Part shown: one piece after another, positions 1 through 64,000 of the stretch
Numbering within the stretch: the first letter of the stretch is position 1
Layout: the number at the start of each line of letters is the position of its first letter
Source of the DNA: Anthoceros angustus
Taxonomy: Eukaryota; Plantae; Anthocerotophyta
Length of the DNA: 64,000 nucleotides
Direction of reading: 5' to 3'
NCBI GenBank assembly: GCA_010909165.1
Contig: VJWM01000205.1
Location: 248,001 to 312,000 of the forward strand
Notes under the pieces: model-generated
What the model was told of the DNA's origin: nothing
Databases searched by the model: none
The model's input: the letters and a program-made list of their open reading frames with translations, nothing else
Made by a program: the position numbers and the translations under genes

Positions 1-771
1 CTCTGAAGCATTCCAATGCCCACATTGCGCATTTGCAAAGTAAAGGCTGGTGACTAACCCAATCCTTACTGTCAAGAACACTCCAAAGCGGAGAACATGA
101 TGGGCAAGCTATGACACCCTGCTTCTGTTCTCACCATGTACGGGCCTGGTGGGCTCAACTATCAGGCAAGAAAAACCCATCGGGCGGATTTGATGCAGCC
201 TCGTCGTACTTCGCACATGCCGTGGATGGCACGGGTCCCTCCGAAGAACCTGCCCGCCTGACTTTTAAGCGCGGCCGTGTGCCCCACCATGCTTGTCATG
301 AGTTTAACTCCTGCTCTTCGACAACCGAGTGAACGGGCAGCTGGCAGACAGTTGCTACCATTCCTTTCCTTTCCTTCGCGCTTCGCTTCGCTTCCCTTGC
401 CTTCCCATTGTCTAGAGGAAGCCTGTGCTCTGTGACGAAGGTTAAAATGCAGCTCGTAGACTGTGACGAACGAAAACATTGTGAAGAAAAGGAAAAAGAC
501 GAAACGGTGAGTGTCTGTGAAACTTCCATTGGAGTCCTCGACGTCATGGACAGTGAAATGACAGATGACAGCGCCTTCCTGGCGAGGTAGTCTAGAAAGC
601 TATTGGAAGCAATAGGATGCTTTCCCCGAGACGCAACTGTAGAGCTCCAGCGGCATCCTGAGCTGCAGAATCCATTACCTTACGAGTGTGCAGGGCAGCT
701 GTGTGGCAGTGTGGCGATATGAGCTGTTGATGGAGTTGTGTGATCCTGACGGAGAGCCCGATGCTTGGCGG

Positions 772-1309
772 ATTGCAGATGTTTTGAACTCGTAGATGTG
801 ACTGTCGAGCTTACTAGAATGTGTATCATTCAATAAAGGTATTGCCCTTCATGCCAAACATCGTTTTCGCGTGCTTTCTGTTCGAAAGCGGATCACTATC
901 AGCCTCTTGCGCGCCCACCTCCTCGGTTGATGTGAATCCAGCTGTGCCAAGAAGGTTCAGTGCGCTCCAGAATTAGATCAAGTTTCTTTGCCTATGTTTG
1001 TCAGTTGTTGTGCTTGCGGGTGTAAAATCGGGCTGCAAAGGAGCCACCTCAAACGGTTACATTGCCAGTGGCGGCTAATTGGAACCCGTGGCCTGACCAG
1101 AGCATTTGATGGTTTCCGAGGTTTTTCAATCGAGTCCTCTCATCTTCCTTGCAGAGAAATCGTGAACTGTTTTAAGAAGTGTATCAACGGCCAAGAGCAA
1201 ACTTTCTTTGTCAGCAGATGCCATTGACATGAGGTGTGTAGCAAGCAGAAGTGGCTGTCATTTCCAAGCTGTTGCAATATGGTTGACCAAAGTTTGAGTT
1301 ATTGCAGAT
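772..1309 (+). repeat. Circularly permuted near-identical copy (order A-B) of segment 2856-3388 (order B-A), flanked by 9-bp direct repeats ATTGCAGAT at 772-780 and 1301-1309
   Basis: 781-831 matches 3337-3388 and 832-1309 matches 2856-3336. The four differences I found are 1-nt shorter homopolymer runs in this copy. Confidence 0.95.
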
Positions 1310-1455
1310 CTATCTTTCCATTTGGCGAAGGAAAACCCTGGACAGGCTGGATGATGAATTTGGTTGAGCACCAAGCGGGTGATGCTGTATCAGGCATGAT
1401 CTCGTCGTAGGATTCAGGTATCTCGGAATTCTTCACGGGTAGAGAAGGAACCGGA

Positions 1456-2005
1456 ATGACATGCCAGGGCGGCGTGGATTTGGTAATGTGGAAGAGGCCT
1501 TGGTTGGCAACAATTGTGCTGGCGTGCGGCACATTTGTGTACCACGAGTGTGTTCTGAGGGACCGGAGCTTGGTGTCTCTTCTCTCTGACGTCCTAATGG
1601 TGTTTTTCATTACAATAGGAACACTCGGGTTCTACTTTCGCAGTCGGAATGAGCCGATTCTGGATTTCCGGCAGTTCGAGGTGTCCGCGGATGCTGCCAA
1701 CAGTGGCTGCCTTCGCCAACACAGTCGGAGCTGCCGAAAGCGTTTTGCGCGTTGCTGCCTGCGGATCTGACATCAAGCTGTTCATCAAGGTGATTTTCGT
1801 ACTTTTTCTGACAGCTGCGATGGGAAGGGCGGCGTCTGGCGGCACTGTCGCTTACGTTGCGTTATGGATCATCTTCATTATACCAATTGGCCTCGCGAAG
1901 CTAGCACCAGCTGCCGCTCAAAGCAAGTTTCTCAATCGGCAGGCGTCGGCTGTGGGAAACCCTGGCAAGGCTGGCCCTCGGAATCGGTACGTGCCGTCAT
2001 CGTAG
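1456..2005 (+). CDS. Reticulon-like protein (RTNLB22/23-like), intronless, with a frameshift near 1700 (sequencing error or pseudogene)
   Basis: ORF 1456 (DLVMWKRPWLATIVLACGTFVYHECVLRDRSLVSLLSDVLMV) joins ORF 1649 (ANTVGAAESVLRVAACGSDIKLFIKV...GRAASGGTVAY). The ANTVGAAESVLRVAA motif is typical of plant RTNLB22/23. Confidence 0.75.
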
Positions 2006-2677
2006 GCTTGGCGAAGTTATGAAATCAGTGGGGAGATTCAGTCATTCTTCCTTTGCAAATCAGTCTCAGGATGTGTGGAGATGCTCGAAGACAACATTTC
2101 GTTATGCTGGTGTTGGATGGGATTGTTGGTTGGGCAATTCATTACCTAGACTACTTTAACCCGCGCCGGTCACCCGGGTGGTACAACTGCGATGGCAACT
2201 GCGGAGACTTCCTGTTTGTGGCTCTCTTATGGTCGTTGGTCAGTTGACGCCATCGCTGTGGTGTTGAGCGAATGTGAAACGAGAGAAGTTACTGGTGTTA
2301 CTGGTGAGGGAATGCTCGCGTGACTCGAGACAAACTGAACTGTGCTTTTAACCGGGACAGGAGGACTTTGCGACTTTGCCAACGCCAAGCTCGGCTCTTG
2401 GGCTTCATTTTGAACAGCAGCAAGTGGCAACATTCCGTCTTGGTGGTTCTTCTCCATTCTGAATGTTGCGTGCCTGTCTGATTTCCGTTTCATCTATCGC
2501 GGTCGTCTGTGGTTGTGTGGTGTGCCGTGTACAATTGACGGAATGTTGAGAGGAAGTTGTGTATGACAAGGAGGCACAGCGACATCTTGGAGGATCTCGA
2601 GTTGCTGCAGGAAAGGCGGAAGCAAGGTGGGAAAGCTTGATGGACGGCCACAGGAAAGACCGGGTTCTATTGCGCAG

Positions 2678-2723
2678 CACTATTTTAGGCTTCTACCCAG
2701 CACTATTTTAGGCTTCCACCCAG
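2678..2723 (+). repeat. 23-bp tandem duplication (CACTATTTTAGGCTT(C/T)...CCCAG x2) upstream of the CCDC57-like gene
   Basis: 2678-2700 vs 2701-2723, one mismatch. Confidence 0.9.
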
Positions 2724-2843
2724 ATCCTGTGTGTCTGTCTACGGGCATCTGCAAGCTGTCAGGCTATCCGAGTGCAGAGAACCAATCCGCATAGTGGCAG
2801 AAGGTTCCGTTGCGGCTTTGTCGTGGACTCTTTTAGGCTTTAG

Positions 2844-3388
2844 TGTGTGTCATTCAATAAAGGTATTGCCCTTCATGCCAAACATCGTTTTCGCGTGCTT
2901 TCTGTTCGAAAGCGGATCACTATCAGCCTCTTGCGCGCCCACCTCCTCGGTTGATGTGAATCCAGCTGTGCCAAGAAGGGTTCAGTGCGCTCCAGAATTA
3001 GATCAAGTTTCTTTGCCTATGTTTGTCAGTTGTTGTGCTTGCGGGGTGTAAAATCGGGCTGCAAAAGGAGCCACCTCAAACGGTTACATTGCCAGTGGCG
3101 GCTAATTGGAACCCGTGGCCTGACCAGAGCATTTGATGGTTTCCGAGGTTTTTCAATCGAGTCCTCTCATCTTCCTTGCAGAGAAATCGTGAACTGTTTT
3201 AAGAAGTGTATCAACGGCCAAGAGCAAACTTTCTTTGTCAGCAGATGCCATTGACATGAGGTGTGTAGCAAGCAGAAGTGGCTGTCATTTCCAAGCTGTT
3301 GCAATATGGTTGACCAAAGTTTGAGTTATTGCAGATGTTTTTGAACTCGTAGATGTGACTGTCGAGCTTACTAGAATGTGTATCATTC
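2844..3388 (+). repeat. Donor segment of the permuted duplication, bounded by imperfect 12-bp direct repeats TGTGT(G/A)TCATTC. Contains the putative start-codon exon (3182-3260) of the CCDC57-like gene.
   Basis: TGTGTGTCATTC at 2844-2855 and TGTGTATCATTC at 3377-3388. Confidence 0.9.
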
Positions 3389-6300
3389 TTATTAAACCAA
3401 GGTATTTTTCTGCAGGTCACAGGGGATGGAATTACGGGTCCGCCACTTGTCTGAGCAGCTCCGGACAAGAGATGCGGAAGTGTCAGCCTTGAGGTCTCAG
3501 ATCGGTTTGCTGACGAGTGACTTCAAGTATAATCTCAAACTTCTGAAAGAACGGGATTGGGAGCTGGACCAAAATGAACATCAAATGGTAAGATTCTCAT
3601 AAGCTGTATGAGGAGTACTTGTGCCCAAGTCCTCTAGTAGATCCTGAAAGAAGCTTACCATCTTGGCAGAAGGAGATGCTCAGAAAAATTGCAGAACAAG
3701 AGAAAGAGCACAAAATTTCTGTTGCTGAGTTGACAAGGTGCAAGGAAGCATCAGATCGAGACCGTGCTTGCATTCTGGAACTAAAGGAGACCCTAGCGCA
3801 GTATCAGGACGCTGTGAGTGGATGTTGCACTGATGCACCCAGATGCTAAGAGTTGTAGCGATATAAATTGAACTGCCTGTGAAGTGCAGGTGCATACAGT
3901 AAGACAGAGGCTTGAAGAAGCTAGGCAGATGAGAGACCAGGAGCTCTCCCATCATCACTCTGAGCGTGAGCTCCTGCAAGGCAGTAGGTCACATACTCTA
4001 ACTTGCAACAGATTCCCTGCTCACTCACTCTCTCTTGTCTGCCATTGTCAACTAAGAAACTGAACGGGCTGGTCAGAACTGCAGAAGCAAGCTGAGGAGC
4101 TTAGAGCAGAAATAGAGGTTGCACGCAAGGAGGCGGCTGCAGCTTGTGAGCGCAAGTGGTCTAAGCTTCTCCATGAGTGCAACCAGTCAGTGGCCTCACT
4201 TGTATCGGAGAAGGGTACACTTTTATTGCAGAAGAGGCAACTGGTAATTTTAAAGTAGCCAAACTGCATACAAGTTTGTCGCTAAGGAAAAAAACTGCAT
4301 GCAAGTGATTTCTACAGAGTGACGCAGTGCATATACCTTTCATCACAAGTCTCGGTCGTGGTTCTTTCTTTCAGGAGAAGGAGATGGAGGGTATGCGGGA
4401 GCAAGTAAGGCAGCTTCAGCAAACTGTTGCCGACCTCTCTTCAGTTGCTGGTGAAAGCAGAAAGGAGTGTGTTGTGTTGAGGGATCAACTCGAAACCCTG
4501 AAGGTAATTTTTTTTTTGTTCTCTGTCCTTTCAGAAAACATACGATCATATCTTCAATTGCCATCAACATTGCCGTAAAGGCGATGCCATATTTCTGGAC
4601 TGATTACGGAATCTTCCTTCCCCACTATTCGCATTGCAGAGTGTTAGGGTGTTAGGTTGTATTCAATATCCATTTCCATCAACCACCTCATGCCGTTTAC
4701 AGACAATTCTGATGAAATGAGGTGTGGAAACACAGGTGGAGATACATCGTAAAGTCGAAGAACTGGAACATGAAAGGCATCGAGCAGTAGAGTTGGAGCT
4801 CGAAAGGCAGTGCAGCAGCAAACGAATTGCAGCACTTGAGCATGAAAGGGGGTGCATCGAGGAATCTGTTAGCCAGAGGCTCGCTGCAGAACATGAAAGT
4901 GCTGTGCAAGATCTCTATTCTCAGCTACAGTACGCTGAACATACTCTTGCTGTGGTGCGCAATGAAGCAGAGTCTAGGTGATAATCCTTCACATTCCCAT
5001 GTACAACCGTATTGCTGGCAATTCATGGTCTGTCAGATCCTGAAAAAAACAGCTTCTCCTGGACTGAAGGGCCATGGAGCAGAATGCCAACCATGTGAGG
5101 GAGTTGGAGAAGCTGCACCAGGATGCCGAAAAGGAAGCTATTCATAACGCAAATGAAGTGCAGAGGTTGCATGAAGACGCCCAGAATCATGCCACTAACT
5201 ATGCCAAAGAGCTTGAGAAGTTGAAGCAGGATGCCCAGAACCAAGCAACAATGTACGTAGCAGCTCTTTCCTCATGGAGAGTTTTCTTTGTGTTTCAAGT
5301 CTATCTTTTTCTACCTCAGCTGACGGTGATAAGGTTGCGAGCACTTGAACGGTTTTTCCATGTTATGTACAGGTTTGCAAGAGAAATTGCTGTTCTGAAA
5401 GAGAGGTCGAACTCAGCGGTGTGTGCATGCCAGTCCCGTCCTCAGAGCCACAAAGGAGAGCAGGTATTTTGATTGTACTCATATTCTATATCGGAAGGTG
5501 TTCAAAATGTAACGGTTTCTATGTTTCTACTATCCACGCAGGCAGTCAATGCCACAAGCTAACTGAGAACGTGCCACAACATGTTATATTGCTGGCAGGG
5601 TCCACAAGGTCCAGCAGTCAATAAAGGTAGTTTGGTAGAAACTGGACACGGATCAAGCAAAAATGTACTGAGACATCACATGCAACATCCACAGACAGGT
5701 AGAACTGGTGAGATTGTGCACGGTGCGGGCATTTATGACCTTAGCAAGGCAGGTAGTGGCAGTGATGAGCTATCAGGGCCGGAAGACGACGAAGCTTATG
5801 GGCAACATGAGATCGGCGACCTTGACATATCACCTGCAGAAGCGAGTGAACGATTCGCACATGACACCAACCATTACAGAGTGCGGATGGTTTTGGAAGC
5901 TGAGAACCGATTCCTGAGGGAGAAGCTGAAAGAGCTTCAACATCAAAATGAAACCGTGGGGAAGATCATCTTTGATCTGAGGCATGAACTAGAAGCTGCA
6001 GGGCTTCTTAAACCTACGCAGAATGTAGACCCCAACTACGTGGGAAAAGGTGGTCAACCAGTGAGTCCTCCAGCACCAGCAGCGACACCAAGCAACCTCT
6101 CTCCCAGGAAGCCCAGTTCTGGTGCTACATTATCAAGGTGGCCGTCAGTCGTCTTCTCATATCTGAATTAATCACCAGGTCGGACATGGTTAACAATCCT
6201 ATTCTCTTGCACCTGAATGTACTTTGCAGGCCCTTCTTGAATCAAGCTTCAGGGTCTGTGAGTCCAGCTACATCACCCAGGAAGGAGTCTTTCAAAGATG

Positions 6301-7043
6301 AGCCACCGTTGTCACTAGCAGATAGACAAGAGCTCCAACTTCTTCGATCTTACTATGCCGAGCTGAGTGCCGAAAGCGATCAGGTGCATGCTTTGCTCGA
6401 CTCACATAACCACTTGCCTCGTCTAGGAGAAAGGGAAAATTCTTGTTGCACATCCCTTTCCACGTAATGTTGACTTTCTGACAAAGAAATTTACGGTACA
6501 CAGCTTGAGTATGTGCATGGGAAACCTCCCGCATCTGCTGCCAGTTCAATAGCTTCTAAGACGAAACGGACGAGTTTTACCCCGGAAAGCTTTAGGCTGA
6601 ACCGGATTTCTCCTCTTGCTGACCATCAATCATTTGCCAAGTCAAGGGAGCTCTCAGAGCTCACAAGCCGGCAGCACCACAGGCAAGGTTTCTCTCCTGG
6701 AGCTGGGCACCAGCGGCACAGCACGTCAAGGGATAGTCTGCAGGAGAGAAGCAGGCTGATTGAAAGGAGGTTCCAGGATACGAGGAAGAAGGCTGAGAAG
6801 AACCTAAACGACCGTGCTGGGAGAACAAGCACACCCCTTGTACGTCATAACGCATTGAAGATAATGAATGCTGGATCCTTCCGTAGGCCATCCAGTTCTT
6901 CAGAGAGCGAAGGTGATAGCTGCTGTGGGAACCTTGAGGACGACAGTGACTCTAGTGCAGATGATGCAGCTTTGAGTCCACCCAAAGCCTTTCGAAGGAC
7001 ACCCGTCACAGACGCTGATGGGAGGGGTCACATGAAGAGTTAA
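3256..7043 (+). CDS. Multi-exon coiled-coil protein, CCDC57-like (centriole/basal-body family). A further 3' exon near 7150-7260 is possible.
   Basis: ATG AG|GT at 3256-3260 splices to 3416 giving MRSQGMELRVRHLSEQLRTRDAEVSALRSQIGLLTSDFKYNLKLLKERDWELDQNE, resembling the CCDC57 N-terminal motif DFVYNLQVLEERDLELERY. Later exons (ELELERQC; LKELQHQNETVGKIIFDLRHELE) also resemble CCDC57 segments. Canonical GT-AG introns. Confidence 0.65.
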
Positions 7044-8016
7044 GGTGTGAGTCAGTCCTGCCTTTTTCCTGTACATTCCCAGTTTTCCACCTGTATAAGA
7101 ACCGGAATATTGTCAGAATACTGTACTGACGGTTGCTGAGCTTGACAGGTTCTTAAAGGAAGGGCAACAAAGGTAGTTGATGATCGACTGGGTTCCATGG
7201 TTCCTACTCCGCCTGTGACAAGGCTGAAGAGTATATTGAGGCCTGGTACTAGAAGCTCAGGTTACTTTGAAGGTTGTACTGCACAGACATTTTGCAGTGG
7301 CTTCCTTCATTCGCAAACAGGCAAACAGAGCGTTTTGATGTTTACAGACAGGGTACTTGGTTGATTCAGACTGCAGTATGTGACAGGTAACTCTCAGACC
7401 TGCTAAGGCTTACTCTTGGAAGCTCCCTGATCCTATCCTATTCTACACTCTGGCAGAGATGTTGGTGACTGTTGTCAGACCTAGGTAATTTACCGCGTCG
7501 GGCAACACTGATGACGCAACTATGTTAGTAACTTGGGTCCACCATGGCTCATAATTTACATCCCGCATCTAGCAAGGCTGATGACGCAAAAATGCTATCT
7601 TGATCCTACACGATGATGTGAGAAACGAATATCCTACACCCCCTATAAGTACACCAATGCTCAACTAAGCCGATACAAGCCTTCCTCTTCCTTGAGCTGC
7701 CGCACCTTGAAAAACAGACAAGAAGAGATCCAATATTGTGCACTGCGGAAGTGCAGGAGGCCATCAGAACCATGGTCTCCTGCCATGGGAAAGACGAAAG
7801 TGCAACGACAGATCCCAACATACCTGTACAAGCAGGGCACGTATGACAATCAATATTCCTGGACGACTCGATCAGTGGCATTCGTATTTCCCTCAAAAGT
7901 TATAGCTCCTGGGCTTGTCGACAGTGCCCTACAACACACAGGCAGACGAGAGGAATTATTAGCTTGAAGTTCAGAGTTATAAGTATTCATGAATGGCAAG
8001 CTTTGCCATGGAAAGC

Positions 8017-11000
8017 TCAAAGGGGACATCCAACTTGTTGTACATTGCCCTGTACGTAATAAGCCAGCTGGGACTTAAGAGTCGCAATTTCCTCCCTGTA
8101 TGATTGCAACTTCAGTTCAACAAGATTTTTTGCCTGCACACAGAATATTGTGCTAGCTGTCGTGAGCAGACAGGAACCTGACAAGGAAGAGGGCTGATAC
8201 CAATTATATATGAAAGGGAAAAGGGGACGATGGAATTATTGGCCTGTGCACATATTGTGATAGATGCGGTGAGCAGACAGGAAGCTAACAAGAAAGAGAG
8301 GCTAGGTGTACATAGAGGGAAATGGGGACAAGGGAGAGAGTTGTCACAGGCAGAACCTACCTTCTCGCATATTGCCACCTGCCATAGGTGCATACGAAAA
8401 TTCACATTAGATACGTTGAAACTGATAAGTCATTTGGTACATGAAATCAGATAAAGGAGGAATTATTCACCACTTCCAGATCGTTAGATGGTAGGCCGTT
8501 AAGTTCCAAAAGGTTTGTCTCCAAAGCCCCTCCAATCTTTTCAAGTGTATTCAGTGCCATTCTGAGTCGTCTGAATTTCACACATCGACGATTATCAGCA
8601 CAGAAATGAGGGGAGAAAGAACAAGGGTGTTGACCATGCGAATAGTGGACAACTGACCTCTGCAGTACAAATACCACTTGATCTAGTGTGCCATCTGTTG
8701 CACAACTAGAGGCGTTTGAGAGGCCCGAGTCCAGAGGTAGATGAACAGACAGCATCCCTGACGCTTGAGGATCTCCGGCTCTGCTCAAACACATGCATCT
8801 CAATCCCCTTAGACCCTCTCTACCTTGTGAGCAGTAGTGCCAGCAAATCATATAGGCCAGTGAGCATGAAAGGAAACAAGAATCTCATCTGTGCTGTAGA
8901 TCGTGAAACCGATGAGGGGTGCTCACCTCCCATAGTAACCACCTCCATTTGTATGCTGATCATCAAGCTCCCCCCTGTTGACAGCTGATAGGGCGGAGTA
9001 CTGAGCAGTCTGCTGGTTGTCAACTTCATGCCTGTCGTTAAATAGAGCTTGTACACGGCTCTCATACATAGAGTTGTTCACTGTCAGAGGCTGCATTGTC
9101 ATATCTTGGTAAGGAGCCACGGCTTGAGATGTTGCCTGTTTTGAGCCCAATGCGTGTCGAAAGTGCTGGGCTGGCGTGGTCGCAGCAGATGAACATGTTG
9201 GGCCAGCAGTCGGTAGTCGTCCAGGAAGCGACGAATTTACTGATGAGTACGAAGGCATGTGAGTTGGTGATGGTGTTGGTGGCATAAGTGCACCAGTACC
9301 AGCATGTACTCCTTGAGGTGTTGCTGTCTGTCTCTCACCATTGTCATATCTTTGAGCTGACACTGACATACTATTTGCTGCGAGCTGCTTGAAAACATCC
9401 CCATGAGACTGATCAGATGCTTGAGGCGCTGTAGACAAGCGGGATCCAAAAACCGAAGATGCGTTTGCCAGTTGACTTGAACCCTGACAAGTAGAAACTC
9501 AGAGACATCAGGGACCCTTGCTTCCTGCTCTCTCTGAGAACTTCCTAGAGAATGAAAAGAGGATGAAATGAGCTAGAAAAAAGACTATAAAACAGCGTGA
9601 TCAGACCTTGTTGCTTTGCTGTGCTGCACTTGAGCGGGCCATCAAAGAAGCCTCAGCAGAGGAGCCGCTATCAATCAATTGCAACTCCTGCACATGTAAA
9701 CACGCGATTGCAGCATCTATCATTTACGCTCAATGACTAGCTCGCAACTCCCACTGCATCACAGTGACTGCCACTGATACCAACCTGTACTCCTTGCATT
9801 GAGCCAGGAAGCAGATATTGGTGTTGCTGGATAACATTCGAGTGATGTTTGTGTGGACCTTGGTGTTCTATCCCTTGATTAGGCACATTTAACTGCTGAG
9901 CACCCAATGTCTTGTGTCTTTGAGTGCTTTTTCCAAACAAATCTGCTGCATGCAAGTTTGTAGTTCGAAGCTCACTCATGCCATCAAGCCCCTCTGGCAT
10001 TCCATACTGTGTCACCAAAGCCAGAGTCAGGTGATCATCCGTATTCTGACCCTCCATTCCATTTCGATCCTGACATTGTCCCTGCACGAAAAAGAACCTT
10101 AGTCAAGACTGACTTCCGACAGATGCTGCATACTTAGTACCTGTGACCGCATCATGTCATTGTGCAGTGCGGACAGTTCTCCATAAACCGAGCTTACCTT
10201 TCCAGACAACTGAGTTTCAAAATCTTGTCGGAGCTTCTCTTGCCTTCCAAATTCTTGCTGTTGGTTCAAGTACTCTTGCCGTGCAATCTCCTTTCTCTGA
10301 GCGTCATACTCCTGCCTTTGCCTCTCTTGTCTTGCGATTTCCCTCTGCTGTCGAGCTTCGTACGCCTGTCTCGCACTTTCTTGCTGAGCCACTAGTTCCT
10401 GCTGCTTCTCATACTCTTCCCTGCGCGATCTTTCTTGACTTTCAAGCAGTTCTCGCTGTTGAGTTTCATACGCTCTCTCCAGTCTGGCACTCTCTTCGCG
10501 ACGAGCTTCCATGTCCTTTCTTTCTCTCTCCTGCCTTGCTGCCTCTTCTTGGCGAGCTTCATACTCCTGTCTTTCCCTTTCCTGTCTTGCATGCTCTTCC
10601 TGCTGTGCCATCAATCTCTGCTGCCGTGCGTTCTCTTCTTGTTGCCGTTTATCTCTGGCAATTTCTTCCTGTTGAGCTTCGTATTCTTGCCTGGCCGTTT
10701 CCTGACGCAGAAGCTCTTCCTGCTCTTCTCTGCGTTTCTTTTCCCTGGCAAGCTCTTCTTGCCTGGCCTTTTCCTCTTTGGCCTGTTGAAGAAGTTGCTG
10801 AAGCTCAGCTTGCTTTTCAAGCATTTCTAGCTCCTTTGCTTTCATGGCTTTGCACTCCTGCCCATGACACCAGAGTAGCTTGTTAAAAAAACAAACTTCA
10901 CACCATTTATGAATGAGAGCCACATTCTGCATCACTGGAAAACTTACCTCATTTAGTTTCTTCAACTCCTCTTCCTGTCTCTTCCGCGCCTGCCATGACG

Positions 11001-14000
11001 ACATTCAACACCTTAGTGATGCAGAAAATATTGATACAACCATCTTCATTCACAATGCACTAGCAAAACACGATTACTTGTTCTTAAATTCCATCCCTAC
11101 AAAGAGACGAAACACAATTACTTGTTCTTGCGCAGCCTTTTCCCTAGACAGCTTTGTTTCCAACTCTCGTTGTAGGGCTTCTTTTTGTTTTTGGAATGCA
11201 AGTTGCTCTTCTCTCGCGGATGCATCCTATGTGATGTTCAAGAGCGTTGAATCAAGCATACCAGCCCGTCAAGAATTTCAGGTGTCTAAAAGCAAATGGG
11301 ACCGACGGAACAATTCAAGGTCTATCTATGCACCATTTGCAGACAATTTTTTGAACCACATAACACTGCTGTCCCGTGATAGCAGTACAAACATAAGAGT
11401 ATACATTCTTAGTTTTTCATACTGCTCTCAAACCTTCAATCTAAACAGTACCTAAAATATCTGCATAGCATGTGTGCGATCAGTCTACAGGTGATAAGGA
11501 ATACCAAGCGCTGCCGCTTTTTCTGTGCTTCTCTTTCTTTCCTATCACGATCATACTCACGCTTCCTTTCCTTCCTTCTTTCAACAATCTGCAAGAAACT
11601 TGTTCGCATGTCAGAGCCTTATACCTACGAAGTAGGTGTTTAACAACGAGCAGAAATGGAAAAATCAGAAGGTGACCTCGTGGGGGATGGAGGCATCCCA
11701 TTCCTGCTCTGGTTCTTCATGCCTCCGATATTTCGGATCCGGGTGATAGTCACAGTACCTATCCGAAAGACCCACACCACCCAAGGTCCATTACATTTCA
11801 TTGCGAGAATCAAACTTGAAACTCCTGACAGTTCACAGAACATGAGATCCGACTATCCTAGCTCACCAGATGTCTGGCAACGAGGTAGGATCCGAGCAAT
11901 TGGGTAGGACACGCCACTTGAGACAGGTGGGGTTATCGCACTGGACCTGGCAGAAGCATTTCATTTGGGTAAACTCCAAGCACACTTTACCTCCAACAGA
12001 CAGACTGCTAACAGCTGTCCACGTACCCACACGACATCAGGGACATCCTCCGAAGAAGGGCCCTGACCAGGACGCTTTGGTCGTGGCTCAGATTGCACCA
12101 CTGCTGTAGTATTGCGCTCCTTTTTCTCCCACCTACAAAGACGATTGTGTAAACACATATGAAAATGCCTTCAAATGTGCAGCCGCTCAAGAACCGCACC
12201 TACCAGTACTCAGCCAACACATCCGAAAGTTTCTTCAAGAGTCGCCGATAAGCTATTGTATCATCAAAATCCTGCGAAGTGCGCAGATATATCAAACCAA
12301 AGCACCTTAGAAACTACAGACAGGAACAAGAGTATCAATAAGACGTACCTGCTTGTTATGAGTCGGTTGAAGAAAATCTGCCTCAACGATTCCAATGACC
12401 CCCATGCCCCTCTCGTTCTCCTCCAATTGAATGCCCACCTGAACCGCAGACATGTAAGGGAGTTAAGCATGAGAGCTATACAGCTCGACATAGCCAACAT
12501 TAACCAAAAATCCTGAGTATAGCAAATACCCTCATATAGGCCTTGATTAGTCGGTTCCGATGGTAAAGCATCATACCGTAAAGATTCTTGTTCTCTGTAT
12601 TGAACCTACATTACAAGAACCATATCAGACCAAACCCCCTGCCAACGACATATAGAGCGTAATTCAAGATTGTGATCTGCAGTGCAGTTCAAAGAACATA
12701 AACTTAAAAACAGAAAGCAATCTGTCCCACCCTAGTTCAATCTTCAGAGTCTCCGACACTCCAACCGGCTTGTAGGTCTCCGTCTCTTTCATACTGAGCA
12801 AACCAGATATCCTCTTTGTCTTCACTTTTTTGTCACTACACAAATAACCCGCCTTAGTTGGAGGATGGCTCTTCTCTGAGAATGAACAAGATTGCATTCC
12901 ACCAGAAGCATTTGAGGGCCTGTACCGTATGAAGATCTGCATTCGTGGGACTTTGTACAGTATAGCGACATATGCACGCAACGAGTAATCCGTTGTGACG
13001 TCTACAGAGTTGGGCTGCAGAGCAATCACATGATCAGTACAGGGTTCTACCGGATCCACGACAGGTGATGAAGCTTTCCATCAACTAGAACAGGGCAGAA
13101 AAGTGCCAGATTTTCCCCGGGGCCGGTCGCTGAACCTGCCAGGCATATTTTTGCCTCCGATATCAAAGCCATATTGCCTTCGAAGCCTTAGCTGTTGCAA
13201 ACCCAACAGCTAAGACTTCATAATGTAATTGGTACCTGATTTGGGCGCAGCTGCTGAAAGTGCGATGAGCTGATTTCAGACGTTATACGGATGTCATGTG
13301 GGTCACTCTTAAAATCCAGTTCAAGATGACCTTCATGTCGGCGCAAGTGCGATATAATCAGGATCTGCGACAATCAGTGGGTAGACATGGATGAACAGCT
13401 GGACCGCATAGTTCTGTTTTGGAAATCGAAATTAAACATCCCTCTCCAAAAGCTTCTCAGGACACAAGGCATTCCAAGGCTCCCAATACATCTGACAAAA
13501 AGTACTGGTGAGAGTGGACTGACCCCCCTCACAAACAGTGTTCTACTTTGTGTACACTTACAGCTCCAGTCTGAGGAATGGCTTCTAGCTGAGCGAGAAG
13601 ACTTTCTTCATCAGGAAATATGGAGTATTCACAGATAGCCGCCAAGCTTTCTTCAGCATCAAGGTCCATTTCAGATAGTCTGTCTGTCTTGTGGTTAAGG
13701 ATTCTAGTTGAACATCACATCACAACAAGGGGGTCGAGGTGGGGAACGTTAACAAGTATCAGCTATCCAGAAGCAGTTATCGGGAAAAGACATCTCCTGG
13801 AGGATACTTCCATTCAAGTCCCAGGAGACCTGTGGTATAAGAATATCCTCTGCTCCAGTTGAAAGCTGCACCAAGATAGACGTTCAACGTACATTTGTCA
13901 AGAAGCTCAAGAAATCTCATGAGAGGAGGTATCTTCTGAAGGACTTAACGACAAACTCACCAGAAATGTCTGTGAAAGGAAGCCGGCTGTCATACTTGTT

Positions 14001-14746
14001 GCACATTTGGTCAGGACCAGAACATCCTGCCCCAACCGCATCGTTCCGGACTGCCATTGAGCAGTTGAGAACAAAGGAGACCAAGTAGTTAGAGCATAAT
14101 GAAGAGCTAGCATGCGCACAGTCGTCATGACCAAATCAGCTAAACATAACGAGCAAAAACAATGTTACCTCCATGAAAGCAGCAAAATCAGCTATAGTGA
14201 AGAGGATGCTAACCTTGAACCCATTCCCATGCTTGCCGATGGACCTGTCTCCAGCAGTCATTTGCTGCAACATTGAAGAGTCAATCCATGAGCCATGCAA
14301 CTTCGGTACTTAACGTTCAAAGATGCTGCTACGCACAAGCTGCAATACGAACACACCCGTGTCGAAAACAAAGTAGGAAGCTGAGAGCAGCCTCACCTTC
14401 TTGGAGTGTCCAAAACTGAGCATCTTGTGGAGGCGTTCAGGAGTCAAGCCACAGCCATTGTCCATGAACACCAAACAGGGCTCACCGTTGAACTCCTTCA
14501 TATCAATGCAAAATTGAGATGCACTGACATCCGGGTCGATGGCATTGTCGATCAGCCTGCGTTGGACAGCGTACCGTACACGCGATCAAACCAAGACCCT
14601 ACCACGCACCTTTCAACCAGGCAGGAAGCATTATCCGAGTCTTACTCTGCAATAGCTCCAAAAACCCAACGATGACTGGTACTGTTGCTGTGCAGGAATT
14701 TGGGATGAGTGGTGCAGTGCTTGACATGGATAAAGGGCTCTGCCAT
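8017..14746 (-). CDS. MORC: MORC (microrchidia) GHKL ATPase, CW zinc-finger type, with long repetitive coiled-coil C-terminus; multi-exon
   Basis: Spliced exons give [34 protein letters not shown]|[10 protein letters not shown]..., [27 protein letters not shown]|[37 protein letters not shown] and CW domain W|[15 protein letters not shown]...W|YC. Last exon reads [23 protein letters not shown]...GCPL*. Confidence 0.93.
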
Positions 14747-16869
14747 TTGATTCCGTCTCTGTCGGAGAAAGTGGTACCCACGACCAACCGTTCAGCCAAG
14801 CTCTTCACATCAATTTGACCGCGCCATCCTGCGTCTATCCCTCCTCAAAGCGGCAACAATTGCCTGAAAACATAGCCGACCGAGACAGACTCGACACACG
14901 ACCTAAGGCCACGAAGGACCGTTCTTGCTCCTCCCCATTCCAGATTTCCACTGCCCATCAGGCGTCCCTATCCAAACAATTCCATTGCCGCTTCCCAACG
15001 CTGTCCAATTTATCAATGGCTGTGATAGCACCTCGACTGCGAGCTGGAGGACCGTACATTCACCACCACGGCAACAACACCCCCCCTCCGTTCACCTGCC
15101 CATAACGCTGATCCTCCCAAATGCGCAAGTCCTGACTCAACGTGATTAACCAGCGCCCAATGTACGCCCCCGGGGCCACGACACAGCGCAGTCACAGGGA
15201 AGCAGCAGCAGCAGCAGGCATTCGCAGGCAATAGGTGGGGCGGCACAAAATTCGATCCTGCCCACATTCCAAGCCCGATTGTGCGCAAATTGCGATTCCA
15301 GCTCACATGAGGAATGCACCTGGCACCCAATCACAAGCGTTCAAATTCCCATGTCCCCACAGGAGTATCCGACAGCAGGTAGGACAAAAAGCAGATGCCG
15401 TCCGGCTCCGGAACCCGAGGAGGCGGCGTGCGCAGCGCAGGCGAAGGAGAGGGGGAGGGAATGCGAGAAGCGAGGGCAAGCAAGGCGAAGGAGGAGGAGG
15501 TGGGCGAGGCAGCGCAGCACTCAGAAGCGCATTCCGTGCAGGAGGTGGAGGAAGAGGGGGGCCGGGGCCGGAGTCGGAGTCGGGCGAGGGCAGGAGCCTG
15601 ATGAGGGGTCGCGGGCAGAGCGGCTGGGGGGCGGGCCGGCTGTGGGCAGCGTGTCATTATTGGGTGCCATGCGTGGGGTGGTACAGCGTCAGCGGGTGGT
15701 ACATGCGGGCGTAGGCGGGAAAGGAACCCGGGGGCAGGGCCGGAGCTTGGCGCCAAGCAAAGTTCCCAGGAGACAGGGCAGCAGCTGGCCCGGCCTGGCC
15801 GAGTGGGAGTGGGAGAAGAAGCGGAGCGTGAAGGACTTGCTCATTCATGCTGGCCTGCCACGGGGAGGGGTCGCCGTCGCGGTCAGTGCCAGTTCAGCAG
15901 TACATCACCATATGCAGCTGGTGCTTGTGCGGTAAACGGAAGTCGGGAGCAGGGAGCAGAGACCCGGACCCCGCTACAAGCCTGCGCTCGGCCTGGTCGT
16001 GAAAACGTCAGACTACACGCAATGCTTCTCCCAGTCTCCGGCACGGCGGCCGGGGCCTGGGCCGGATTTTGGTGCCTTCCTATTGGCTGAAGTCTCTTTT
16101 CAAATGCCCCGGATTCCTGGCCTCTCTCCACAGCGGTAACGCGCACCAGCCAGGCTTTCCGACATGTACAGATTAGTAGGAACTTCTGCACTTTCCCTCC
16201 GGACAGCAGTCGTGACTCGTCCAGTCCCAAATTGCCCACCACCAGTGACCACCACCCAGCATCCCGCACAACAGCACAACACGCAGAACGCAGAACGCAG
16301 ACCGCACACCGCACACCGAACTCCGACTCATTCCCTCCTAATAAGCAGGATTCAATTTTCATTTGCAGTGCTCAAGGCTTAATTGGACTCGGTAAGCATT
16401 GTTGAACTTTTCAAATGAGTTTTGAAAGCATAAGTCTTAATTTTTTCTCTTCTTATATTTATCTTTTTTATCCTATATATCAAAATTTGTATAGGTATAT
16501 ACTTCCTTCTTCCATCTAAAACTAAAACTATTCTTAGTTAAGCTATCTATTATATCTTTATATAAAAAAATAAGTATGATAGAGTTTATACATCATCTTA
16601 GATAAAATATGAAATCTTCTCAATAAAGACCTAATCTACTTTATCTTTGTCGCCATGTGTATTGGGTCTTGATAAGAGGATATGTATGTACATGTGAAGT
16701 CACAGTCTATACGTTTTGAAAAATCTCATGTATAGTACAATGATGTTTTTTTGTGGCACAAGGTTACACGTACTTCCTCTTGGGAAAGTGTTTTTGGCAA
16801 AGTGACTTTGTGCTTCATGACACTTTGGAAACCACATAACCCAATGAATCTTTTGTGCTCAAAGCTATA

Positions 16870-17460
16870 AGTATGTATGTACTTCGTGGATTGTTGGAAA
16901 AGCAAAAATTGCGAAATGAAAATGTTCCGAGTAAGACGACAAGTATGTACTTCTACCAAGATTGGAAAAGCAAGCAGAGATCGTGCGATGAATATTTTTT
17001 GTGTGAGGTTGCATGTTAGTACTGTACTTGGTCGGCGCTAGGAAAAGCAGACACAGATCGTGCATGAATATTTTGGGTGCGAGTCTATATGTACATGAAT
17101 ATTTTGGGTGCGAGTCTATGTGTACTTCGTTGACGCTTAAAAAAGCAAGCACTGATCGTGCAATGAATATTTTCTGCTCCAAGCTACATGTACTTTGTCC
17201 GATGCTTGGAAAAACGATGGATATTGCTTTTATGTATGTACTTGGTGGAGGCTTTATGGATGTACCTTGTTGACGCTTGGGAAAAAGTAGATCATGCCTG
17301 TATGTATGTACTTTGTTGATACTTGGGAAAGCGCACATCGTGCATTGAATATTTTGTGTGCGTGACTACATGTACTTCTTAGAAGCTTGCAAAAATACAC
17401 ATGGTGCAATGAATATGAACATTGTTTTGGCAGAGCATGTACTTTATCTTCTCAAAACAC
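16870..17460. repeat. Degenerate tandem minisatellite (unit about 65-70 bp, roughly 9-10 copies) in an AT-rich, probably transposon-derived segment
   Basis: Recurring ATGTACTT...GCTTGGAAAAGCA...GATCGTGCA(A)TGAATATTTT(G)...GAGTCT blocks. Confidence 0.75.
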
Positions 17461-18599
17461 CCCATGCACGCAACGTATGTATGCACCTTATCTCGGCAAA
17501 ACACGGACTGTTCCATGAAGGCAATATGTACTTCAATGATGAAAATGTATGTATGTACACACTACACACATTGTATGTATGTACCACCCAATGAAGAGCA
17601 AAATTTAATGAAGAGCAACCTCAGTGTACCTTATGCTATCGAGAATTAGACAGCATAATAAAAAGCAAAATGATACAAGATTGCTCGGAGCACATGAGCC
17701 ACTACTAGCTTTAGAGAGTCATAACAAGTGGCATAGACCTTTTTAGAGTATGTAAACTTAGTAGGAACAATGAGAAATATGCACTATTCACCCACATCCA
17801 TCATAATATCAAGTTGAAGAACTCGAATACCTTCTGTTAAATGTAGGATAAAACCAAAATTTTTAGCATATATTTTATTGATAACGTAATACTTTTGTAT
17901 TTCTAAATATTGATTTCACCCTTATCAAGCAAAGCTGCCTTCATAACATGGGGTCCAAATAGCAAAGTGATGGTAGATGTGTTTTATGATCATAATTTGC
18001 AAAAGAAGACTTCGTAAGGGGCATATGGGTAACCAAAAGTTAAGTTTCGAGGTAGAGAAAGCTCCAACATGAGGAGGAGATTTTTTTTAGCGCTCACATG
18101 AGCGAGGAGATTTGCTTGCTTAGGTCTTGTAGGTAGGTCTGCGTTCTCACTCTGAAATGCGGCCTCGTCAAATTCATGGAGATGAAATTGTTGAGACATA
18201 TATTTCTAACAGATTAGATTATTGTAATGTACAGTAAAGATAAAGATTTCAGCGTGTGCATCTCAGACCTCAGGAGTCAAGAAATGTATCCGCCCCAGAT
18301 GCTGACGGAGGGATGGCCTGCGATACGATCGGGATTCCAGGCGAATTGAGCAAGATATGGCACCCATTACATACACCAAGCCCACATCGAAATGCTATGG
18401 AGAAGCCATGGACATAACATGCCACTCAGGATTTGGCATACGCAAAGCATTTCTCGCTTGAAAGATTGAGACGTAGGTATGTAGTAGCATCATGAGGGTG
18501 TGGTCCAGGAGCAAGGAAAGGAGGTGGGCAGCACTTGCATCTCCCAATCAGCAACAGGCTGAGGGGGGGATGAAAGTGCTGGCCGCCCGAGGCCAGCGC

Positions 18600-20875
18600 C
18601 TAAGCATAGAGGGCTTTCAATTCGGACGCGAAAGTCTTCTTCAGGGCCTCGCGCTTCAGCTTGAGAGCTGCGGTCACAAGGCCAGACTCGGGAGTCCAGG
18701 GCTCCGGAAGCAGCTTGATCTTGGTGGGAATCTCGAAGCGCTCCAGCTTGGACTGCTTGCCCACCTGCGCTAGCGAGCGCAACACCTCCTGCACCGCCTC
18801 CTTCTTGGAGCAAAGGTCCTGGATCCTCTCGAACTCCACCCCGGCCTTCCTGGCCCAGTCCTCCAGCGCGCCCTCCGCCGCCACCACCAGCGCCACCACG
18901 AAGCTGTGGAAGGGGTCGGCGTGCACCATGATGTTGTCCACGAACTTGCTCCCGGCCAGACCCGCCTCCACCTTGCCCAGCGACACGTACTCCCCGTGCT
19001 GCAGCTTCACGATGTCCTTCTTCCTGTCCACGATCTCCAGGCATCCGTCGGGGTGGAACTGGCCGATGTCCCCGGTGTAGAACCAGCGCAGCCCCCGCGC
19101 GTCCGTCTTATAGACCTCCTCCGTCTTGGCTTCGTTCTTGAAGTAGCCGAGGGTGACGCTGGGTCCCCCGATCACAACCTCCCCCCGCGGCATGGGCTCG
19201 TCCGTCACCCGGTACCCGCCCTCCTCCCAGCTCACCAGCTTCACGTAGCAGTGCGGCACGGGCGGGCCAACCCGCCCCACCGAAGAGTCATCCCACTCGC
19301 TGAAGGTGGCGCCCGCGCAGGTCTCAGTGAGCCCATACCCCTGCCCGATGGGCGTCCCGAGGCAGACGTTGATGAACCTCTGCGTGTCCCCAGCCAGTGG
19401 CGCTCCACCCGACAGCAGCCCCCGGAGCTGGCCTCCCAGCACAGCCCTCACCTTCCGGAACACAAGCGCGTCCCAGAGCGCCTTCTCGAGCCCCCACGCC
19501 CCCCACCACTTCCCCTCCACAGCCGCCAGCCGCCTCCGGTACGCCAGATCGAAGAGCGCCTTCACCAGTCCCCCCTTGGCTTCCAGCTGCCGCCGCACGC
19601 CATCCCGCACCCGGTCCAGGATGGCCGGCACGGCCGTCATCAGCGTGGGACGGAGCTCGGACGCGTCCCCCTTGCTCCCCTTCTGGATCTTGTTGCTGGT
19701 GTCAGTGAGCGTGAGCGGAGACCCGTACCCGATCCCCGCCCCGCTCCCCACCATCACCACCTCCGCGGCCAGCTCCAGGACGTGCGCCAGCGGGAGATAG
19801 GCGACGTAGGTGTCCTCCGGCCCCAGCCCCGGCACCAGCTGCGTCATCCCGCCCACAGTGGCCGCCAGGTTGCGGTGCGACATCACCACGCCCTTGGGCA
19901 TCCCGGTGCTCCCGCTGGTGTACATGATCACGGCCGTATCCGAGTGCGATGGCAGGTCGGCCGGGACCGGGCTCTGCTGCCCCCGGGCCTCCACCTGGGA
20001 GAATGCCAGCACCGTCCACCCAGTCCCCCGAGCCGACTCTACCACCTCCTTCAGCTCCGCCTCCTCCCGTCCTCCATGTACACCACCCGGCGCACCGCCC
20101 CGAGCCGCTCCCGCAGCCCCGCCAGCTTCCGCAGCTGCTTCACGTCGCACACCACCGTCGTCACCTCCGTCTCCGTGAGCGAGAAGGCCAGCGCCTCCTC
20201 CCCCAGCGAGGCGTAGATGGTCACCGCGGGCGCATTCCTCCTGAAGCAGGCCTGCGCCGCGATGAGCCACTCCGCGCGCGTCTCTGCGAAAATGGCCACC
20301 CGCTCGCCCTTGCCATGGCCCAAGCTCGCCAGCCCCGACGAGAAATCGCACACCCGCTGAAACGTCTGCGCGTACGTGAGCCACACGTACCCTCCCAGCA
20401 CCAGCTTCTCAAAGGATTTCCCGTCCGCGCTCTTCTGCACCTCGCGCTTCACCAGGGTTCTGGTCCCCAGGAGCCGGTTGTGCGGGAATTTCTCCTTGCA
20501 AGCTTGCTCGAAGAGCGCGGCCAAGGTGGCCGACCCGTCTAGATCCTCCACCAGGCTCAGGAACCTGTGGTTGCGGTACACCACGCCCTCCTCCGCCGGC
20601 TCCGTCTCGGAGGCAGGGGCCAGCTCCACCCTAACCCCACGCTGCTTCGGCTTCTTGCCCCGCGCCGTGATCGCCATCACGGCCGCCACGGCCGCAATTC
20701 CCACCCAAACCCCCGGCATCTTCACTCCCCCAAGAAGAGCAGAACCAAGATCCCTGCCTTCCTTGCCGCGCACGCTGCCCACGCCCTGAGCTTCTGCAAC
20801 TGCGGCCAGGGCCTTTGTAGCTGTCAGGACCAGAGCCAGGGCGGAGATGGCCACGAGGCCCAACAGGGAAGCCAT
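18600..20875 (-). CDS. LACS: Long-chain acyl-CoA synthetase, LACS8/LACS9-like; intronless, with an apparent 1-nt frameshift at about 20066-20068
   Basis: AMP-binding motif [14 protein letters not shown], plus GYGLTET, FYTGDIG and [21 protein letters not shown]. Adding one G to the GGG run (GAC GGG [G]AG GAG GCG) joins ORF 20051-20875 to ORF 18600-20384. Confidence 0.95.
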
Positions 20876-21385
20876 CGCAAAGGGAAGGTGGAGAGCAAAC
20901 AGGAAGGTATCGGTGAGCCCTCAGAACGGCAACTTCAATGACGGGAGGAACAGCAACATCAGCTGCACAAAATGGATATATGTACTTTCCCGCCGGGCTG
21001 AGCTGGGACTCGCTGGAAGCTACACTTGGAAAGCGCAAATCGGCCTGCTGATTCATCGGCACCAAAGCCTCAAGACGCTTCCGCCAATCCGGTGGCGCGG
21101 CCTGGCACAGCGAGCGCGTGTCCTCCCGACTCTTCCTGCATCCACGTTCGCCACCTCGACGGATGCTAATCGTTGCTTATTTGGATGAGCCTCCGGTCGT
21201 TTAGGGCACCAGGCTTGTTTTCTCGAGACAGATGCATGCATCGATGTATATAGGTCTGCGGAAGGCATCGATTCCCGGCCATGGCTCTTAGGGTTCATCC
21301 AGCGGACCGGCATTTTGCTGCACGATGGTGAAGGCATCGTCCTCACAGGCAGCGAGCTGACCGCCATTTGTAGCTGGTGGGAATC
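20876..21385. promoter_or_regulatory. Short divergent (head-to-head) intergenic region, putative bidirectional promoter
   Basis: LACS start at 20875 (-) and MMTAG2-like start at 21386 (+) are about 510 bp apart. Confidence 0.5.
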
Positions 21386-22640
21386 ATGTATCACCCATCT
21401 CGCGGTGGCGTGAGAGGCGGACGGGATCGTAAGGATCTCTTGCTTTATTCAGAATGCGCAGAAATGTGGTGTGCGTGGTTCTTGGGCTCTGCTTGACCGT
21501 GTGGGTGTTCGTGATGCTGACTTGATGATGCTGGGTTCGCAGAATTTAATTGGGACGACGTGAAAAATGACAAGCACCGGGAGAATTATCTTGGCCACAG
21601 TATCAAGGCTCCGGTTGGCAGATGGCAGAAAGGTGTGTGAATGTGTGTGTGCTAAGGTTTGCGCCATGATTCTGTCAGTGTTTGATGCCGAATGCAGAGG
21701 ATAGTGACGGTTGGAGCTGTGATTTGCAGGAAAGGATTTGCATTGGTATGCCAAGGGCGGTTCGCAGAAGGAGGCGGATGCTGCGAGGGCGGAGATTGCA
21801 AGGGTGAAGGAGGAGGAGGAACAGTTGATGCGAGAAGCTTTAGGTCTGGCTCCCAAGCGGGATACTAAGCCACGTGGCAGCAATATTGACAAGCATGAGG
21901 CTGCAGAGCTTTTTAAAAGGGGAGTGAAAGACGATTCGGCTCCTGATTATTCGCCTGGACAGCGTGTGGAAGGCCTTGGATTCGCGCCGTAAGTCACCTT
22001 AGGCCCATCTCTTGTCATGTCAGGTTTCGATCTCAACATCTTAAGGTATGGTTTGTTATGCAGGGCGCCGAAGCCTACTGTTGTTCAACAGGATGCAGGT
22101 GAAGGTTCTGCCCGGAGGAGGAATAATGACAGAGTAAAATCTGAGGCGGCCAGACAGCCTCAAGGACGAGGTAGGGAGGTTTCTGCACCAAGCCGAGTTG
22201 AAACTGTTGGGAGGGAGGAGGAGGAGGCTGGCCCTAGTCAGGTGCAGGCCTCAAGAAGTGAAGCGGATGACTCCAGGAAGAGTAGAGCTGTCAGTAATGG
22301 GAGGGATGAACATGGTATTCGCTCAACGTCCTCCAATGCTGACACAGAGCGGGACGCAGATGTCCTGCCTATCAGAAAGCACGGGAAGGCTGGAACTTGT
22401 GAAAGAGATCGCAAGAACGGAACCGATTCAGAGCCAAGGAAAAGAAGTGAGCATAGAGGGTTGAAGAGGTCACACAGAAGAACATCTGATTCTGACTTTG
22501 AAACCGATCAGAGTGGGGGGAGGGTGACGAGTAGGCACAGAAAGGAGTCTCAAGAGACGGACAGAAGGAGACATGGCGACAAAAGGGTTGCAAAGGAGGG
22601 GCACAGGAGAACTGGTGGAAGGGCATCAGATTCTGAGTAA
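21386..22640 (+). CDS. MMTAG2-like (multiple myeloma tumor-associated protein 2 family) small nuclear protein; 4 exons
   Basis: [14 protein letters not shown]|[30 protein letters not shown]|GKDLHWYAK...[15 protein letters not shown], followed by an R/D/S-rich tail. Confidence 0.88.
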
Positions 22641-23474
22641 TGTGTGGGTGGTTGTGCAGAAGGTAGAGGCAGAAAGAACACTGTCATGATATGATTTTAC
22701 CAGGGTATTGGAAAAGGTTGGAGTGGTTCATAATTGGATAAGAGTACACCTCCTGGGGTGAAGGAATAGCACAGAACTCGTACAATGGGAAAAGTCAATT
22801 CCAAGCCTAACCTTGAGTGGCTAAATGCATGTAGGATGCTGAAGCTGAACTTCGTCTACTTTCCTTAGTAAAAGCGCACACCACAAGTGCAGATTTCTTG
22901 TGCACTTCAAGGTGTCTAAGCAACTATATGTTAGACATCTATTGTGGGCAATATTCAGCAGCTTTGTGGGGCAGTGGTCTCTACTAGACCTGTTGCTTGA
23001 CAGTTGACGTGCAGGTCGTAGTAGACTGCCTAACAGATTCTGTGGGGTTGTTCTTCAATCTGCAATTCTGTATAATCTAGTCTGTGACACCATCTGCACG
23101 CAGTTGCTCGTGGACTTGCATTGTGAGGAAGACACCCTCTACCAGATGGTACAGTTGTTCTCTGTTAGGTTATCTGTGTTTGAATTGAATAGATACTGTT
23201 TGTTTCTGAGAAAGGAGTCATTGAGAGCCTACGCACTCAGCTCTGTTCTTCATGTCGTGCCTTAGTCAATCGGCTCGTATAGTCGGTCCAGCTAGTTGAG
23301 AGTGACAAATATGGCAGCCGTAGATGACTTCAGTCAGACGTTCATCCCCCTCAGTCTGTGGTACAGGCACCTCAAGTAGCTGTAAAAGCGATGCCAAATT
23401 TGTGGATTGAACTTGGAATCTCATCTTTCTCCTATTCGCATTACGAAGTGTTAGTTCTGTACGATCTCCTTTCT

Positions 23475-24610
23475 CATCAACCACCTTACGCCCCTTTCAG
23501 ACTATTCTGACAAAGTGAGGTGTGGAAACACAGGTGGAAATACGTAGTAAATTTGAAGAACTGGAGACTGAAGCATCGAGCATCAGAGTTGAAGCTTGAA
23601 AGGCAATGCAGCGGCAGAGTTGCAAAAAATGGGCATGAAACGGGCTGCATCGAGGAGTCTGTAAGCCAGAGTCTTGCTGCAGAACATGAAAGGGCTGTGC
23701 AAGATGTCTACTTTCAGCTACGGTCTGCAGAACATATTTTTGCTGCTTTGCGCAATGAAACACAGTCTGTGTGATAATCTCTCACATTCCCATGTACAAC
23801 CGTGTTACTGGCAATACATAGTCCGTGAGATCCTGAAAGAGCCAGTTACTCCTAGACTGGAGGACCATGAGCAAAATGCCAACCATGCGTGGGAGTTGGT
23901 GGAGAATCTGCAACAGGATGCTGAAAAGGAAGAAAGTCACTACGCAAATGAAGTGGAGAGGTTGCATGAGGATGCAAAGAATCTTGCCTCTAACTATCCC
24001 AACGAGCTTGGGAAGTTGAAGCAAGATGCTCATAATCTAGCAACAATGTACTACCATCACCTCTCTCATGGAGGGTTTTTTTAATCTTTGTTGCAACAAT
24101 GTCTTGTTCTATCTCAGTTCATGGTGATCGGGGTTGCAAGTGGAAGTTGAACATTTTCTATGTGCTCTGCACAGGGTTGCACGAGAAATGGGGACCTCAA
24201 TTAAGTGGGGAAAAGGTGGTCAAGCAACAAAACAGTGGTTCCCCAAACAAGAGCTGTGACACCAAGCAACCTCTCCCAGAGAGAAGCAGGTCTGTTGCTA
24301 CAAGATCTATGTCACTGGCCATCGTTCATCTTTGCACCTGTAAGGCTCACCAGCTAGGACAGGGTTGTCGACAGTATTTTCTTGGAGTTGAATTTTCTTT
24401 GCAGGCCCTTTATGGATCAAGCTTCAAGGTTTGAGAGTCCAACTACGTCAGCCATGAAGGAGCCTTTCAAAGATGAGCTGCCTTTGTCGCTAGCTGATAG
24501 AGAAGAGCTGCAACATTGTCAAGCTTACTATGCCGAGCTAAGTACCGAAAGGTCTTAGTACTGAAAGCGATTTGGTTTATGCTTTGCTTTACTTCCATTA
24601 CCACTTCCAT
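23475..24610 (+). pseudogene. Decayed partial duplicate of the CCDC57-like gene, middle part (parent about 4677-6418, parent about 5395-6030 deleted)
   Basis: Exon and intron similarity, e.g. GAGGTGTGGAAACACAGGTGGA at both 4720 and 23514. In-frame stops are present. Confidence 0.9.
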
Positions 24611-25249
24611 AGCTAGTGTAGGTATTCTTTTACAATATGGGAAAGTCAACCAACCTTGTGAGCGATGTGAATTTCGGACAGCATTTTTGGTCTCCCAACT
24701 CATACTTATAACTTTAACAAGACCTACACAAAATATGTACCTACCTAGTTATATTATAATTTAATTTATCTTACATAATAATAGATGATCATGTCACTAG
24801 AGTTTTAAAAGTACTTGACGCAGGGAGTCACTCAGAATGCACAGTCAAGTAGTGTAGTATGTTCAAATGTGATATGCTTTCATGTTATATTCACTGGGAT
24901 ATTATATATATATAATATTATATCAAACACAATATAAATATGTAGGTAAAAATATGTTATAGGTATATATAAATAATATATTATTAAAAATAATGTACGT
25001 TTTATGTATGGAACATGGAGACTTTATAAAAAAAGTAGAAATGGTAAGTCTTATACCATCGAGATTTTATAAAGAAAGGAAAGATAGAAAGTTCTATCTA
25101 CACCGATGCGGTGGAGAACAAGTTATCTACCCTGAGCTACCTATCACCGAGGCGCTGGAGAACAAGGTATCTACCCTGAGCTACCTATCACCCCCAAGAT
25201 GTCGTAATGCCTACTAGGATAGGGAAGGCCCTACTTACCACCGGAGTTG

Positions 25250-25790
25250 AAGATGCAATGTCTCCGGTATTCGAAGTTATCCTGAAAATAGCATTGGCCA
25301 ACGTCCTTTGCAGGGCGATGGAAACACGTCGCCGGAAGAAATCCTCCATACAGGACGGGGGAAACCTAGCACGTTCCTACAAGTTTGGTAGGCTTTAGCA
25401 CAACCCTTGAAAAACCTCGAAAACTTCTTGCCCATGGCCACATGAGTTTTAATAGCAAGGGGCATGAAAAGCATGGTCTTCCTACATGGGGGTCTATTTG
25501 TGCATCTTGGTTGTCGCGCACCTTTTCATCATCCAACCCAAAGGGTTGATGATGACATGCTCGCATTCAGTATCCCATGTAGGGTCTGTTACAACCACTG
25601 CAGGGTCTATTACAACCACATCAACAATAAAGACTTGGTCCCTTAGGTCAAAAATAGGTCAGCCTTGCAATACAGACCTGGTACACATGGGTCAAAAATG
25701 GGTCAGCCTTGCGACAGAGACCTAGTCCCCTCAGATCAAAAATAGGTCAACCTTGAGAGAGACACCATTGAACAAGAAATATGGGCACTT
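25250..25790 (-). mobile_element. Degenerate 3' fragment of a CRE/R2-type non-LTR retrotransposon (restriction-like endonuclease region)
   Basis: Reverse complement is homologous to 29300-29650 and translates to DLFL...RDQVFIVDVVVIDP. Confidence 0.6.
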
Positions 25791-26369
25791 CATGAAAGGA
25801 AAAAAACCGCTCTCCTTGGTGTCATGTTGTATGACTCTAATCTCAGTGCTTGGGTTAAATGTTTTTAATCTAATTACTTATCTTTAAGTAATTAATATTA
25901 ATAAATCTAAAGCGGTTGTGTTAATTAGGCATTGATTAGTGTTGATTAAACATGGTTAGAAATAGCTAAGTGGTTAAGCACAAGTAATATGCGTTAGCAT
26001 ATTGCTTGCATATTATAGTGTGTTTTTAGGATATTTCTAGCATATGCTGATGCCAATAGGGATATCTTAGGAATATGCCGAGGCCAAGGGCTAGTATATA
26101 TAAACCCTTTCACAAAGGACGAGCTCAAATCATAACTTGTCCTCTCGATATGCAATGCAAGAGTGTTGTGAGGAGGCCAAAGCTATGACTCTGAGAGTGA
26201 TGTGTGAGGAATTTGCGTATTGCTCTCGTGGGGAGAGTGTGTTTGTCCCACGACGAGCGAGCTACTCTCTCCTATTGTTATTGGTTTGCACCTATATTTG
26301 CATATTAGATTTGTTTGCTTGATTGTCTGTTGAGAAAGTGCTCATATAAATGAAAGTGCTTACGTCATG

Positions 26370-26600
26370 TGATATTGGCCATCGAGAACATGACATCTCG
26401 GACATGACATCTCAGCTGTAGATCGAGAGAGAATAGGCCAAAGGTTAGACCAGGCCTAGGCAAAACCTCATCACGGTAGGAAAAAAAGCAGGTGCGATTC
26501 GGAAGGCCTGAATGCATGGTCGTGCTATAAGCCAGGAACCAGCTCCCTTCCTCGAGCAAGAGTGGAGGTGAGCACGAGCGAGTCGGGGAATGGAGCAATC
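26370..26600 (-). mobile_element. Second degenerate fragment of the same non-LTR family (zinc-knuckle region)
   Basis: Reverse complement resembles 29116-29300 (GCCTATTCTCTCTCGATCTACAGCTG; HVRDVMFSMA). Confidence 0.55.
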
Positions 26601-28962
26601 CAGAAGTAAAGGTTATTGCATTTGCCTATATTGTTGCTCTTGGAGAGAGGCTTGAAGCTCTCGTTGATCATCCATGAGGAATTACGAGGAAAAACGAGGC
26701 ATGACTTTCCTGGCCTAAGAGGATAAGAGGCCCCTAGCCGACCTTAAGGACACCTCGAGGGGGAAGGTCTCATCCTCAATACCTAAGACGAAGCTCTTCA
26801 AGATACATGAATCCTGATTAATCCTCTTTATACTATATTTTAGAATATCAAAGACTTGAGATATATGTTGGTCTATGTTGATTTATGTTAATGATGCCAA
26901 GTCTTTTTACAGCAACAACACAAAGAATGTGGTGTCATGATATCTAGCATGCAGTCACGGGGGATTGGTCCACGAGGGTTGCAAGCACTTTGATCCGTTC
27001 ATTATTTAGCTTTAGCTTTCAAATAGACATTAAATATAAAATCACAAAAAAACCCAATACGTCAAATCCCAACTGTCATGGGGCACGACACGTTCCCTTT
27101 GTGCCAATGGCCATAACATGTAAATAATGAAGTATAGTAGATATGGTTATCATATATACATCCTATTTAAAGTTATCTACTTTTAGACTTTTTTTTTTTT
27201 CATTCTATGAATATGCTCCTTGTAAGATTTTTCGTTTTCCACCTTTCATTATCTCTATTATTCATTATATATCTTTAGCTTTTAAATACAAATAAAATAT
27301 ATAATCACTAAAAATGCACAATGAGTCGGATTCCGCCGTCACGGCATGTTAGGTTCGTTTTGCGCAAATTGCTATGGCATATAAATAATAAATCAAGGTA
27401 AAGATGGTTACCATATATACATTATATTCAAAGCTCTCTACTTGTCAAAATATTTGTTTTCATTTTATGAATATGCTCTATTAAGACTTTTGGTTTGTCA
27501 TAACATGAATCTTTCATTATCATAAAAATTTAATATGTTATAAATTAAATTATTTTGATCCTGAAAGAATATTATTGGATTATGATTCATGGATTGTGTG
27601 ATACAACATTTCGGATTGACTCCCTTGGCGAGACTTGACCCTGAATAGAAATTGCATGCCTTACGTAATTCCTGAATAGAAATTGCATGCCTTACGTAAT
27701 TAGGCTGATGATGTTGAGTAATTATGCAATGGAAGTATGAAAGAATTCCATTGTTAAATATATGAACACCATACCCCTGATAGGACCTGAACCCAAACCC
27801 GCAATTCTTTAATTCCAAGTCAAATGTCTTATCCAATAACAAACAAACAAACAAATTTATTGTAAGTCCACCAAGGACGGACATACCGCCATGGGGCTTG
27901 GTTTTCTGAGCAACCTGCTCCATGGAGTAAACTAGGCTACAAGCACTAGAGGCATTCCTCTCTAGGTACCCCATTCGGATCCCCCTTGCGGTGCAGAGTT
28001 CTAAACTACGACGTTTTTAAGGTATGTGTGTGTATTTGGCCTAAACCATTTAAACTTTATTTATGTCCACTAAGCGCGGAATGACCACCATGGGATAGAA
28101 ATGGTACAACGTAAAAGCGGTGGAAGAAAGTGTACACATACATATGTCTTAAAAAAACATACATGTTATATTGAGGGAAAAAACGATGGGGAAAACCCAT
28201 GCAGCACGAGACAATGAAGGGGGACCTCGGGAGTCAAGGCGAAAAAGAGCGACTAAGCCCTTACCTAAAGTTACCTACTGCTCCTAGAACATCATATATG
28301 TCTTAAATAGAGCAATGACTAACAACGTATAGCAAAACAATCAATTAATTGTATCTATAAAATCATAAGGAAAAAATATAGCAAATTAATCAATTAACCG
28401 TATTTATAAAATTGTAAGGATGAAGATTAAAAACAACCAACTCATCTCCACGAAAAAGGCAACTTGAACTGAAGCATCCTCAAAAGTAAGTATCTTAGAT
28501 TGCCATTGCTAGGGTGTAAGATCCAATTAGGCCACAGGAGCTTGATAATGTTGAGAAATTATGCAATGAAAAATATTTAATATGATACAATATCTCGGAC
28601 TGACTCTCCTAGCGGGACTTGTCTACTAAGGGTACAAGCACCACCATGGGACAGAAAAAGTACAGTTGAAAAGTGGTAAGAAAAGGCATACACATATGTA
28701 CATCTGAACTAGAGAGAAAGAAATAGTGAAAAAGAATTAATGCAAACACATGCATGTCAGAAAAAGTTCAGGGACGAGGATTAAAATAACCAAATGATCA
28801 CCATGGAAAAAAGGGCACGGAAAAAAGGCCACTTGAGCCATAGCACGAGCAGCCTTAAAAGCGGTAATTAAGCTTAATAATGTTGAGCAATTATGCAATA
28901 AAAATATTTAAGAAATACATTTAATCCAATTACATAATTCAAAATCCTAAATTTTCAATCTT

Positions 28963-28999
28963 AGAAGAAGAAGAAGAAGAAGAAGAAGAAGAAGAAGAA
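28963..28999 (+). repeat. (GAA)n microsatellite, about 12 units
   Basis: Direct reading. Confidence 0.97.
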
Positions 29000-29115
29000 T
29001 TCTAATCTAGCTTTAAAATAGGTCTTCTTGAAAAATATGACATATTTGGGTAGCTTAAAACCCACGAATCCCATAATTTTTTTGTTATATGCTTGTGATT
29101 TAATTTATATCTTCA

Positions 29116-29700
29116 ATGAGGTTCCGCCTGGGTTTGGTCCAACCTTTGGCCTATTCTCTTTCAACCTACAGTTGTGGGGCCCCCATCGACGACTCAGGGT
29201 CCCACCTAGCTCGCTGTCCAATTGGAAGGCAGCGTATCACTACACATAATGCCGTTCGTGACATCATGTTCTTGATGGCCAAGGACAGCGGTTATTTTTC
29301 ATACAGGGAGCGTCCATATACCTTGCGCAATGGGGTGTCGGTTAGATCGGATCTATTTCTAATCGGGGGGACCAAACCTCTGTTGTAAATGTCGTTGTAA
29401 CGGACCCTACCCGGAACTCCAATTGTGAGCATGTCATTATCAACCCTTCGAGCTGGACGGTGCATGGATACGCGACTCCGAGGATACACAAGTACACACC
29501 TTTGCAAGACGGCCACACCTTCATCCCCTCGCTATTAAGACTCACGGGGCTAAGGGCAAGGATTTTTCCTGCCTCATTCAGGATTGTGCTAAAGCCTACC
29601 ACAGTCGTTGGAACGGGGTGGGTCTCCCTCTTTCCTTGGTGGTAGCTTTCTTTTGACACCGGGTATCCATCTGTATGCAGGTCTTTCCTCATCTCAGACC
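29116..29700 (+). mobile_element. 5'-truncated, frameshifted CRE/R2-type non-LTR retrotransposon fragment (CCHC knuckle plus restriction-like endonuclease)
   Basis: FRLGL...YSCGAPIDDSGSHLARCPIGRQRITTHNAVRDIMFLMAKDSG...RSDLFL / VVNVVVTDP...KYTPLQDGHTFIP matches the C-terminal pattern of RLE-bearing non-LTR elements. Confidence 0.7.
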
Positions 29701-31481
29701 ACGACATAATCGTGGCAGTAGATAGCTTTGGGGTTGGCATTCGTGGGTTCTAGCCCCCTGGCTCTTGGCCCTTTAGTGGGTTGTCAGCCCTCTGTTTGGG
29801 GTAGATGGGTTTTCCCATCTCTTCTTTTTAATAAAGTCTTCATGATTTCAAAAGATTTATATCTTCCTTCTAAAACTAGATTTTGGGCCTATAGTATGTT
29901 TAAGGAAATCTATGGACCTCTTGCAGGGCATCTCGTTGAACTAATATGGCTATTCATGAGAACATTCATGATGAACGAAAATATTTTTGCATTTAGAGAA
30001 GATCTCCACATTATGAAAAGATCTCTCCATTGCCCTATAAAGGGCTCTCTCAACGGCAATCCTTCACAAGGCGACGACAACAAGTCAATAAAACGTATTT
30101 TTCATTATGAAAATCAAGTTGAAGGACTATCGCCACATCTGACGAGTTGACCTTGTTTGACCGTCAACCCAAGACATTTGATGGGTCAACCGAAGACATT
30201 TGAGGGGTCAACATGAAACATTTGGGTAGCTTCAAAATGAAATATCTCATCCATGCTAGAATTATTCATAGTCTCTGTCTTCTCCAAAATACTTCAATGT
30301 CATCTTCATCCACCCTAAAATATTCCAAAGTCATCCACCTTAAAAATAATATTAAAAAGGCCCTAAAGATCACAATAGGAAGAAGAAGAATTCTATAAGC
30401 ACTTTTGCTAACCATAATTTCTCATTTCTTGACTCCAACTTCATTGCCAGCTTGAGGTCACCACTCTTTCCCATCCTGTGCTGAAAAAGGTTTTGCAGTT
30501 GCACCCTCCTATTACCGTACCTAAAGGGTGACCGAGACTCTTTGGCTGTGCCCTTCTTACTAGGATTATATCCTGCGACACCTTCTCTTGATATGTTTTG
30601 ATTGTAAATCTTAAGAGTGTTGGTTGCAAATCTTCAGGGTTCTTTGACACTTACTGGTAGCTAGCTGATCATCTTCGTACATTTTGGTTGCAAATCTTGA
30701 GGTTCTCTTTGACACCTATTGGTATCTGATCTTCCGGGCTCTCTATCCATGTCTTTGGATCTAGACGTCTTCTTCCGAGATCTCTTACAATTCGACTTTC
30801 GGGGTTCTCTAGCCATTTCTTTGGAGGTAGATGAAGCAAAAAATATCTGCCGTCATCAATACCAAACTCATTTTGAACAGCCTTCTTCCTCAACCTTTTA
30901 CAACCAGCATATATGTTGTGTGTTGTGTTGTGTGTTATTAGAGGATCGGAGGATCTTGCACCTCAGCTTTTGTATCATTGGTTGGCAGCTTATGCTCGTG
31001 TCGCTTGTTTTGCGCTAACTCAAGTTTTGACACCAGTTTCTTTTCCGGCGTCGTACTCGGAGATCTCTTACGACTAAGCTTGTGTGTTGTTTGTTCCGTG
31101 GTGCGCTATTCGGAGGACTCTTGCAACTCGGCTTGTGCATTACTGGCAGCTCATGCTCGTGTCGCTTGTGTTGCGCTAATTCTATTATTTGTAACGTGTC
31201 CGTCCTCCAGTGATCGCCAACCCATGTACCTCTGATGGGCAAGTTGGGGTTTCACAAAGCTGGGGTTTCGCGAAGTTGGGCTTCCGCAAAGTACAGTACT
31301 TACATACCTATAGGGTTCGGCAAAATATGGGGTTCCGGAGAATACACATGGGGTTTCGCAAATTGGGGTTTGGATTTTAGGTTCAGACAGCCCACGGGTT
31401 AATCATGCTGGGCAAGAGAGACAAGAGGGCCTTCTGGCAAAGATCCGCGCTTCTGCTCGTTCACAACTGCTGGAAGTAGAG

Positions 31482-33417
31482 ATGGCCATGGCTCCTGGAC
31501 CGGCAGCGGCACCGGGCGGGGGCTCCGACGCGGGACGCAACGTGGGAGCAGCAGACGTCAAGCCGGAGCCCGGCGAGGAGGCGCAAGCGCGACAAGAGCC
31601 CTTCTGCCCCTACCCCATCCCCGCCTTCATCAGCATGGAGCCGGACCGGAAGAAGGGCAGGCTTGACGGCTCAGCGGTGGCCGTGCTGGCCTTGGCCAAC
31701 AACGCGAAGGTGGCGTCCCCCTATCCGGACTGGACATATGCCCGGGACCCGGAATTCACCAAAGTCCTTAACGGGGAGCTGGACTTGCGAAAGGACGGGT
31801 GTTACAGGGACCAGTGGACTCCGCCCTTGGTGCACCACCTTCTCCACTGCTATCAATCGGTGCAAGTTTCTCGGCGCGCGGAATCCTTCACCAAGGTGGA
31901 GTGGCAGGAGCTGGCTGTTATGCTCACTTCGCATCCGGATTGCAATCCCCCGAAGACTTGGAGGGATGTGCGCTCCAAATTCGAGAAGCTGAGGAGGCGG
32001 TTTCTGTCGGAGAAGACGGAGGCCAACTCCCGCTGGCCTTACTTCGCCGACATGCTTAACCTGCAGAACGCAATCGACCGGGTGGAGAGCGCGGATTCCC
32101 CCGTCCAAGGTCGGAGGCAGTGTGTCCTTTTCGTTGTCGTTTGGCTTGAATGGCTAGGTTTGATTCAGTTTCCCATCCGAATTGCTCGCCTGTGTTTGCG
32201 CAGGTGCCCGGATGCTGTTGAGCTTGGAACCAGGTGCCGGGCCAGGAGACAGGCTGAGTCCGCTGGCTCGTCCGGCTCCTCTCGCTCCAGCTGCTGCTTC
32301 TCAACCTTCTCCTCCTGCGCCTGCGCCTGCGCCTGCTGCTCTGCTTCTTCCTCCCGTTGCGGCTCCTCCTCCACCTCGCGTCACTGTGGCTGCTCCAGCT
32401 CAATGTGCTGCCAGCGGGGCCGGCACGGAAGCCGCGGTCACCTCGGTCTCCTCCAGGGGCGCTTCTCATCCTCCTCTGGGCGCCAGCGGCATCTCCTATC
32501 CTCCGGCTGACAGGAGGTTCAGGGAAGTTTGTCTGTCCATCAGGAGCAGGATATCCAGAGCGCCGGTGTATGGAGCGTATTGTGCAAGCTTCTCCCCGAT
32601 GATTGCCGAGATTTTGGGGCTGGCCAAGTTTGATTTCGTGGTAGTGGATTTGGAATACGGCCCCTGCGACCATGCTCACACCCTGCCCGTCCTGCACGCG
32701 CTGGCATCTGCAGGGTGCCCGTCCATCCTCAGGCTGCCCGCCAGGCCTTCTGTGCAGGTCGTCCGCCGGGCGGTGGACTTGGGGCCGTCTGGTATCATGT
32801 TTCCGGACATCGACACTGCCGAGGCTGCCAGGAAACTGGTGCTGGAGTGCCGGACCAACGCTGGCCGTCCCCTGGTGCGGTCCTCCTTCTACGGCACTGC
32901 GGCTCGAATGGACGCCAACGAGCTATTTATCATTTGTGAGGTGAGTTCCGTCACGGCTTTGAGCCATGTGGCTGAAATTGCCTCCGTCGAGGGCGTGGAT
33001 TGCATCCAAATTGCGCCCTTGGCCTTGCGCGCGAGCATGGGTATTTTCCATGGTAATTTCCACAACCTGCACCCTTGCACCTACGGTTGCTAACTTGCTG
33101 CCCGCTAACCTTGCACTCGACTCACATCGTTGCCTCCTTTGGCAGACATCAACCAGCTTCATGAGTTCATGAGGAAAGCAGAGGAAGCCGTGATCAGCTG
33201 CAATGCTCGTCGAAGGACGCCGGTTTATTTGGCAGGGTTAGCGAATGCCGAGTTGACACCCGCCGCTCTGCTGAACTTAAACTATCACATGGTTTCAGGG
33301 GCCTCGGACATTGCTCTCTTGAGGGATGCTGCTATGGCAGATGTCGCCAACAACAAGTTCGGGCGTGCTCCTCAACCCAACTCCCTGACTGTGAAGCCCG
33401 AGCTCGGTACAAGCTGA
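31482..33417 (+). CDS. Fusion protein: trihelix (Myb/SANT-like) DNA-binding domain, Pro/Ala-rich linker and HpcH/HpaI aldolase fold with degenerate active site. Predicted exons 31482-32109, 32204-33040, 33146-33417 (578 aa).
   Basis: Trihelix: QWTPPLVHHLL...EWQELAVML...PPKTWRDVRSKFEKLRRRFLSEK...RWPYFADM. Aldolase: FDFVVVDLEYG, ILRLP, AVDLGPSGIMFP, VEGVDCIQIAPLALRASM, YHMVSGASDIALLRDAA. Both GT-AG introns keep the frame (1737 nt total). Confidence 0.85.
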
Positions 33418-33489
33418 GTAGGTGACTGGCACTGGACTGGGCATTCAGACCAACCTCAGAAACCCCCCCCGAGTCAACGGATCAACCAT

Positions 33490-34570
33490 TTTTTCCCTCT
33501 TCCTGTTCATCAATCATATTTTGGCAAGTCAAGGGAGCTCCGAGAGCTCACGAGCCGGCAGTAGCAAGGACCAGGTTTCTTTTATGGAGCTGGTAACTAG
33601 TGGTACATCATGTTAAGGGCCAGCCTGCAGGAGGGAGACATGCTGATCGAAAGGACTTTCCAGGATGCAGGGCAGAGAGCTGAAAAGAATCTCCATGGCG
33701 TGCAGGTGTTTGCTGGGAGAGCAAGCACACCACTTGGACGTCACGTCATAATTTATTGAAGATGAAGGCTGGATCCTCCCATAAGCCAGGCAGTTCTTTA
33801 GAGAGCGAAGATGATTGGTTGCAGTGAGAACCTTGGAGACGAAAGTGAGTCTAGTGCAGATGATACTGCTGCTTTCCACACAAAACATTTCAACGACATC
33901 TGTTACATATGCCGAGACGTCAAGATCCATTGAAGATGAAGGCTGGATCCTCCCATGAGCTGTGCAGTTCTATAGAGAGCGAAGATGATTAGTTGCTGCT
34001 GAGAACCTTGGAGAGGACAGTGAGTCTAGTGTAGATGATACTGCCGCTTTTAGTCCACATACAAGATCCCAAACGAGAGGTCACACGAGGAATGGCGAGT
34101 CAGTCCTGCCACTTTTCCTTGCTGCACATTCCCATCGATGTCTGGTGAGTACTGTGCCGACGGTTGCTGAGCTCCATGGGAACATGGTAACTGGTGATCG
34201 ACTGGGCTCCGTGGTTCCTACTTTGCTGGTATGAGGGCTCGGAATGGGAGTTCAGCATTGTTTTGAAGGCTTGGGAAGATGTCAGGTAGGGACATTGTGC
34301 CGTCGTTTCTTTCGTTTACGGATGCACGTAGCGCTCTGGTTGACAGGGGACTTGGTTGATTAAGGGTTCAGTCCGAGACAGGGGGCCCTTAAGACAAGAG
34401 GGCTTACTCTTGTCTTGTACTATCCTTTTCTACACCATGGCGGAGATGTTGGTGACTATTGTCTTGCCTTGGCTAGGTAATTTCCCATGGTCGGTGCAGG
34501 CTGAAAATGAAAGATATGTTAGTGAAAGTCGATATCCCGCATCCTGCATCTAACGATGCTGATGCTGCAC
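33490..34570 (+). pseudogene. Decayed partial duplicate of the CCDC57-like gene, 3' part (parent about 6600-7590), with an internal tandem duplication of about 175 bp (33754-33885 / 33929-34055)
   Basis: e.g. GGCAAGTCAAGGGAGCTC and GAGAGCGAAG(G/A)TGAT shared with the parent; stops and indels present. Confidence 0.88.
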
Positions 34571-37500
34571 CGCAGTTGCAGTGGGAATGCACTGCAGTGA
34601 AAACTCCCTCTACCAGATGGCACAGTAGTGTCTGTTGATCTGGATTGAAATCGAATAGATACAGTTTGTCTCTGGCACAAAAGGTGAGAGCCCGACCCGC
34701 TCAGCCGTGTTGTTCTCGGCGCACCGTTCTCGAACATGTTGTACAGTCGGTCCACCTTTGAGAGTGTGGTAGATGGCACGTAAGATGTGTGCAGTCAGAT
34801 AGAGTTGTGTCTGGTAACGGCGCTGAGGTGGTAAGGCATAGGTCCTGTGCGAAGGGGAGGCTGTAAGCAACATTGAGTGGCAGCTAGTGGATATAGGTAT
34901 CGGGCCCCCCAACAGCTGCGATGCCTTGGCAGCGTGTTGCAGTGGCAGTATCAGTATTAGTATCAGTATCAGAGTGCGAAGTGTTTTTGAAAGTGCAAGG
35001 TGTCTTTGAAAGTCATGTGAAGTCTAGTACTGAAGGAAGCCTTGACGAATCCTGTTGGATCCAACCTTACTGCCCAGTTGCAGAGCCTCTAATGCGTTCG
35101 TGTTAGTTGGCGGTACATCAGTGCGCAAGTATAATCTTATTATCCCGTCCTCCAGTTTGAGGAGCCCCACTGCTTTACAGCTCCACACGCATTTTGACCT
35201 TGCAACGAGAGCCGTACACACAGTAGGGCAGGGTAGCTGGGGTTGTGGCAAGTGGTGCAGACCTTCCAGCCTACCGCCGGTGGGGAAGCAGCCTACAAGT
35301 TGTACACACGCGACAAGTAGATGTTGAAGTGTAAAGCCAAAAAAACGTGGTCTTGGGCACCCCCCGCCTTGAGGTGACAAGAAGCAGGGAGGGTGTGCAA
35401 GACTGAAATACTGGCGCCGGTCGCTCTCCGAACACAGCTGATTTTTAGAGAGCCATTTATGTATCTGGTTGATCGAGCACCCTCGGAGGAAGCTAATGCC
35501 TTGTTCTGTCTAGGACAAGCCAGGGAAAATGTAAATGAAAATGGATCTCCCGCGATCCCGATCCCCCACATGCACTTGTCTAGAGTTTTATAATGTACGT
35601 AATGTTGGAGATGACGTTGCACATGGCATTGTGCGGGGCTGTTTAGCAATGGCATGCGTCCTTTTGGGGAACGGCGAGACGCCGCGGCAGCTTGAAAGCT
35701 TGAAGGAAGAGGCCACGATGAGGTGCCTGCCCAGGAAGGTGGAATGTAGGGCCGGCTGTCTGGCGTGTGCAGGTGCGGGGCCCGCCTGGGCCTGGACGCA
35801 CCAGGAAGCTGCCTTCAAGCTTGGGGAGGAAGGCTGGGGCGGGCGGGCCCCGCCTCATGATTGATGGCCGGGCCCCCTGGGAGGCGGACTACATACTGCA
35901 CATACGGTGCGCATGCGATTGCGATCGCGCGATTCTTCGATTGCCATTGCGATTAGCGAGGGCAGGGGGATGCCCAATGCCCAATGCCCAATGCCGCATG
36001 GCATGATTCATATCACATTCCATGACATGCAGTGGTGCGCATGAATCGTCGCCGGCCGCCCGGCCCGGAAGTGGCCGCATTAATGCCCCAGGCTGCTTCC
36101 GGGAAGGAAACGCTAGAGATTTGGCGTGCAAAAGTGGCGGGATATGTAGGAGCTTGAAGGGGCCCGCGCTCTGGGGACAGCGGGATCAATCGTACGCCAG
36201 AAAAGCAGCAAACGCGGGATTGCGGATTGCGGAAGGCGGAATGCGGAAGGCGGAAGGCGGTGCGATGCCGGATCCACTCCAAAACGAAGAAACCTGAGCA
36301 AGAAAACCAGTGGCACCATGAGCGCGGGTCGCGGAGAGAAGCCGGCGTGGAGGCCCTGGAGGGAGCGGGGGGAGAGAAACTCAGAGCGGGGCACCCGGTG
36401 CGCGTAGGTCCCGCTGGTTCACCGGTTCACCCGCGCGCTGGGGCTGGGGCCCTGGGGCCCTGGTGCCCTGGCCACTTGCGGTCCGGAATCCGGATGGATA
36501 ATTGCACGGGCATCGGCTGCCCGGTGCCCGCTGCCCGGATGGATGGATGGATGGATGGATGGGGATCATGGAATGGCATCATGTGCGCGCAGGAGTGCGG
36601 GAAGGGAATGTAACATGTAAATGGTGCGGTGGGGCCCGGAACAGGCCCACTTGCAGGGCAGTGTGCACGCGGGATTTTTTTTTTCCAGCATACACAATTT
36701 GCAAACAGTGGCGGAAATGAGATGCGTCCTCAATGTCAACGTTATGTGCAAGGATTTGACATTTGCGTGTGCGTCGTGAGTGGAGGCAGGATCCGGTGCG
36801 CTCTTGTGCACTACTACGCGTACTTTCTATGTGTAGGATGTCACCCACCAAATGCTCGTACAGATCACATGCAGTACAGGGTGGGGGCCAGGGCGATGAG
36901 ATGAGCTCAGCGACACAATTTCCTCTTCACATTTTAGCTTTAACATTGCACTGGTCTCTCGGGGAGGATCGCATCGTTGCCATGGAAGAATCGCATCAGC
37001 GGCTGCACGGCAGCAGCAACAGCAATCCGCTGAAAAGGGCACGTTGTTGACGCCAATTGACCAGGCTGTCCGTGTAGCTACGCTTGCTGTTGCAGCCAGC
37101 AGCTGGAAACTGCCTGGACGCCTCCACGGGGACGGGGTGGCATCGCTCCCTATGTAACCTTCAACCTTCTATATTGGAAGTGGATGAGGTGACGACTCCA
37201 CGTCTCCCACTCCCTTCCCCTTCCCCTTCCCCTTGTGGCCACGGCTTGTGCCTCTGGTACGCATGACTGCATGAATGAATTCAATCCAATCCCAGGGGGA
37301 AAGGACGTGATCGATTTTGTGGTTACAGGGCCGTGAAAGCAGTGGGCAGTAGCGTAAAAGCATGCTCCCTGTGCCTGTGCTGCTAGCAGCACGCAATACG
37401 CGGTACAAGATGGGGGGCACCTAACCCAACCCAACCCAACCCAACCTAACGCAACCCAATCTGGGCTCGGGCCCCTCCAGTCCCATTGAGCACGAGATGG

Positions 37501-38729
37501 AGATGCCTCCGGATCCACCACCGTAAGGGTACAGCCGCAGTACAGCTCCACCTCCCCACCATCTCCTCTCCCGCACACCCCAAATACCCAAATCCGTTCA
37601 CCTCTGCCAAATGCGGGGGGCCTGGGCCTGGGCCTGGGCCGGGGCTGGGGCTGGGGCGAATATCCATGTCCGAAGTGCAGGCAGCAGATGCCAGGCTCAG
37701 GCTCAGGCTCAGGCTCGGCACTCAGCAGGGTCAGGGTCAGGGTCAGGGTCAGGGTCACGGCCACCCGGCACCCTCGACGGGTCATCAACCAGGCAGGCAG
37801 CGCAGGTTGACTTGCAAGGCGGCTGTGCCAGGGCCTGGCTATGTAGCTGGCGAGCTGGCTGCCTGCCTGCCTGCCTCAGTGGGCTGCGCTCTGGCCCCCA
37901 CGCCATTTACTCGAGCAAGCAAGGACCTGCAAGGGTTCGCCACAATGCCACCATATGCATCTAGCCTAACGTAGAATAGGATACAATACATTTTCGTGTG
38001 GGCGTGCAGCACAGAGTTGCATTACAGACTTCCTACAGTTACAGACACCTCTCTCTTTGGCTGCCCCACCTTGGTCTCTACTCTCCCGGTCTCCCCCTCC
38101 TTCACGCCTCGCCGTCTCTGCCCCTGCCTTGCCGCTTACATCTGCCGTCTTAGCCGTGTCGCCTTCCTCAGGTACAGTAGTAACGCAGCCAACTACTCGT
38201 TCTTCGTTGACATTCCCTGTCGGCAAAGGAGCGTTGTTGTCAAGCGCACGCCCTTCGCCATCTTTCCCCCTTCCTGCGTCTTCCCCGTCTGCCCACTTGA
38301 GCCTGTCCCTATAACCCTTCCCCCAGTACACACCTCCCTCCATTTCACCTGTCCCCCGTCTCCCTCTCACCTCCCTCCGCTTCCTCTCCTCGAGCTCGCC
38401 TCCGGCTCTCCTCCTACCCCTCGCCTCGCCTCGCCTCGCCTCGCCGAAACACGTCCCGTCTCAACTTCAACTGCTTCGTCTCCGTCACATCTCGTCTCGT
38501 CAGCTGTCGTCTTGCCTCTCCTCTGCTCTCCAGGCTCAATCCTGAATCCTGGGGCTGCACCATGCCCAGTACAGCCTCCCCCGGATCGACTGCCTGATTC
38601 ATTCACCAGCATGTTTGCACCCACATCCTTTCCTGCTCTGCTCTCTCCTCGGCTCGGGGGCCCGGCCCCGCCTCGCTCGCCCTCGCCCTCGCCCCCTGCA
38701 ACATCCTCGGCTCCTCAGCATCCGGTCGG

Positions 38730-40166
38730 GTGAGAGCGAGCGTTGCAACCACGCAGTCACGCTTCCACAGATCCTTAGGACCCATTCGATCGACAACCCG
38801 CGGACTGCAGATGGCGGCCACAGCGCAGCCCTTGGACGCGGACCACTTCCTGCTGCTCTCCCGGAAGCGAGGCAGCGGGCCTGCCCAGCTTCTCCACTCC
38901 ACGCACCCGAGATCGCACGCCATTGCCAAGAAGCCCGCCGCCACGCCCAAGCCGGATCCGGAGTGGCTGGACCAGCTGCCGCCCACAGCCGCCAGGCCCG
39001 CCGCCACAATCCGGGTGGTGCACATTTTCGCGCCAAAGGTGATCAAGACGGACGTGGCCAACTTCCGGGAGCTGGTGCAGCGGCTGACAGGCCACACCCC
39101 GTCCGGCCCCTCCCGCTCCACCAGCAAGAGCAACAGCTCCAACAGCAGCAAGAGCAGGAGCAGCATCAGGAAGCGGAAGCAGGAGGTGAGCGACATGGAA
39201 TCGGAAGGGGCTCGGGGCCAGCTCATCTCGAAGGCTGCTGCCCCGGAATTCCCACCTGAAGGCCCCTTCAAGGTGTGCAAGGAGGAGATGGTGACGGAGG
39301 AGGAGACTGCCCATGGCCACTACCCTGGGCCTGCTCACCCTCTGCTGCGCCAGGGCTCCTGCATCACAGATGCCTCCACCTTCAACCAGGCCTCGTCGGA
39401 TTTGACGGTGACAGTCGGGGATAGCTCCTGCGACGTCGACTCCACCCCTTCTCCTGCCTCCTACCCGCTGCTGCACTCCGAGGCGCATTTCCCCTCCTTC
39501 CTGCCCAGTCACGTTGCGTCCAGGGCAACTGCCGGGGAGGATTCCGGCATCACCTGCCAGGAAGCCGGGAGCGGGAGCGGGAGCGGGACTGCAGCAGCAG
39601 CGGCATCGGGGCTGTACCTGGACCAGGCGTACCTCCAGCACCAGGACTCCTTCGCCTCCACGGCCAATTCCTTCAGTTCCCCGACCGGGCCCTTCCGGAG
39701 CGGCTACATCTCGGGGATGGGGGAGACGGGGTATCCGGTCCAGGTGCAGGGGAGATTGAGCTACCTCCGTCAGGCCATGGAGAGCGGCAGCCAGGCTGCC
39801 AGCTTGCACAGCCTGCTGCTGGGGGCGGAGGCGGCGCTCTTGCACAACTGGGTATCGGAGGCGGCCATCAATTTGCACAACCTGCTCGCGGACGCCGTGA
39901 ACGTTCGGACCGGAGGCGGGAATGGCGGATTCGAAACTTCCTGGCCGAGCTCCATCCCTCTCCGTCCTGGAGCTGGAGAGCTGCAGAACGACATGGACAT
40001 GTTCTGCGACGTCCTGATGTCGTCGCCGGCTCCTTTGCCGCCGCCGGAGTTTCCCATGCCCAGTCCCTCTGCGGCTGCTGCAGCACCGCCCGCCGGCGGG
40101 TTTCACTTCGATTTGGCCTCCATGTGCAGGGAATTCAACCTGCCGTTTCCAAGCGACCCCTGCTAA
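38730..40166 (+). CDS. VQ motif-containing protein (WRKY cofactor family), intronless. Start may be the second Met at about 38811.
   Basis: IRVVHIFAPKVIKTDVANFRELVQRLTG contains the FxxxVQxLTG VQ motif. Confidence 0.9.
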   Translation: MRASVATTQSRFHRSLGPIRSTTRGLQMAATAQPLDADHFLLLSRKRGSGPAQLLHSTHPRSHAIAKKPAATPKPDPEWLDQLPPTAARPAATIRVVHIFAPKVIKTDVANFRELVQRLTGHTPSGPSRSTSKSNSSNSSKSRSSIRKRKQEVSDMESEGARGQLISKAAAPEFPPEGPFKVCKEEMVTEEETAHGHYPGPAHPLLRQGSCITDASTFNQASSDLTVTVGDSSCDVDSTPSPASYPLLHSEAHFPSFLPSHVASRATAGEDSGITCQEAGSGSGSGTAAAAASGLYLDQAYLQHQDSFASTANSFSSPTGPFRSGYISGMGETGYPVQVQGRLSYLRQAMESGSQAASLHSLLLGAEAALLHNWVSEAAINLHNLLADAVNVRTGGGNGGFETSWPSSIPLRPGAGELQNDMDMFCDVLMSSPAPLPPPEFPMPSPSAAAAAPPAGGFHFDLASMCREFNLPFPSDPC

Positions 40167-40430
40167 CGGAGGCTGCAAGCTGCAATCCAAGCTGCAACTC
40201 TGTGGCGGGAGCCTGTACACTGCTATCAAGTCTCAAGTGGGACATTGAAGTGCTCTGACGCTTCTGTGGCCACGCATAACATCCTACATCCTACATCCTG
40301 CCCAGATCGATATCTGGCTGCCTGAGGGAGTCGCAAGAATCCATTCACTGCCGGGCACACGGCTGCTGTGCACCATCAGCTCCGGATCCCAACTGCAACA
40401 TGAGCTCAAAAGGATCATACTTGAAGCCAA

Positions 40431-40542
40431 TAATCTTGGTGGATTCTCAGGAGGACCTTGAAACATCAAGGCCATGAGAAGGAAGCTAATCTTGGTGGGT
40501 TCTCAGGAGGACCTTGAAACATCAAGGCCATGAGAAGGAAGC
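40431..40542 (+). repeat. 56-bp tandem duplication, each unit able to form a hairpin
   Basis: 40431-40486 vs 40487-40542, one mismatch. Each unit has TTCTCA...CCTTGA-AACA-TCAAGG...TGAGAA. Confidence 0.9.
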
Positions 40543-42648
40543 GCATGGTGCAGCTCCGGGTGGTTTGCAGGAATGGCGGGTGAATATTCATCATGGATCA
40601 CCGTCAGCATATCTGGGGCAAGAACCAATCTACGTGGAACGAGCTTGAGCTTGGAATTGAAGTTCAAGCTGCGTGCAAGGAATGCTGGGGACTGTGGGAT
40701 ATTATCCATTCGTGTCGTTTCATTTGCAACACTGGCAGTTCCTGTGTATGAGTACATGCCGGCCGGCCCAGGTGCTCTCATTTTCTAGTTAGCAAGCTTT
40801 GGCTTTGGTTTGGTTAGATATGTCTAGCACTCTGGCATTGGGTATCATCCACAATTCGATTCCCATTGTAGACCGGCGAAGTCTGTCTACTGTACCATAC
40901 TATATGCGAGAAGCTTACAAACAAACAATTTTCGGAGGCAGCCGACAGGCTGAGCTTGTCATTCCGCATTCCCCATACATCATGTGAACATCATACACCT
41001 CTACATTCTCTCTTTCTTTCCTTCTTTCCTTCTTTCCCTCTTTCGTTGTTTCTTTCTTTCGTCTCCGTCACGTGTGACAACACCCTGATAACCCTGAGCA
41101 AAACACTTGATGAACAGCATCCCTTCACCTTCAAGTGAACCCGCTTGCATGTGAAGGCCTGCCCACGATTTCCTTAGCCTCGAAATCCGGAAGCCACACG
41201 TCCTGATTGGAGAGCGTTAGATAACCAAGGCGGTTAGGCCAATGGCCTCGGCAATCGAGAAATGTGCTCCAGTTTTGTAAACAAGCCCCCTACAGTAGCG
41301 GCAGCAGTACCAGCCCACCAGGCCAGTGATCACACCTGTGCCCAGACTGAGTGCATAGTACATGATCACGATGAAGACTCCCCTCCAGAGCCTAGGCCTA
41401 TCTAGTGCCTGCAACTGGCCGGCAGGCACGTGGTAGAAAATTGTTAACAATAAGACAGAAAGGCTCCGGGCAAGCGATTTGCAAGTCGAGCGAAGGTGGG
41501 AAGAAGGAAGCGGGGTGTCCCGGGGCGGGAGCCGCAGGACCGTAGCAGTCCGTAGCACGGGCTGGCCGCAATCCTCGCCTGCCCTACCCACCTTTACACC
41601 CAAATGGTCAAGAGAATATATGTCAGGCTGGCGAGCATGTCATTTGTCTGTTCCGCGGGCATCTGCTTATCTCTGCTCCTCCGATCTGTGAGGCTCTGGA
41701 AACGAAGGAGCTAGGAAAGGCCTGCGCCCAGCTTGCTGCAAGTGGGCATCCGCAGCCTCGTCCCATCTGTTGACCCCCCGGACATTGCGGCAAAGCACGT
41801 CCAGACAAGCTGCCGCACCGACAGCCCTCGCTTCCCACCCACTTCGTCCTTCGTCCTTCGTCCTTCGTCGGGATACTCAAAGAAACTATGCCCCAAATTT
41901 ACTTCTCCTCGCGCCAACAAACGTTAAATAATGTGTGACGTCGCTGCAAAGCTTCTGCATTCTTTGCAGGCCATACCGCGTGCGCCAAATGCTCCTCGCC
42001 TCGGTGGGGCCGAGGATTGTAGAAATAGCAAAAACGCGGCTCCACGCTGGATGCCGCCTCCCCCGGAACATCGCTCGCATTCTGGTCTGGCACCAAAAGC
42101 TGCTCGAATTTAGCGCTTTGCTTTGGTTGCATGCGAGTCTGGCTGGGAATAGCCAAGTGTTGAGGACTTCACTCGCAGACAGGAATTTACGTGTTTGTAC
42201 TTGCGGGCTGCACAAAGCGCGCACTGCGCGTGCTGTGTTGAATGTTGCTGTGATGGCGATGAGCCCTGGGCTGCTGCAATGCTGGCCTTGCTTGGCCTTT
42301 CCACGTCTTTGACGGCCAATCATTCAAGCTTGGGGCGCCACCGGCTGTGGTTCTCTGTTGGCTCACGTGCTACCTCCCGTTTGCGGTGTCCGTAGTAACT
42401 GCCCATCTCCTCGCCCACCCATTTCCCCATTCCCACATGCACTGCTCGCGCCATGTGCGTTGCACCTACCCGGGATGCACACCCCATCTACCACTGTTGG
42501 TCGCTGCACAGCCCAGTGCGCCACAGGCCAGCATGGGGTATCCATGTGATATTTCTGCCCACAAGTGGATGTTTTACTCCAATGCATGAAAGAACGATGG
42601 GTGGCAGAGCTCAGGCTTTTACAGCGTGGCGACTTCCACAGTTCAACA

Positions 42649-44055
42649 TCACAGGGTTGCACAATCCGCGGGCACGAAGGCCAGCTGATTGGCTTCCAGG
42701 TCGTGCACCACCTGGAAGTTCTGCTGCTGCACATTGCCGATGATGGAGAAGAAGGTGGAGGGGACGGAGACGAAGGCCCAGCACACCACGCCCTGCTGCA
42801 CCAGCACGTAGGCGTTTCCGACGGGGAGGACCATTTGGGCGGCCTGGAAGACGAGGGTCATCTCCGGGAGCACCACATCCTGCGCCGGCGCCTGCAGCTG
42901 CGGGTCCAGATCGAAGCACAGTTCGAGGCCCAGGGGGGTCGGGTCCGGGATGGTGGGGTACCGGGAGCTGGCCTGGACGGCGGCCATGACGGGCTTGAAC
43001 GCGGCGTCCACCAGGGCGGAGAATGTGGTGCCGGAGTCGACGATGGTGCCGCCCTGCCCCGTCGACGCGTCCATGTCGAGGGTCCCGGGGGGGATGGGAA
43101 CCTCCGCCCCGTCCACCAGGATGCACGACAGTGGCACGAAGTAGTAGGATGGGCGGATCGGGTTGGGGAGCAGCGGGATGGAGGAGGATAGAGGCACGGA
43201 CGGCACGGCGTCGCCCAGCAAGAGGGGGGATGTCTTCCCGGTGAAGGAGTCCGAGAGCGGGAGGAGGCAGTAGGAGAATCTCGACTGCCCCAGCTCAGGA
43301 CCCAGCTGCGAGATGAAGGAGAAGGAGCCTCGCCCCAGGCCCAGCACTCCCCCGCCGCCCGGGAATTGGCCTTCGTTGCGGAAGCCGCATCCGAATCTGA
43401 AGGCCGGGAAGGACTGCTCGCTCCCGGAGACGCTGGTGAGAGTGATGGTATCGGAGGAGAAATTGCCGACGGTGAAGGACCCGTCGCCGTACTGGTAGGC
43501 GTACTCGCAGGCGGCGTCGGCCTGGCAGCGGAAGAGCGGCAGGGCCAGGCAGAGCGGGGAGGTGCAGTCCAGGGTGCGGAACGTGGAGGAGGCGGTCTGG
43601 TTGAAGCGCGGCCCCTCCTGCGGGTAGCATATCTTGCAGGGCTCGGATTGCAGCCATGTGAGGTCGCTGCCCGTGTCCACGATGGCCAAGAAGCTCTGCG
43701 CCGGCGTGCCGAGCAGGATGGTGGCCAGGTAGTCCCCGTCGGCTGCGCTCACCGGGGAGGAGTACCCGCCGGATGGCGGGAACCCGTCTACCGATGCCGG
43801 GTTGCTGGAGGAGGAAATCCGCACGGCCCGTGCTCTGCTCCGCGCGCCTCGCGCTCGCCACGATGCTGCCGATGTCGCGCCGGGTGGAGCCTGAAAGAGG
43901 GAGTCTCGGTGGATGAGATCCACCCGGAGACCGACCCCAGTCCCGGCCGGGTTGGGGAGCGGGGGTGCAGATCCGCGTGTTGCTCCGAGCTGCAAGAAGC
44001 ACAGCAGAAAGGGTAAGATTGATGTAGGGTTTGGAATGCGTCTCACCAGATCCAT
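42649..44055 (-). CDS. Secreted A1 aspartic protease (nepenthesin/CDR1-like), intronless
   Basis: Signal-peptide-like N-terminus, catalytic motifs IVDTGSDLTW and IVDSGTT, Cys-rich insert, IIGNVQQQNFQVVHDL. Confidence 0.95.
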   Translation of the reverse strand: MDLVRRIPNPTSILPFLLCFLQLGATRGSAPPLPNPAGTGVGLRVDLIHRDSLFQAPPGATSAASWRARGARSRARAVRISSSSNPASVDGFPPSGGYSSPVSAADGDYLATILLGTPAQSFLAIVDTGSDLTWLQSEPCKICYPQEGPRFNQTASSTFRTLDCTSPLCLALPLFRCQADAACEYAYQYGDGSFTVGNFSSDTITLTSVSGSEQSFPAFRFGCGFRNEGQFPGGGGVLGLGRGSFSFISQLGPELGQSRFSYCLLPLSDSFTGKTSPLLLGDAVPSVPLSSSIPLLPNPIRPSYYFVPLSCILVDGAEVPIPPGTLDMDASTGQGGTIVDSGTTFSALVDAAFKPVMAAVQASSRYPTIPDPTPLGLELCFDLDPQLQAPAQDVVLPEMTLVFQAAQMVLPVGNAYVLVQQGVVCWAFVSVPSTFFSIIGNVQQQNFQVVHDLEANQLAFVPADCATL

Positions 44056-44625
44056 CACGACTCGTGCGCACTTGTGAGAACTGCCTTCTGTTTCGCGGTG
44101 GAAGTGTGTAGTAGCAGGCTGGTGAGAGCCAACACGATCCACGCACGCTGTGTGTGGAGCTTGTTTCAGCGTTTTGCTGGGCCCTTCATCTGCTACTGCC
44201 GGTTCGCAATAATGCTACTTCCACCCCTGTGAGCCTGCTGCAGGAGAGGCAGCGGGCGTCAGTCTGAACGTTCAGAAGCACCGGCCATGCCAGAATTCTG
44301 TCCTCGGCAGAAGTTTGCTTTGCAGGCAGGACTGGGAGCACGTGCCGGCAGGACTGCAACTCGACAACTGTGCAGCTCGTGTTCGATCCTTGTGCCGAGG
44401 ACCACTTTCAGATGAAACGTCCGTTTCCCAGTCATGACGCCCGTGCACTCAACGATCTGCCGTTTTCTAGGCTCTCCACAAGCGCCTTCATCTCAGCCAG
44501 CGTGTTGTGCCATCGTCATCTGAACCACGCGCTTTGCAAAGCCTACTGATGGGAACGATGAAGGCGTAGGACGAGGAGGATGTATTCAGGTTGGGTTAAA
44601 GGTTGTCCGGGTCCCAGTATTCGTG

Positions 44626-47600
44626 TCACAGCAAGGACAAGATCATTCCCTTCTCAGATTTCCGAAGGTCCGATTCACTTTCCATCTCCCTCTCCCCAGC
44701 TACAGCCACCAGATCCGAAGTTGTAGTACCAGCCGCGCTGGCCGCAGTCACCGTGGAGAGTGTACCTGATGTCGACTTGGAATCATCTATTACGGCATGC
44801 TCGCAGTACTTCTCCAGCCATCTGTCCATCTCCCAGAGGCAGTGCATCACACTCTCTCTTGCAGAGTAAGAGTGACTCTCAAGAGGCAGCAACACCAGTC
44901 TGCACAGTGCTCCATGCCCCTTCAAAGCACTGAAGAAACGCTCCGACTGCAACACACATACGTGTTAGATACATTCTCTGATGTGGAACTTGCTGTATCG
45001 GGGTTTCTCGTCTGCCAAGCTCGATCACCTACCTGCATGGTGAGGGTGCCGGAGTTGTTGTCTTCGTCTCCATGAATCAAAAGAATGGGCTTCTTGATTT
45101 TGTCAGCCAGCATGAATGGACTCATCTCAATGTACGTCTTCGTCGCTTCCCACAAACTCCTCTCCTCGGCCTGCACGTAGGCATTGCCTGTTTAGTGTTC
45201 TGATGCAGTAGACCTACCAGACACTGATGAAGCTTTTGTGTGAAAACCGGGTGTGGCACGTACCTGGAACCCAAATGGCGTCAGTGTTCTGTTGTAAGCA
45301 CCCGATCGAGCTATCCCACAGCTGAAGAGGTGGGGAGCGTGTGCCAGAAGATTTGCTGTCATGAACGCTCCATATGAGTGACCACCGACAGCAATCCTCT
45401 GCCGATGAGAGACCTGCAAGGAAGTCACAATTATTCACACAGAACTAGTAACCCGGCATGGACTGCCAAATAAGCGCTCACTAAGACTTACCCCTCGCCG
45501 TACAACCTCATCAACCGCGGCCTCAGCACTAAGCACCAGCTGCTCCACGTAACTGTTCCAAGTTTGGCCTCATGGGTCAGGTTCATCCAAAAGTTTTTCA
45601 GAGCCATATAGCTTGTTGGAAAATGCTATTCAATCCACTCAGCAAACATCACAAGCAACAAATGGATGAACAAGCTGACACCCACTTGTCATTTGCTTCT
45701 TTGTCGCCTTCACCGATGATTGGCATGGTTGGCCCATCCAAAATGACAAAACTGCATTGCACCGGAGCAAGAATACAGTCAGTGGAAGTGAGTACGCAGT
45801 ATGTGAAGAACAAAAGTGTGTCACCTCACACTGCAGCCACTCACCGTCTGGCTAACCACAAAAGTGGCGAAGTTGATCCAATTCCAGCAAATGCATTAGG
45901 GGAACCCCGCATCTGTCCAGCATTATCCTTGCTTTTGAACTCCCTTGGGTAAGCCCAAAGCAGTGTTGGCAAAGGACCGTCTTTTGCAGGATCATAACCA
46001 GGAGGTTGGTAAAGATTGGCTTGAAGTTCAACACCATCCTTCCTTTTGTACCGGATCACCTGCTTCTTGATGTCTTTCAGCTGAGGATAGGGGTGAGGGA
46101 AATCTGTGATCTGTTTCAAAGATTGTTCTGGCCACTGTTTCAGATAGTACTGAGGCGGTTCTGATTGAGACTCCCTGGACAGCAAAACCTTTAGTTTATC
46201 CACGTACAGATCTTCACTGACTGTGTCTGACAACAGACCCGCAACATTTTCATAATACTTCTCCTTGTCACTATTCCAAATGCGCTTCTTCTCACCTGTC
46301 TCTCTGAGAAAACAACTGTTGGCTCAGTAACATTGCATAAGAGAGACAGAAACAAGAACATATTGGCACCATATTTGCATCGACCCAGGCCTTACATGTC
46401 AAAGAGGTCGAGAAAGGGTATGTTGCCCTCTGGGCTAGCTCCTTGACCATCCAGCAACAACCAATTGCGGCCGTCTGCATCCTTGAACTGAGCTATTACA
46501 TAACTCCCAAAGACTGTCCTCCTTTGCATGGGAGAACCAGGGTCCGAGTACACATCCTCAGAGGACCTGTCAATTAATAGCCGGGGCTCTTTCTCCAGGT
46601 TTCCCGGGGTGATAACCCAGGTGCGAGTTCTTCGTGTTTTGTGCCATGACTCGTAGACGAGGGCAAGAGATTCATCACCCCACATAATGCCTCTGCACAG
46701 CAACTATACCACATTGAAGTAGAGGGCAGGAACAAGCTGTCCACTTTACAAGGCCTTGTTCTTGTGAGGCCTTGCAGCAGCTTCTTCAATATAAGAACAA
46801 AATTGTGCCAGTTATTACAATTACATTGATGAGACCATACCCATAGCGCCAATTAAGCTTTTGTAGAATCACTGGACTTCCGCCTTCTGCGTCAACCATG
46901 TACAGGATGTCACGAGGTGAGGCCTCTACCTTAGCATCACCGCCGTCTTGTGTTTCAACCCTGCATGACCATCCACAACACTTTTTTAAGGCCTTGCAGT
47001 TTGGGCACAAGGCCACCCGATCTACTGCAACAAATCACACTTACAAGCAGGTGACCAGAGTCCCTTACCATGTGAAGGTTGATGGCTTATCAGATCGCCA
47101 TCGAAAAGACCTAGGACCTTTCCGAACACTATCAAAAGTTATTGGGATATCATCAGCAAGAGGCAGATCGCAGATCTCTCTGACAAATTCTCCATTGGCT
47201 TTCCATAGATCCACTTTTTTGGGGAAACGCCCACACGGAACAATAAAGGAATATGGCCTGTGTATTGTACTGATGAGCAAGTACTTCCCGTCATTTGATG
47301 CACCCACATCAACATATGCAGCAGGGGCTCCAATCGGCTTCACAGATCCATCTAAAGAGATAAGCAGTAGTTGACTTGTTACATAGTAGTCAAACAAATC
47401 TTCATCAAACTTGTCCTTCAGTAGGTCTTGATATGTTCGATTCTGAGCAACATTTCCTTGTTCATTTGACTGCAGCTTCGGAGCTGATGGGGTCAAGGGC
47501 CTCGTTGGAGCTGGCCCACGGCCTTGGGGTATTGTGCATGCAACCAAAGTTGTGTCATCCACCCATGAATAACTGTCGCGCAAAGTCCCAAGATTGCATC

Positions 47601-49165
47601 AGTATCTGTAACCAGAAAACCAAGTAACTTCTCACTAGTCTTTGGCAATTCAATAACTATGGCCTGGACTAGCACAAAGCAATCCCATATTGAAGGGCAG
47701 CAAGCAAGACCAGCCTCAAAGAACTTACGATTCAAAAATAGTGTTCAGGGCATGCGTCTGTGGCCCAACTAGCTCCCTCGCCTGGCCTGTTTTTACGTCT
47801 GCAACCCATAAACCCAACCGGGGTTCATAGACATCCCCCTGCAACGGCCCAAGACATCGTAGCTGCCCGTTCTTAAGACAGAAGGCACACCATTACATCT
47901 AACTCGAATCTGGAATGTGCAAGCCAAGTATGCTTCAGGTCAGGTGAATCGGCACCTGAGAAGTTCCTCGGATTGTGAATGCAAAATGCAGTCCATCCGG
48001 AGACCTGGCCAGCAACAAGGAACACAACATCCAGGGCTTGGTTCCTTATCAGCAGAGTATGCCCATTATCACTGCTAAGCTGGCAATGGAGGTAATAGAT
48101 GCAACTGCAGGGAATAAGGTGCACATGAACTACGTTACCAGGTTACATGGTTTATTTTGCCATCTGGTGGGTATCCGACAACCACCCTCTCCGGCCCCAA
48201 GGATCCGTCATCCAGCAGCTTCTGAATTTTTATCCCCGAGTAAAATGACCTGGACGTAAACCTCATCACAAGTCAGACTCAAGGATAGCCAGCTAAGGAT
48301 AGTACAAAACCAGTCTGCTGGACACACCAGCACATCAGGACCCATGCTAATTCTCAGGTAACATACGGGAAGATAAGTCTCACAAGTCCATGGTACGTGA
48401 CAACTTACATCCTACTACGGGCATTAGACTCCGGGTCAATGCGGAGGCCCGCAAGCTTGAGTTCAGGCTTTGAAATCTCTGACAGAGGTGGCAAGGACCT
48501 CCGGCCCAAGAACATGATCTCATCCTTGTTGGGCGAAAACGACAAAGCGGGAACAGGTGGTGCATCAACTATGTCTCGTAACTCCGGAGGTGGAAGACGA
48601 TATCCACTTTCTGTCACACAGTACACCACAAGGAAACTGTCAGAACATGCACTGGATGCAGCCGGCCATTTCGGGGCACTCAATGACATAAGCAAAACAT
48701 CAGTTCTCCAAAGCGTCCCACACAGGACTCCCAGCTCCACACTATCTATCTAGCAGACCCACCAAACAAACCAATTCCATTTTCGATCGCCACCCATAGT
48801 CATGGCAACGCTGCTGAATTAGCTAAACCCAAAAAAGAGAGCACACACGCACCATCATCCGCAGTGGAGGCGGCATTGGACGACGCCAAACCCGCTCCAT
48901 TGGCACTCTCAGCTCGAGCCAAGCCAGGGATAGGAGCGCGCGCCAGAGACCGGGAGTGCATCATCGACCCTGCCCGCAAAAGATCGAGGCTCGGCTGGGT
49001 TACTTGCCCGAACCGGGAAGCCAGGAACGAATGCCCCTGGCGAAGAGGCAGCGGCAGATGGTCCAGCACCTGCCCGGTCCGCAACCACGCACGGGCCGCC
49101 GCAGACGGCAGCGGCTGCGAGGAGCAAGAGCGCAGCGATAGACTGGAGAGCTTGCTGGTTCTCAT
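44626..49165 (-). CDS. CGEP: Chloroplast glutamyl endopeptidase (peptidase S9D), multi-exon, with transit-peptide-like first exon
   Basis: GYRLPPPELRDIVDAPPVPALSFSP, IAVGGHSYGAFMTANLLAHAP, LLIHGDEDNNSGTLTMQ|SERFFSALKGHG...LPLESHSY. Confidence 0.93.
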
Positions 49166-49619
49166 AGCGTGTTAAGCTCCCCCTCCCACTGTTCCCTTGC
49201 ACACGCACAAAGGGAGGCCGCCCAGAACAGAAGAGCGCGAGACGATACTCAAGGCCCCACCAGCCACTCAAAACCTTCCAGGCTCGATGCAGAATCGTAG
49301 CAAGCACGAATGTTTGTGCATTCTACGTTGGCAACTGTTCACAATCGCCCACTCCACACGGGCGTCCTGGAGAAAGGCACGATGCCAAGTATGAAGCAGC
49401 AGCAGGCATACACTCAACTGTGCCCGCATTGGTCCATCTTCTTTTACCCGGCAAAGGAAATGCAACTACGAGCCAAGAAGCTCAGGGTAAAGTGCATCGC
49501 CCAGTTTCCCTCCACTGGATAAGATCCATTGCAGCCATTGCTGACCGCCTCCCTCTTGGACGACAAACCAGCGGCTCCCTTCTCATTCCGCTGCCCAGTT
49601 TTGCTAAACACACTCCCTG

Positions 49620-50290
49620 TAGGGTCTATGTATAAGTTAAGGCTTAATCTAATATTACTTGTATTTATAAAATTTAAATAAAAATAAATATTCATCATCT
49701 TCCTTCTTGGTTGGCTTTGTTTGATAACTCATATCAAGCTTTGTTCTTTCGGTTTAGTATTTTTAGTCCTATTTTCCTACTGTGTTTGCATATTGATGAG
49801 TTCTAATGCATCTCATTTATCCTCTTTCTGTATTTAGGCCAGCTTATATATAATACACCTAACCTTTAGAAGAAAGAGAATAAGAAGAAGAAATTATAAG
49901 GTTGTATCTTTAGAGGTTATATTTTTAAGGATTTTTCTTCCATACTGCTTTGGTGGTGCAGATGGGATTATCTATCTCTTTATATTACATAAGATTTATC
50001 CACTAAGAATATTTAACTATACCTATCTATCACTTTAAAAGAAAGCTATAACCTACATAGCTTTAGTATTCCGTCCATGAAACATAGCTCTCTACTTCCT
50101 TAAGAGCTTTCAAAGAAGACTATATCTTAAATAATTTAAAATATTTAATTATTTATATAAATAACTTATAGCAATCTGATTATTTGTATATATTTTGTAG
50201 CTGCTATATATGACCTACAAATGTCATCCATATACAGAACAATCGAGTTATATTATTTTTAATGTGAATACGAGTCTAGAATTTGATGCA
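49620..50290. other. Very AT-rich insert between the divergent CGEP and KAS I genes, probably a non-autonomous transposon remnant
   Basis: Abrupt GC drop relative to both flanks; no ORF. Termini not identified. Confidence 0.4.
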
Positions 50291-50580
50291 AATGTATTGT
50301 ACTGCATTGTGAAGGCAATGTGGCTGGATGGAAGCGACTGTGGTGGAAACGACGTGATAAAAACGATGGGAGGGGGGAGAATTGCAGGAGAGTAGGCGGA
50401 AGATCCAACCTGCCTGCTTCGGCATCATCACGCGAGCTGCATGGCAGCGGCAGGGTTTTAGTTCTGCCGTAGCCAGCCTGCGTCCTGTAATCTCACCCGC
50501 CCTCACCGAGTAGGCCACTTGAAGGTGCAGTAGCAGTCCCATTCTGCTTTTGCTCTTGCTGGTGACCAGCGAGCTCCGAG

Positions 50581-52836
50581 ATGGCTGCGGCCAGCTGCAC
50601 TGGCGTCGCTGTGGCAGCCTCGGTTGCCGGAGTCGGGGCTTCCTCCTCCTCGTCCCGTGGCGCTCGCAGGGACCGTTCCCTTGTGCGCTTCCAGGGACTA
50701 AGGGCGGGGGAAGCTGCTGGCTCGGATGTGGCGCTGCTTAAGGCTCTGAATGCCGGGGGTGGCCGGAGAGGGAGGTCAGGTGAGCTGCTCGCCGTGCATG
50801 CACTTCTTTCGGAGGCTGAATTTGACTGTTGGAGTGGTTTTCGGCTGGCTGGAGGTCACAGCTGCATTTGCGTTGTGGTTTGGTGACAGAATGCCGTACG
50901 GGAGGAGCTGTGGTCGTGGCTGCCGCTGTCTCTGCGCCGAAGAGGGAGACGGACCCCAAGAAGAGAGTGGTGATCACTGGCATGGGCGTCGTGTCTGTGT
51001 TTGGAAATGATGTGGACACCTTCTACGATAAGCTGCTTGAAGGCGAGAGCGGAATCAGCATCATCGATCGGTTTGATGTGTCCAAATTCCCGACTAAATT
51101 TGGGGGACAGATCCGGAACTTCTCGTCCAAGGGGTACATTGATGGGAAGAACGACCGGCGCCTTGACGACTGCATAAGATATGCCCTAGTCAGTGGGAAG
51201 AAGGCCTTGGAGCATGCAAATTTGGGTGGAGACTTGATCGATCAGGTAGGGGTGTTGCATGCCTGCTGGATGTGTGGTTTTGCGAGGTTGTAATTGTGCA
51301 TCTGCTTGCTTGTCTCTTTTTGTGAGAAAGATCTAAATATCCGGGACCACTTCTGATGTTGTGGACGTGTTTTCCTGGACTTCTTCTTCTGCAGGTGGAC
51401 AAGAAAAAAACTGGCGTGCTCATAGGCACAGGCATGGGCGGGCTTAGTGTCTTCTCTGATGGAGTTAAGGCACTTATTGAGCAGGGGCACCAGCGAATTA
51501 CTCCCTTCTTCATTCCTTACGCTATCACCAACATGGCTTCTGCTATGCTGGCCATTCAGCTCGGGCTCATGGGCCCAAATTACTCCATCTCCACAGCATG
51601 TGCAACGGCCAATTATTGTTTCTACGCAGCTGCTAACCACATCCGCAGAGGTGAGGCGGACGTCATGATCGCTGGAGGAACGGAGGCAGCAATCATTCCG
51701 GTGGGTCTGGGAGGGTTTATTGCTTGCAGGGCTCTTTCGCAACGAAATGACGAACCGCAGAAGGCCTCTCGGCCTTGGGATAAGGATCGGGAAGGCTTTG
51801 TGATGGGAGAGGGTGCTGGTGTTTTGGTATATCGCACATCCTTAACCTCAATATTGTTGCAAGACTGTGTGATCTCCGTTTTTTCTGGTCTGTAAGGTTT
51901 CCTGCACACGTTATGGTACAGATCATGGAAAGCTTGGAGCATGCCCTGGCTCGAGGAGCACCTATTATTGCGGAATACCTAGGTGGCGCTGTTACTTGTG
52001 ATGCGTATCACATGACTGACCCTCGCGCTGACGGGCTTGGAGTATCCACATGCATTGAGAAAAGTCTGGAGGATTCAGGTGTTTCGCCCGAAGAGGTATC
52101 AAAAGCTGCTCCATGTGCCTTCTGTTCCTTGCCTGTGTGCTGCATGCTAAGGAGTTCGCACTGCTCTTCGTGTTATTTTGGTCAGGTGAATTACATCAAT
52201 GCGCATGCAACTTCCACCATTGCGGGTGACTTGGCAGAGGTAAACGCAGTGAAGAAAGTTTTTAAGGACGGCTCAGAAATCAAGATGAATGGGACCAAGG
52301 TATATAACTTCTGATGTTGGTTCCATGTGTGTAAATGCTTTGTATGCCAAGGGTTTAAGGTCATTTTGATGTCTGCAGTCTATGATTGGTCACTGTCTTG
52401 GTGCGGCTGGAGGACTGGAGGCTATTGCAACTATCAAAGCTATCACAACTGGATGGGTGCACCCAACTATCAACCAATTTGTGAGTTTGAGGCGGACACT
52501 GTACCTTTGCTCAACCATGTGTTGTTTGCAATACTATTTTCGCTTACTGCATGGGCCCTTCAGTTGTAGAGGCGGGCGTTCTAACCTGCTGGTTTGCGTC
52601 GTCTGTTTTGAACAGAACCGGGAGCCAGAAGTCACGTTTGACACAGTCCCAAATGTTAAGAAGCAACACGAAATACACGTTGGTAAGTTCAAGTAGTCGT
52701 CGTCTTGTGCAGGGGACAAGTTTGTGTTTGTGTCGCCTGGAATTCACTGCTGTTTTGTGTGCGTGCAGGCATCTCGAACTCTTTTGGATTTGGAGGCCAC
52801 AACTCGTGCGTGGTTTTTGCGCCATACAAGCCCTAA
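50581..52836 (+). CDS. KAS1: Plastid beta-ketoacyl-ACP synthase I, multi-exon
   Basis: ETDPKKRVVITGMG, GPNYSISTACATAN, VNYINAHATST, SMIGHCLGAAGGLEA, SNSFGFGGHNS; transit peptide at the N-terminus. Confidence 0.96.
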
Positions 52837-53422
52837 AGAGTGTGAATTCGCAATTCAAACTTCCGGCTACATTTTTTCCTGACGCATTTTTGCAAGTTTA
52901 CTCAGTCGAAAAGCTCTGGTTACATCAGCTGGATAGCTCGATGTGGAGCTTCGTAGTTCTGAAGCTTTCTGGATAGGATCTTCAAAGCTCGCGCATCGAT
53001 GGTTTCAGGAGCAACTGAATTTTGCACCAAAGATTGTAGGCTGGTGGATAGGCATCCGGGATCTGACCATTCTCAGAGCTGAGGCAGAGGATTCTCAATT
53101 TCTGTGAACATCAATTCTTTTTTCATTGCCAACCCCGATGCGAGCTTGACATTCGAGCTCACTAGCCGAGACAGCTTGTTGTGCCAAAATTGAGTGGCTT
53201 GTGTGCTGTGTCGGACTGTCCTCCTGCATGCTTCCTGAGCCTGCAAACAAGCCACATGTGGAGGTGAAAACTCGTGAAACTTGGTAATAAGCTTAACAGA
53301 GTGGCGTGGGTGCCAGACATTTCCACTCTGTTTGCGGCATTTCGTGAACTCTGTGCTGTGTGTCCGTTGGGTGCATTCCCAGCAGGTCCGTTCCCTCCCC
53401 TGGTCTGCTGTCTGGACAGTGC

Positions 53423-55523
53423 ATGATGGCAGCAAAGCCAGAGCTGGTGAACCTGACTGTGGATGAATGGCTGTCCTGCTGCGGGAGCACGCAATTTGCG
53501 GCTGAAGTTGCAAAATTAGGACCTTTCGATGGCCTCGATCAGGCAATCGAGGCTTCACGGACAATCTGGTGGAGCAAGGTACCATCTCATCCTCCCTGTC
53601 TTCTCCTTCGTCTGGCCCCTGTGGCCAATTGATGCATACAATGTGGTTTCCTGACTTTATGCGACTTGCGTCTAGGTTGACATTCTGGGATGGCTGGAAG
53701 CGTTTGCAGCGCACCCTCGGATTGGCGATGTCGATGCGCTTCGCAGAAAGTTTGCCTCTGAGTGCGTATTTCCTTGCCACTAAAGGTCAGGGAGATAGAA
53801 ATCAAGTGAGGGACTGATAAGGATGTCGTGCGCGGTACCGGGTAGCTGTGTAGAATTGGTGTTCAGTAATGTGAACGAAGATGCTTGCCAGTGCTTGATA
53901 GCTGCAATGGAACAGGGTATATGCGGAAGAGCAATCGGAAGCCCTGGGAACTGCCAGTGACCAGATTTTGAAGGTTTTATCTGCTAGCCTTGTGATTGTG
54001 GTCACTTCGGGGTTGCTTTTTAAGTGTGGAAAGGTAGGTAATTGAGCTCACTGTCTGCCTGCGTGCGTAGGATTTGGCAGAGTGGAACCGGCAGTACGAA
54101 AGGAAGTTCGGGTTCATCTTCCTTATATCTGCGAACGGGAAGAGCAGTTCTGAGATTTTAGCAGTTTTGAAGGTAGATAAATCTACTCCTTTTCAATATA
54201 GCTTGACATACTGTCTGGGTGAAAAGCGGAAGAGGCGCTGCCATCATTTGCTGAGGGTCCTTTTGTATAACAGTTGCAGATACATCAAGACTGTTCTGCT
54301 TGTTGCGTCTGACAGACAGACTGCTATCCACGGTAGCATATGAATATGTTTTTGTCCCGATGAACTTACTCTTTGCAACTTGTACATCCAGTCTCGCTTT
54401 ACCAACAGACCGATCATCGAATTTCAAGTGGCAGCAGCAGAACAGCAGAAGATAACAGAGCTTCGCCTCGTCAAGAAGCTTGAGGGCTCGGCCCAGAAGC
54501 ATCCTGAAGTCCCAAATTTGGACCACGTTACCAGTTCAGGCCCTCCAACTGGTGCTTCTACAGACGATTCAGCTCCGGGAGATGGTAATGACTCAGTTCT
54601 TGTTTCCAAGTTGAGTTTGGTCTGTGGTGTCGGATGTGGTTTGCAGTGAGCCCGTAAATGGAAGTACAGACTCTGGTGGTTGAGCTTAAGTTGCTGTTGC
54701 TATCCTTCAATGCGCAGGATCTTAGTGCATATTCCCATTCTGATTTGATTTTTCAGGCTCCCGACTTTCGTGTGAAACAATTGTGAATAAGAACCCCAGA
54801 AGTTTGTGGAAAGGTGGGTATTGAGCTTTCTGAGAAACAACTTGGGCGTCCGATTGAGTCTTAAACTTGTAGCTTCCCCTGTATCTCTCGAGTTCATGAA
54901 GGTTGTGAGGTCCTGTGTTAGACCTTAATAGATGCAACCCAGTAGGTTCAGTTGAAGTTCTTTGAGCAGTTTACTGATCATGGTGTTCCACAGGTAAGGA
55001 CCCAGTGCATCGAAGACTGACGCAAATAGAGGCACACATCACTGGATCAGGGATCGACAAGGGCAAGCAAGCTCCTGTTGCAAGCCCAGAGCAAGCTCCA
55101 ACAGTCACGCGGACCCGCCCTCCCATCACAACTCATGTCTTGGATGTTTCACTTGGAAGACCAGGTTCGGGCATTGATGTAACACTGGACTGGTGGAAGG
55201 AGAAACCGGCAACAGTAATTCACAGCTCGAAGGACTCGGACAAGGGAGAGTGGACGACTCTGGGCACCTCTGTCACAGATAATGATGGCCGATCTGGCCC
55301 CTTGATGCCCCTGTCCAACACTATTCCTGCTGGGAGATACAGGCTCACGTTTCACACCGAGCAATACTTCCTCAGACTAGCTGGTGCAAGGCCTGAAGGA
55401 TCAAAGCCATTCTATCCCTTCGTTTCAGTTGTGTTTCAAGTCACTCCCGCTCAAGCAGCTGAGCACTTCCATGTGCCTGTTCTCTTGTCTCCTTATGCGT
55501 ATAGCACATACAGGGGTAGCTGA
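53423..55523 (+). CDS. TTL: Transthyretin-like S-allantoin synthase (OHCU decarboxylase plus HIU hydrolase), multi-exon, with internal PTS2-like signal
   Basis: EWLSCCGS, WLEAFAAHPRIG, LAEWNRQYERKFGFIFLI, PPITTHVLDVS, TDNDGRSG, C-terminal HFHVPVLLSPYAYSTYRGS. Confidence 0.96.
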
Positions 55524-56061
55524 TGAGGCAGTTTGTGTTGGAGCAGAAACAGGTCGGTGGAATCACGATAGTATGTTCTTTGCGACTGTATATAGTAAAC
55601 TCTCTCCCCGTGTTTTTATGCGTCAAACAAGATGACCATGAAAGCAATGAGCCAAAGGTTATGCTTCCTAGCCTGCCTAGTTGTAGGTGTGGTGCGTTCA
55701 TCGGAATTCCCATCCGGTTGGGTTACTGGCAAAGCCAACAATTACCTGACCACAACCAAGCTCTCGCTGGTCGTTCTACTCAAAGCTATATATGGCCTCG
55801 TCCTTTTTGAATATGGAACACGAAGGTTAAAATATTTATCTTGAGTTTTGGGTGATAAAGGTTGAAATATATTATTTCACCACGGGAGGTGGGGTGAACA
55901 GCTAGTGGCGTATCCTGCTTTAGGTGCACGCCTCGGGCAACTTGGATACATATCTAGCCGCCGAGCCCGAGGAATGAATCACTGCGGCGAGGCAAGCCTT
56001 GCTTCAGGCAGTGACTTGCGGCCGACAGGAGAATTGAGCTGCTCCGTACAGTGACACAAGG

Positions 56062-56943
56062 ATGTTGCAGCAGGTACAGGCTCAGGTTCCATCAAGCTTG
56101 CAAGTTCTGAGGAGCGTGAGGAAACGGCATCCTGTTCCTGCGACGCTGCTTTCCATCTTCATGTCAGCGGCGCTTCTCTGCTTGTTGTTCGCTTCTTTGA
56201 ACAGCGCGAAGCTGATTGCAGTGAGCTTGCTGAGTCCAGATGTTGGGCTCAGCGGACAGAATCCGGTCCCCGAGGACGTCGCCCGGGCGCTTCTGCACTT
56301 CGCAACCACGTCGGAGGTTCCGCAGCAATCCAAGGAGGAGGTAGGAGCGGTGATGGGAGCGCTGTTGCGGAGAACGCCCAGCAATTTCCTGGTTTTCGGA
56401 TTGTGGCACGACAGCCTGCTGTGGGCGACGTTCAACTACGGCGGGAGGACGGTGTTTCTGGATGAGAGCCAGGAGTGGATAGATCGGACGAGGGAGCGCC
56501 ATCCGCAGCTGGAGACGTACAAGGTGGACTACAGCACCAGTTTGGGGGATTCGGACAGCCTGTTGGAAATAGCTCGGGACAGGCGCAGGGAGGAATGCCG
56601 GCCCCACCAGCCCATCCAGGCGTCCTCCTGCCCTTTAGCGCTGTCCAGGGAGCTGCCGGAGGAGCTGCTCACGGTGCAGTGGGACGTCATTCTTATTGAC
56701 GGCCCTCGTAGCTACCGGAATTCGTCGTTTCCAGGTCGGATGAGCCCCATCTTCACCTCCTCCGTGATGGCTCGCACCCGGACGGCTCCTGGCCACCTTG
56801 ACATATTTCTTCACGATGTTTCCCGCCCTTCAGAGTTCGCATATGCCATGGAATTCCTGTGTGTCAGGAACTTGGTGAAGGCGGTAGGCGACTTGTGGCA
56901 CTTTCAAATCTACTCCAGTCCGGCAGAGGAGTTCTGTTCCTGA
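56062..56943 (+). CDS. DUF579 polysaccharide O-methyltransferase family protein (IRX15/GXM/AGM-like), intronless, with N-terminal TM anchor
   Basis: NFLVFGL.HDSLLW...N.GGRTVFLDE, WDVILIDGP...PGRM..IFT, FLHDV, EFLC, LWHF. Confidence 0.93.
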   Translation: MLQQVQAQVPSSLQVLRSVRKRHPVPATLLSIFMSAALLCLLFASLNSAKLIAVSLLSPDVGLSGQNPVPEDVARALLHFATTSEVPQQSKEEVGAVMGALLRRTPSNFLVFGLWHDSLLWATFNYGGRTVFLDESQEWIDRTRERHPQLETYKVDYSTSLGDSDSLLEIARDRRREECRPHQPIQASSCPLALSRELPEELLTVQWDVILIDGPRSYRNSSFPGRMSPIFTSSVMARTRTAPGHLDIFLHDVSRPSEFAYAMEFLCVRNLVKAVGDLWHFQIYSSPAEEFCS

Positions 56944-58364
56944 GCTCAGCACTGCTGAGTCTCCGCAGCTTGAGGTCCGATGAGCATATTGACCACTTGT
57001 GAGGGGAGCAAAGCTTCCCAAAGGCGGGCGTGCGGGAGACTTGATCCCAGGATGATCGATCGTTTCGAATTGAGACTTTGAGGTATGTTTTTTAGTTCCC
57101 AGGAAAAGATGTGGCCCAAAAAATAGAAGCTTTCTTTCGCTTCCTGCTCCACATCCACTGACCCAGAAAGCAAAAACAATGGATCACCACAGCACCATTG
57201 AACGTCAATCTGAACTTTCCCCCGTCGTATCTCTCGAGCGCGGTTAGAGAACGGCATACGCTTCTGTCCCATCTCTACGGTACGATACGGCAGCAAAAAG
57301 ATGCTGGTACGATGAGCTGACGTGGCGTAGGGACGGAACGCGTTTTGGAGATAGGTAGATGTAGGTGGGACGTGGTAGTGGTAGGTGTTGACCAGTGGTC
57401 ACTATGTATGTTTGCCTGAGCCCCTCCAAGTTTGTGAAGGCCATGTCCATCTCAACTTGGACAATTTTGAGTTTTTCCACTGATTACCGATGAAGATGCC
57501 ACACATTTCTGCAGAATTTTCTTCTCACCAGGTTGAAACCTTCGGAAGTTGCAAAATCTTAGCTCCCATTGCGGGCTGTATTTCGGATTGTGCATGGGTC
57601 GGATGAAGGCAAAGCACATACCATTGCAAAGCCTGTGAATGCACGAGGCAGGGCCCATTACTTGATACCGACAAGTGGACGGGAAAAATGAAAGAGTCCA
57701 CATTGTGAATTATCGGAAAAATAGGCCCGCACCACCTGGGTCATTCTGGAGTTCAGTTTCAGTATGGCTGCGTGCAGATGCAGATGCTAGGTAGTGTAGC
57801 TATCAAGAGGGAGGCATCCTCTCAGCATTGAGATACTTTTTGGAAGCCAATAGCATGGCTGCAAATTCGGCACGATTTGACGATGTGCTCTTTAGGTACA
57901 CCTATAATGTTCTCCTGTCGTTGCTGCTTACAAGAGATGGCCTACAGTGATGGCATTTGGACATGTCTTTCTTGAAAGTCCAGGGAGAAGCTATTTATGT
58001 GTGACAGTCAGCTGGCTCCAGGTGAGCCTGACACAAGGATGAATGCAGCACGTGTACTTGAACAAGGCATCTCTTCGATGCCCAGGACAAAGATATTGTT
58101 CAACTTGGCTTCAAGAGCCCCATGCTTCTCGACCAGGTTCATTGCATATGAAAGTCTCATACTCCGAATCGAGGGGGCTGTTTGCATCAGCTGAAGTTCT
58201 GGCACAGCAAGCTTCAGACCTAAGCACCTAATTAAGAAAGTCGAGAAACATGGTGTAGTGTGTCAGAACTCCAGGCGAACGACAAGCGGTGTCGGGGCTG
58301 CAACAGTGGTCGAAAACGTACCTCCGCGCTGAGCTGTTGTGAGTATACACACGTCGTCTGCATC

Positions 58365-61300
58365 CTACTTCACAGAATAACTTCGAGAGATTCCATGAGA
58401 AACAAAATCGTCTATTGGTGGATGGAGCAGATGATGGCCTGTTACGCTTTGATACGCCATACCCAGTGCCAAAACCTGCAGCCGGAAGATTCGCGTTTTG
58501 GTAATTAAAATCACACTCTCACAACACGTAGAACATGCATTTCCCGTAATGAACGAACCTCGCCATCTTTGAAGGGTGCGCCGTAAATCCCTGCGCTGAC
58601 GATTGTCCGTCTCTGGCTGCCTTCAGGAGGTGCGTCCGGAATGTTCTTCATTCCCGTGGGAAGAACCAGCACTGGCAATCCCACCAAGTTACTCACCGCA
58701 ATTTTCTCCCGGTCAGTCGCGTTCCCGATAATGGCATCAAACTCTGAAATCGATGCGAGCACTTCTTGAGACAGCAAGCCCCGAACTCTCTGAGCATGGA
58801 TGTAGTCCACGGCGGAAATCATGCGGGCACGGCGGGCTGCTACAGGCCAGTCTGCTTGGTCCTCGTACTCGTCATCGAGACCAGCTCTCTGCCAGTGGTC
58901 AAAATGGGAGAGCATGTCGGTCTCCATGATTAAACCAAGCAGTGCGGGAGCTGAGTCGACGCTGTAGGCGAGTTGCAAGGGAACCAGCTTCACTCGCTTG
59001 GCAGCCAGAATGTTCAGCAGCTACACACGCGCACAAGGCCATCCGTCAGATGCAATGCCAAGCAAATATGATGCTTAAGAATGATGCTTGTGGAACGAGA
59101 GGAAGAGATCCGCTGCTGCACCTCGACATCTGCATCCGCCAGGTAGCCGACAGTCAGCCTCGACACGTCGATACCAAAAGGGTCCTTCAGCTTGATATCC
59201 TTTGAGGAGTAGTCGTCTGGATCCTTTCCTCGTATCACGTCCAGAATGATGGCGCAGTCGCTAGCACTTCTACAAAATGGACCTACTTTGACCTGCACGA
59301 ATCAAGAGTCGACATCAGTAGGAAGACGCCTTCAGCATGCAAGATGAGTAGAGTGAGATCTTGTCGGAACTCCTACCAGGCTATCAGAGAGGCTCATTGT
59401 CCCTGATCGTCCGACCATGCCAAAAGTGGGCCTGAAGGCTGTTACTCCAGTGCGGGCTGCAGGGTATACGATTGATCCAGATGTCTCCGACCCGATTGCA
59501 AACGGAACCAGAGCTGCTCCAAGTACCGGAAAGGTAACAGCCGAGTGTCAGGGGAAGGAGTAGGTTTCCAAGGAGCTCACTCACAAACATCAACATCCGG
59601 GTAGTACCTGCGGAGGTGCCTGCAGCAGAGCCAGATGACGATCCTAGAGTAAATTCTGCTATGTTCCATGGATTCCTGGTTCGACCTCCAAACCAGATAT
59701 CGCCGGATGCTAGGGACCCACATGCTAGCTTCGCAATCAGAACTGCACCTGCCGCTTTCAATCTGCAATACAGAAGGTGAGCTGGTGCTCTTGATGACAA
59801 GGAATGAAAGAGCACGAGGAAATGGTGATGAAAGTACTTCTTATAAACCCAAGCTTCTTCATCGATGACTTGGTCTTTGAAGGAAGTCGAACCCCACGTC
59901 GTCTTGTAACCAGGAACAGCTATTGTATCCTTCAACCCATAAGGGATTCCGTGTAGAGGACCTACACAGCAAAAGTTGATGGCAAGCTAGTTGTAGCGTC
60001 TTATACACTTATGAAATGAAGATTGTACTAGAACGTGCCACACCTTGGTATTTTCCATGCTTGATTAAGTCATCGGCTGCATCGGCTTGTTCTTGGGCAA
60101 GTGCTGTCGTGTATGTTATGACCACTTGTAAAGTTGCATCGTACCTTTGAAAAAATGCAATGTTCATTGAATCAAGTGAAGAACCCCTCTCCTGGCAAAC
60201 GACAACCAAGTCGAAGTCCACACCAAACACACCTTATGAGCCGTTCAGTGAAGACCTTCACCAACTCGGCAGATGTTACCTTCCGGTTCTTTACCAAGTA
60301 GGCCAGTTCTGAAACCTGTGACAGCCACACAAGAGAACCAGTTCATAAAATAGGACAGTTTGACGAGTAGCGATGCAAAGGAATCGAACACTACCTTCGA
60401 TGCTTTTCCAGAACTGTGACAAACTAAAATCTAGCATACAAGTTTTGCATGTACAGCTTACAGTCATAAAAGCAAGGTCCTCATCGCTCGCTGGCCGCTT
60501 CACCCCGTAGGTACCTGGGTACTTGAATTTGAGATCGGGGCTGGCGAAGGCCTTCGTGTTCAAACTGGGGTCAAAAGAGAGAACGGACGGGTTCTTCATG
60601 CCTCCATCAGGAAGTCCAACCAGGCTCCTGTGATATCGGTAAATAGGTATGTTCATCGATTGGACGTCCTCCGCCATTTTGCCTCTCTGCAAAGCTAAAA
60701 TGTAATCAGTGATCAGGAACAAAATAGAAAATCTGTATAGTGGGACACCACATTGTGTAGCATGGAAATGGTTATGACTTCAGAGTGGCTGTCCGTTACC
60801 TTTTGATCGTCAAAGACATCGAAGTCTCCCAGCTTAGAGGCTGCAAGAACTGCTGATGAGTTGAATGATACATCAGATGAGAGACCTGTTCTTTGGTTGA
60901 TACTTCCCAGCACGCTTCCATTGATAACGTGAATGACACCATTTGAAGCAAGAAAATAATCAACCACCTTCGCATCTCCAATATACAAGCTCGACAGTAA
61001 GTCGGTCACCTGGAGCAAAGGAAAAACAACTGAATCCATCCGGATGTGCCAGATTACGTCACAATCACAACATAGGAAAACTTAATGGAAGCTTGTTCTC
61101 ACCTGTATGACTATATCACCAAGAGATTGTAGTAGCTGCCCATCAGTCAGGTTCTCTGTCTGAAACATGCCCTTCACGACTGCTTAAAACACATTTGACA
61201 GCGTGTTAAGGACAAACACCTTGGATTGACAGCCATGCACCAGAATAAAAGTCAATACAGACGACAGAGTACCGCAGAAACTTTAGAAACCATGCCATCT

Positions 61301-62059
61301 TTCTCACAGCCAGAAAGGCTGGGAACATTTTCCAACATCTCATTGCGTTTCGTCTCAAGGATGACATTCGAGCAATCCCAAACAACAGGTAACACTTGAG
61401 ACTCCACTTGAAACTCCAAAGGCTTACAATGATTAAGGACAATCGCCTTGAGATTCGTTGCAGTGAGGAGATCAGCGTCCGAGGTGCAAGGAGAAGCTTG
61501 ATAAAAATCGTGAACACATGTGAGGAGAGACTTTCTGAACACCTCATGAAACGCGTCATCTGTAGGAGCGAAGAGGGTGAAATTGGCTCCTCCTCCCAGA
61601 GTAAGATTTTTCAAGGCAGTTCGGTTCAGAGCTGCGTTCAGCAGCGTCTGCGATCCGTGGCGCCATATGTTAGTAAGGCAGGGTTAAAACGAGAAATTGG
61701 AGCAGGTAGAACATACTTACAACTCTGAAGGCTGAAGCTAAGAGCTTGCTTAACAAGTAACCGACCACCAACAGAGCAGAGAACAGGTTCCCAGGAATGC
61801 ACGGGCCAGACGAGACAATTACCAGATTAGGCAGAGAAGCCACAAGCGAGACAACGTCTAAAGCCTTGGCCGGCCCAGGCGGCCCTGCTACCATGACCAG
61901 CTCGAAATACAAAGCAGAGACAAGGAGCACGACCAGAACTCCCTTCACCGATCTGCTGATCGTGCTCCAAGTCTCTGGCTGGAAGGCCAGGCATCCCTGG
62001 AACACAGGAAGTGCAACGAAACTGGCCAAGCAGCCCGGGGCTGCTTCCGGCTCCCTCAT
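58365..62059 (-). CDS. Amidase-signature enzyme (At5g07360-like) with N-terminal TM segment and inserted fasciclin (FAS1) domain; multi-exon. An upstream exon at about 62112-62298 is possible.
   Basis: Amidase: KDTIAVPGYKTTWGS, GGRTRNPWN...GSSSGSAAG, FAIGSETSGSIVYPAAR, VLALGMAYQ...PPIDD. FAS1: NFTLFAPTDDAF and SNGVIHVING. Confidence 0.9.
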
Positions 62060-62949
62060 AGCCCGCAAATTCCGATTCAATAGGCACCCAGAGCTCACAA
62101 CCTGAACTCACCAAACCCATCCAGTGGTGAGGCCGGAACTCCCAGCTTGCAAGCCTGGAAGAGTAATCCAGACTCTGCCAAGCAATACAGCCTGTAGCTG
62201 CTCAGCTGGTCCCGGCCGCAACAGGTGAGAGGTGAGGCTGCTCTGTTCCCGTGAGGTCGCCTGTTGAATCCTTCCGGCGGGTGTACACAATCGGACATGC
62301 TTGCTTCCTCCACTGGAATGCAGTTTGCAAAGCCCAAATTAAGAAACGGGTGCCTGGCCCACGTCCGTCGCCATCTCCTGTGGGGAAGACGAATTCCGAC
62401 TGGATAGCTGACACTTCCCCGTACCACGTCCATGCTGTTGCGTCTCCTGTGACATCATCTCTCTTAGATGTTTTATATACCTCATCCCCCCCATATCCGC
62501 CCCTCATCCCCCCATCCCGTCCGTCACAACCAACTACCCTCCGTTTCTCTTCTTTATTAATCCCTCTTCATTTTTCCTTTTCCTTTCCTTTCCTTTTCTC
62601 CGTTTATTCCACTGCTGATCTTTCTTCTTTTTTTCTAGATACCTTCTAGCTCAAGTCTTTTGTAATCATAACCCTGGTGGACTAAAAAACATCTTAAACG
62701 CTTGGGGAAGGCCACCTGAGGGAGCTAACAATGCATAGCTAATTCTATTTAACAAGCTTAAACCTTTTAAAAGAAAGCCCCACAAGGGATTAGTCCCCTA
62801 TGGAGTGCCGCTTCCGGTTTACATGTGCAAGACATTTCAGTATTCAACATTCAATTGGTCTACTAAACTCATAAATTAATTGAAATTGATGCGATCATAA
62901 GTTAATTAGAATTGATGTGGGGCTGAGAAAAAATAACCGCACGTCTATA

Positions 62950-63300
62950 GGGTTCATGGCCCTAAAGAGCACATAAAAACATCCCATTTTAGTCAAGTCC
63001 AACACCCAACTCTTGTTTTGCCTATAGATAATGACATAGACTGAATTAATTTTCTTGGGATGCGTTATGCACTCCGCGTGACATGGAATTTAGAGTATAT
63101 ATATTATTTTAAATAGAGATATTTTATATCAAATATATATCATAGTATATATATAATATGATATAAATTAGGGTGATATATAGATTAAGGTTATAAAACC
63201 TAAATTAAAACTAATTTTCGATTTTATTTTATTAATAAAAATAATGATTATATCTATTTTATAACTCTTTTTATTCATAAATCCTAATTTTGAAGAATCT
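62950..63300. other. AT-rich low-complexity segment, probably a transposon remnant
   Basis: TA-rich runs, no ORF. Confidence 0.35.
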
Positions 63301-64000
63301 AATCTCACAAATCCGCTGTACTGCTTATCATGGGGCAAATATGACAGCCCTAGATGCTGGATTGCCTGGAGCCGCGAGCCCTAAGAGAGTTTACATGATT
63401 ACACACCTAGACCTAAGTAGTAGGAGACAGTTATTACTAGGTATTTGGGTTTTATTATTTGGTCAAAAGCACATGGGGATATAGCAAACTCAGCGTTGGA
63501 TGCCGAAAAGAGACACGTGACTGACAAGTCACAAGGGGTCGGAAAATGTGTCGAGCACAGAGAGGCATTACGGATGGATGATACCAGCCTACCAGGGAGC
63601 AGGGCAGGCAACGAGGAAAGGCGCAACGTCCACCCTGTGGTCCATGAAAAGACTAAAGAATCGATTGGCGTCTCGGACGTCGCAAAAAGCTGGACGTCTC
63701 TTGCTACCGTCGCTTCGGCACTTTCCCTTGCTCTTGCCTCTCCTTTTGTCAGCCAGCGTACTGAGCCAGCTCCCTCGTCAACCATGTCCCGACCTGCCTT
63801 GAAAGCAATGCGTCGTGCACATTGTTGGAGCTCCGGCTGCCGGTAGAGCAAATGGCTGCACTGCTGTGAGAAGCCTTGCCGTTTTGGTGGTGCTCAACAT
63901 CGTCACGCATTCGGAAATTACTTCTGCACTTCACTCATTCGCATACAGGTGCTGTGCATTGCTGGCGGATTGCCTCCGTCAACATCCACGCTTTCGGCGT

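Follow-up and report, generated by a model that had tools for sequence, protein, structure and literature searches.

A circularly permuted 533-bp duplication joined at short common words in an Anthoceros angustus contig

Results

Genes and other features of the locus

Near the start of the window (the whole 64-kb stretch of Anthoceros angustus DNA that was analysed) a short unit is present in two copies, with a reticulon gene between them and a coiled-coil gene downstream of the second copy. The reticulon gene (RTNLB22-like, 1456–2005, + strand) was recognised by Pfam domain PF02453 and by its homologues. Its domain is split over two reading frames near position 1700, with no gap between the two parts (PF02453 positions 2–77 and 80–141); the split reflects either an assembly indel or a pseudogene. 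The distance from the end of the upstream copy of the unit to the reticulon ATG (1456) is 146 nt, in agreement with an initial annotation of this DNA, which had placed the landing point about 150 bp before the reticulon ORF.

Exons of the coiled-coil gene were read individually by reference. The first clearly coding one (3416–3596, + strand) contains an ATG at 3426 and lies outside the duplicated unit. Starting from this ATG, about 30 residues precede the conserved-looking FKYNLKLLKERDWELD stretch. The annotation had assigned the start-codon exon of the gene, which it called CCDC57-like, to the unit itself, a claim that is unproven. An ATG at 3256, followed by a GT at 3261, is indeed present in the unit and is in frame with the exon at 3416. 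However, an overlapping four-codon upstream ORF at 3245 precedes this ATG, and the ATG at 3426, outside the unit, suffices as a start. Judged from its sequence, the unit may carry an untranslated 5′ exon or a promoter only, or nothing functional. Its ORFs gave no Pfam match, and a search of positions 1–4500 for Rfam families, tRNAs and SINEs found none.

An older partial paralogue of the coiled-coil gene, comprising its middle and 3′ exons at 75–85% identity, is found 18–27 kb downstream. The matching blocks have different offsets (4570–7490 versus 23380–24550 and 33500–34470). This paralogue was considered as an outgroup for the duplicated region and rejected, since the similarity starts only at about 4570 and does not include the 5′ region.

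Elsewhere in the window, a LACS9-like long-chain acyl-CoA synthetase gene (18603–20875, − strand) is intronless and situated in a 60% G+C island. A single frameshift, marked by the meeting of two tblastn segments in different frames, interrupts it at about 20069. Its best database identity is 73–75%, and it may represent a pseudogene, a retrocopy or a paralogue that evolves fast. The G+C content, in 2-kb bins, swings from 39% to 64% (gene islands versus AT-rich stretches, 14000–22000 and 32000–44000). Short tandem duplications that are exact or almost exact (31, 31, 44 and 56 nt) are located at 17063–17124, 27640–27701, 25101–25188 and 40431–40542, respectively. They were tried as further cases of 9-nt joins and rejected, their joins being of 0–4 nt with mismatches present.

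Anatomy of the permuted pair

The upstream copy (781–1309, 529 nt) corresponds to the downstream copy (2856–3388, 533 nt) on the same strand, in circularly permuted order. In the description that follows, X designates positions 1–771, Y positions 1310–2843, P the end of Y before 2844, and Q the sequence from 3389 onward. All features of the pair are on the + strand; the words at the joins were placed by word search and alignment, and the segments between them by alignment.

At the downstream site, the order is P, the 12-mer TGTGTGTCATTC, segment B, the 9-mer ATTGCAGAT, segment A, the 12-mer TGTGTATCATTC, and Q. The left 12-mer (G variant, 2844–2855) forms the edge of the unit. It is followed by segment B (2856–3327), by the internal 9-mer (3328–3336), which is the permutation point, by segment A (3337–3376), and by the right 12-mer (A variant, 3377–3388). 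At the upstream site, the order is X, the 9-mer, A, the A variant of the 12-mer, B, the 9-mer again, and Y. The left 9-mer (772–780) makes the join of X to A, hereafter J1. Next come A′ (781–819), a copy of 3337–3376 that is one T shorter at 781, and the closing join J2 (820–831), in which the two ends of the downstream unit are fused on the 12-mer. B′ (832–1300), a copy of 2856–3327 that is three homopolymer bases shorter, and the right 9-mer (1301–1309), which makes the join of B to Y (J3), complete the copy.

A global alignment of A (3337–3388) plus B (2856–3336) against 781–1309 contained no substitution and four single-base gaps. Each of the four gaps falls in a homopolymer, and each time the upstream copy is the shorter one: T5 to T4 at 781, G3 to G2 near 953, G4 to G3 near 1017, and A4 to A3 near 1036. 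The exact blocks common to both copies measure 50, 130, 67, 22 and 273 nt. Chance is ruled out for them; the expected number of exact 16-mer pairs in 64 kb is about 0.5. The alignment thus bears out, to the base, the permuted 533-bp duplication (529 nt upstream) described in the annotation. Other elements of that description hold as well, namely imperfect 12-bp direct repeats bounding the downstream unit (11/12 match at 2844 and 3377), their fusion at the upstream internal junction, where the end of A meets the start of B on a common 12-mer (820–831), a 9-mer that both flanks the upstream copy and is found inside the downstream one (772, 1301 and 3328), and the loss of one homopolymer base as the sole type of difference (4/4 gaps).

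Short tandem repeats and the old paralogue aside, no long exact dispersed repeat other than the permuted pair occurs in the 64-kb window, which is otherwise clean and is no scrambled mosaic. A distance of 2 kb separates the two sites, which share a strand, have seamless joins and are away from the contig end.

Two observations were made on the sequences around the downstream unit. An exact 12-mer, TCAATAAAGGTA, occurs at 2854–2865, the very start of segment B, and at 5618–5629 in the coiled-coil gene. No longer word is common to the unit and its 3-kb downstream flank, and the match may be due to chance. A 23-nt tandem duplication with one mismatch, in 2675–2720, contains the 10-mer TTTTAGGCTT, which recurs directly before the left 12-mer of the downstream unit (2829–2843).

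Words at the joins

On the + strand of the 64 kb, the 9-mer is found at 772, 1301 and 3328 and nowhere else, and TGTGT[G/A]TCATTC at just three positions: 820 (A), 2844 (G) and 3377 (A). Because the upstream internal join has the A variant, the strict microhomology at the closing join (820–831) is TCATTC, six nt within an 11/12 match.

The 9-mer is the sole exact word of at least 9 nt common to the unit and the 780-nt upstream flank, where 1.6 are expected. About nine exact words of this length or longer are common to the unit and its flanks when 3 kb is considered on each side. In the 2.2-kb interval 2000–4200, three 11/12 pairs are spaced 200–1500 apart, and the pair used here is one of them. 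The words used at the joins are therefore among the longest available locally, while thousands of shorter ones were at hand, and this points to a choice of words driven by annealing.

The mismatch in the 12-mer is unlikely to be a consensus error, because no substitution is seen in 529 nt. If it is genuine, a rule requiring an exact 9-mer would not make the closing join, whereas a heteroduplex tolerates such a mismatch.

The joins were also compared with what different pathways are known to leave. Bounding repeats of 7–15 bp with mismatches allowed characterise direct-repeat eccDNAs of the rice type, and the 11/12 repeat at 2844 and 3377 has these properties. A same-strand circular permutation, with an internal join made of the fused donor ends, is what circle-mediated duplication leaves, and both features are present here. 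For MMBIR/FoSTeS, a nearby template and microhomology at each join are likewise found; the lengths of 9 nt and 11/12 nt, however, fall outside the 0–6 nt recorded in yeast. By this comparison, the join words fit annealing-dependent MMEJ (8–20 nt) better than MMBIR.

Possible routes to the permuted copy

Our preferred reading, held tentatively, is that of a real and very recent duplicative insertion by microhomology-primed copying. Consider a 3′ end that finishes in the 9-mer. It would leave its own template, anneal to the 9-mer on a copy of the unit, copy exactly one turn, and return to its own template via the newly copied 9-mer. Two templates can be envisaged: a 533-bp circle that the annealed 11/12 repeats had closed, as in direct-repeat eccDNAs, or the linear neighbour, which would ask for one extra switch at the 12-mer. 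The four homopolymer differences would be sequencing errors, in which case the copies are probably identical in DNA.

The insertion of a circle by one turn and a template excursion with three switches would account equally well for the structure, an equivalence that the annotation had already pointed out. Either copying route, circular or linear, would explain the presence of the 9-mer on both flanks, since each returns through the copied 9-mer. Two-ended end joining of a linearised circle is disfavoured, because it leaves the 9-mer on one flank only. A reciprocal single crossover at the 9-mer, the route favoured in the annotation, also yields the observed structure.

The assignment of 2856–3388 as the donor, on the other hand, is arbitrary. 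The structure being symmetric, the source site is not readable from the sequence. In the reverse direction, the 9-mers at 772 and 1301 could close a circle that then enters a lone 12-mer TGTGTGTCATTC at 2844. The product is the same, and an exchange within TCATTC also leaves the G variant on the left and the A variant on the right.

A broader proposal is that an active pathway in this plant copies small circles bounded by direct repeats back into chromosomes through the annealing of words of about 9 nt. We regard it as doubtful.

Real event or artefact

A serious competing possibility, which we take to be nearly as probable as a real event, is that one copy (the upstream one or, by symmetry, the downstream one) is absent from the chromosome of the plant. 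Polymerase template switching in an amplified library could then have created a chimeric molecule; alternatively, sequence could have been joined at short common words during correction, consensus or assembly.

The differences between the copies are suggestive in this respect. The copies are identical save for the loss of single homopolymer bases, all in one of them, as is expected of a sequence with little or no polishing support. The losses are distributed 4:0 towards the upstream copy, as if its read support were weaker, with a two-sided p of only 0.125. Among the upstream runs of at least three bases, 4 of 29 (~14%) are affected, versus ~0.8 indels per kb in two coding regions. The assembly itself is noisy, both genes that were checked having a frameshift (near 1700 in the reticulon gene, at ~20069 in the LACS9-like gene). 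Finally, zero substitutions mean zero age, and at steady state few real events would be so young.

Several properties of the upstream copy argue against an artefact. It has consensus quality (0.76% difference, no substitutions), unlike raw or single reads, and so probably has the support of at least two reads. Its closing join, an imperfect 11/12 match with six exact bases, is not one that an exact 9-nt k-mer seed would use. The lengths of its join words are in the range of direct-repeat circles in plants. No other event of this kind occurs in the 64-kb window. Amplification chimeras are mostly inverted, whereas this duplication is direct. Three seamless joins around a permuted 529-nt block placed 2 kb away match no assembler step that we know of.

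Searches for the same sequences elsewhere returned the following. Metagenome contigs were scanned for exact matches to two probes, a 26-mer of A and a 25-mer of B, and none contained either. Word-index protein searches found no protein of the same species or genus for the reticulon half-ORF (best matches 45–61%), nor for the 594-aa LACS9-like ORF (best 73–75%).

Other possible histories

The pair might also have arisen in several steps: a tandem duplication at the 12-mers by unequal exchange, an ectopic copy of A-B, and the collapse of the array. A tandem B-A-B-A intermediate would hold the A-12mer-B join, and short tandem duplications do exist in the window. However, at least three events would have to fit into a time too short for one substitution, neither site retains any trace of a tandem array, and the transfer of exactly one unit, bounded by the 9-mer, is left unexplained. 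We consider such a history improbable.

Even less probable is movement of the 533-nt unit as a small, non-autonomous mobile element with a circular intermediate, mobilised for instance by a tyrosine recombinase of the Crypton type. Elements of the tyrosine-recombinase class do insert by integration of a circle at a short common core. Against this, the unit has two copies only in 64 kb and gave no Rfam, tRNA or Pfam signal, and no Helitron-type ends were seen when ten possible insert registers were read by eye. Nor is there a fixed attachment site, because one site uses the 9-mer of the unit and the other the 12-mer. The 9-mer flanking the upstream copy is homology and not a target duplication, because the other copy contains it too. 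A transposable element would be expected to have definite termini, several copies and a target-site duplication that the element itself lacks, a combination not seen here.

A retrocopy that arose by reverse transcription and insertion of a circular RNA, here a back-spliced exon, was also considered, permuted order being a mark of circRNA-derived pseudogenes too, and an AG (2842–2843) and a GT (3378–3379) are suitably placed, before 2844 and at 3378. It is excluded by the join sequence: back-splicing at these sites predicts the G variant and an extra T, neither of which is observed, the permutation join falls on the direct repeat and away from splice sites, and there is no poly(A).

Discussion

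What the pair of copies would signify depends on which reading is correct. If the duplication is real, it would join the very few plant cases of duplication by a circle or by template switching in which all the joins are still legible and undecayed. It would imply that the word lengths that bound direct-repeat circles in plants (7–15 bp) also guide re-insertion, and would illustrate how a 5′ gene fragment can move in front of another gene. If, more specifically, a circle was re-inserted, the locus would be pristine, in that its source, the join that closed the circle and the two insertion joins are all intact, and a fragment of the promoter or 5′ exon of one gene would have been placed 146 nt before its neighbour. 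Were such re-insertion to occur genome-wide, it would constitute a measurable source of new sequence arrangements in a land plant. If the copy is an artefact, it would offer a concrete and easily tested marker of a systematic assembly fault.

Permuted duplications have been encountered in other organisms. Wine yeast provides further examples of the signature, and the Cs29/Cs6 alleles of cattle colour-sidedness (Durkin et al. 2012) are said to be the textbook instance of a duplicated segment permuted via a circular intermediate. The cattle rearrangements involve hundreds of kb, took place between chromosomes and are backed by population genetics and phenotype, whereas the present observation concerns one locus in one assembly. 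A summary of the Cs29/Cs6 translocation is given in PMC12235870.

For human segmental duplications, a circularised donor and its replicative interaction with the acceptor have been proposed (PMC7450558). The human duplications with a circular intermediate (Chicote et al. 2020, PMC7450558; PMC7188851) display the same swap from A-B to B-A order with the donor retained, and a closing join made of the fused donor ends, as here. Donor and recipient are hard to distinguish in the human cases (Takahashi and Innan 2020, PMC7188851). The human events are of 20–130 kb or larger and 95–97% identical, as compared with 0.53 kb and no substitutions here, and their junctions have 0–2 bp of microhomology or small indels, in contrast to words of 9 nt and 11/12 nt (PMC7450558, PMC7188851). 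Unlike them, the Anthoceros copy is 2 kb from its partner and on the same strand.

The closest parallel for the unit itself comes from rice, where direct-repeat eccDNAs are bounded by repeats of 7–15 bp in which mismatches are tolerated, and range from 100 to 4542 bp with a median of 767 bp (PMC10948907). The Anthoceros unit, 533 bp long and bounded by 11/12 repeats, falls within these limits. The rice study detected the actual circles and documented chromosomal deletion, not re-insertion, whereas what is seen here is the assembled sequence.

FoSTeS/MMBIR and plant filler DNA resemble the Anthoceros pair in that they too involve piecewise copying from nearby in cis, with microhomology at every join. 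Plant filler DNA is usually tens of bases long. In yeast, MMEJ uses 8–20 nt and MMBIR switches use 0–6 nt (PMC9657218); the latter differ from the present case, with its 529-nt insert and its words of 9–12 nt. The signature of a permuted duplication is thus already known, and what would be new, if the event is real, is its small size, its plant host, the length of the words at its joins, and the undecayed state of these joins.

Follow-up and report, generated by a model that had tools for sequence, protein, structure and literature searches.

Positions 31482-33417 of the 64,000-nucleotide stretch of Anthoceros angustus DNA analysed here (the window) hold one gene of three exons on the forward strand, the strand on which all features described below lie. 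Exon 1 (31482-32109) codes for residues 1-209 and the first base of codon 210, exon 2 occupies 32204-33052, and exon 3 (33146-33417) ends in a TGA stop codon at 33415-33417. Both introns are of the GT..AG type and in phase 1, with lengths of 94 nt (32110-32203) and 93 nt (33053-33145). The spliced coding sequence of 1749 nt translates without internal stops into a protein of 582 amino acids, in which a trihelix domain and an HpcH/HpaI aldolase barrel are joined by a linker. A distant orthologue of 597 amino acids, P0001, has the same fusion architecture and is encoded by an intron-free transcript with a 597-codon open reading frame.

The gene model was compared with assembled RNA contigs, from which the full length of each individual molecule is not provable. 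One 3528-nt contig from the same organism (X1) matches the window with 0 mismatches over 31415-32107, 32202-33051 and from 33145 to beyond 34100. Contigs from two relatives, about 5% diverged (X16 and X22), have both joints as in X1. All three skip 94 nt at intron 1 and 93 nt at intron 2 and give gap-free cover of exon 1. The sole coding indel in the contigs of the two relatives is an in-frame 15-nt deletion at 32321. The start of X1 at 31415 sets a minimum extent for the 5' untranslated region (31415-31481), in which a scan for ATG found none. The 3' untranslated region covers at least 33418-33892, X16 and X22 ending at 33840 and 33892. X1 itself extends about 1 kb past 34100. A contig from one relative (X2) is unspliced across both introns.

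A preliminary description, made from the DNA letters, had predicted the 94-nt GT-AG intron with its 32109/32204 junction, a frame intact over three exons and the absence of a stop between the two domains. The exact joint is present in the RNA contigs of three organisms, and the 33052/33146 junction was likewise found in RNA contigs. Translation and the single-molecule RNA contigs place both domains in one open reading frame, with no stop at the end of the trihelix exon. The alternative intron pair 32119/32169 occurs in no RNA contig. Two separate genes, or an aldolase-only product from the in-frame ATG at 32212, were rejected as the main form because the spliced contigs of three organisms and the single open reading frame of P0001 join the domains. 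The fusion is thus one real, expressed three-exon gene with one mRNA.

The N-terminal half and the linker

Pfam, structural modelling and structural comparison identify the N-terminal half of the protein as a SIP1/ASIL-like trihelix (Myb/SANT-like) domain, predicted to bind DNA. The domain comprises residues 109-203 (31806-32090). The Pfam family PF13837 (Myb_DNA-bind_4) matches residues 109-192 with 32.7 bits against a cut-off of 27, covering profile positions 1-87 of 89. In the AlphaFold model the characteristic three helices are followed by a fourth (residues 114-131, 138-149, 160-177 and 188-203), with pLDDT values of about 80-90. The trihelix aromatics are present as Trp112, Trp141, Trp160 and Phe167, and the fourth helix carries a W185-P-Y-F motif. 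The best Foldseek matches of the N-terminal model were ASIL2, ASIL1, ENAP1, ENAP2 and GT-1, with RNase J also listed. Matches at a probability of 1.00 included ASIL2, ASIL1, ENAP1 (rmsd 2.9 over 101 residues) and ENAP2 (rmsd 2.2 over 87 residues), with weak E-values because the query took in the disordered N-terminus. The profile score above cut-off, the modelled helices and the trihelix factors as top structural matches agree with the trihelix domain of the preliminary description. Counting against the assignment is the modest size of the PF13837 score, which in P0001 is 24.8 bits and so under the cut-off.

MADF and Myb_DNA-bind_3-like signals overlap the trihelix domain. Word-based searches with the trihelix half, run with the single sequence (length window up to 598 amino acids) and with a two-sequence profile, returned no relatives, and the domain was therefore not placed in a clade by sequence. 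In the PDB, phmmer with the N-terminal half as query found no match.

Ahead of the trihelix domain lies a second conserved element, a motif at residues 41-108 (SMEPDRKKGRLDGSAVAVLALANNAKV...DLRKDGC; 31602-31805) that is 71% identical to P0001. It has no Pfam match and no family assignment, and its pLDDT in the model is low, the underlying alignment consisting of two sequences. The extreme N-terminus (PEPGEEAQARQEP) has an acidic character and in this differs from the canonical aldolases, whose presequences are rich in Ser and Thr. The Pro/Ala linker noticed earlier between the domains was found at residues 210-320 (32204-32535). It is rich in Pro, Ala and Ser, is 32% identical to P0001, and includes a tandem array of the CCTGCG hexamer at 32314-32336.

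The aldolase barrel and its lost active site

The first part of the HpcH/HpaI barrel (β1-α6) is encoded by 32536-33052, and exon 3 supplies α6b-α8 and the C-terminal tail. Exon 2 alone matches PF03328 (HpcH_HpaI) with an E-value of 1.8e-20, and phmmer matches of the barrel in the PDB include 4mf4, 1dxe and 2vws. In P0001 the PF03328 match spans profile positions 3-220 of 221. The modelled barrel is that of the orthologue (P0001:322-597), not of the A. angustus protein; it has a pLDDT of 88, eight strands and TM-scores of 0.77-0.83 to 1dxe, 2v5j and 7et8. The barrel first described as near-complete is accordingly a full-length (β/α)8 barrel by Pfam, PDB alignment and the P0001 model.

Residues were mapped by alignment with aldolases of solved structure and with canonical plant enzymes, and the roles of the HpaI catalytic and metal-binding residues have been described (PMC8560999). 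The catalytic His of the E. coli enzyme (EcHpaI His45), which lies on the β2-α2 loop, is replaced by Tyr361 (32656-32658), as it is in P0001. The canonical Q-V-E is replaced by E-V-S (32938-32946), identical in P0001, such that Gln147 becomes Glu455 and the metal ligand Glu149 becomes Ser457 (32944-32946). The metal ligand Asp175 is replaced by Ala483 (33022-33024); P0001 has Ser. A 6-residue deletion common to both proteins removes the YPPxGxRG loop (CR-TNAGRP-LVRSS, 32854-32868). Asp42 and Glu44 are kept, as is the enolate-stabilising Arg70, present as Arg386 (32731-32733) and aligned with Arg75 of 1dxe. The three substitutions at His45, Glu149 and Asp175, the eroded loop and the retained Arg had all been read by eye in the preliminary description, and the alignments bear them out.

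Over the positions D42/E44/H45/R70/Q147/E149/D175 the residue pattern is DEYRESA in the A. angustus fusion and DEYRESS in P0001, and the canonical pattern DEHRQED is found in 97 of 171 aligned domain stretches. Among the best 150 family representatives from 1.84 billion proteins, the His/Glu/Asp triad is kept in every full-length single-domain one except the two fusion proteins. Having lost the catalytic His, the two metal ligands and the loop for the substrate, the barrel is predicted from its residues to be unable to perform the metal-dependent aldol chemistry of its family. A Glu at the Gln147 position could still allow some metal binding.

Conservation, origin and rarity of the fusion

Comparison with the P0001 transcript gave dN/dS values of 0.16-0.17 for the barrel (about 0.17 for the exon 3 part, which is 60% identical), 0.17 for the N-terminal motif, 0.41 for the trihelix domain and about 0.4-1 for the linker, all of them approximate because dS is saturated (1.4-2.0). 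Against close relatives, exon 1 has a dN/dS of about 0.37, with at least 40 differences before 32061. At about 0.17 the barrel is not decaying, and neutral evolution of the aldolase part, raised as a possibility in the preliminary description, is not borne out. The comparisons indicate that the pairing of the two domains has been maintained by purifying selection in related species. Both the architecture and the substitutions are far beyond chance, since both recur in an orthologue with a dS above 1.

The two fusion proteins keep 54 of the 88 columns that are conserved in the canonical plant enzymes. A further 28 columns, which include every catalytic and metal position, are changed in both. 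Many of the other changes in the 28 columns are conservative. Within the fusion pair, identity is 78% in α1, 90% in α2 and 69% in α8. In the β2-α2 loop (LEYGPCDxAH), conservation between the two fusion proteins reaches 90%, against only 30% agreement with the canonical consensus. The loop that in HpaI lines the pocket of the neighbouring subunit is truncated and variable (39% identity). The polar residues Tyr361, Cys364, His368, Glu455 and Ser457 at the catalytic face are common to both orthologues.

A phylogenetic tree groups the A. angustus fusion with P0001 at 100% support, and the long stem branch of their clade measures 1.02 substitutions per site. This clade is sister to the canonical enzyme of Marchantia paleacea and lies inside the land-plant clade. 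The sequences indicate that the barrel descends from the land-plant aldolase whose N-terminus resembles a plastid transit peptide, and that its catalytic face underwent one episode of fast change, followed by purifying selection on the barrel. The last intron of the M. paleacea canonical gene is in phase 1 and lies two aligned codons from intron 2 of the fusion gene. Retroposition is unlikely as the origin of the barrel, given this proximity and the shared phase. The canonical CQ|VE intron is absent from the fusion gene.

The combination of a trihelix domain with an aldolase had been called unfamiliar, and it is indeed unreported in the searchable literature, where no mention of the pairing was found, and very rare in databases. 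A word-based search with full-length P0001 returned only P0001 and two canonical aldolases; neither further fusion members nor the window's own annotated protein were among the results. The ESM Atlas gave generic Myb/SANT and HpcH clusters only and no cluster with the fused architecture.

Possible roles of the fusion protein

The preliminary description proposed that the barrel is a pseudoenzyme used to bind a ligand such as pyruvate or another 2-oxo acid, to oligomerise the protein, or to partner the active aldolase, and that it would so connect metabolism with transcription. The groundwork of that proposal stands, namely one gene with one mRNA, an intact barrel without the residues for metal-dependent aldol chemistry, purifying selection and a rare architecture. 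The proposed roles fare differently. If the canonical, active aldolase is imported into plastids, as its N-terminus suggests, the absence of a transit peptide from the fusion protein speaks against a partnership of the two. Binding of Mg-pyruvate in the canonical mode is disfavoured, since neither metal ligand is retained and the substrate loop is missing. A role in oligomerisation, or a ligand pocket that has been remodelled, is plausible.

The most likely reading of the sequence is a non-plastid, predicted DNA-binding protein in which the dead barrel would be an oligomerisation or ligand-binding module. In its more specific form, which we favour with modest confidence, the fusion would be an extraplastid, likely nuclear, trihelix protein with the dead barrel as a non-catalytic module, preferably for oligomerisation. 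Loss of the transit peptide would leave the protein to act outside the plastid, most probably in the nucleus. There the barrel would oligomerise the protein, so that several trihelix domains would face DNA together. Other trihelix factors are said to use a coiled-coil, whose place the barrel would take. We prefer oligomerisation because HpcH/HpaI aldolases form hexamers (dimers of trimers) held together by α1, α2 and α8 (PMC8560999). Counting against it, the truncated and variable pocket-lining loop could alter the trimer contacts. A small ligand may also bind in the pocket, which is remodelled yet conserved.

A metabolite-sensing regulator, the reading preferred in the preliminary description, is a tentative alternative, in which the former active site would bind a small molecule, for instance a 2-oxo acid or other carboxylate through the kept Arg, and occupancy would alter DNA binding or oligomerisation. 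The protein would then combine sensor and transcription factor in a eukaryotic one-component system. Dead enzyme paralogues acting as transcriptional sensors have precedent in yeast Gal3, which is catalytically dead. Retention of Arg70, Asp42 and Glu44 is consistent with such a role. So is the LEYGPCDxAH loop, the best conserved within the fusion pair though diverged from the canonical enzymes, and the replacement Tyr, Glu and Ser, identical in both orthologues, would fit a constrained pocket better than simple decay. However, the family holds its pyruvate through the metal (PMC8560999), and both metal ligands are lost together with the substrate loop. Asp175 has moreover become Ala in one orthologue and Ser in the other, and the loop at the pocket periphery is poorly conserved. 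Somewhat less probable is a true ligand sensor whose remodelled pocket, with the conserved residues Tyr361, Cys364, His368, Arg386, Glu455 and Ser457, would bind a metabolite and thereby act as a switch for oligomerisation or for DNA binding by the attached trihelix domain. The protein would then be a metabolite-sensing, one-component transcription factor of plants, made from a class II aldolase and belonging to a small, lineage-specific gene family.

It is unlikely that the Myb/SANT-like domain instead mediates contacts with proteins or chromatin, or is a Myb-like domain of Harbinger type that was domesticated, which would make the protein a chromatin-associated scaffold and not a transcription factor. 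A Pfam score barely over the cut-off, the overlapping MADF and Myb_DNA-bind_3-like signals, and a trihelix dN/dS (about 0.37-0.41) that is the highest of the folded parts would suit such a scaffold. The top structural matches are nevertheless genuine plant trihelix factors (ASIL1/2, ENAP1/2 and GT-1), and the conserved aromatics and the fourth-helix W-P-Y-F motif are present.

Slightly more improbable is a neo-functionalised enzyme, in which the trihelix domain would anchor the barrel to DNA or chromatin and the conserved Tyr/Cys/His/Glu set would support a new activity independent of the Glu/Asp metal site. Strong purifying selection on the barrel (dN/dS about 0.17) and the new polar residues that both orthologues have at the catalytic face are in keeping with this speculation from residue identity. 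Against it stand the deleted substrate loop and the retention of the metal ligands in every full-length single-domain representative apart from the fusion pair. No HpcH/HpaI member is known to work without metal ligands. An artefact or decay, meaning a read-through or chimeric transcript of adjacent genes or a functionless pseudogene remnant, is highly improbable and largely refuted: the unspliced X2 contig, the limits of contigs as proof of full length and the in-frame ATG at 32212 speak for it, but the spliced single-frame form occurs in three organisms, P0001 has a 597-codon intron-free frame at a dS above 1.4, dN/dS is well below 1 and no stop ends the trihelix exon.

The trihelix family of transcription factors is specific to plants. 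The fusion gene, verified by transcripts and maintained by selection, shows a trihelix domain that gained a whole enzyme barrel whose chemistry was lost and whose fold was kept. It offers a tractable system for the recruitment of pseudoenzymes into transcription control, and the burst of active-site change followed by constraint could help to date the domain-fusion event. The protein could also help to ask what the poorly studied plant HpcH/HpaI aldolase binds. Should the barrel do no more than oligomerise the protein, the fusion would illustrate domain co-option in a neat but modest way; ligand binding would instead make it a sensor and regulator in one protein, which is rare among eukaryotes.

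The SIP1-clade trihelix factors of Arabidopsis (ASIL1, ASIL2, ENAP1 and ENAP2) and GT-1 resemble the fusion protein in the three PF13837 helices plus a fourth. The C-terminal half of the fusion protein is a class II aldolase barrel, whereas the trihelix factors known so far have a coiled-coil or a low-complexity region at that end. No counterpart of the motif at residues 41-108 was found, and sequence similarity to other trihelix proteins is too low for word-based searches. With the HpcH/HpaI aldolases (E. coli HpaI 2v5j/4b5s, GarL 1dxe and YfaU 2vws) the fusion shares the full-length (β/α)8 barrel, and it is 47-50% identical there to the bryophyte form of the canonical land-plant enzyme (AT4G10750-like; M. 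paleacea KAG6557494). Relative to the canonical aldolases, the fusion barrel keeps Asp42, Glu44, Arg70 and helices α1, α2 and α8, but has the changes His45Tyr, Gln147Glu, Glu149Ser and Asp175Ala and the YPPxGxRG deletion, and it stands without a transit peptide behind a predicted DNA-binding domain.

Arabidopsis RNase J likewise has a trihelix-type domain and an enzyme fold on one polypeptide. It is an active plastid nuclease with its trihelix-like domain at the C-terminus, whereas in the fusion protein the enzyme fold is predicted to be inactive, lies C-terminal to the trihelix domain and has no transit peptide. Pseudoenzyme or enzyme-fold modules in transcription control include yeast Gal3, CtBP and bacterial BirA and PutA. 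They share with the fusion protein the concept of a domain of enzymatic origin that is fused to a transcription regulator or cooperates with one, but none of them is known to use an HpcH/HpaI barrel or a trihelix domain. A bacterial IclR-HpcH/HpaI fusion (P0111, 605 amino acids) also places a DNA-binding regulator N-terminal to the barrel. In that protein the regulator is an IclR helix-turn-helix with an effector domain, and the aldolase, which keeps the His, Glu and Asp (DLEHG, QIE and GPVDL), looks active; P0111 is an independent fusion.

Gene structure, transcripts, and flanking DNA

The fusion gene lies on the + strand at 31482-33417, with coding exons at 31482-32109, 32204-33052, and 33146-33417 separated by introns of 94 nt and 93 nt, both phase 1 and both with GT..AG ends. 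The joined frame of 1749 nt has no internal stop and encodes a 582-aa product. The GC content of the gene is about 0.61-0.64, and the flanks are AT-richer. Pfam matched aa 109-192 to PF13837 (Myb_DNA-bind_4, the plant trihelix family) with 32.7 bits (curated cut-off 27 bits), and exon 2 to PF03328 (HpcH_HpaI) with an E-value of 1.8e-20. A phmmer comparison with solved structures aligned exon 2 to 4mf4, GarL (1dxe), YfaU (2vws), and HpaI/HpcH entries.

Public RNA assemblies were mapped onto 30900-34100. A 3528-nt contig from the same organism covers 31415-32107, 32202-33051, and 33145-34100 with no mismatches and continues beyond. Its cuts fit equally well two and one places further right, which places the junctions exactly at 32109/32204 and 33052/33146, each intron then having GT..AG ends. 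Two relatives at about 5-6% divergence, C and D, contributed one contig apiece with both joints, the sole coding length difference being an in-frame 15-nt deletion in a Pro/Ala hexamer array at 32321. The 32109/32204 junction proposed in the preliminary description is thus present in the same-organism contig and in those of C and D; the alternative pair 32119/32169 was found as a joint in none of the RNA contigs over this interval. The contig from a run of relative B is unspliced and may stem from genomic DNA or from pre-mRNA. The stop-free frame, the spliced contigs, and the same layout in a distant orthologue (P0001) bear out the proposed joining of a trihelix domain and an HpcH/HpaI barrel in one gene. 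A minor aldolase-only isoform starting at the in-frame ATG at 32212 might nevertheless exist, because an assembled contig does not represent one molecule.

The interval 31241-31380, immediately before the point near 31415 where the transcript starts, contains 3.2 tandem copies of the 16-nt unit AAGTTGGGGTTTCGCA and degenerate GGGGTTTCGCAAA-like copies to about 31380; this array may be a promoter element. Further upstream are a direct repeat (30983-31028 and 31144-31189; 161-nt spacing, 87% identical) and an adjoining TGTTGTGTGTTG microsatellite (30914-30936). Downstream of the stop codon at 33417, the same-organism contig extends 1029 nt past 34100 (about 34100-35130), where no convincing ORF was found. 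Either the 3' UTR is about 1.7 kb long or the contig overlaps a different transcript. Within the 3' UTR a stretch of about 175 nt is duplicated in tandem (33743-33875 and 33917-34050, 88-92% identical); there the relatives show joints that go back 80/83 and a 23-nt deletion, suggesting that its copy number varies.

Catalytic site and fold of the barrel

Active site residues were read from alignments to solved structures and to canonical plant enzymes. Both alignments agree that the His of D-x-E-H-G is replaced by Tyr (TAC, 32656-32658), the Glu of Q-V-E by Ser (AGT, 32944-32946), and the Asp of G-P-x-D-L by Ala (GCC, 33022-33024), and that the Arg equivalent to Arg-70 of E. coli HpaI is kept (AGG, 32731-32733), all on the + strand. 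Each of these assignments had been made correctly from the sequence, and the loop described as eroded is a six-residue gap exactly at the YPPxGxRG position of canonical enzymes. In the HpcH/HpaI family the metal is bound by these acidic residues, the Glu and the Asp (PMC8560999). P0001 shares the Tyr, the E-V-S-S, and the loop deletion; its residue at the Asp-175 position is Ser, versus Ala in the window protein.

The best 150 representatives from the homologue search were aligned to the family profile and read at seven positions (Asp-42, Glu-44, His-45, Arg-70, Gln-147, Glu-149, and Asp-175 of E. coli HpaI). The pattern DEHRQED occurs in 97 of 171 aligned domain stretches; the window protein reads DEYRESA and P0001 DEYRESS. 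Among these representatives, every full-length single-domain protein other than these two retains His-45, Glu-149, and Asp-175, the triad otherwise deviating in some multi-repeat proteins only. Of the 88 columns conserved across 11 canonical plant sequences, both fusion proteins retain 54, and both differ at 28, among them every catalytic-face position; many of the remaining shared changes are conservative (K to R, L to I, F to Y). Judged from these alignments, the barrel has lost the canonical metal-pyruvate site. The Gln-147 position, on the same strand and two residues before the lost ligand, is now Glu, a caveat against naming the barrel metal-free.

An AlphaFold model of the orthologue barrel (P0001:322-597; 60-row alignment) had a mean pLDDT of 88.4 and a pTM of 0.86, with eight strands alternating with helices and the truncated loop as its sole weak stretch. 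Foldseek matched it over its full length to 1dxe, 2v5j, 7et8, and 4b5s with TM-scores of 0.77-0.83. The barrel fold is, on this prediction, intact. The N-terminal 209 aa of the window protein, modelled from a 2-row alignment, were confident only at aa 110-205 (four helices, pLDDT about 80-90), with ASIL2, ASIL1, ENAP1, ENAP2, GT-1, and the RNase J GT-1-like domain as the best Swiss-Prot structural matches. A conserved motif at aa 41-108, outside this confident part, had no Pfam match.

Rarity, origin, and constraint

With the barrel part as query, HMMER searched 1.84 billion cluster representatives exhaustively and found one further protein of the same kind, P0001 (597 aa, 67% identity over the barrel), in keeping with the expectation that the architecture is not widely annotated. 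All other close matches were canonical plant aldolases of 346-366 aa, the nearest being Marchantia paleacea KAG6557494 (50% identity). Taken with the shortness of the introns, this nearest match points to a bryophyte. P0001 derives from a 2307-nt transcript contig with an unbroken 597-codon ORF, and aligns with the window protein from a common MAPGP start through the C terminus; the N-terminal motif, trihelix, and barrel are conserved blocks, and the linker is unalignable. No large ESM Atlas cluster of this architecture was found. The literature searched held no paper combining "trihelix" and "HpcH" and none tying HpaI aldolase to pseudoenzymes, and mentioned the plant homologue AT4G10750 in just two papers. 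We regard the domain architecture as new but the kinds to which it belongs, the trihelix family and pseudoenzyme co-option, as known. Second contigs from two runs of relatives, X16 (2121 nt) and X22 (303 nt), match 33317-33417 only, with 8 mismatches and 6 gaps; they are probably from a diverged paralogue, for which a match limited to a C-terminal stretch of ~100 nt is the expected pattern.

A maximum-likelihood tree built from 44 barrel sequences unites the two fusion proteins with 100% support and places them as sister to the M. paleacea canonical enzyme (support 86) within a land-plant group. The long stem (1.02 changes per site) and shorter terminal branches (0.32-0.36) mean, as read from this tree, that a plant aldolase was duplicated, changed rapidly, and later came under constraint. 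The M. paleacea canonical gene (L002:3001-4686) has two introns of interest, one of phase 0 between CQ and VE and one of phase 1 that splits codon 295. The former interrupts the metal-ligand motif and is missing from the fusion gene; unspliced canonical fragments of other species (P0009 and P0013) break after MCQV at this site, showing that the intron is widespread. The codon-295 intron aligns two codons from the phase-1 intron 2 of the window gene, in an indel-bearing stretch. Because this one intron position nearly matches, DNA-level duplication is favored over retroposition as the source of the barrel. Canonical enzymes have Ser/Thr-rich presequences without acidic residues and the fusion proteins acidic N termini, so plastid targeting has probably been lost.

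Codon analysis against the P0001 transcript (NG86/LWL85) gave dN/dS values of 0.16-0.17 for the barrel, 0.17-0.22 for the N-terminal motif, 0.41 for the trihelix, and about 0.4-1 for the linker, which are rough, though clearly <1, because dS is saturated (1.0-2.0). The low values argue against neutral evolution of the aldolase part; on this comparison the barrel is the most constrained part of the protein and no decaying remnant. For C and D, the 30 listed differences in exon 1 affect 28 codons (12 synonymous, 16 non-synonymous) and give dN 0.035, dS 0.096, and an omega of about 0.37.

Candidate roles of the barrel

A non-catalytic role best fits an intact and strongly constrained barrel that has lost its metal-pyruvate site, has conserved oligomer helices and, at the former active site, partly conserved substitutes, and is tied to a DNA-binding domain through a flexible linker. 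HpcH/HpaI enzymes assemble into hexamers (dimers of trimers) through helices α1, α2, and α8 (PMC8560999). Identity between the fusion proteins is 78% in α1, 90% in α2, and 69% in α8. The β2-α2 loop (LEYGPCDxAH) is 90% identical between them and 30% identical to the canonical consensus; the loop bordering the neighboring subunit's pocket in HpaI is 39% identical within the pair. We rank first a putative role in oligomerization, by which the barrel would display trihelix domains multivalently. A remodelled ligand pocket is a candidate of second rank, and a new enzyme activity a distant third. Of the metabolite-sensing pseudoenzyme originally suggested, the inactive-site barrel under constraint stands; abolition of the canonical site argues against the usual mode of binding pyruvate, and sensing, which would need a remodelled ligand pocket, ranks below oligomerization.

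Several large proteins in the search (P0005, 2521 aa; P0011, P0015, P0053, and P0067) contain tandem HpcH/HpaI-like repeats that have Gln, Asn, or Glu for the catalytic His and Glu for the Asp ligand (pattern DEQRQEE). These proteins make up a group of their own whose barrels are atypical or possibly inactive. P0049 (567 aa), an AIPP2 SPOC-like domain followed by a truncated canonical plant aldolase with its His intact, probably reflects a gene model that is chimeric or incomplete, not a second kind of fusion. Like the window fusion, the bacterial protein P0111 (605 aa) joins a regulator (HTH_IclR and IclR_C) to an HpcH/HpaI aldolase, but unlike the window barrel its aldolase keeps His, Glu, and Asp; it is an independent regulator-aldolase fusion.

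Follow-up and report, generated by a model that had tools for sequence, protein, structure and literature searches.

A FAS1-amidase gene of the hornwort Anthoceros angustus is a member of an old green-plant family whose FAS1 domain was trimmed in seed plants

Does the hornwort Anthoceros angustus make a single protein in which a fasciclin (FAS1) domain is joined to an amidase, and if it does, was the FAS1 domain gained in this lineage or lost in flowering plants? The question arose from an original prediction, made on a 64-kb stretch of A. angustus DNA (hereafter the window, meaning the whole stretch analyzed), which also implied that such a fusion would be rare. We found one gene on the minus strand with 13 exons (CDS 62059-58365). 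Its reading frame is intact at 2313 nt (770 aa), running from an ATG at 62059-62057 to a TAG ending at 58365, and all of its introns have GT..AG borders. Upstream of 62059 there is no in-frame ATG after the stop at about 62099. The gene is laid out as follows.

62060..62359, minus strand: 5' UTR (upper end of X1 record 1)
61823..62059, minus strand: exon 1, aa 1-79, with a 39-aa N-region, the hydrophobic segment and the start of FAS1
61883..61942, minus strand: sole hydrophobic segment, aa 40-59 (Kyte-Doolittle)
60899..61864, minus strand: FAS1 domain, aa 66 to about 215, in exons 1-4 (Pfam, family profile)
61428..61647, minus strand: exon 2, aa 80-153, residue 153 by its first codon base only (reading frame and X1)
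61103..61179, minus strand: exon 3 (acceptor AG at 61181-61180)
60800..61009, minus strand: exon 4, aa 179-248, from the last part of FAS1 into the linker (frame, X1 and family profile)
60462..60686, minus strand: exon 5, aa 249-323, conserved linker (orthologue alignment)
58365..60315, minus strand: exons 6-13, amidase-signature domain, aa 324-770, and stop (Pfam, splice joints and tblastn)
60315-60233, 60144-60044, 59961-59838 and 59762-59608, minus strand: exons 6-9
59513-59377, 59292-59122, 59020-58559 and 58475-58365, minus strand: exons 10-13
57887..58364, minus strand: 3' UTR with a 94-nt intron at 58226-58319 (X1 pieces, joint 58225/58320)

The gene had been predicted to give one transcript, and record 1 of X1 bears this out: it is a 2997-nt spliced contig that spans the 5' UTR, the 13 exons and the 3' UTR with 0 differences from the window and so joins the exons for the hydrophobic N-terminus, FAS1 and the amidase. 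The X1 record only guesses that the run is RNA; we took it as such because 13 introns were precisely removed. The splice joint 61823/61647 and all of the joints of exons 6-13 were found in X1, X2 and X6, and the exon 3 acceptor was fixed by an 81-nt gap in X1 (record coordinates 758-838). A contig from a related species, organism B, has the identical splicing form, with the introns retained in its genomic contig X21. Between organisms A and B the FAS1 exons differ by about 3.5%, without indels, and the amidase exons by about 3.2%; divergence in UTRs and introns is 2 to 4 times that of the exons, with many indels. A search for tandem repeats across 57000-64000 found none.

Might two neighboring genes, one for a small FAS1 protein and one for an amidase, have been merged by mistake? 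The only grounds for thinking so are that exon chains drawn by eye can merge genes and that X1 is a contig assembled from k-mers, not one single molecule. Set against this, the spliced contigs of two species run from exon 4 through exon 5 into the later exons without a break in the reading frame, the same order recurs in more than 20 independent orthologues of other genomic or transcriptomic origin, and neither a stop nor a start codon separates the FAS1 and amidase parts in the joined frame. We regard a merger as scarcely credible and rejected it on the two-species contigs and the orthologues; the locus is a single gene with a single spliced mRNA.

The hydrophobic N-terminus and the two FAS1 motifs H1 and H2 lie on the minus strand, where they had been predicted. 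At 20 residues, the hydrophobic segment reaches a Kyte-Doolittle value of 2.45 in 19-residue windows and has the positive residues Arg36 and Lys39 on its N-side. Directly after it come PPGPAKA, in which A-K-A is a possible cleavage site, and L66. As read from its sequence, the segment is either a signal anchor or a cleavable signal peptide. If it remains uncleaved, the protein would be membrane-anchored, as the original prediction proposed: a type II ectoenzyme with FAS1 and amidase held at the membrane surface, to which we assign somewhat less than an even chance. The length and hydrophobicity of the segment fit an anchor, and it begins only at residue 40, behind an N-region unusually long for a cleaved signal peptide; in seed-plant orthologues, too, a TM-like N-terminal stretch begins some way into the chain. 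Cleavage is favored by the alignment, in which the hydrophobic cores at the N-termini of bryophyte, lycophyte and fern orthologues are short and resemble ordinary cleavable signal peptides, and by the adjoining small residues of A-K-A, with FAS1 beginning only 6 residues past the segment. Seven of the eight N-x-S/T sequons fall within FAS1 or the linker, and one linker sequon is shared in the alignment by most orthologues, several seed plants included. The topology and glycosylation suggested by these features are predictions.

FAS1 itself was recognized in several ways. The H1 motif (NFTLFAPTDDAF, core TLFAPTDDAF) lies at 61549-61584 in exon 2, and the H2 motif (NGVIHVINGSVL, with SNGVIHVING) at 60917-60946 in exon 4. 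The middle motif reads LNHFV, with the His present and the Tyr or Phe before it absent, and we judged it to be of the [YF]H type. Exon 2 alone matched the Pfam family Fasciclin, PF02469 (E value 4.4e-5, 24.1 bits, cut-off 22); on their own the other exons miss it, since the domain is divided among four exons. A family FAS1 profile, built from 18 orthologues with the window protein left out, gave exactly three matches, all collinear, among the stop-to-stop pieces of the window, in exon 2 (E value 9e-25), exon 3 (9e-6) and exon 4 (1.5e-17). The H2 Gly that is invariant in the 18 orthologues is retained in A. angustus, and Cys123 and Cys133, between H1 and the His motif, align with the sole invariant Cys columns of that set. 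Every fusion protein, from the algal to the fern ones, has this pair in its FAS1.

The Cys loop of the fusion FAS1, kept from trebouxiophytes to ferns, is a putative disulfide-type loop.

A model of the FAS1 domain of the Diphasiastrum orthologue (pLDDT 87.6) had its best structural matches in the FAS1 domains of TGFBIp, periostin, stabilin-2 and fasciclin I, with E values of 1e-8 to 1e-6. It is through this orthologue model, not one of the window protein, that the A. angustus domain is predicted to adopt the FAS1 fold.

Three residues make up the Lys/Ser/Ser signature that had been expected to be intact.

59930..59932, minus strand: catalytic Lys395 (GLKD), Lys in 263 of 263 ungapped rows
59639..59641, minus strand: cis-Ser467 (GSSSGS), invariant alignment column
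59473..59475, minus strand: nucleophile Ser491 (ETSGS), invariant alignment column

All three are present, their columns are invariant in 263 to 265 relatives, and altogether 62 of the 63 family-invariant columns are retained in A. angustus. The second Pfam family sought, Amidase (PF01425), was matched collinearly by exons 8-11 at profile positions 46-244, so that both domains named in the original prediction were recovered by Pfam. Exons 8 and 10 scored above the cut-off of 27 bits (28.8 and 40.1 bits) and exons 9 and 11 below it (23.9 and 25.0 bits); full-length orthologues score 170 to 200 bits. Exons 4, 5, 12 and 13, searched singly, had no Pfam match and were assigned by orthologue comparison. 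Exon 12 had no match among PDB sequences, and querying a protein atlas with the linker exon yielded nothing usable. Family, structure and fold searches were made with single exons or with orthologues, and the joined 770-aa translation served in the local comparisons. The orthologue P0152 produced collinear tblastn matches on the window.

The linker encoded by exon 5 corresponds to an N-terminal extension common to seed-plant and bacterial amidases, and bacterial relatives cover 61 to 72% of an 819-aa fusion protein. It is not disordered in the full-chain model of the Diphasiastrum orthologue (pLDDT 88.5, pTM 0.85). In a Foldseek search this model retrieved generic amidase-signature enzymes only, which match its non-FAS1 part. 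Judging by the pTM and pLDDT of the orthologue model, FAS1 may be docked on the amidase. Many NCBIfam amidase models were matched, all far under their cut-offs and none reaching an equivalog threshold, which leaves no substrate name to carry over; the literature likewise reports no substrate for any member of the subfamily, At5g07360 included. From its sequence, the A. angustus protein is predicted to be an amide hydrolase.

We then asked how widely the fusion occurs. Proteins with both Fasciclin and Amidase domains were found in Diphasiastrum, Selaginella, Ceratodon and Calypogeia, with 56 to 60% identity over about 690 aa; a local blastp against nine fusion members gave the same range across 688 to 722 columns. 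The fusion is also present in the fern Adiantum and in the trebouxiophytes Myrmecia, Trebouxia, Coccomyxa and Elliptochloris. The fern protein surfaced through a FAS1-only word search that found two proteins and was limited by its word index. The FAS1 core profile matched 22 of 395 fetched relatives, 0 of them from seed plants and 0 from bacteria. The amidase stands alone, with no FAS1, in Ginkgo, in over 100 angiosperm orthologues and in the bacterial relatives. The angiosperm orthologues, one of which is annotated "like AT5G07360", carry PF01425 only, in agreement with the assignment of the amidase part to the At5g07360 type. Contrary to the rarity that had been implied, the architecture is common in non-seed plants and trebouxiophyte algae, an outcome that the original prediction had itself named as refuting it, and is retained in all of the non-seed land-plant groups sampled. 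Nor is it new, since public annotation and one paper precede us; a 2020 moss paper lists Physcomitrella PpFAAH8 as a 743-aa protein with Amidase and "Fascilin" domains.

A tree of the linker and amidase columns, built by a quick method, mirrors the plant phylogeny, with the bacteria outside. Land plants form a clade with SH-aLRT support of 100%, and the window protein falls in a bryophyte/lycophyte group (support 92) in which its exact place is unresolved. Because the tree follows the plant phylogeny, we conclude that the ancestral form had FAS1 and that seed plants lost it; the hornwort did not gain it. The original prediction had offered both courses, loss in angiosperms or gain in this lineage. 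Loss stands, moved back to seed plants because Ginkgo also is without FAS1, and gain is rejected, with the fusion present in mosses, liverworts, clubmosses, a fern and green algae. The A. angustus gene is an unremarkable representative of an old green-plant family from which seed plants trimmed FAS1.

One feature sets this member apart.

59290..59292, minus strand: Val524 (GTC) in exon 11, Asp in 263 of 264 relatives

In two sister species, B and C, the codon is GAC (Asp); X2 and X6 show "T" between 59290 and 59376. Val at an otherwise invariant Asp could impair the A. angustus copy, and the terminal branch of this protein is long (0.5, against a median of 0.19). Both observations would fit a copy that is decaying or functionally shifted under relaxed constraint, still transcribed and no longer a working amidase. 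However, the 770-codon frame is intact, the triad is retained, as is every invariant column but this one (62 of 63), and the exons are far less diverged from organism B than the introns and UTRs and have no indels. We consider such decay quite unlikely. Val524 is a natural Asp-to-Val change at an invariant site and might be used as it stands to probe activity.

The explanation that we prefer, and hold to be likely, is a secretory-pathway enzyme of an old family, made up of an N-terminal secretory signal, either signal peptide or signal anchor, FAS1, the linker and a bacterial-type amidase, in which the fusion is ancestral and FAS1 has been lost in seed plants. The hydrophobic N-terminus would bring the chain into the ER, and FAS1, linker and amidase would all be luminal or extracellular, where the FAS1 and linker sequons could be glycosylated. 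Ser491, activated via Ser467 and Lys395, would cleave an amide bond of the substrate, and FAS1, fixed at the N-terminal end, would bind either the substrate itself or some wall or glycan partner. The fusion would be older than land plants, with seed plants later dropping FAS1 and keeping signal, linker and amidase. Both the enzymatic activity and the role of FAS1 are presumed here. More speculatively, FAS1 could be integral to an ancient secreted amidase, where it would capture the substrate or bind a partner, in place of being a loose adhesion tag; its clean removal when seed plants arose could then mark a change in the substrate or compartment of the At5g07360 enzyme. We think this rather doubtful.

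Instead of serving adhesion or wall targeting, FAS1 could hold a hydrophobic ligand, as the carotenoid-binding AstaP proteins of microalgae, themselves of FAS1 type, do; docked on the amidase, it would capture or offer up lipophilic amides, N-acyl amides for example. The Diphasiastrum FAS1 model does match AstaP carotenoproteins (8c18 and 22iy, E value about 4e-7), although no better than it matches the FAS1 domains of TGFBIp or periostin. The compactness of the whole-chain orthologue model would also suit a ligand holder, as would the filing of the moss orthologue among FAAH paralogues. The amidase, however, is nearer to GatA, peptide amidase and AtzE than to FAAH: sequence matches of P0152 had E values of 1e-41 to 1e-32 to the former three and of 1e-16 to 1e-12 to plant and animal FAAH. 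PpFAAH8, filed as a FAAH paralogue in the 2020 paper, is by that paper's own table less than 26% identical to FAAH. Such a ligand-holding role seems to us very unlikely; if true, it would make the label "FAAH-like" partly apt.

The A. angustus gene adds one more lineage, the hornworts, to a known family. The survey sharpens the picture of a fusion already present in green algae and undone in seed plants, and setting FAS1-bearing against FAS1-less forms in Physcomitrium or Marchantia would be a simple handle on the function of At5g07360-type amidases. The gene has no bearing on any long-standing open question.

Among known systems, FAAH (AtFAAH 6dii and rat FAAH 1mt5) has the superfamily and the triad in common with the A. 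angustus protein, which differs in its probably luminal or extracellular topology. We rejected membership in FAAH, as P0152 is far closer to GatA and peptide amidase than to AtFAAH or rat FAAH. GatA, Pam (1m21/1m22), AtzE-type enzymes and 5ewq have the same amidase-signature fold and Ser-cis-Ser-Lys triad, and bacterial amidases of about 545 to 580 aa from Bacteroidota/Rhodothermota are 36 to 40% identical to the algal fusion P0032 over linker and amidase; bacterial amidase-signature enzymes are without FAS1. FLAs resemble the A. angustus protein in having FAS1 with H1 and H2 and in entering the secretory pathway, but its FAS1 has the Cys loop and is joined to an enzyme. We also rejected FLA membership: its N-terminal 345 residues, inspected by eye, contain no Pro/Hyp-rich AGP stretch, and there is no GPI signal, the C-terminal 40 residues being a polar amidase tail and the hydrophobic segment being at the N-terminus only.

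The seed-plant At5g07360 type, labelled FAAH2 in one paper (PMC12586335) and included in a list of families of bacterial origin in another (PMC3493653), is collinear over linker and amidase and 57 to 62% identical from about model residue 225 on. It has the triad, is hydrophobic at its N-terminus and carries a sequon where the linker begins, but in place of FAS1 it has a short unconserved stretch that the family profile does not match, and PF01425 is its only Pfam domain. Closest of all in layout is the PpFAAH8 type (Pp3c4_17250, Physcomitrella patens), in which signal, FAS1, linker and amidase follow in the same order; its orthology was taken from the paper's table and the Ceratodon moss protein, not from the P. 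patens sequence. The orthologues Ceratodon KC19_1G142400 (annotated "FAS1 domain-containing protein"), Selaginella LOC9644225, Diphasiastrum O6H91_04G083000 and one from Calypogeia fissa have this architecture too. Proteins of this type are 729 to 752 aa long, against 770 aa in A. angustus, which differs further in its longer N-region (39 aa), its longer terminal branch and its Val524 in place of the invariant Asp. What A. angustus and these orthologues have in common is the two-Cys FAS1 loop and the catalytic triad.

On the minus strand between 62700 and 58200 we identified 13 exons with GT..AG borders, which a local script joined into a single open frame of 2313 nt encoding 770 aa. The coordinates and both FAS1 motifs of the original prediction, placed here from the joined translation, proved correct, as did the hydrophobic segment, the only one in the protein (aa 40-59).

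Exons (GT..AG reading) and FAS1 motifs (joined translation) of the FAS1-amidase gene
62059-61823, minus strand, exon 1
61647-61428, minus strand, exon 2
61549-61584, minus strand, FAS1 motif H1
61179-61103, minus strand, exon 3 (acceptor set by contig X1)
61009-60800, minus strand, exon 4
60917-60946, minus strand, FAS1 motif H2
60686-60462, minus strand, exon 5
60315-60233, minus strand, exon 6
60144-60044, minus strand, exon 7
59961-59838, minus strand, exon 8
59762-59608, minus strand, exon 9
59513-59377, minus strand, exon 10
59292-59122, minus strand, exon 11
59020-58559, minus strand, exon 12
58475-58365, minus strand, exon 13

We aligned public contigs to window positions 57800-62700. 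One of 2997 nt, X1, was identical to the window and ran from the 5' UTR (from 62359) through all 13 exons to the 3' UTR (to 57887), with all 12 coding introns and a 94-nt 3' UTR intron exactly absent. In plus-strand orientation the removed introns had CT..AC borders, corresponding to GT..AG for the minus-strand gene, and the 81 nt that X1 carries from the end of exon 2 to the start of exon 4 placed the acceptor of exon 3 at 61181-61180. A 2950-nt contig from sister species B (about 95-97% identical) had the same splicing pattern, a genomic contig of B (X21) retained the introns, and sister species C yielded partial spliced contigs of the gene. Precise splicing across the FAS1/amidase boundary, in one frame in both the window species and B, leaves little room for a two-gene reading and supports the single transcript that had been predicted, with the RNA nature of the runs guessed from their records and a k-mer contig not being equivalent to a single molecule.

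The 3' UTR intron (58226-58319, GT..AG) lies 45 nt beyond the stop codon; B has diverged around it, and its contig X2 skips 191 nt there and has 57 other letters instead. Upstream of the transcript contig, some 200-300 nt from its upper end, is a low-complexity tract, purine rich (GA) on the gene's strand (62561-62650), of which 62561-62605 was left out of the contig alignment as repeats. An AT-rich island (62950-63400, GC about 0.25-0.26) separates the gene's upstream region from a GC-rich stretch beginning at about 63550.

Pfam searches with single exons matched Fasciclin to exon 2 (24.1 bits; cut-off, 22) and Amidase, collinearly, to exons 8-11 (profile positions 46-244). A family FAS1 profile made from 18 orthologues, window sequence excluded, matched only exons 2, 3 and 4 across the entire 64-kb window, in profile order (E-values of 9e-25, 9e-6 and 1.5e-17, respectively). 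Spliced contigs and domain matches together confirm that the fusion is a real gene. The Lys/Ser/Ser amidase signature is intact, as originally read, with Lys395, Ser467 and Ser491 in invariant columns of the family alignment. The window protein retains 62 of the 63 invariant columns. The first codon of exon 11 (59290-59292, minus strand) is GTC, encoding Val524, and Asp occupies the equivalent position in 263 of the 264 relatives aligned, which range from bacteria to plants. The codon is GTC in the window and the identical X1 and GAC in contigs of B and C. Val524 is a substitution specific to this lineage at an otherwise invariant amidase site. Between B and the window, the exons, including those of FAS1, differed by about 3-3.5% without indels, whereas UTRs and introns were 2-4 times more different, with many indels, a pattern roughly indicative of purifying selection on the FAS1 and amidase parts alike.

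Queried with exon 12, a full HMMER search recovered At5g07360-type plant amidases and three cluster representatives carrying both Fasciclin and Amidase, from Diphasiastrum, the green alga [Myrmecia] bisecta and a transcript-like contig. Word searches that took the Diphasiastrum and Myrmecia proteins as queries added fusions from the land plants Selaginella, Ceratodon (annotated "FAS1 domain-containing protein"), Calypogeia and the fern Adiantum, from the algae Trebouxia, Coccomyxa viridis and Elliptochloris, and from several transcriptomes. Amidase occurred alone in Ginkgo, more than 100 angiosperms and Bacteroidota/Rhodothermota relatives. A family FAS1 core profile matched 22 of the 395 fetched proteins, none of them from seed plants or bacteria. 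Over about 690 residues, the window protein shared 56-60% identity with the bryophyte, lycophyte and fern fusions (FAS1, 36-50%; linker, about 50%; amidase, 63-68%). An intronless, transcript-like Logan contig (L001, 3245 nt) encodes a deep-branching FAS1-amidase (P0049, 769 aa) with 34% identity in exon 12 and a long branch at the base of the eukaryotic clade. Either merging of gene models or the presence of extra domains may account for two unusually long members, P0289 (Coccomyxa viridis, 1188 aa) and P0165 (Carnegiea gigantea, 1257 aa).

In a quick IQ-TREE analysis of the linker and amidase columns only (SH-aLRT support), bacteria fell outside, trebouxiophyte algae formed a grade and land plants formed one clade (100), made up of a fern group (FAS1 in all), a seed-plant group (FAS1 in none) and a group of bryophytes and lycophytes that carry FAS1. 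The window sequence had a long branch (0.5; median, 0.19) and no fixed place among bryophytes and lycophytes, as would fit a hornwort. The alignable part of seed-plant proteins begins where FAS1 ends (model residue ~225), and a short unconserved stretch stands in place of the domain. All 18 fusion FAS1 domains, algal to fern, share an invariant pair of cysteines lying between H1 and the His motif, which speaks for a single origin. Tree, alignment and cysteine pair together indicate that FAS1 is ancestral in the family and that seed plants lost it. The original prediction had offered loss in angiosperms or gain in this lineage; loss stands, placed in seed plants, and gain is ruled out by the tree and by fusions from algae to ferns. 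Its interpretation is thus partly supported. A moss-specific duplicate (P0192, Ceratodon purpureus KC19_10G003700, 560 aa, and P0176) has neither FAS1 nor the N-terminal hydrophobic segment, reflecting either a second, independent loss or a truncated gene model.

In the window protein, Arg36 and Lys39 precede the hydrophobic segment, seven of eight N-x-S/T sequons fall in FAS1 or the linker (one linker sequon recurring across the family alignment), and the C-terminus bears no hydrophobic tail or retention motif. These features suggest that FAS1 and the amidase face the lumen or exterior. The N-terminus may be a cleaved signal peptide, since orthologue N-termini resemble ordinary signal peptides in the alignment and A-K-A directly precedes Leu66, or an uncleaved signal anchor, which the 39-aa N-region and 20-residue core fit too. 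The proposed membrane anchor and the proposed adhesion role of FAS1 stand as hypotheses.

Both structure models were of the Diphasiastrum orthologue. The full-length AlphaFold model (pLDDT 88.5, pTM 0.85; N-terminal 46 residues less confident) contained no disordered linker, and Foldseek matched it to generic amidase-signature enzymes only. Modelled alone (pLDDT 87.6), FAS1 resembled the solved domains of TGFBIp, periostin, stabilin-2, fasciclin I and MPT70, as well as FAS1-type carotenoid-binding AstaP proteins. The amidase passed none of the NCBIfam equivalog cut-offs and was closer in sequence to GatA, peptide amidase and AtzE-type enzymes than to FAAH. In the literature searched, no substrate was reported for the family; AT5G07360 is merely labelled FAAH2 (PMC12586335), and its amidase family is counted among genes of bacterial origin (PMC3493653). 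The rarity implied by the original prediction did not hold up, the FAS1-amidase order being common outside seed plants. The Physcomitrella orthologue PpFAAH8 (Pp3c4_17250, 743 aa) was entered as "Amidase, Fascilin" in a 2020 paper that remarked on its fasciclin domain and long N-terminus (PMC7033180), and no further paper in the literature searched mentions it. The architecture is thus already described, and the window gene adds one member to it.
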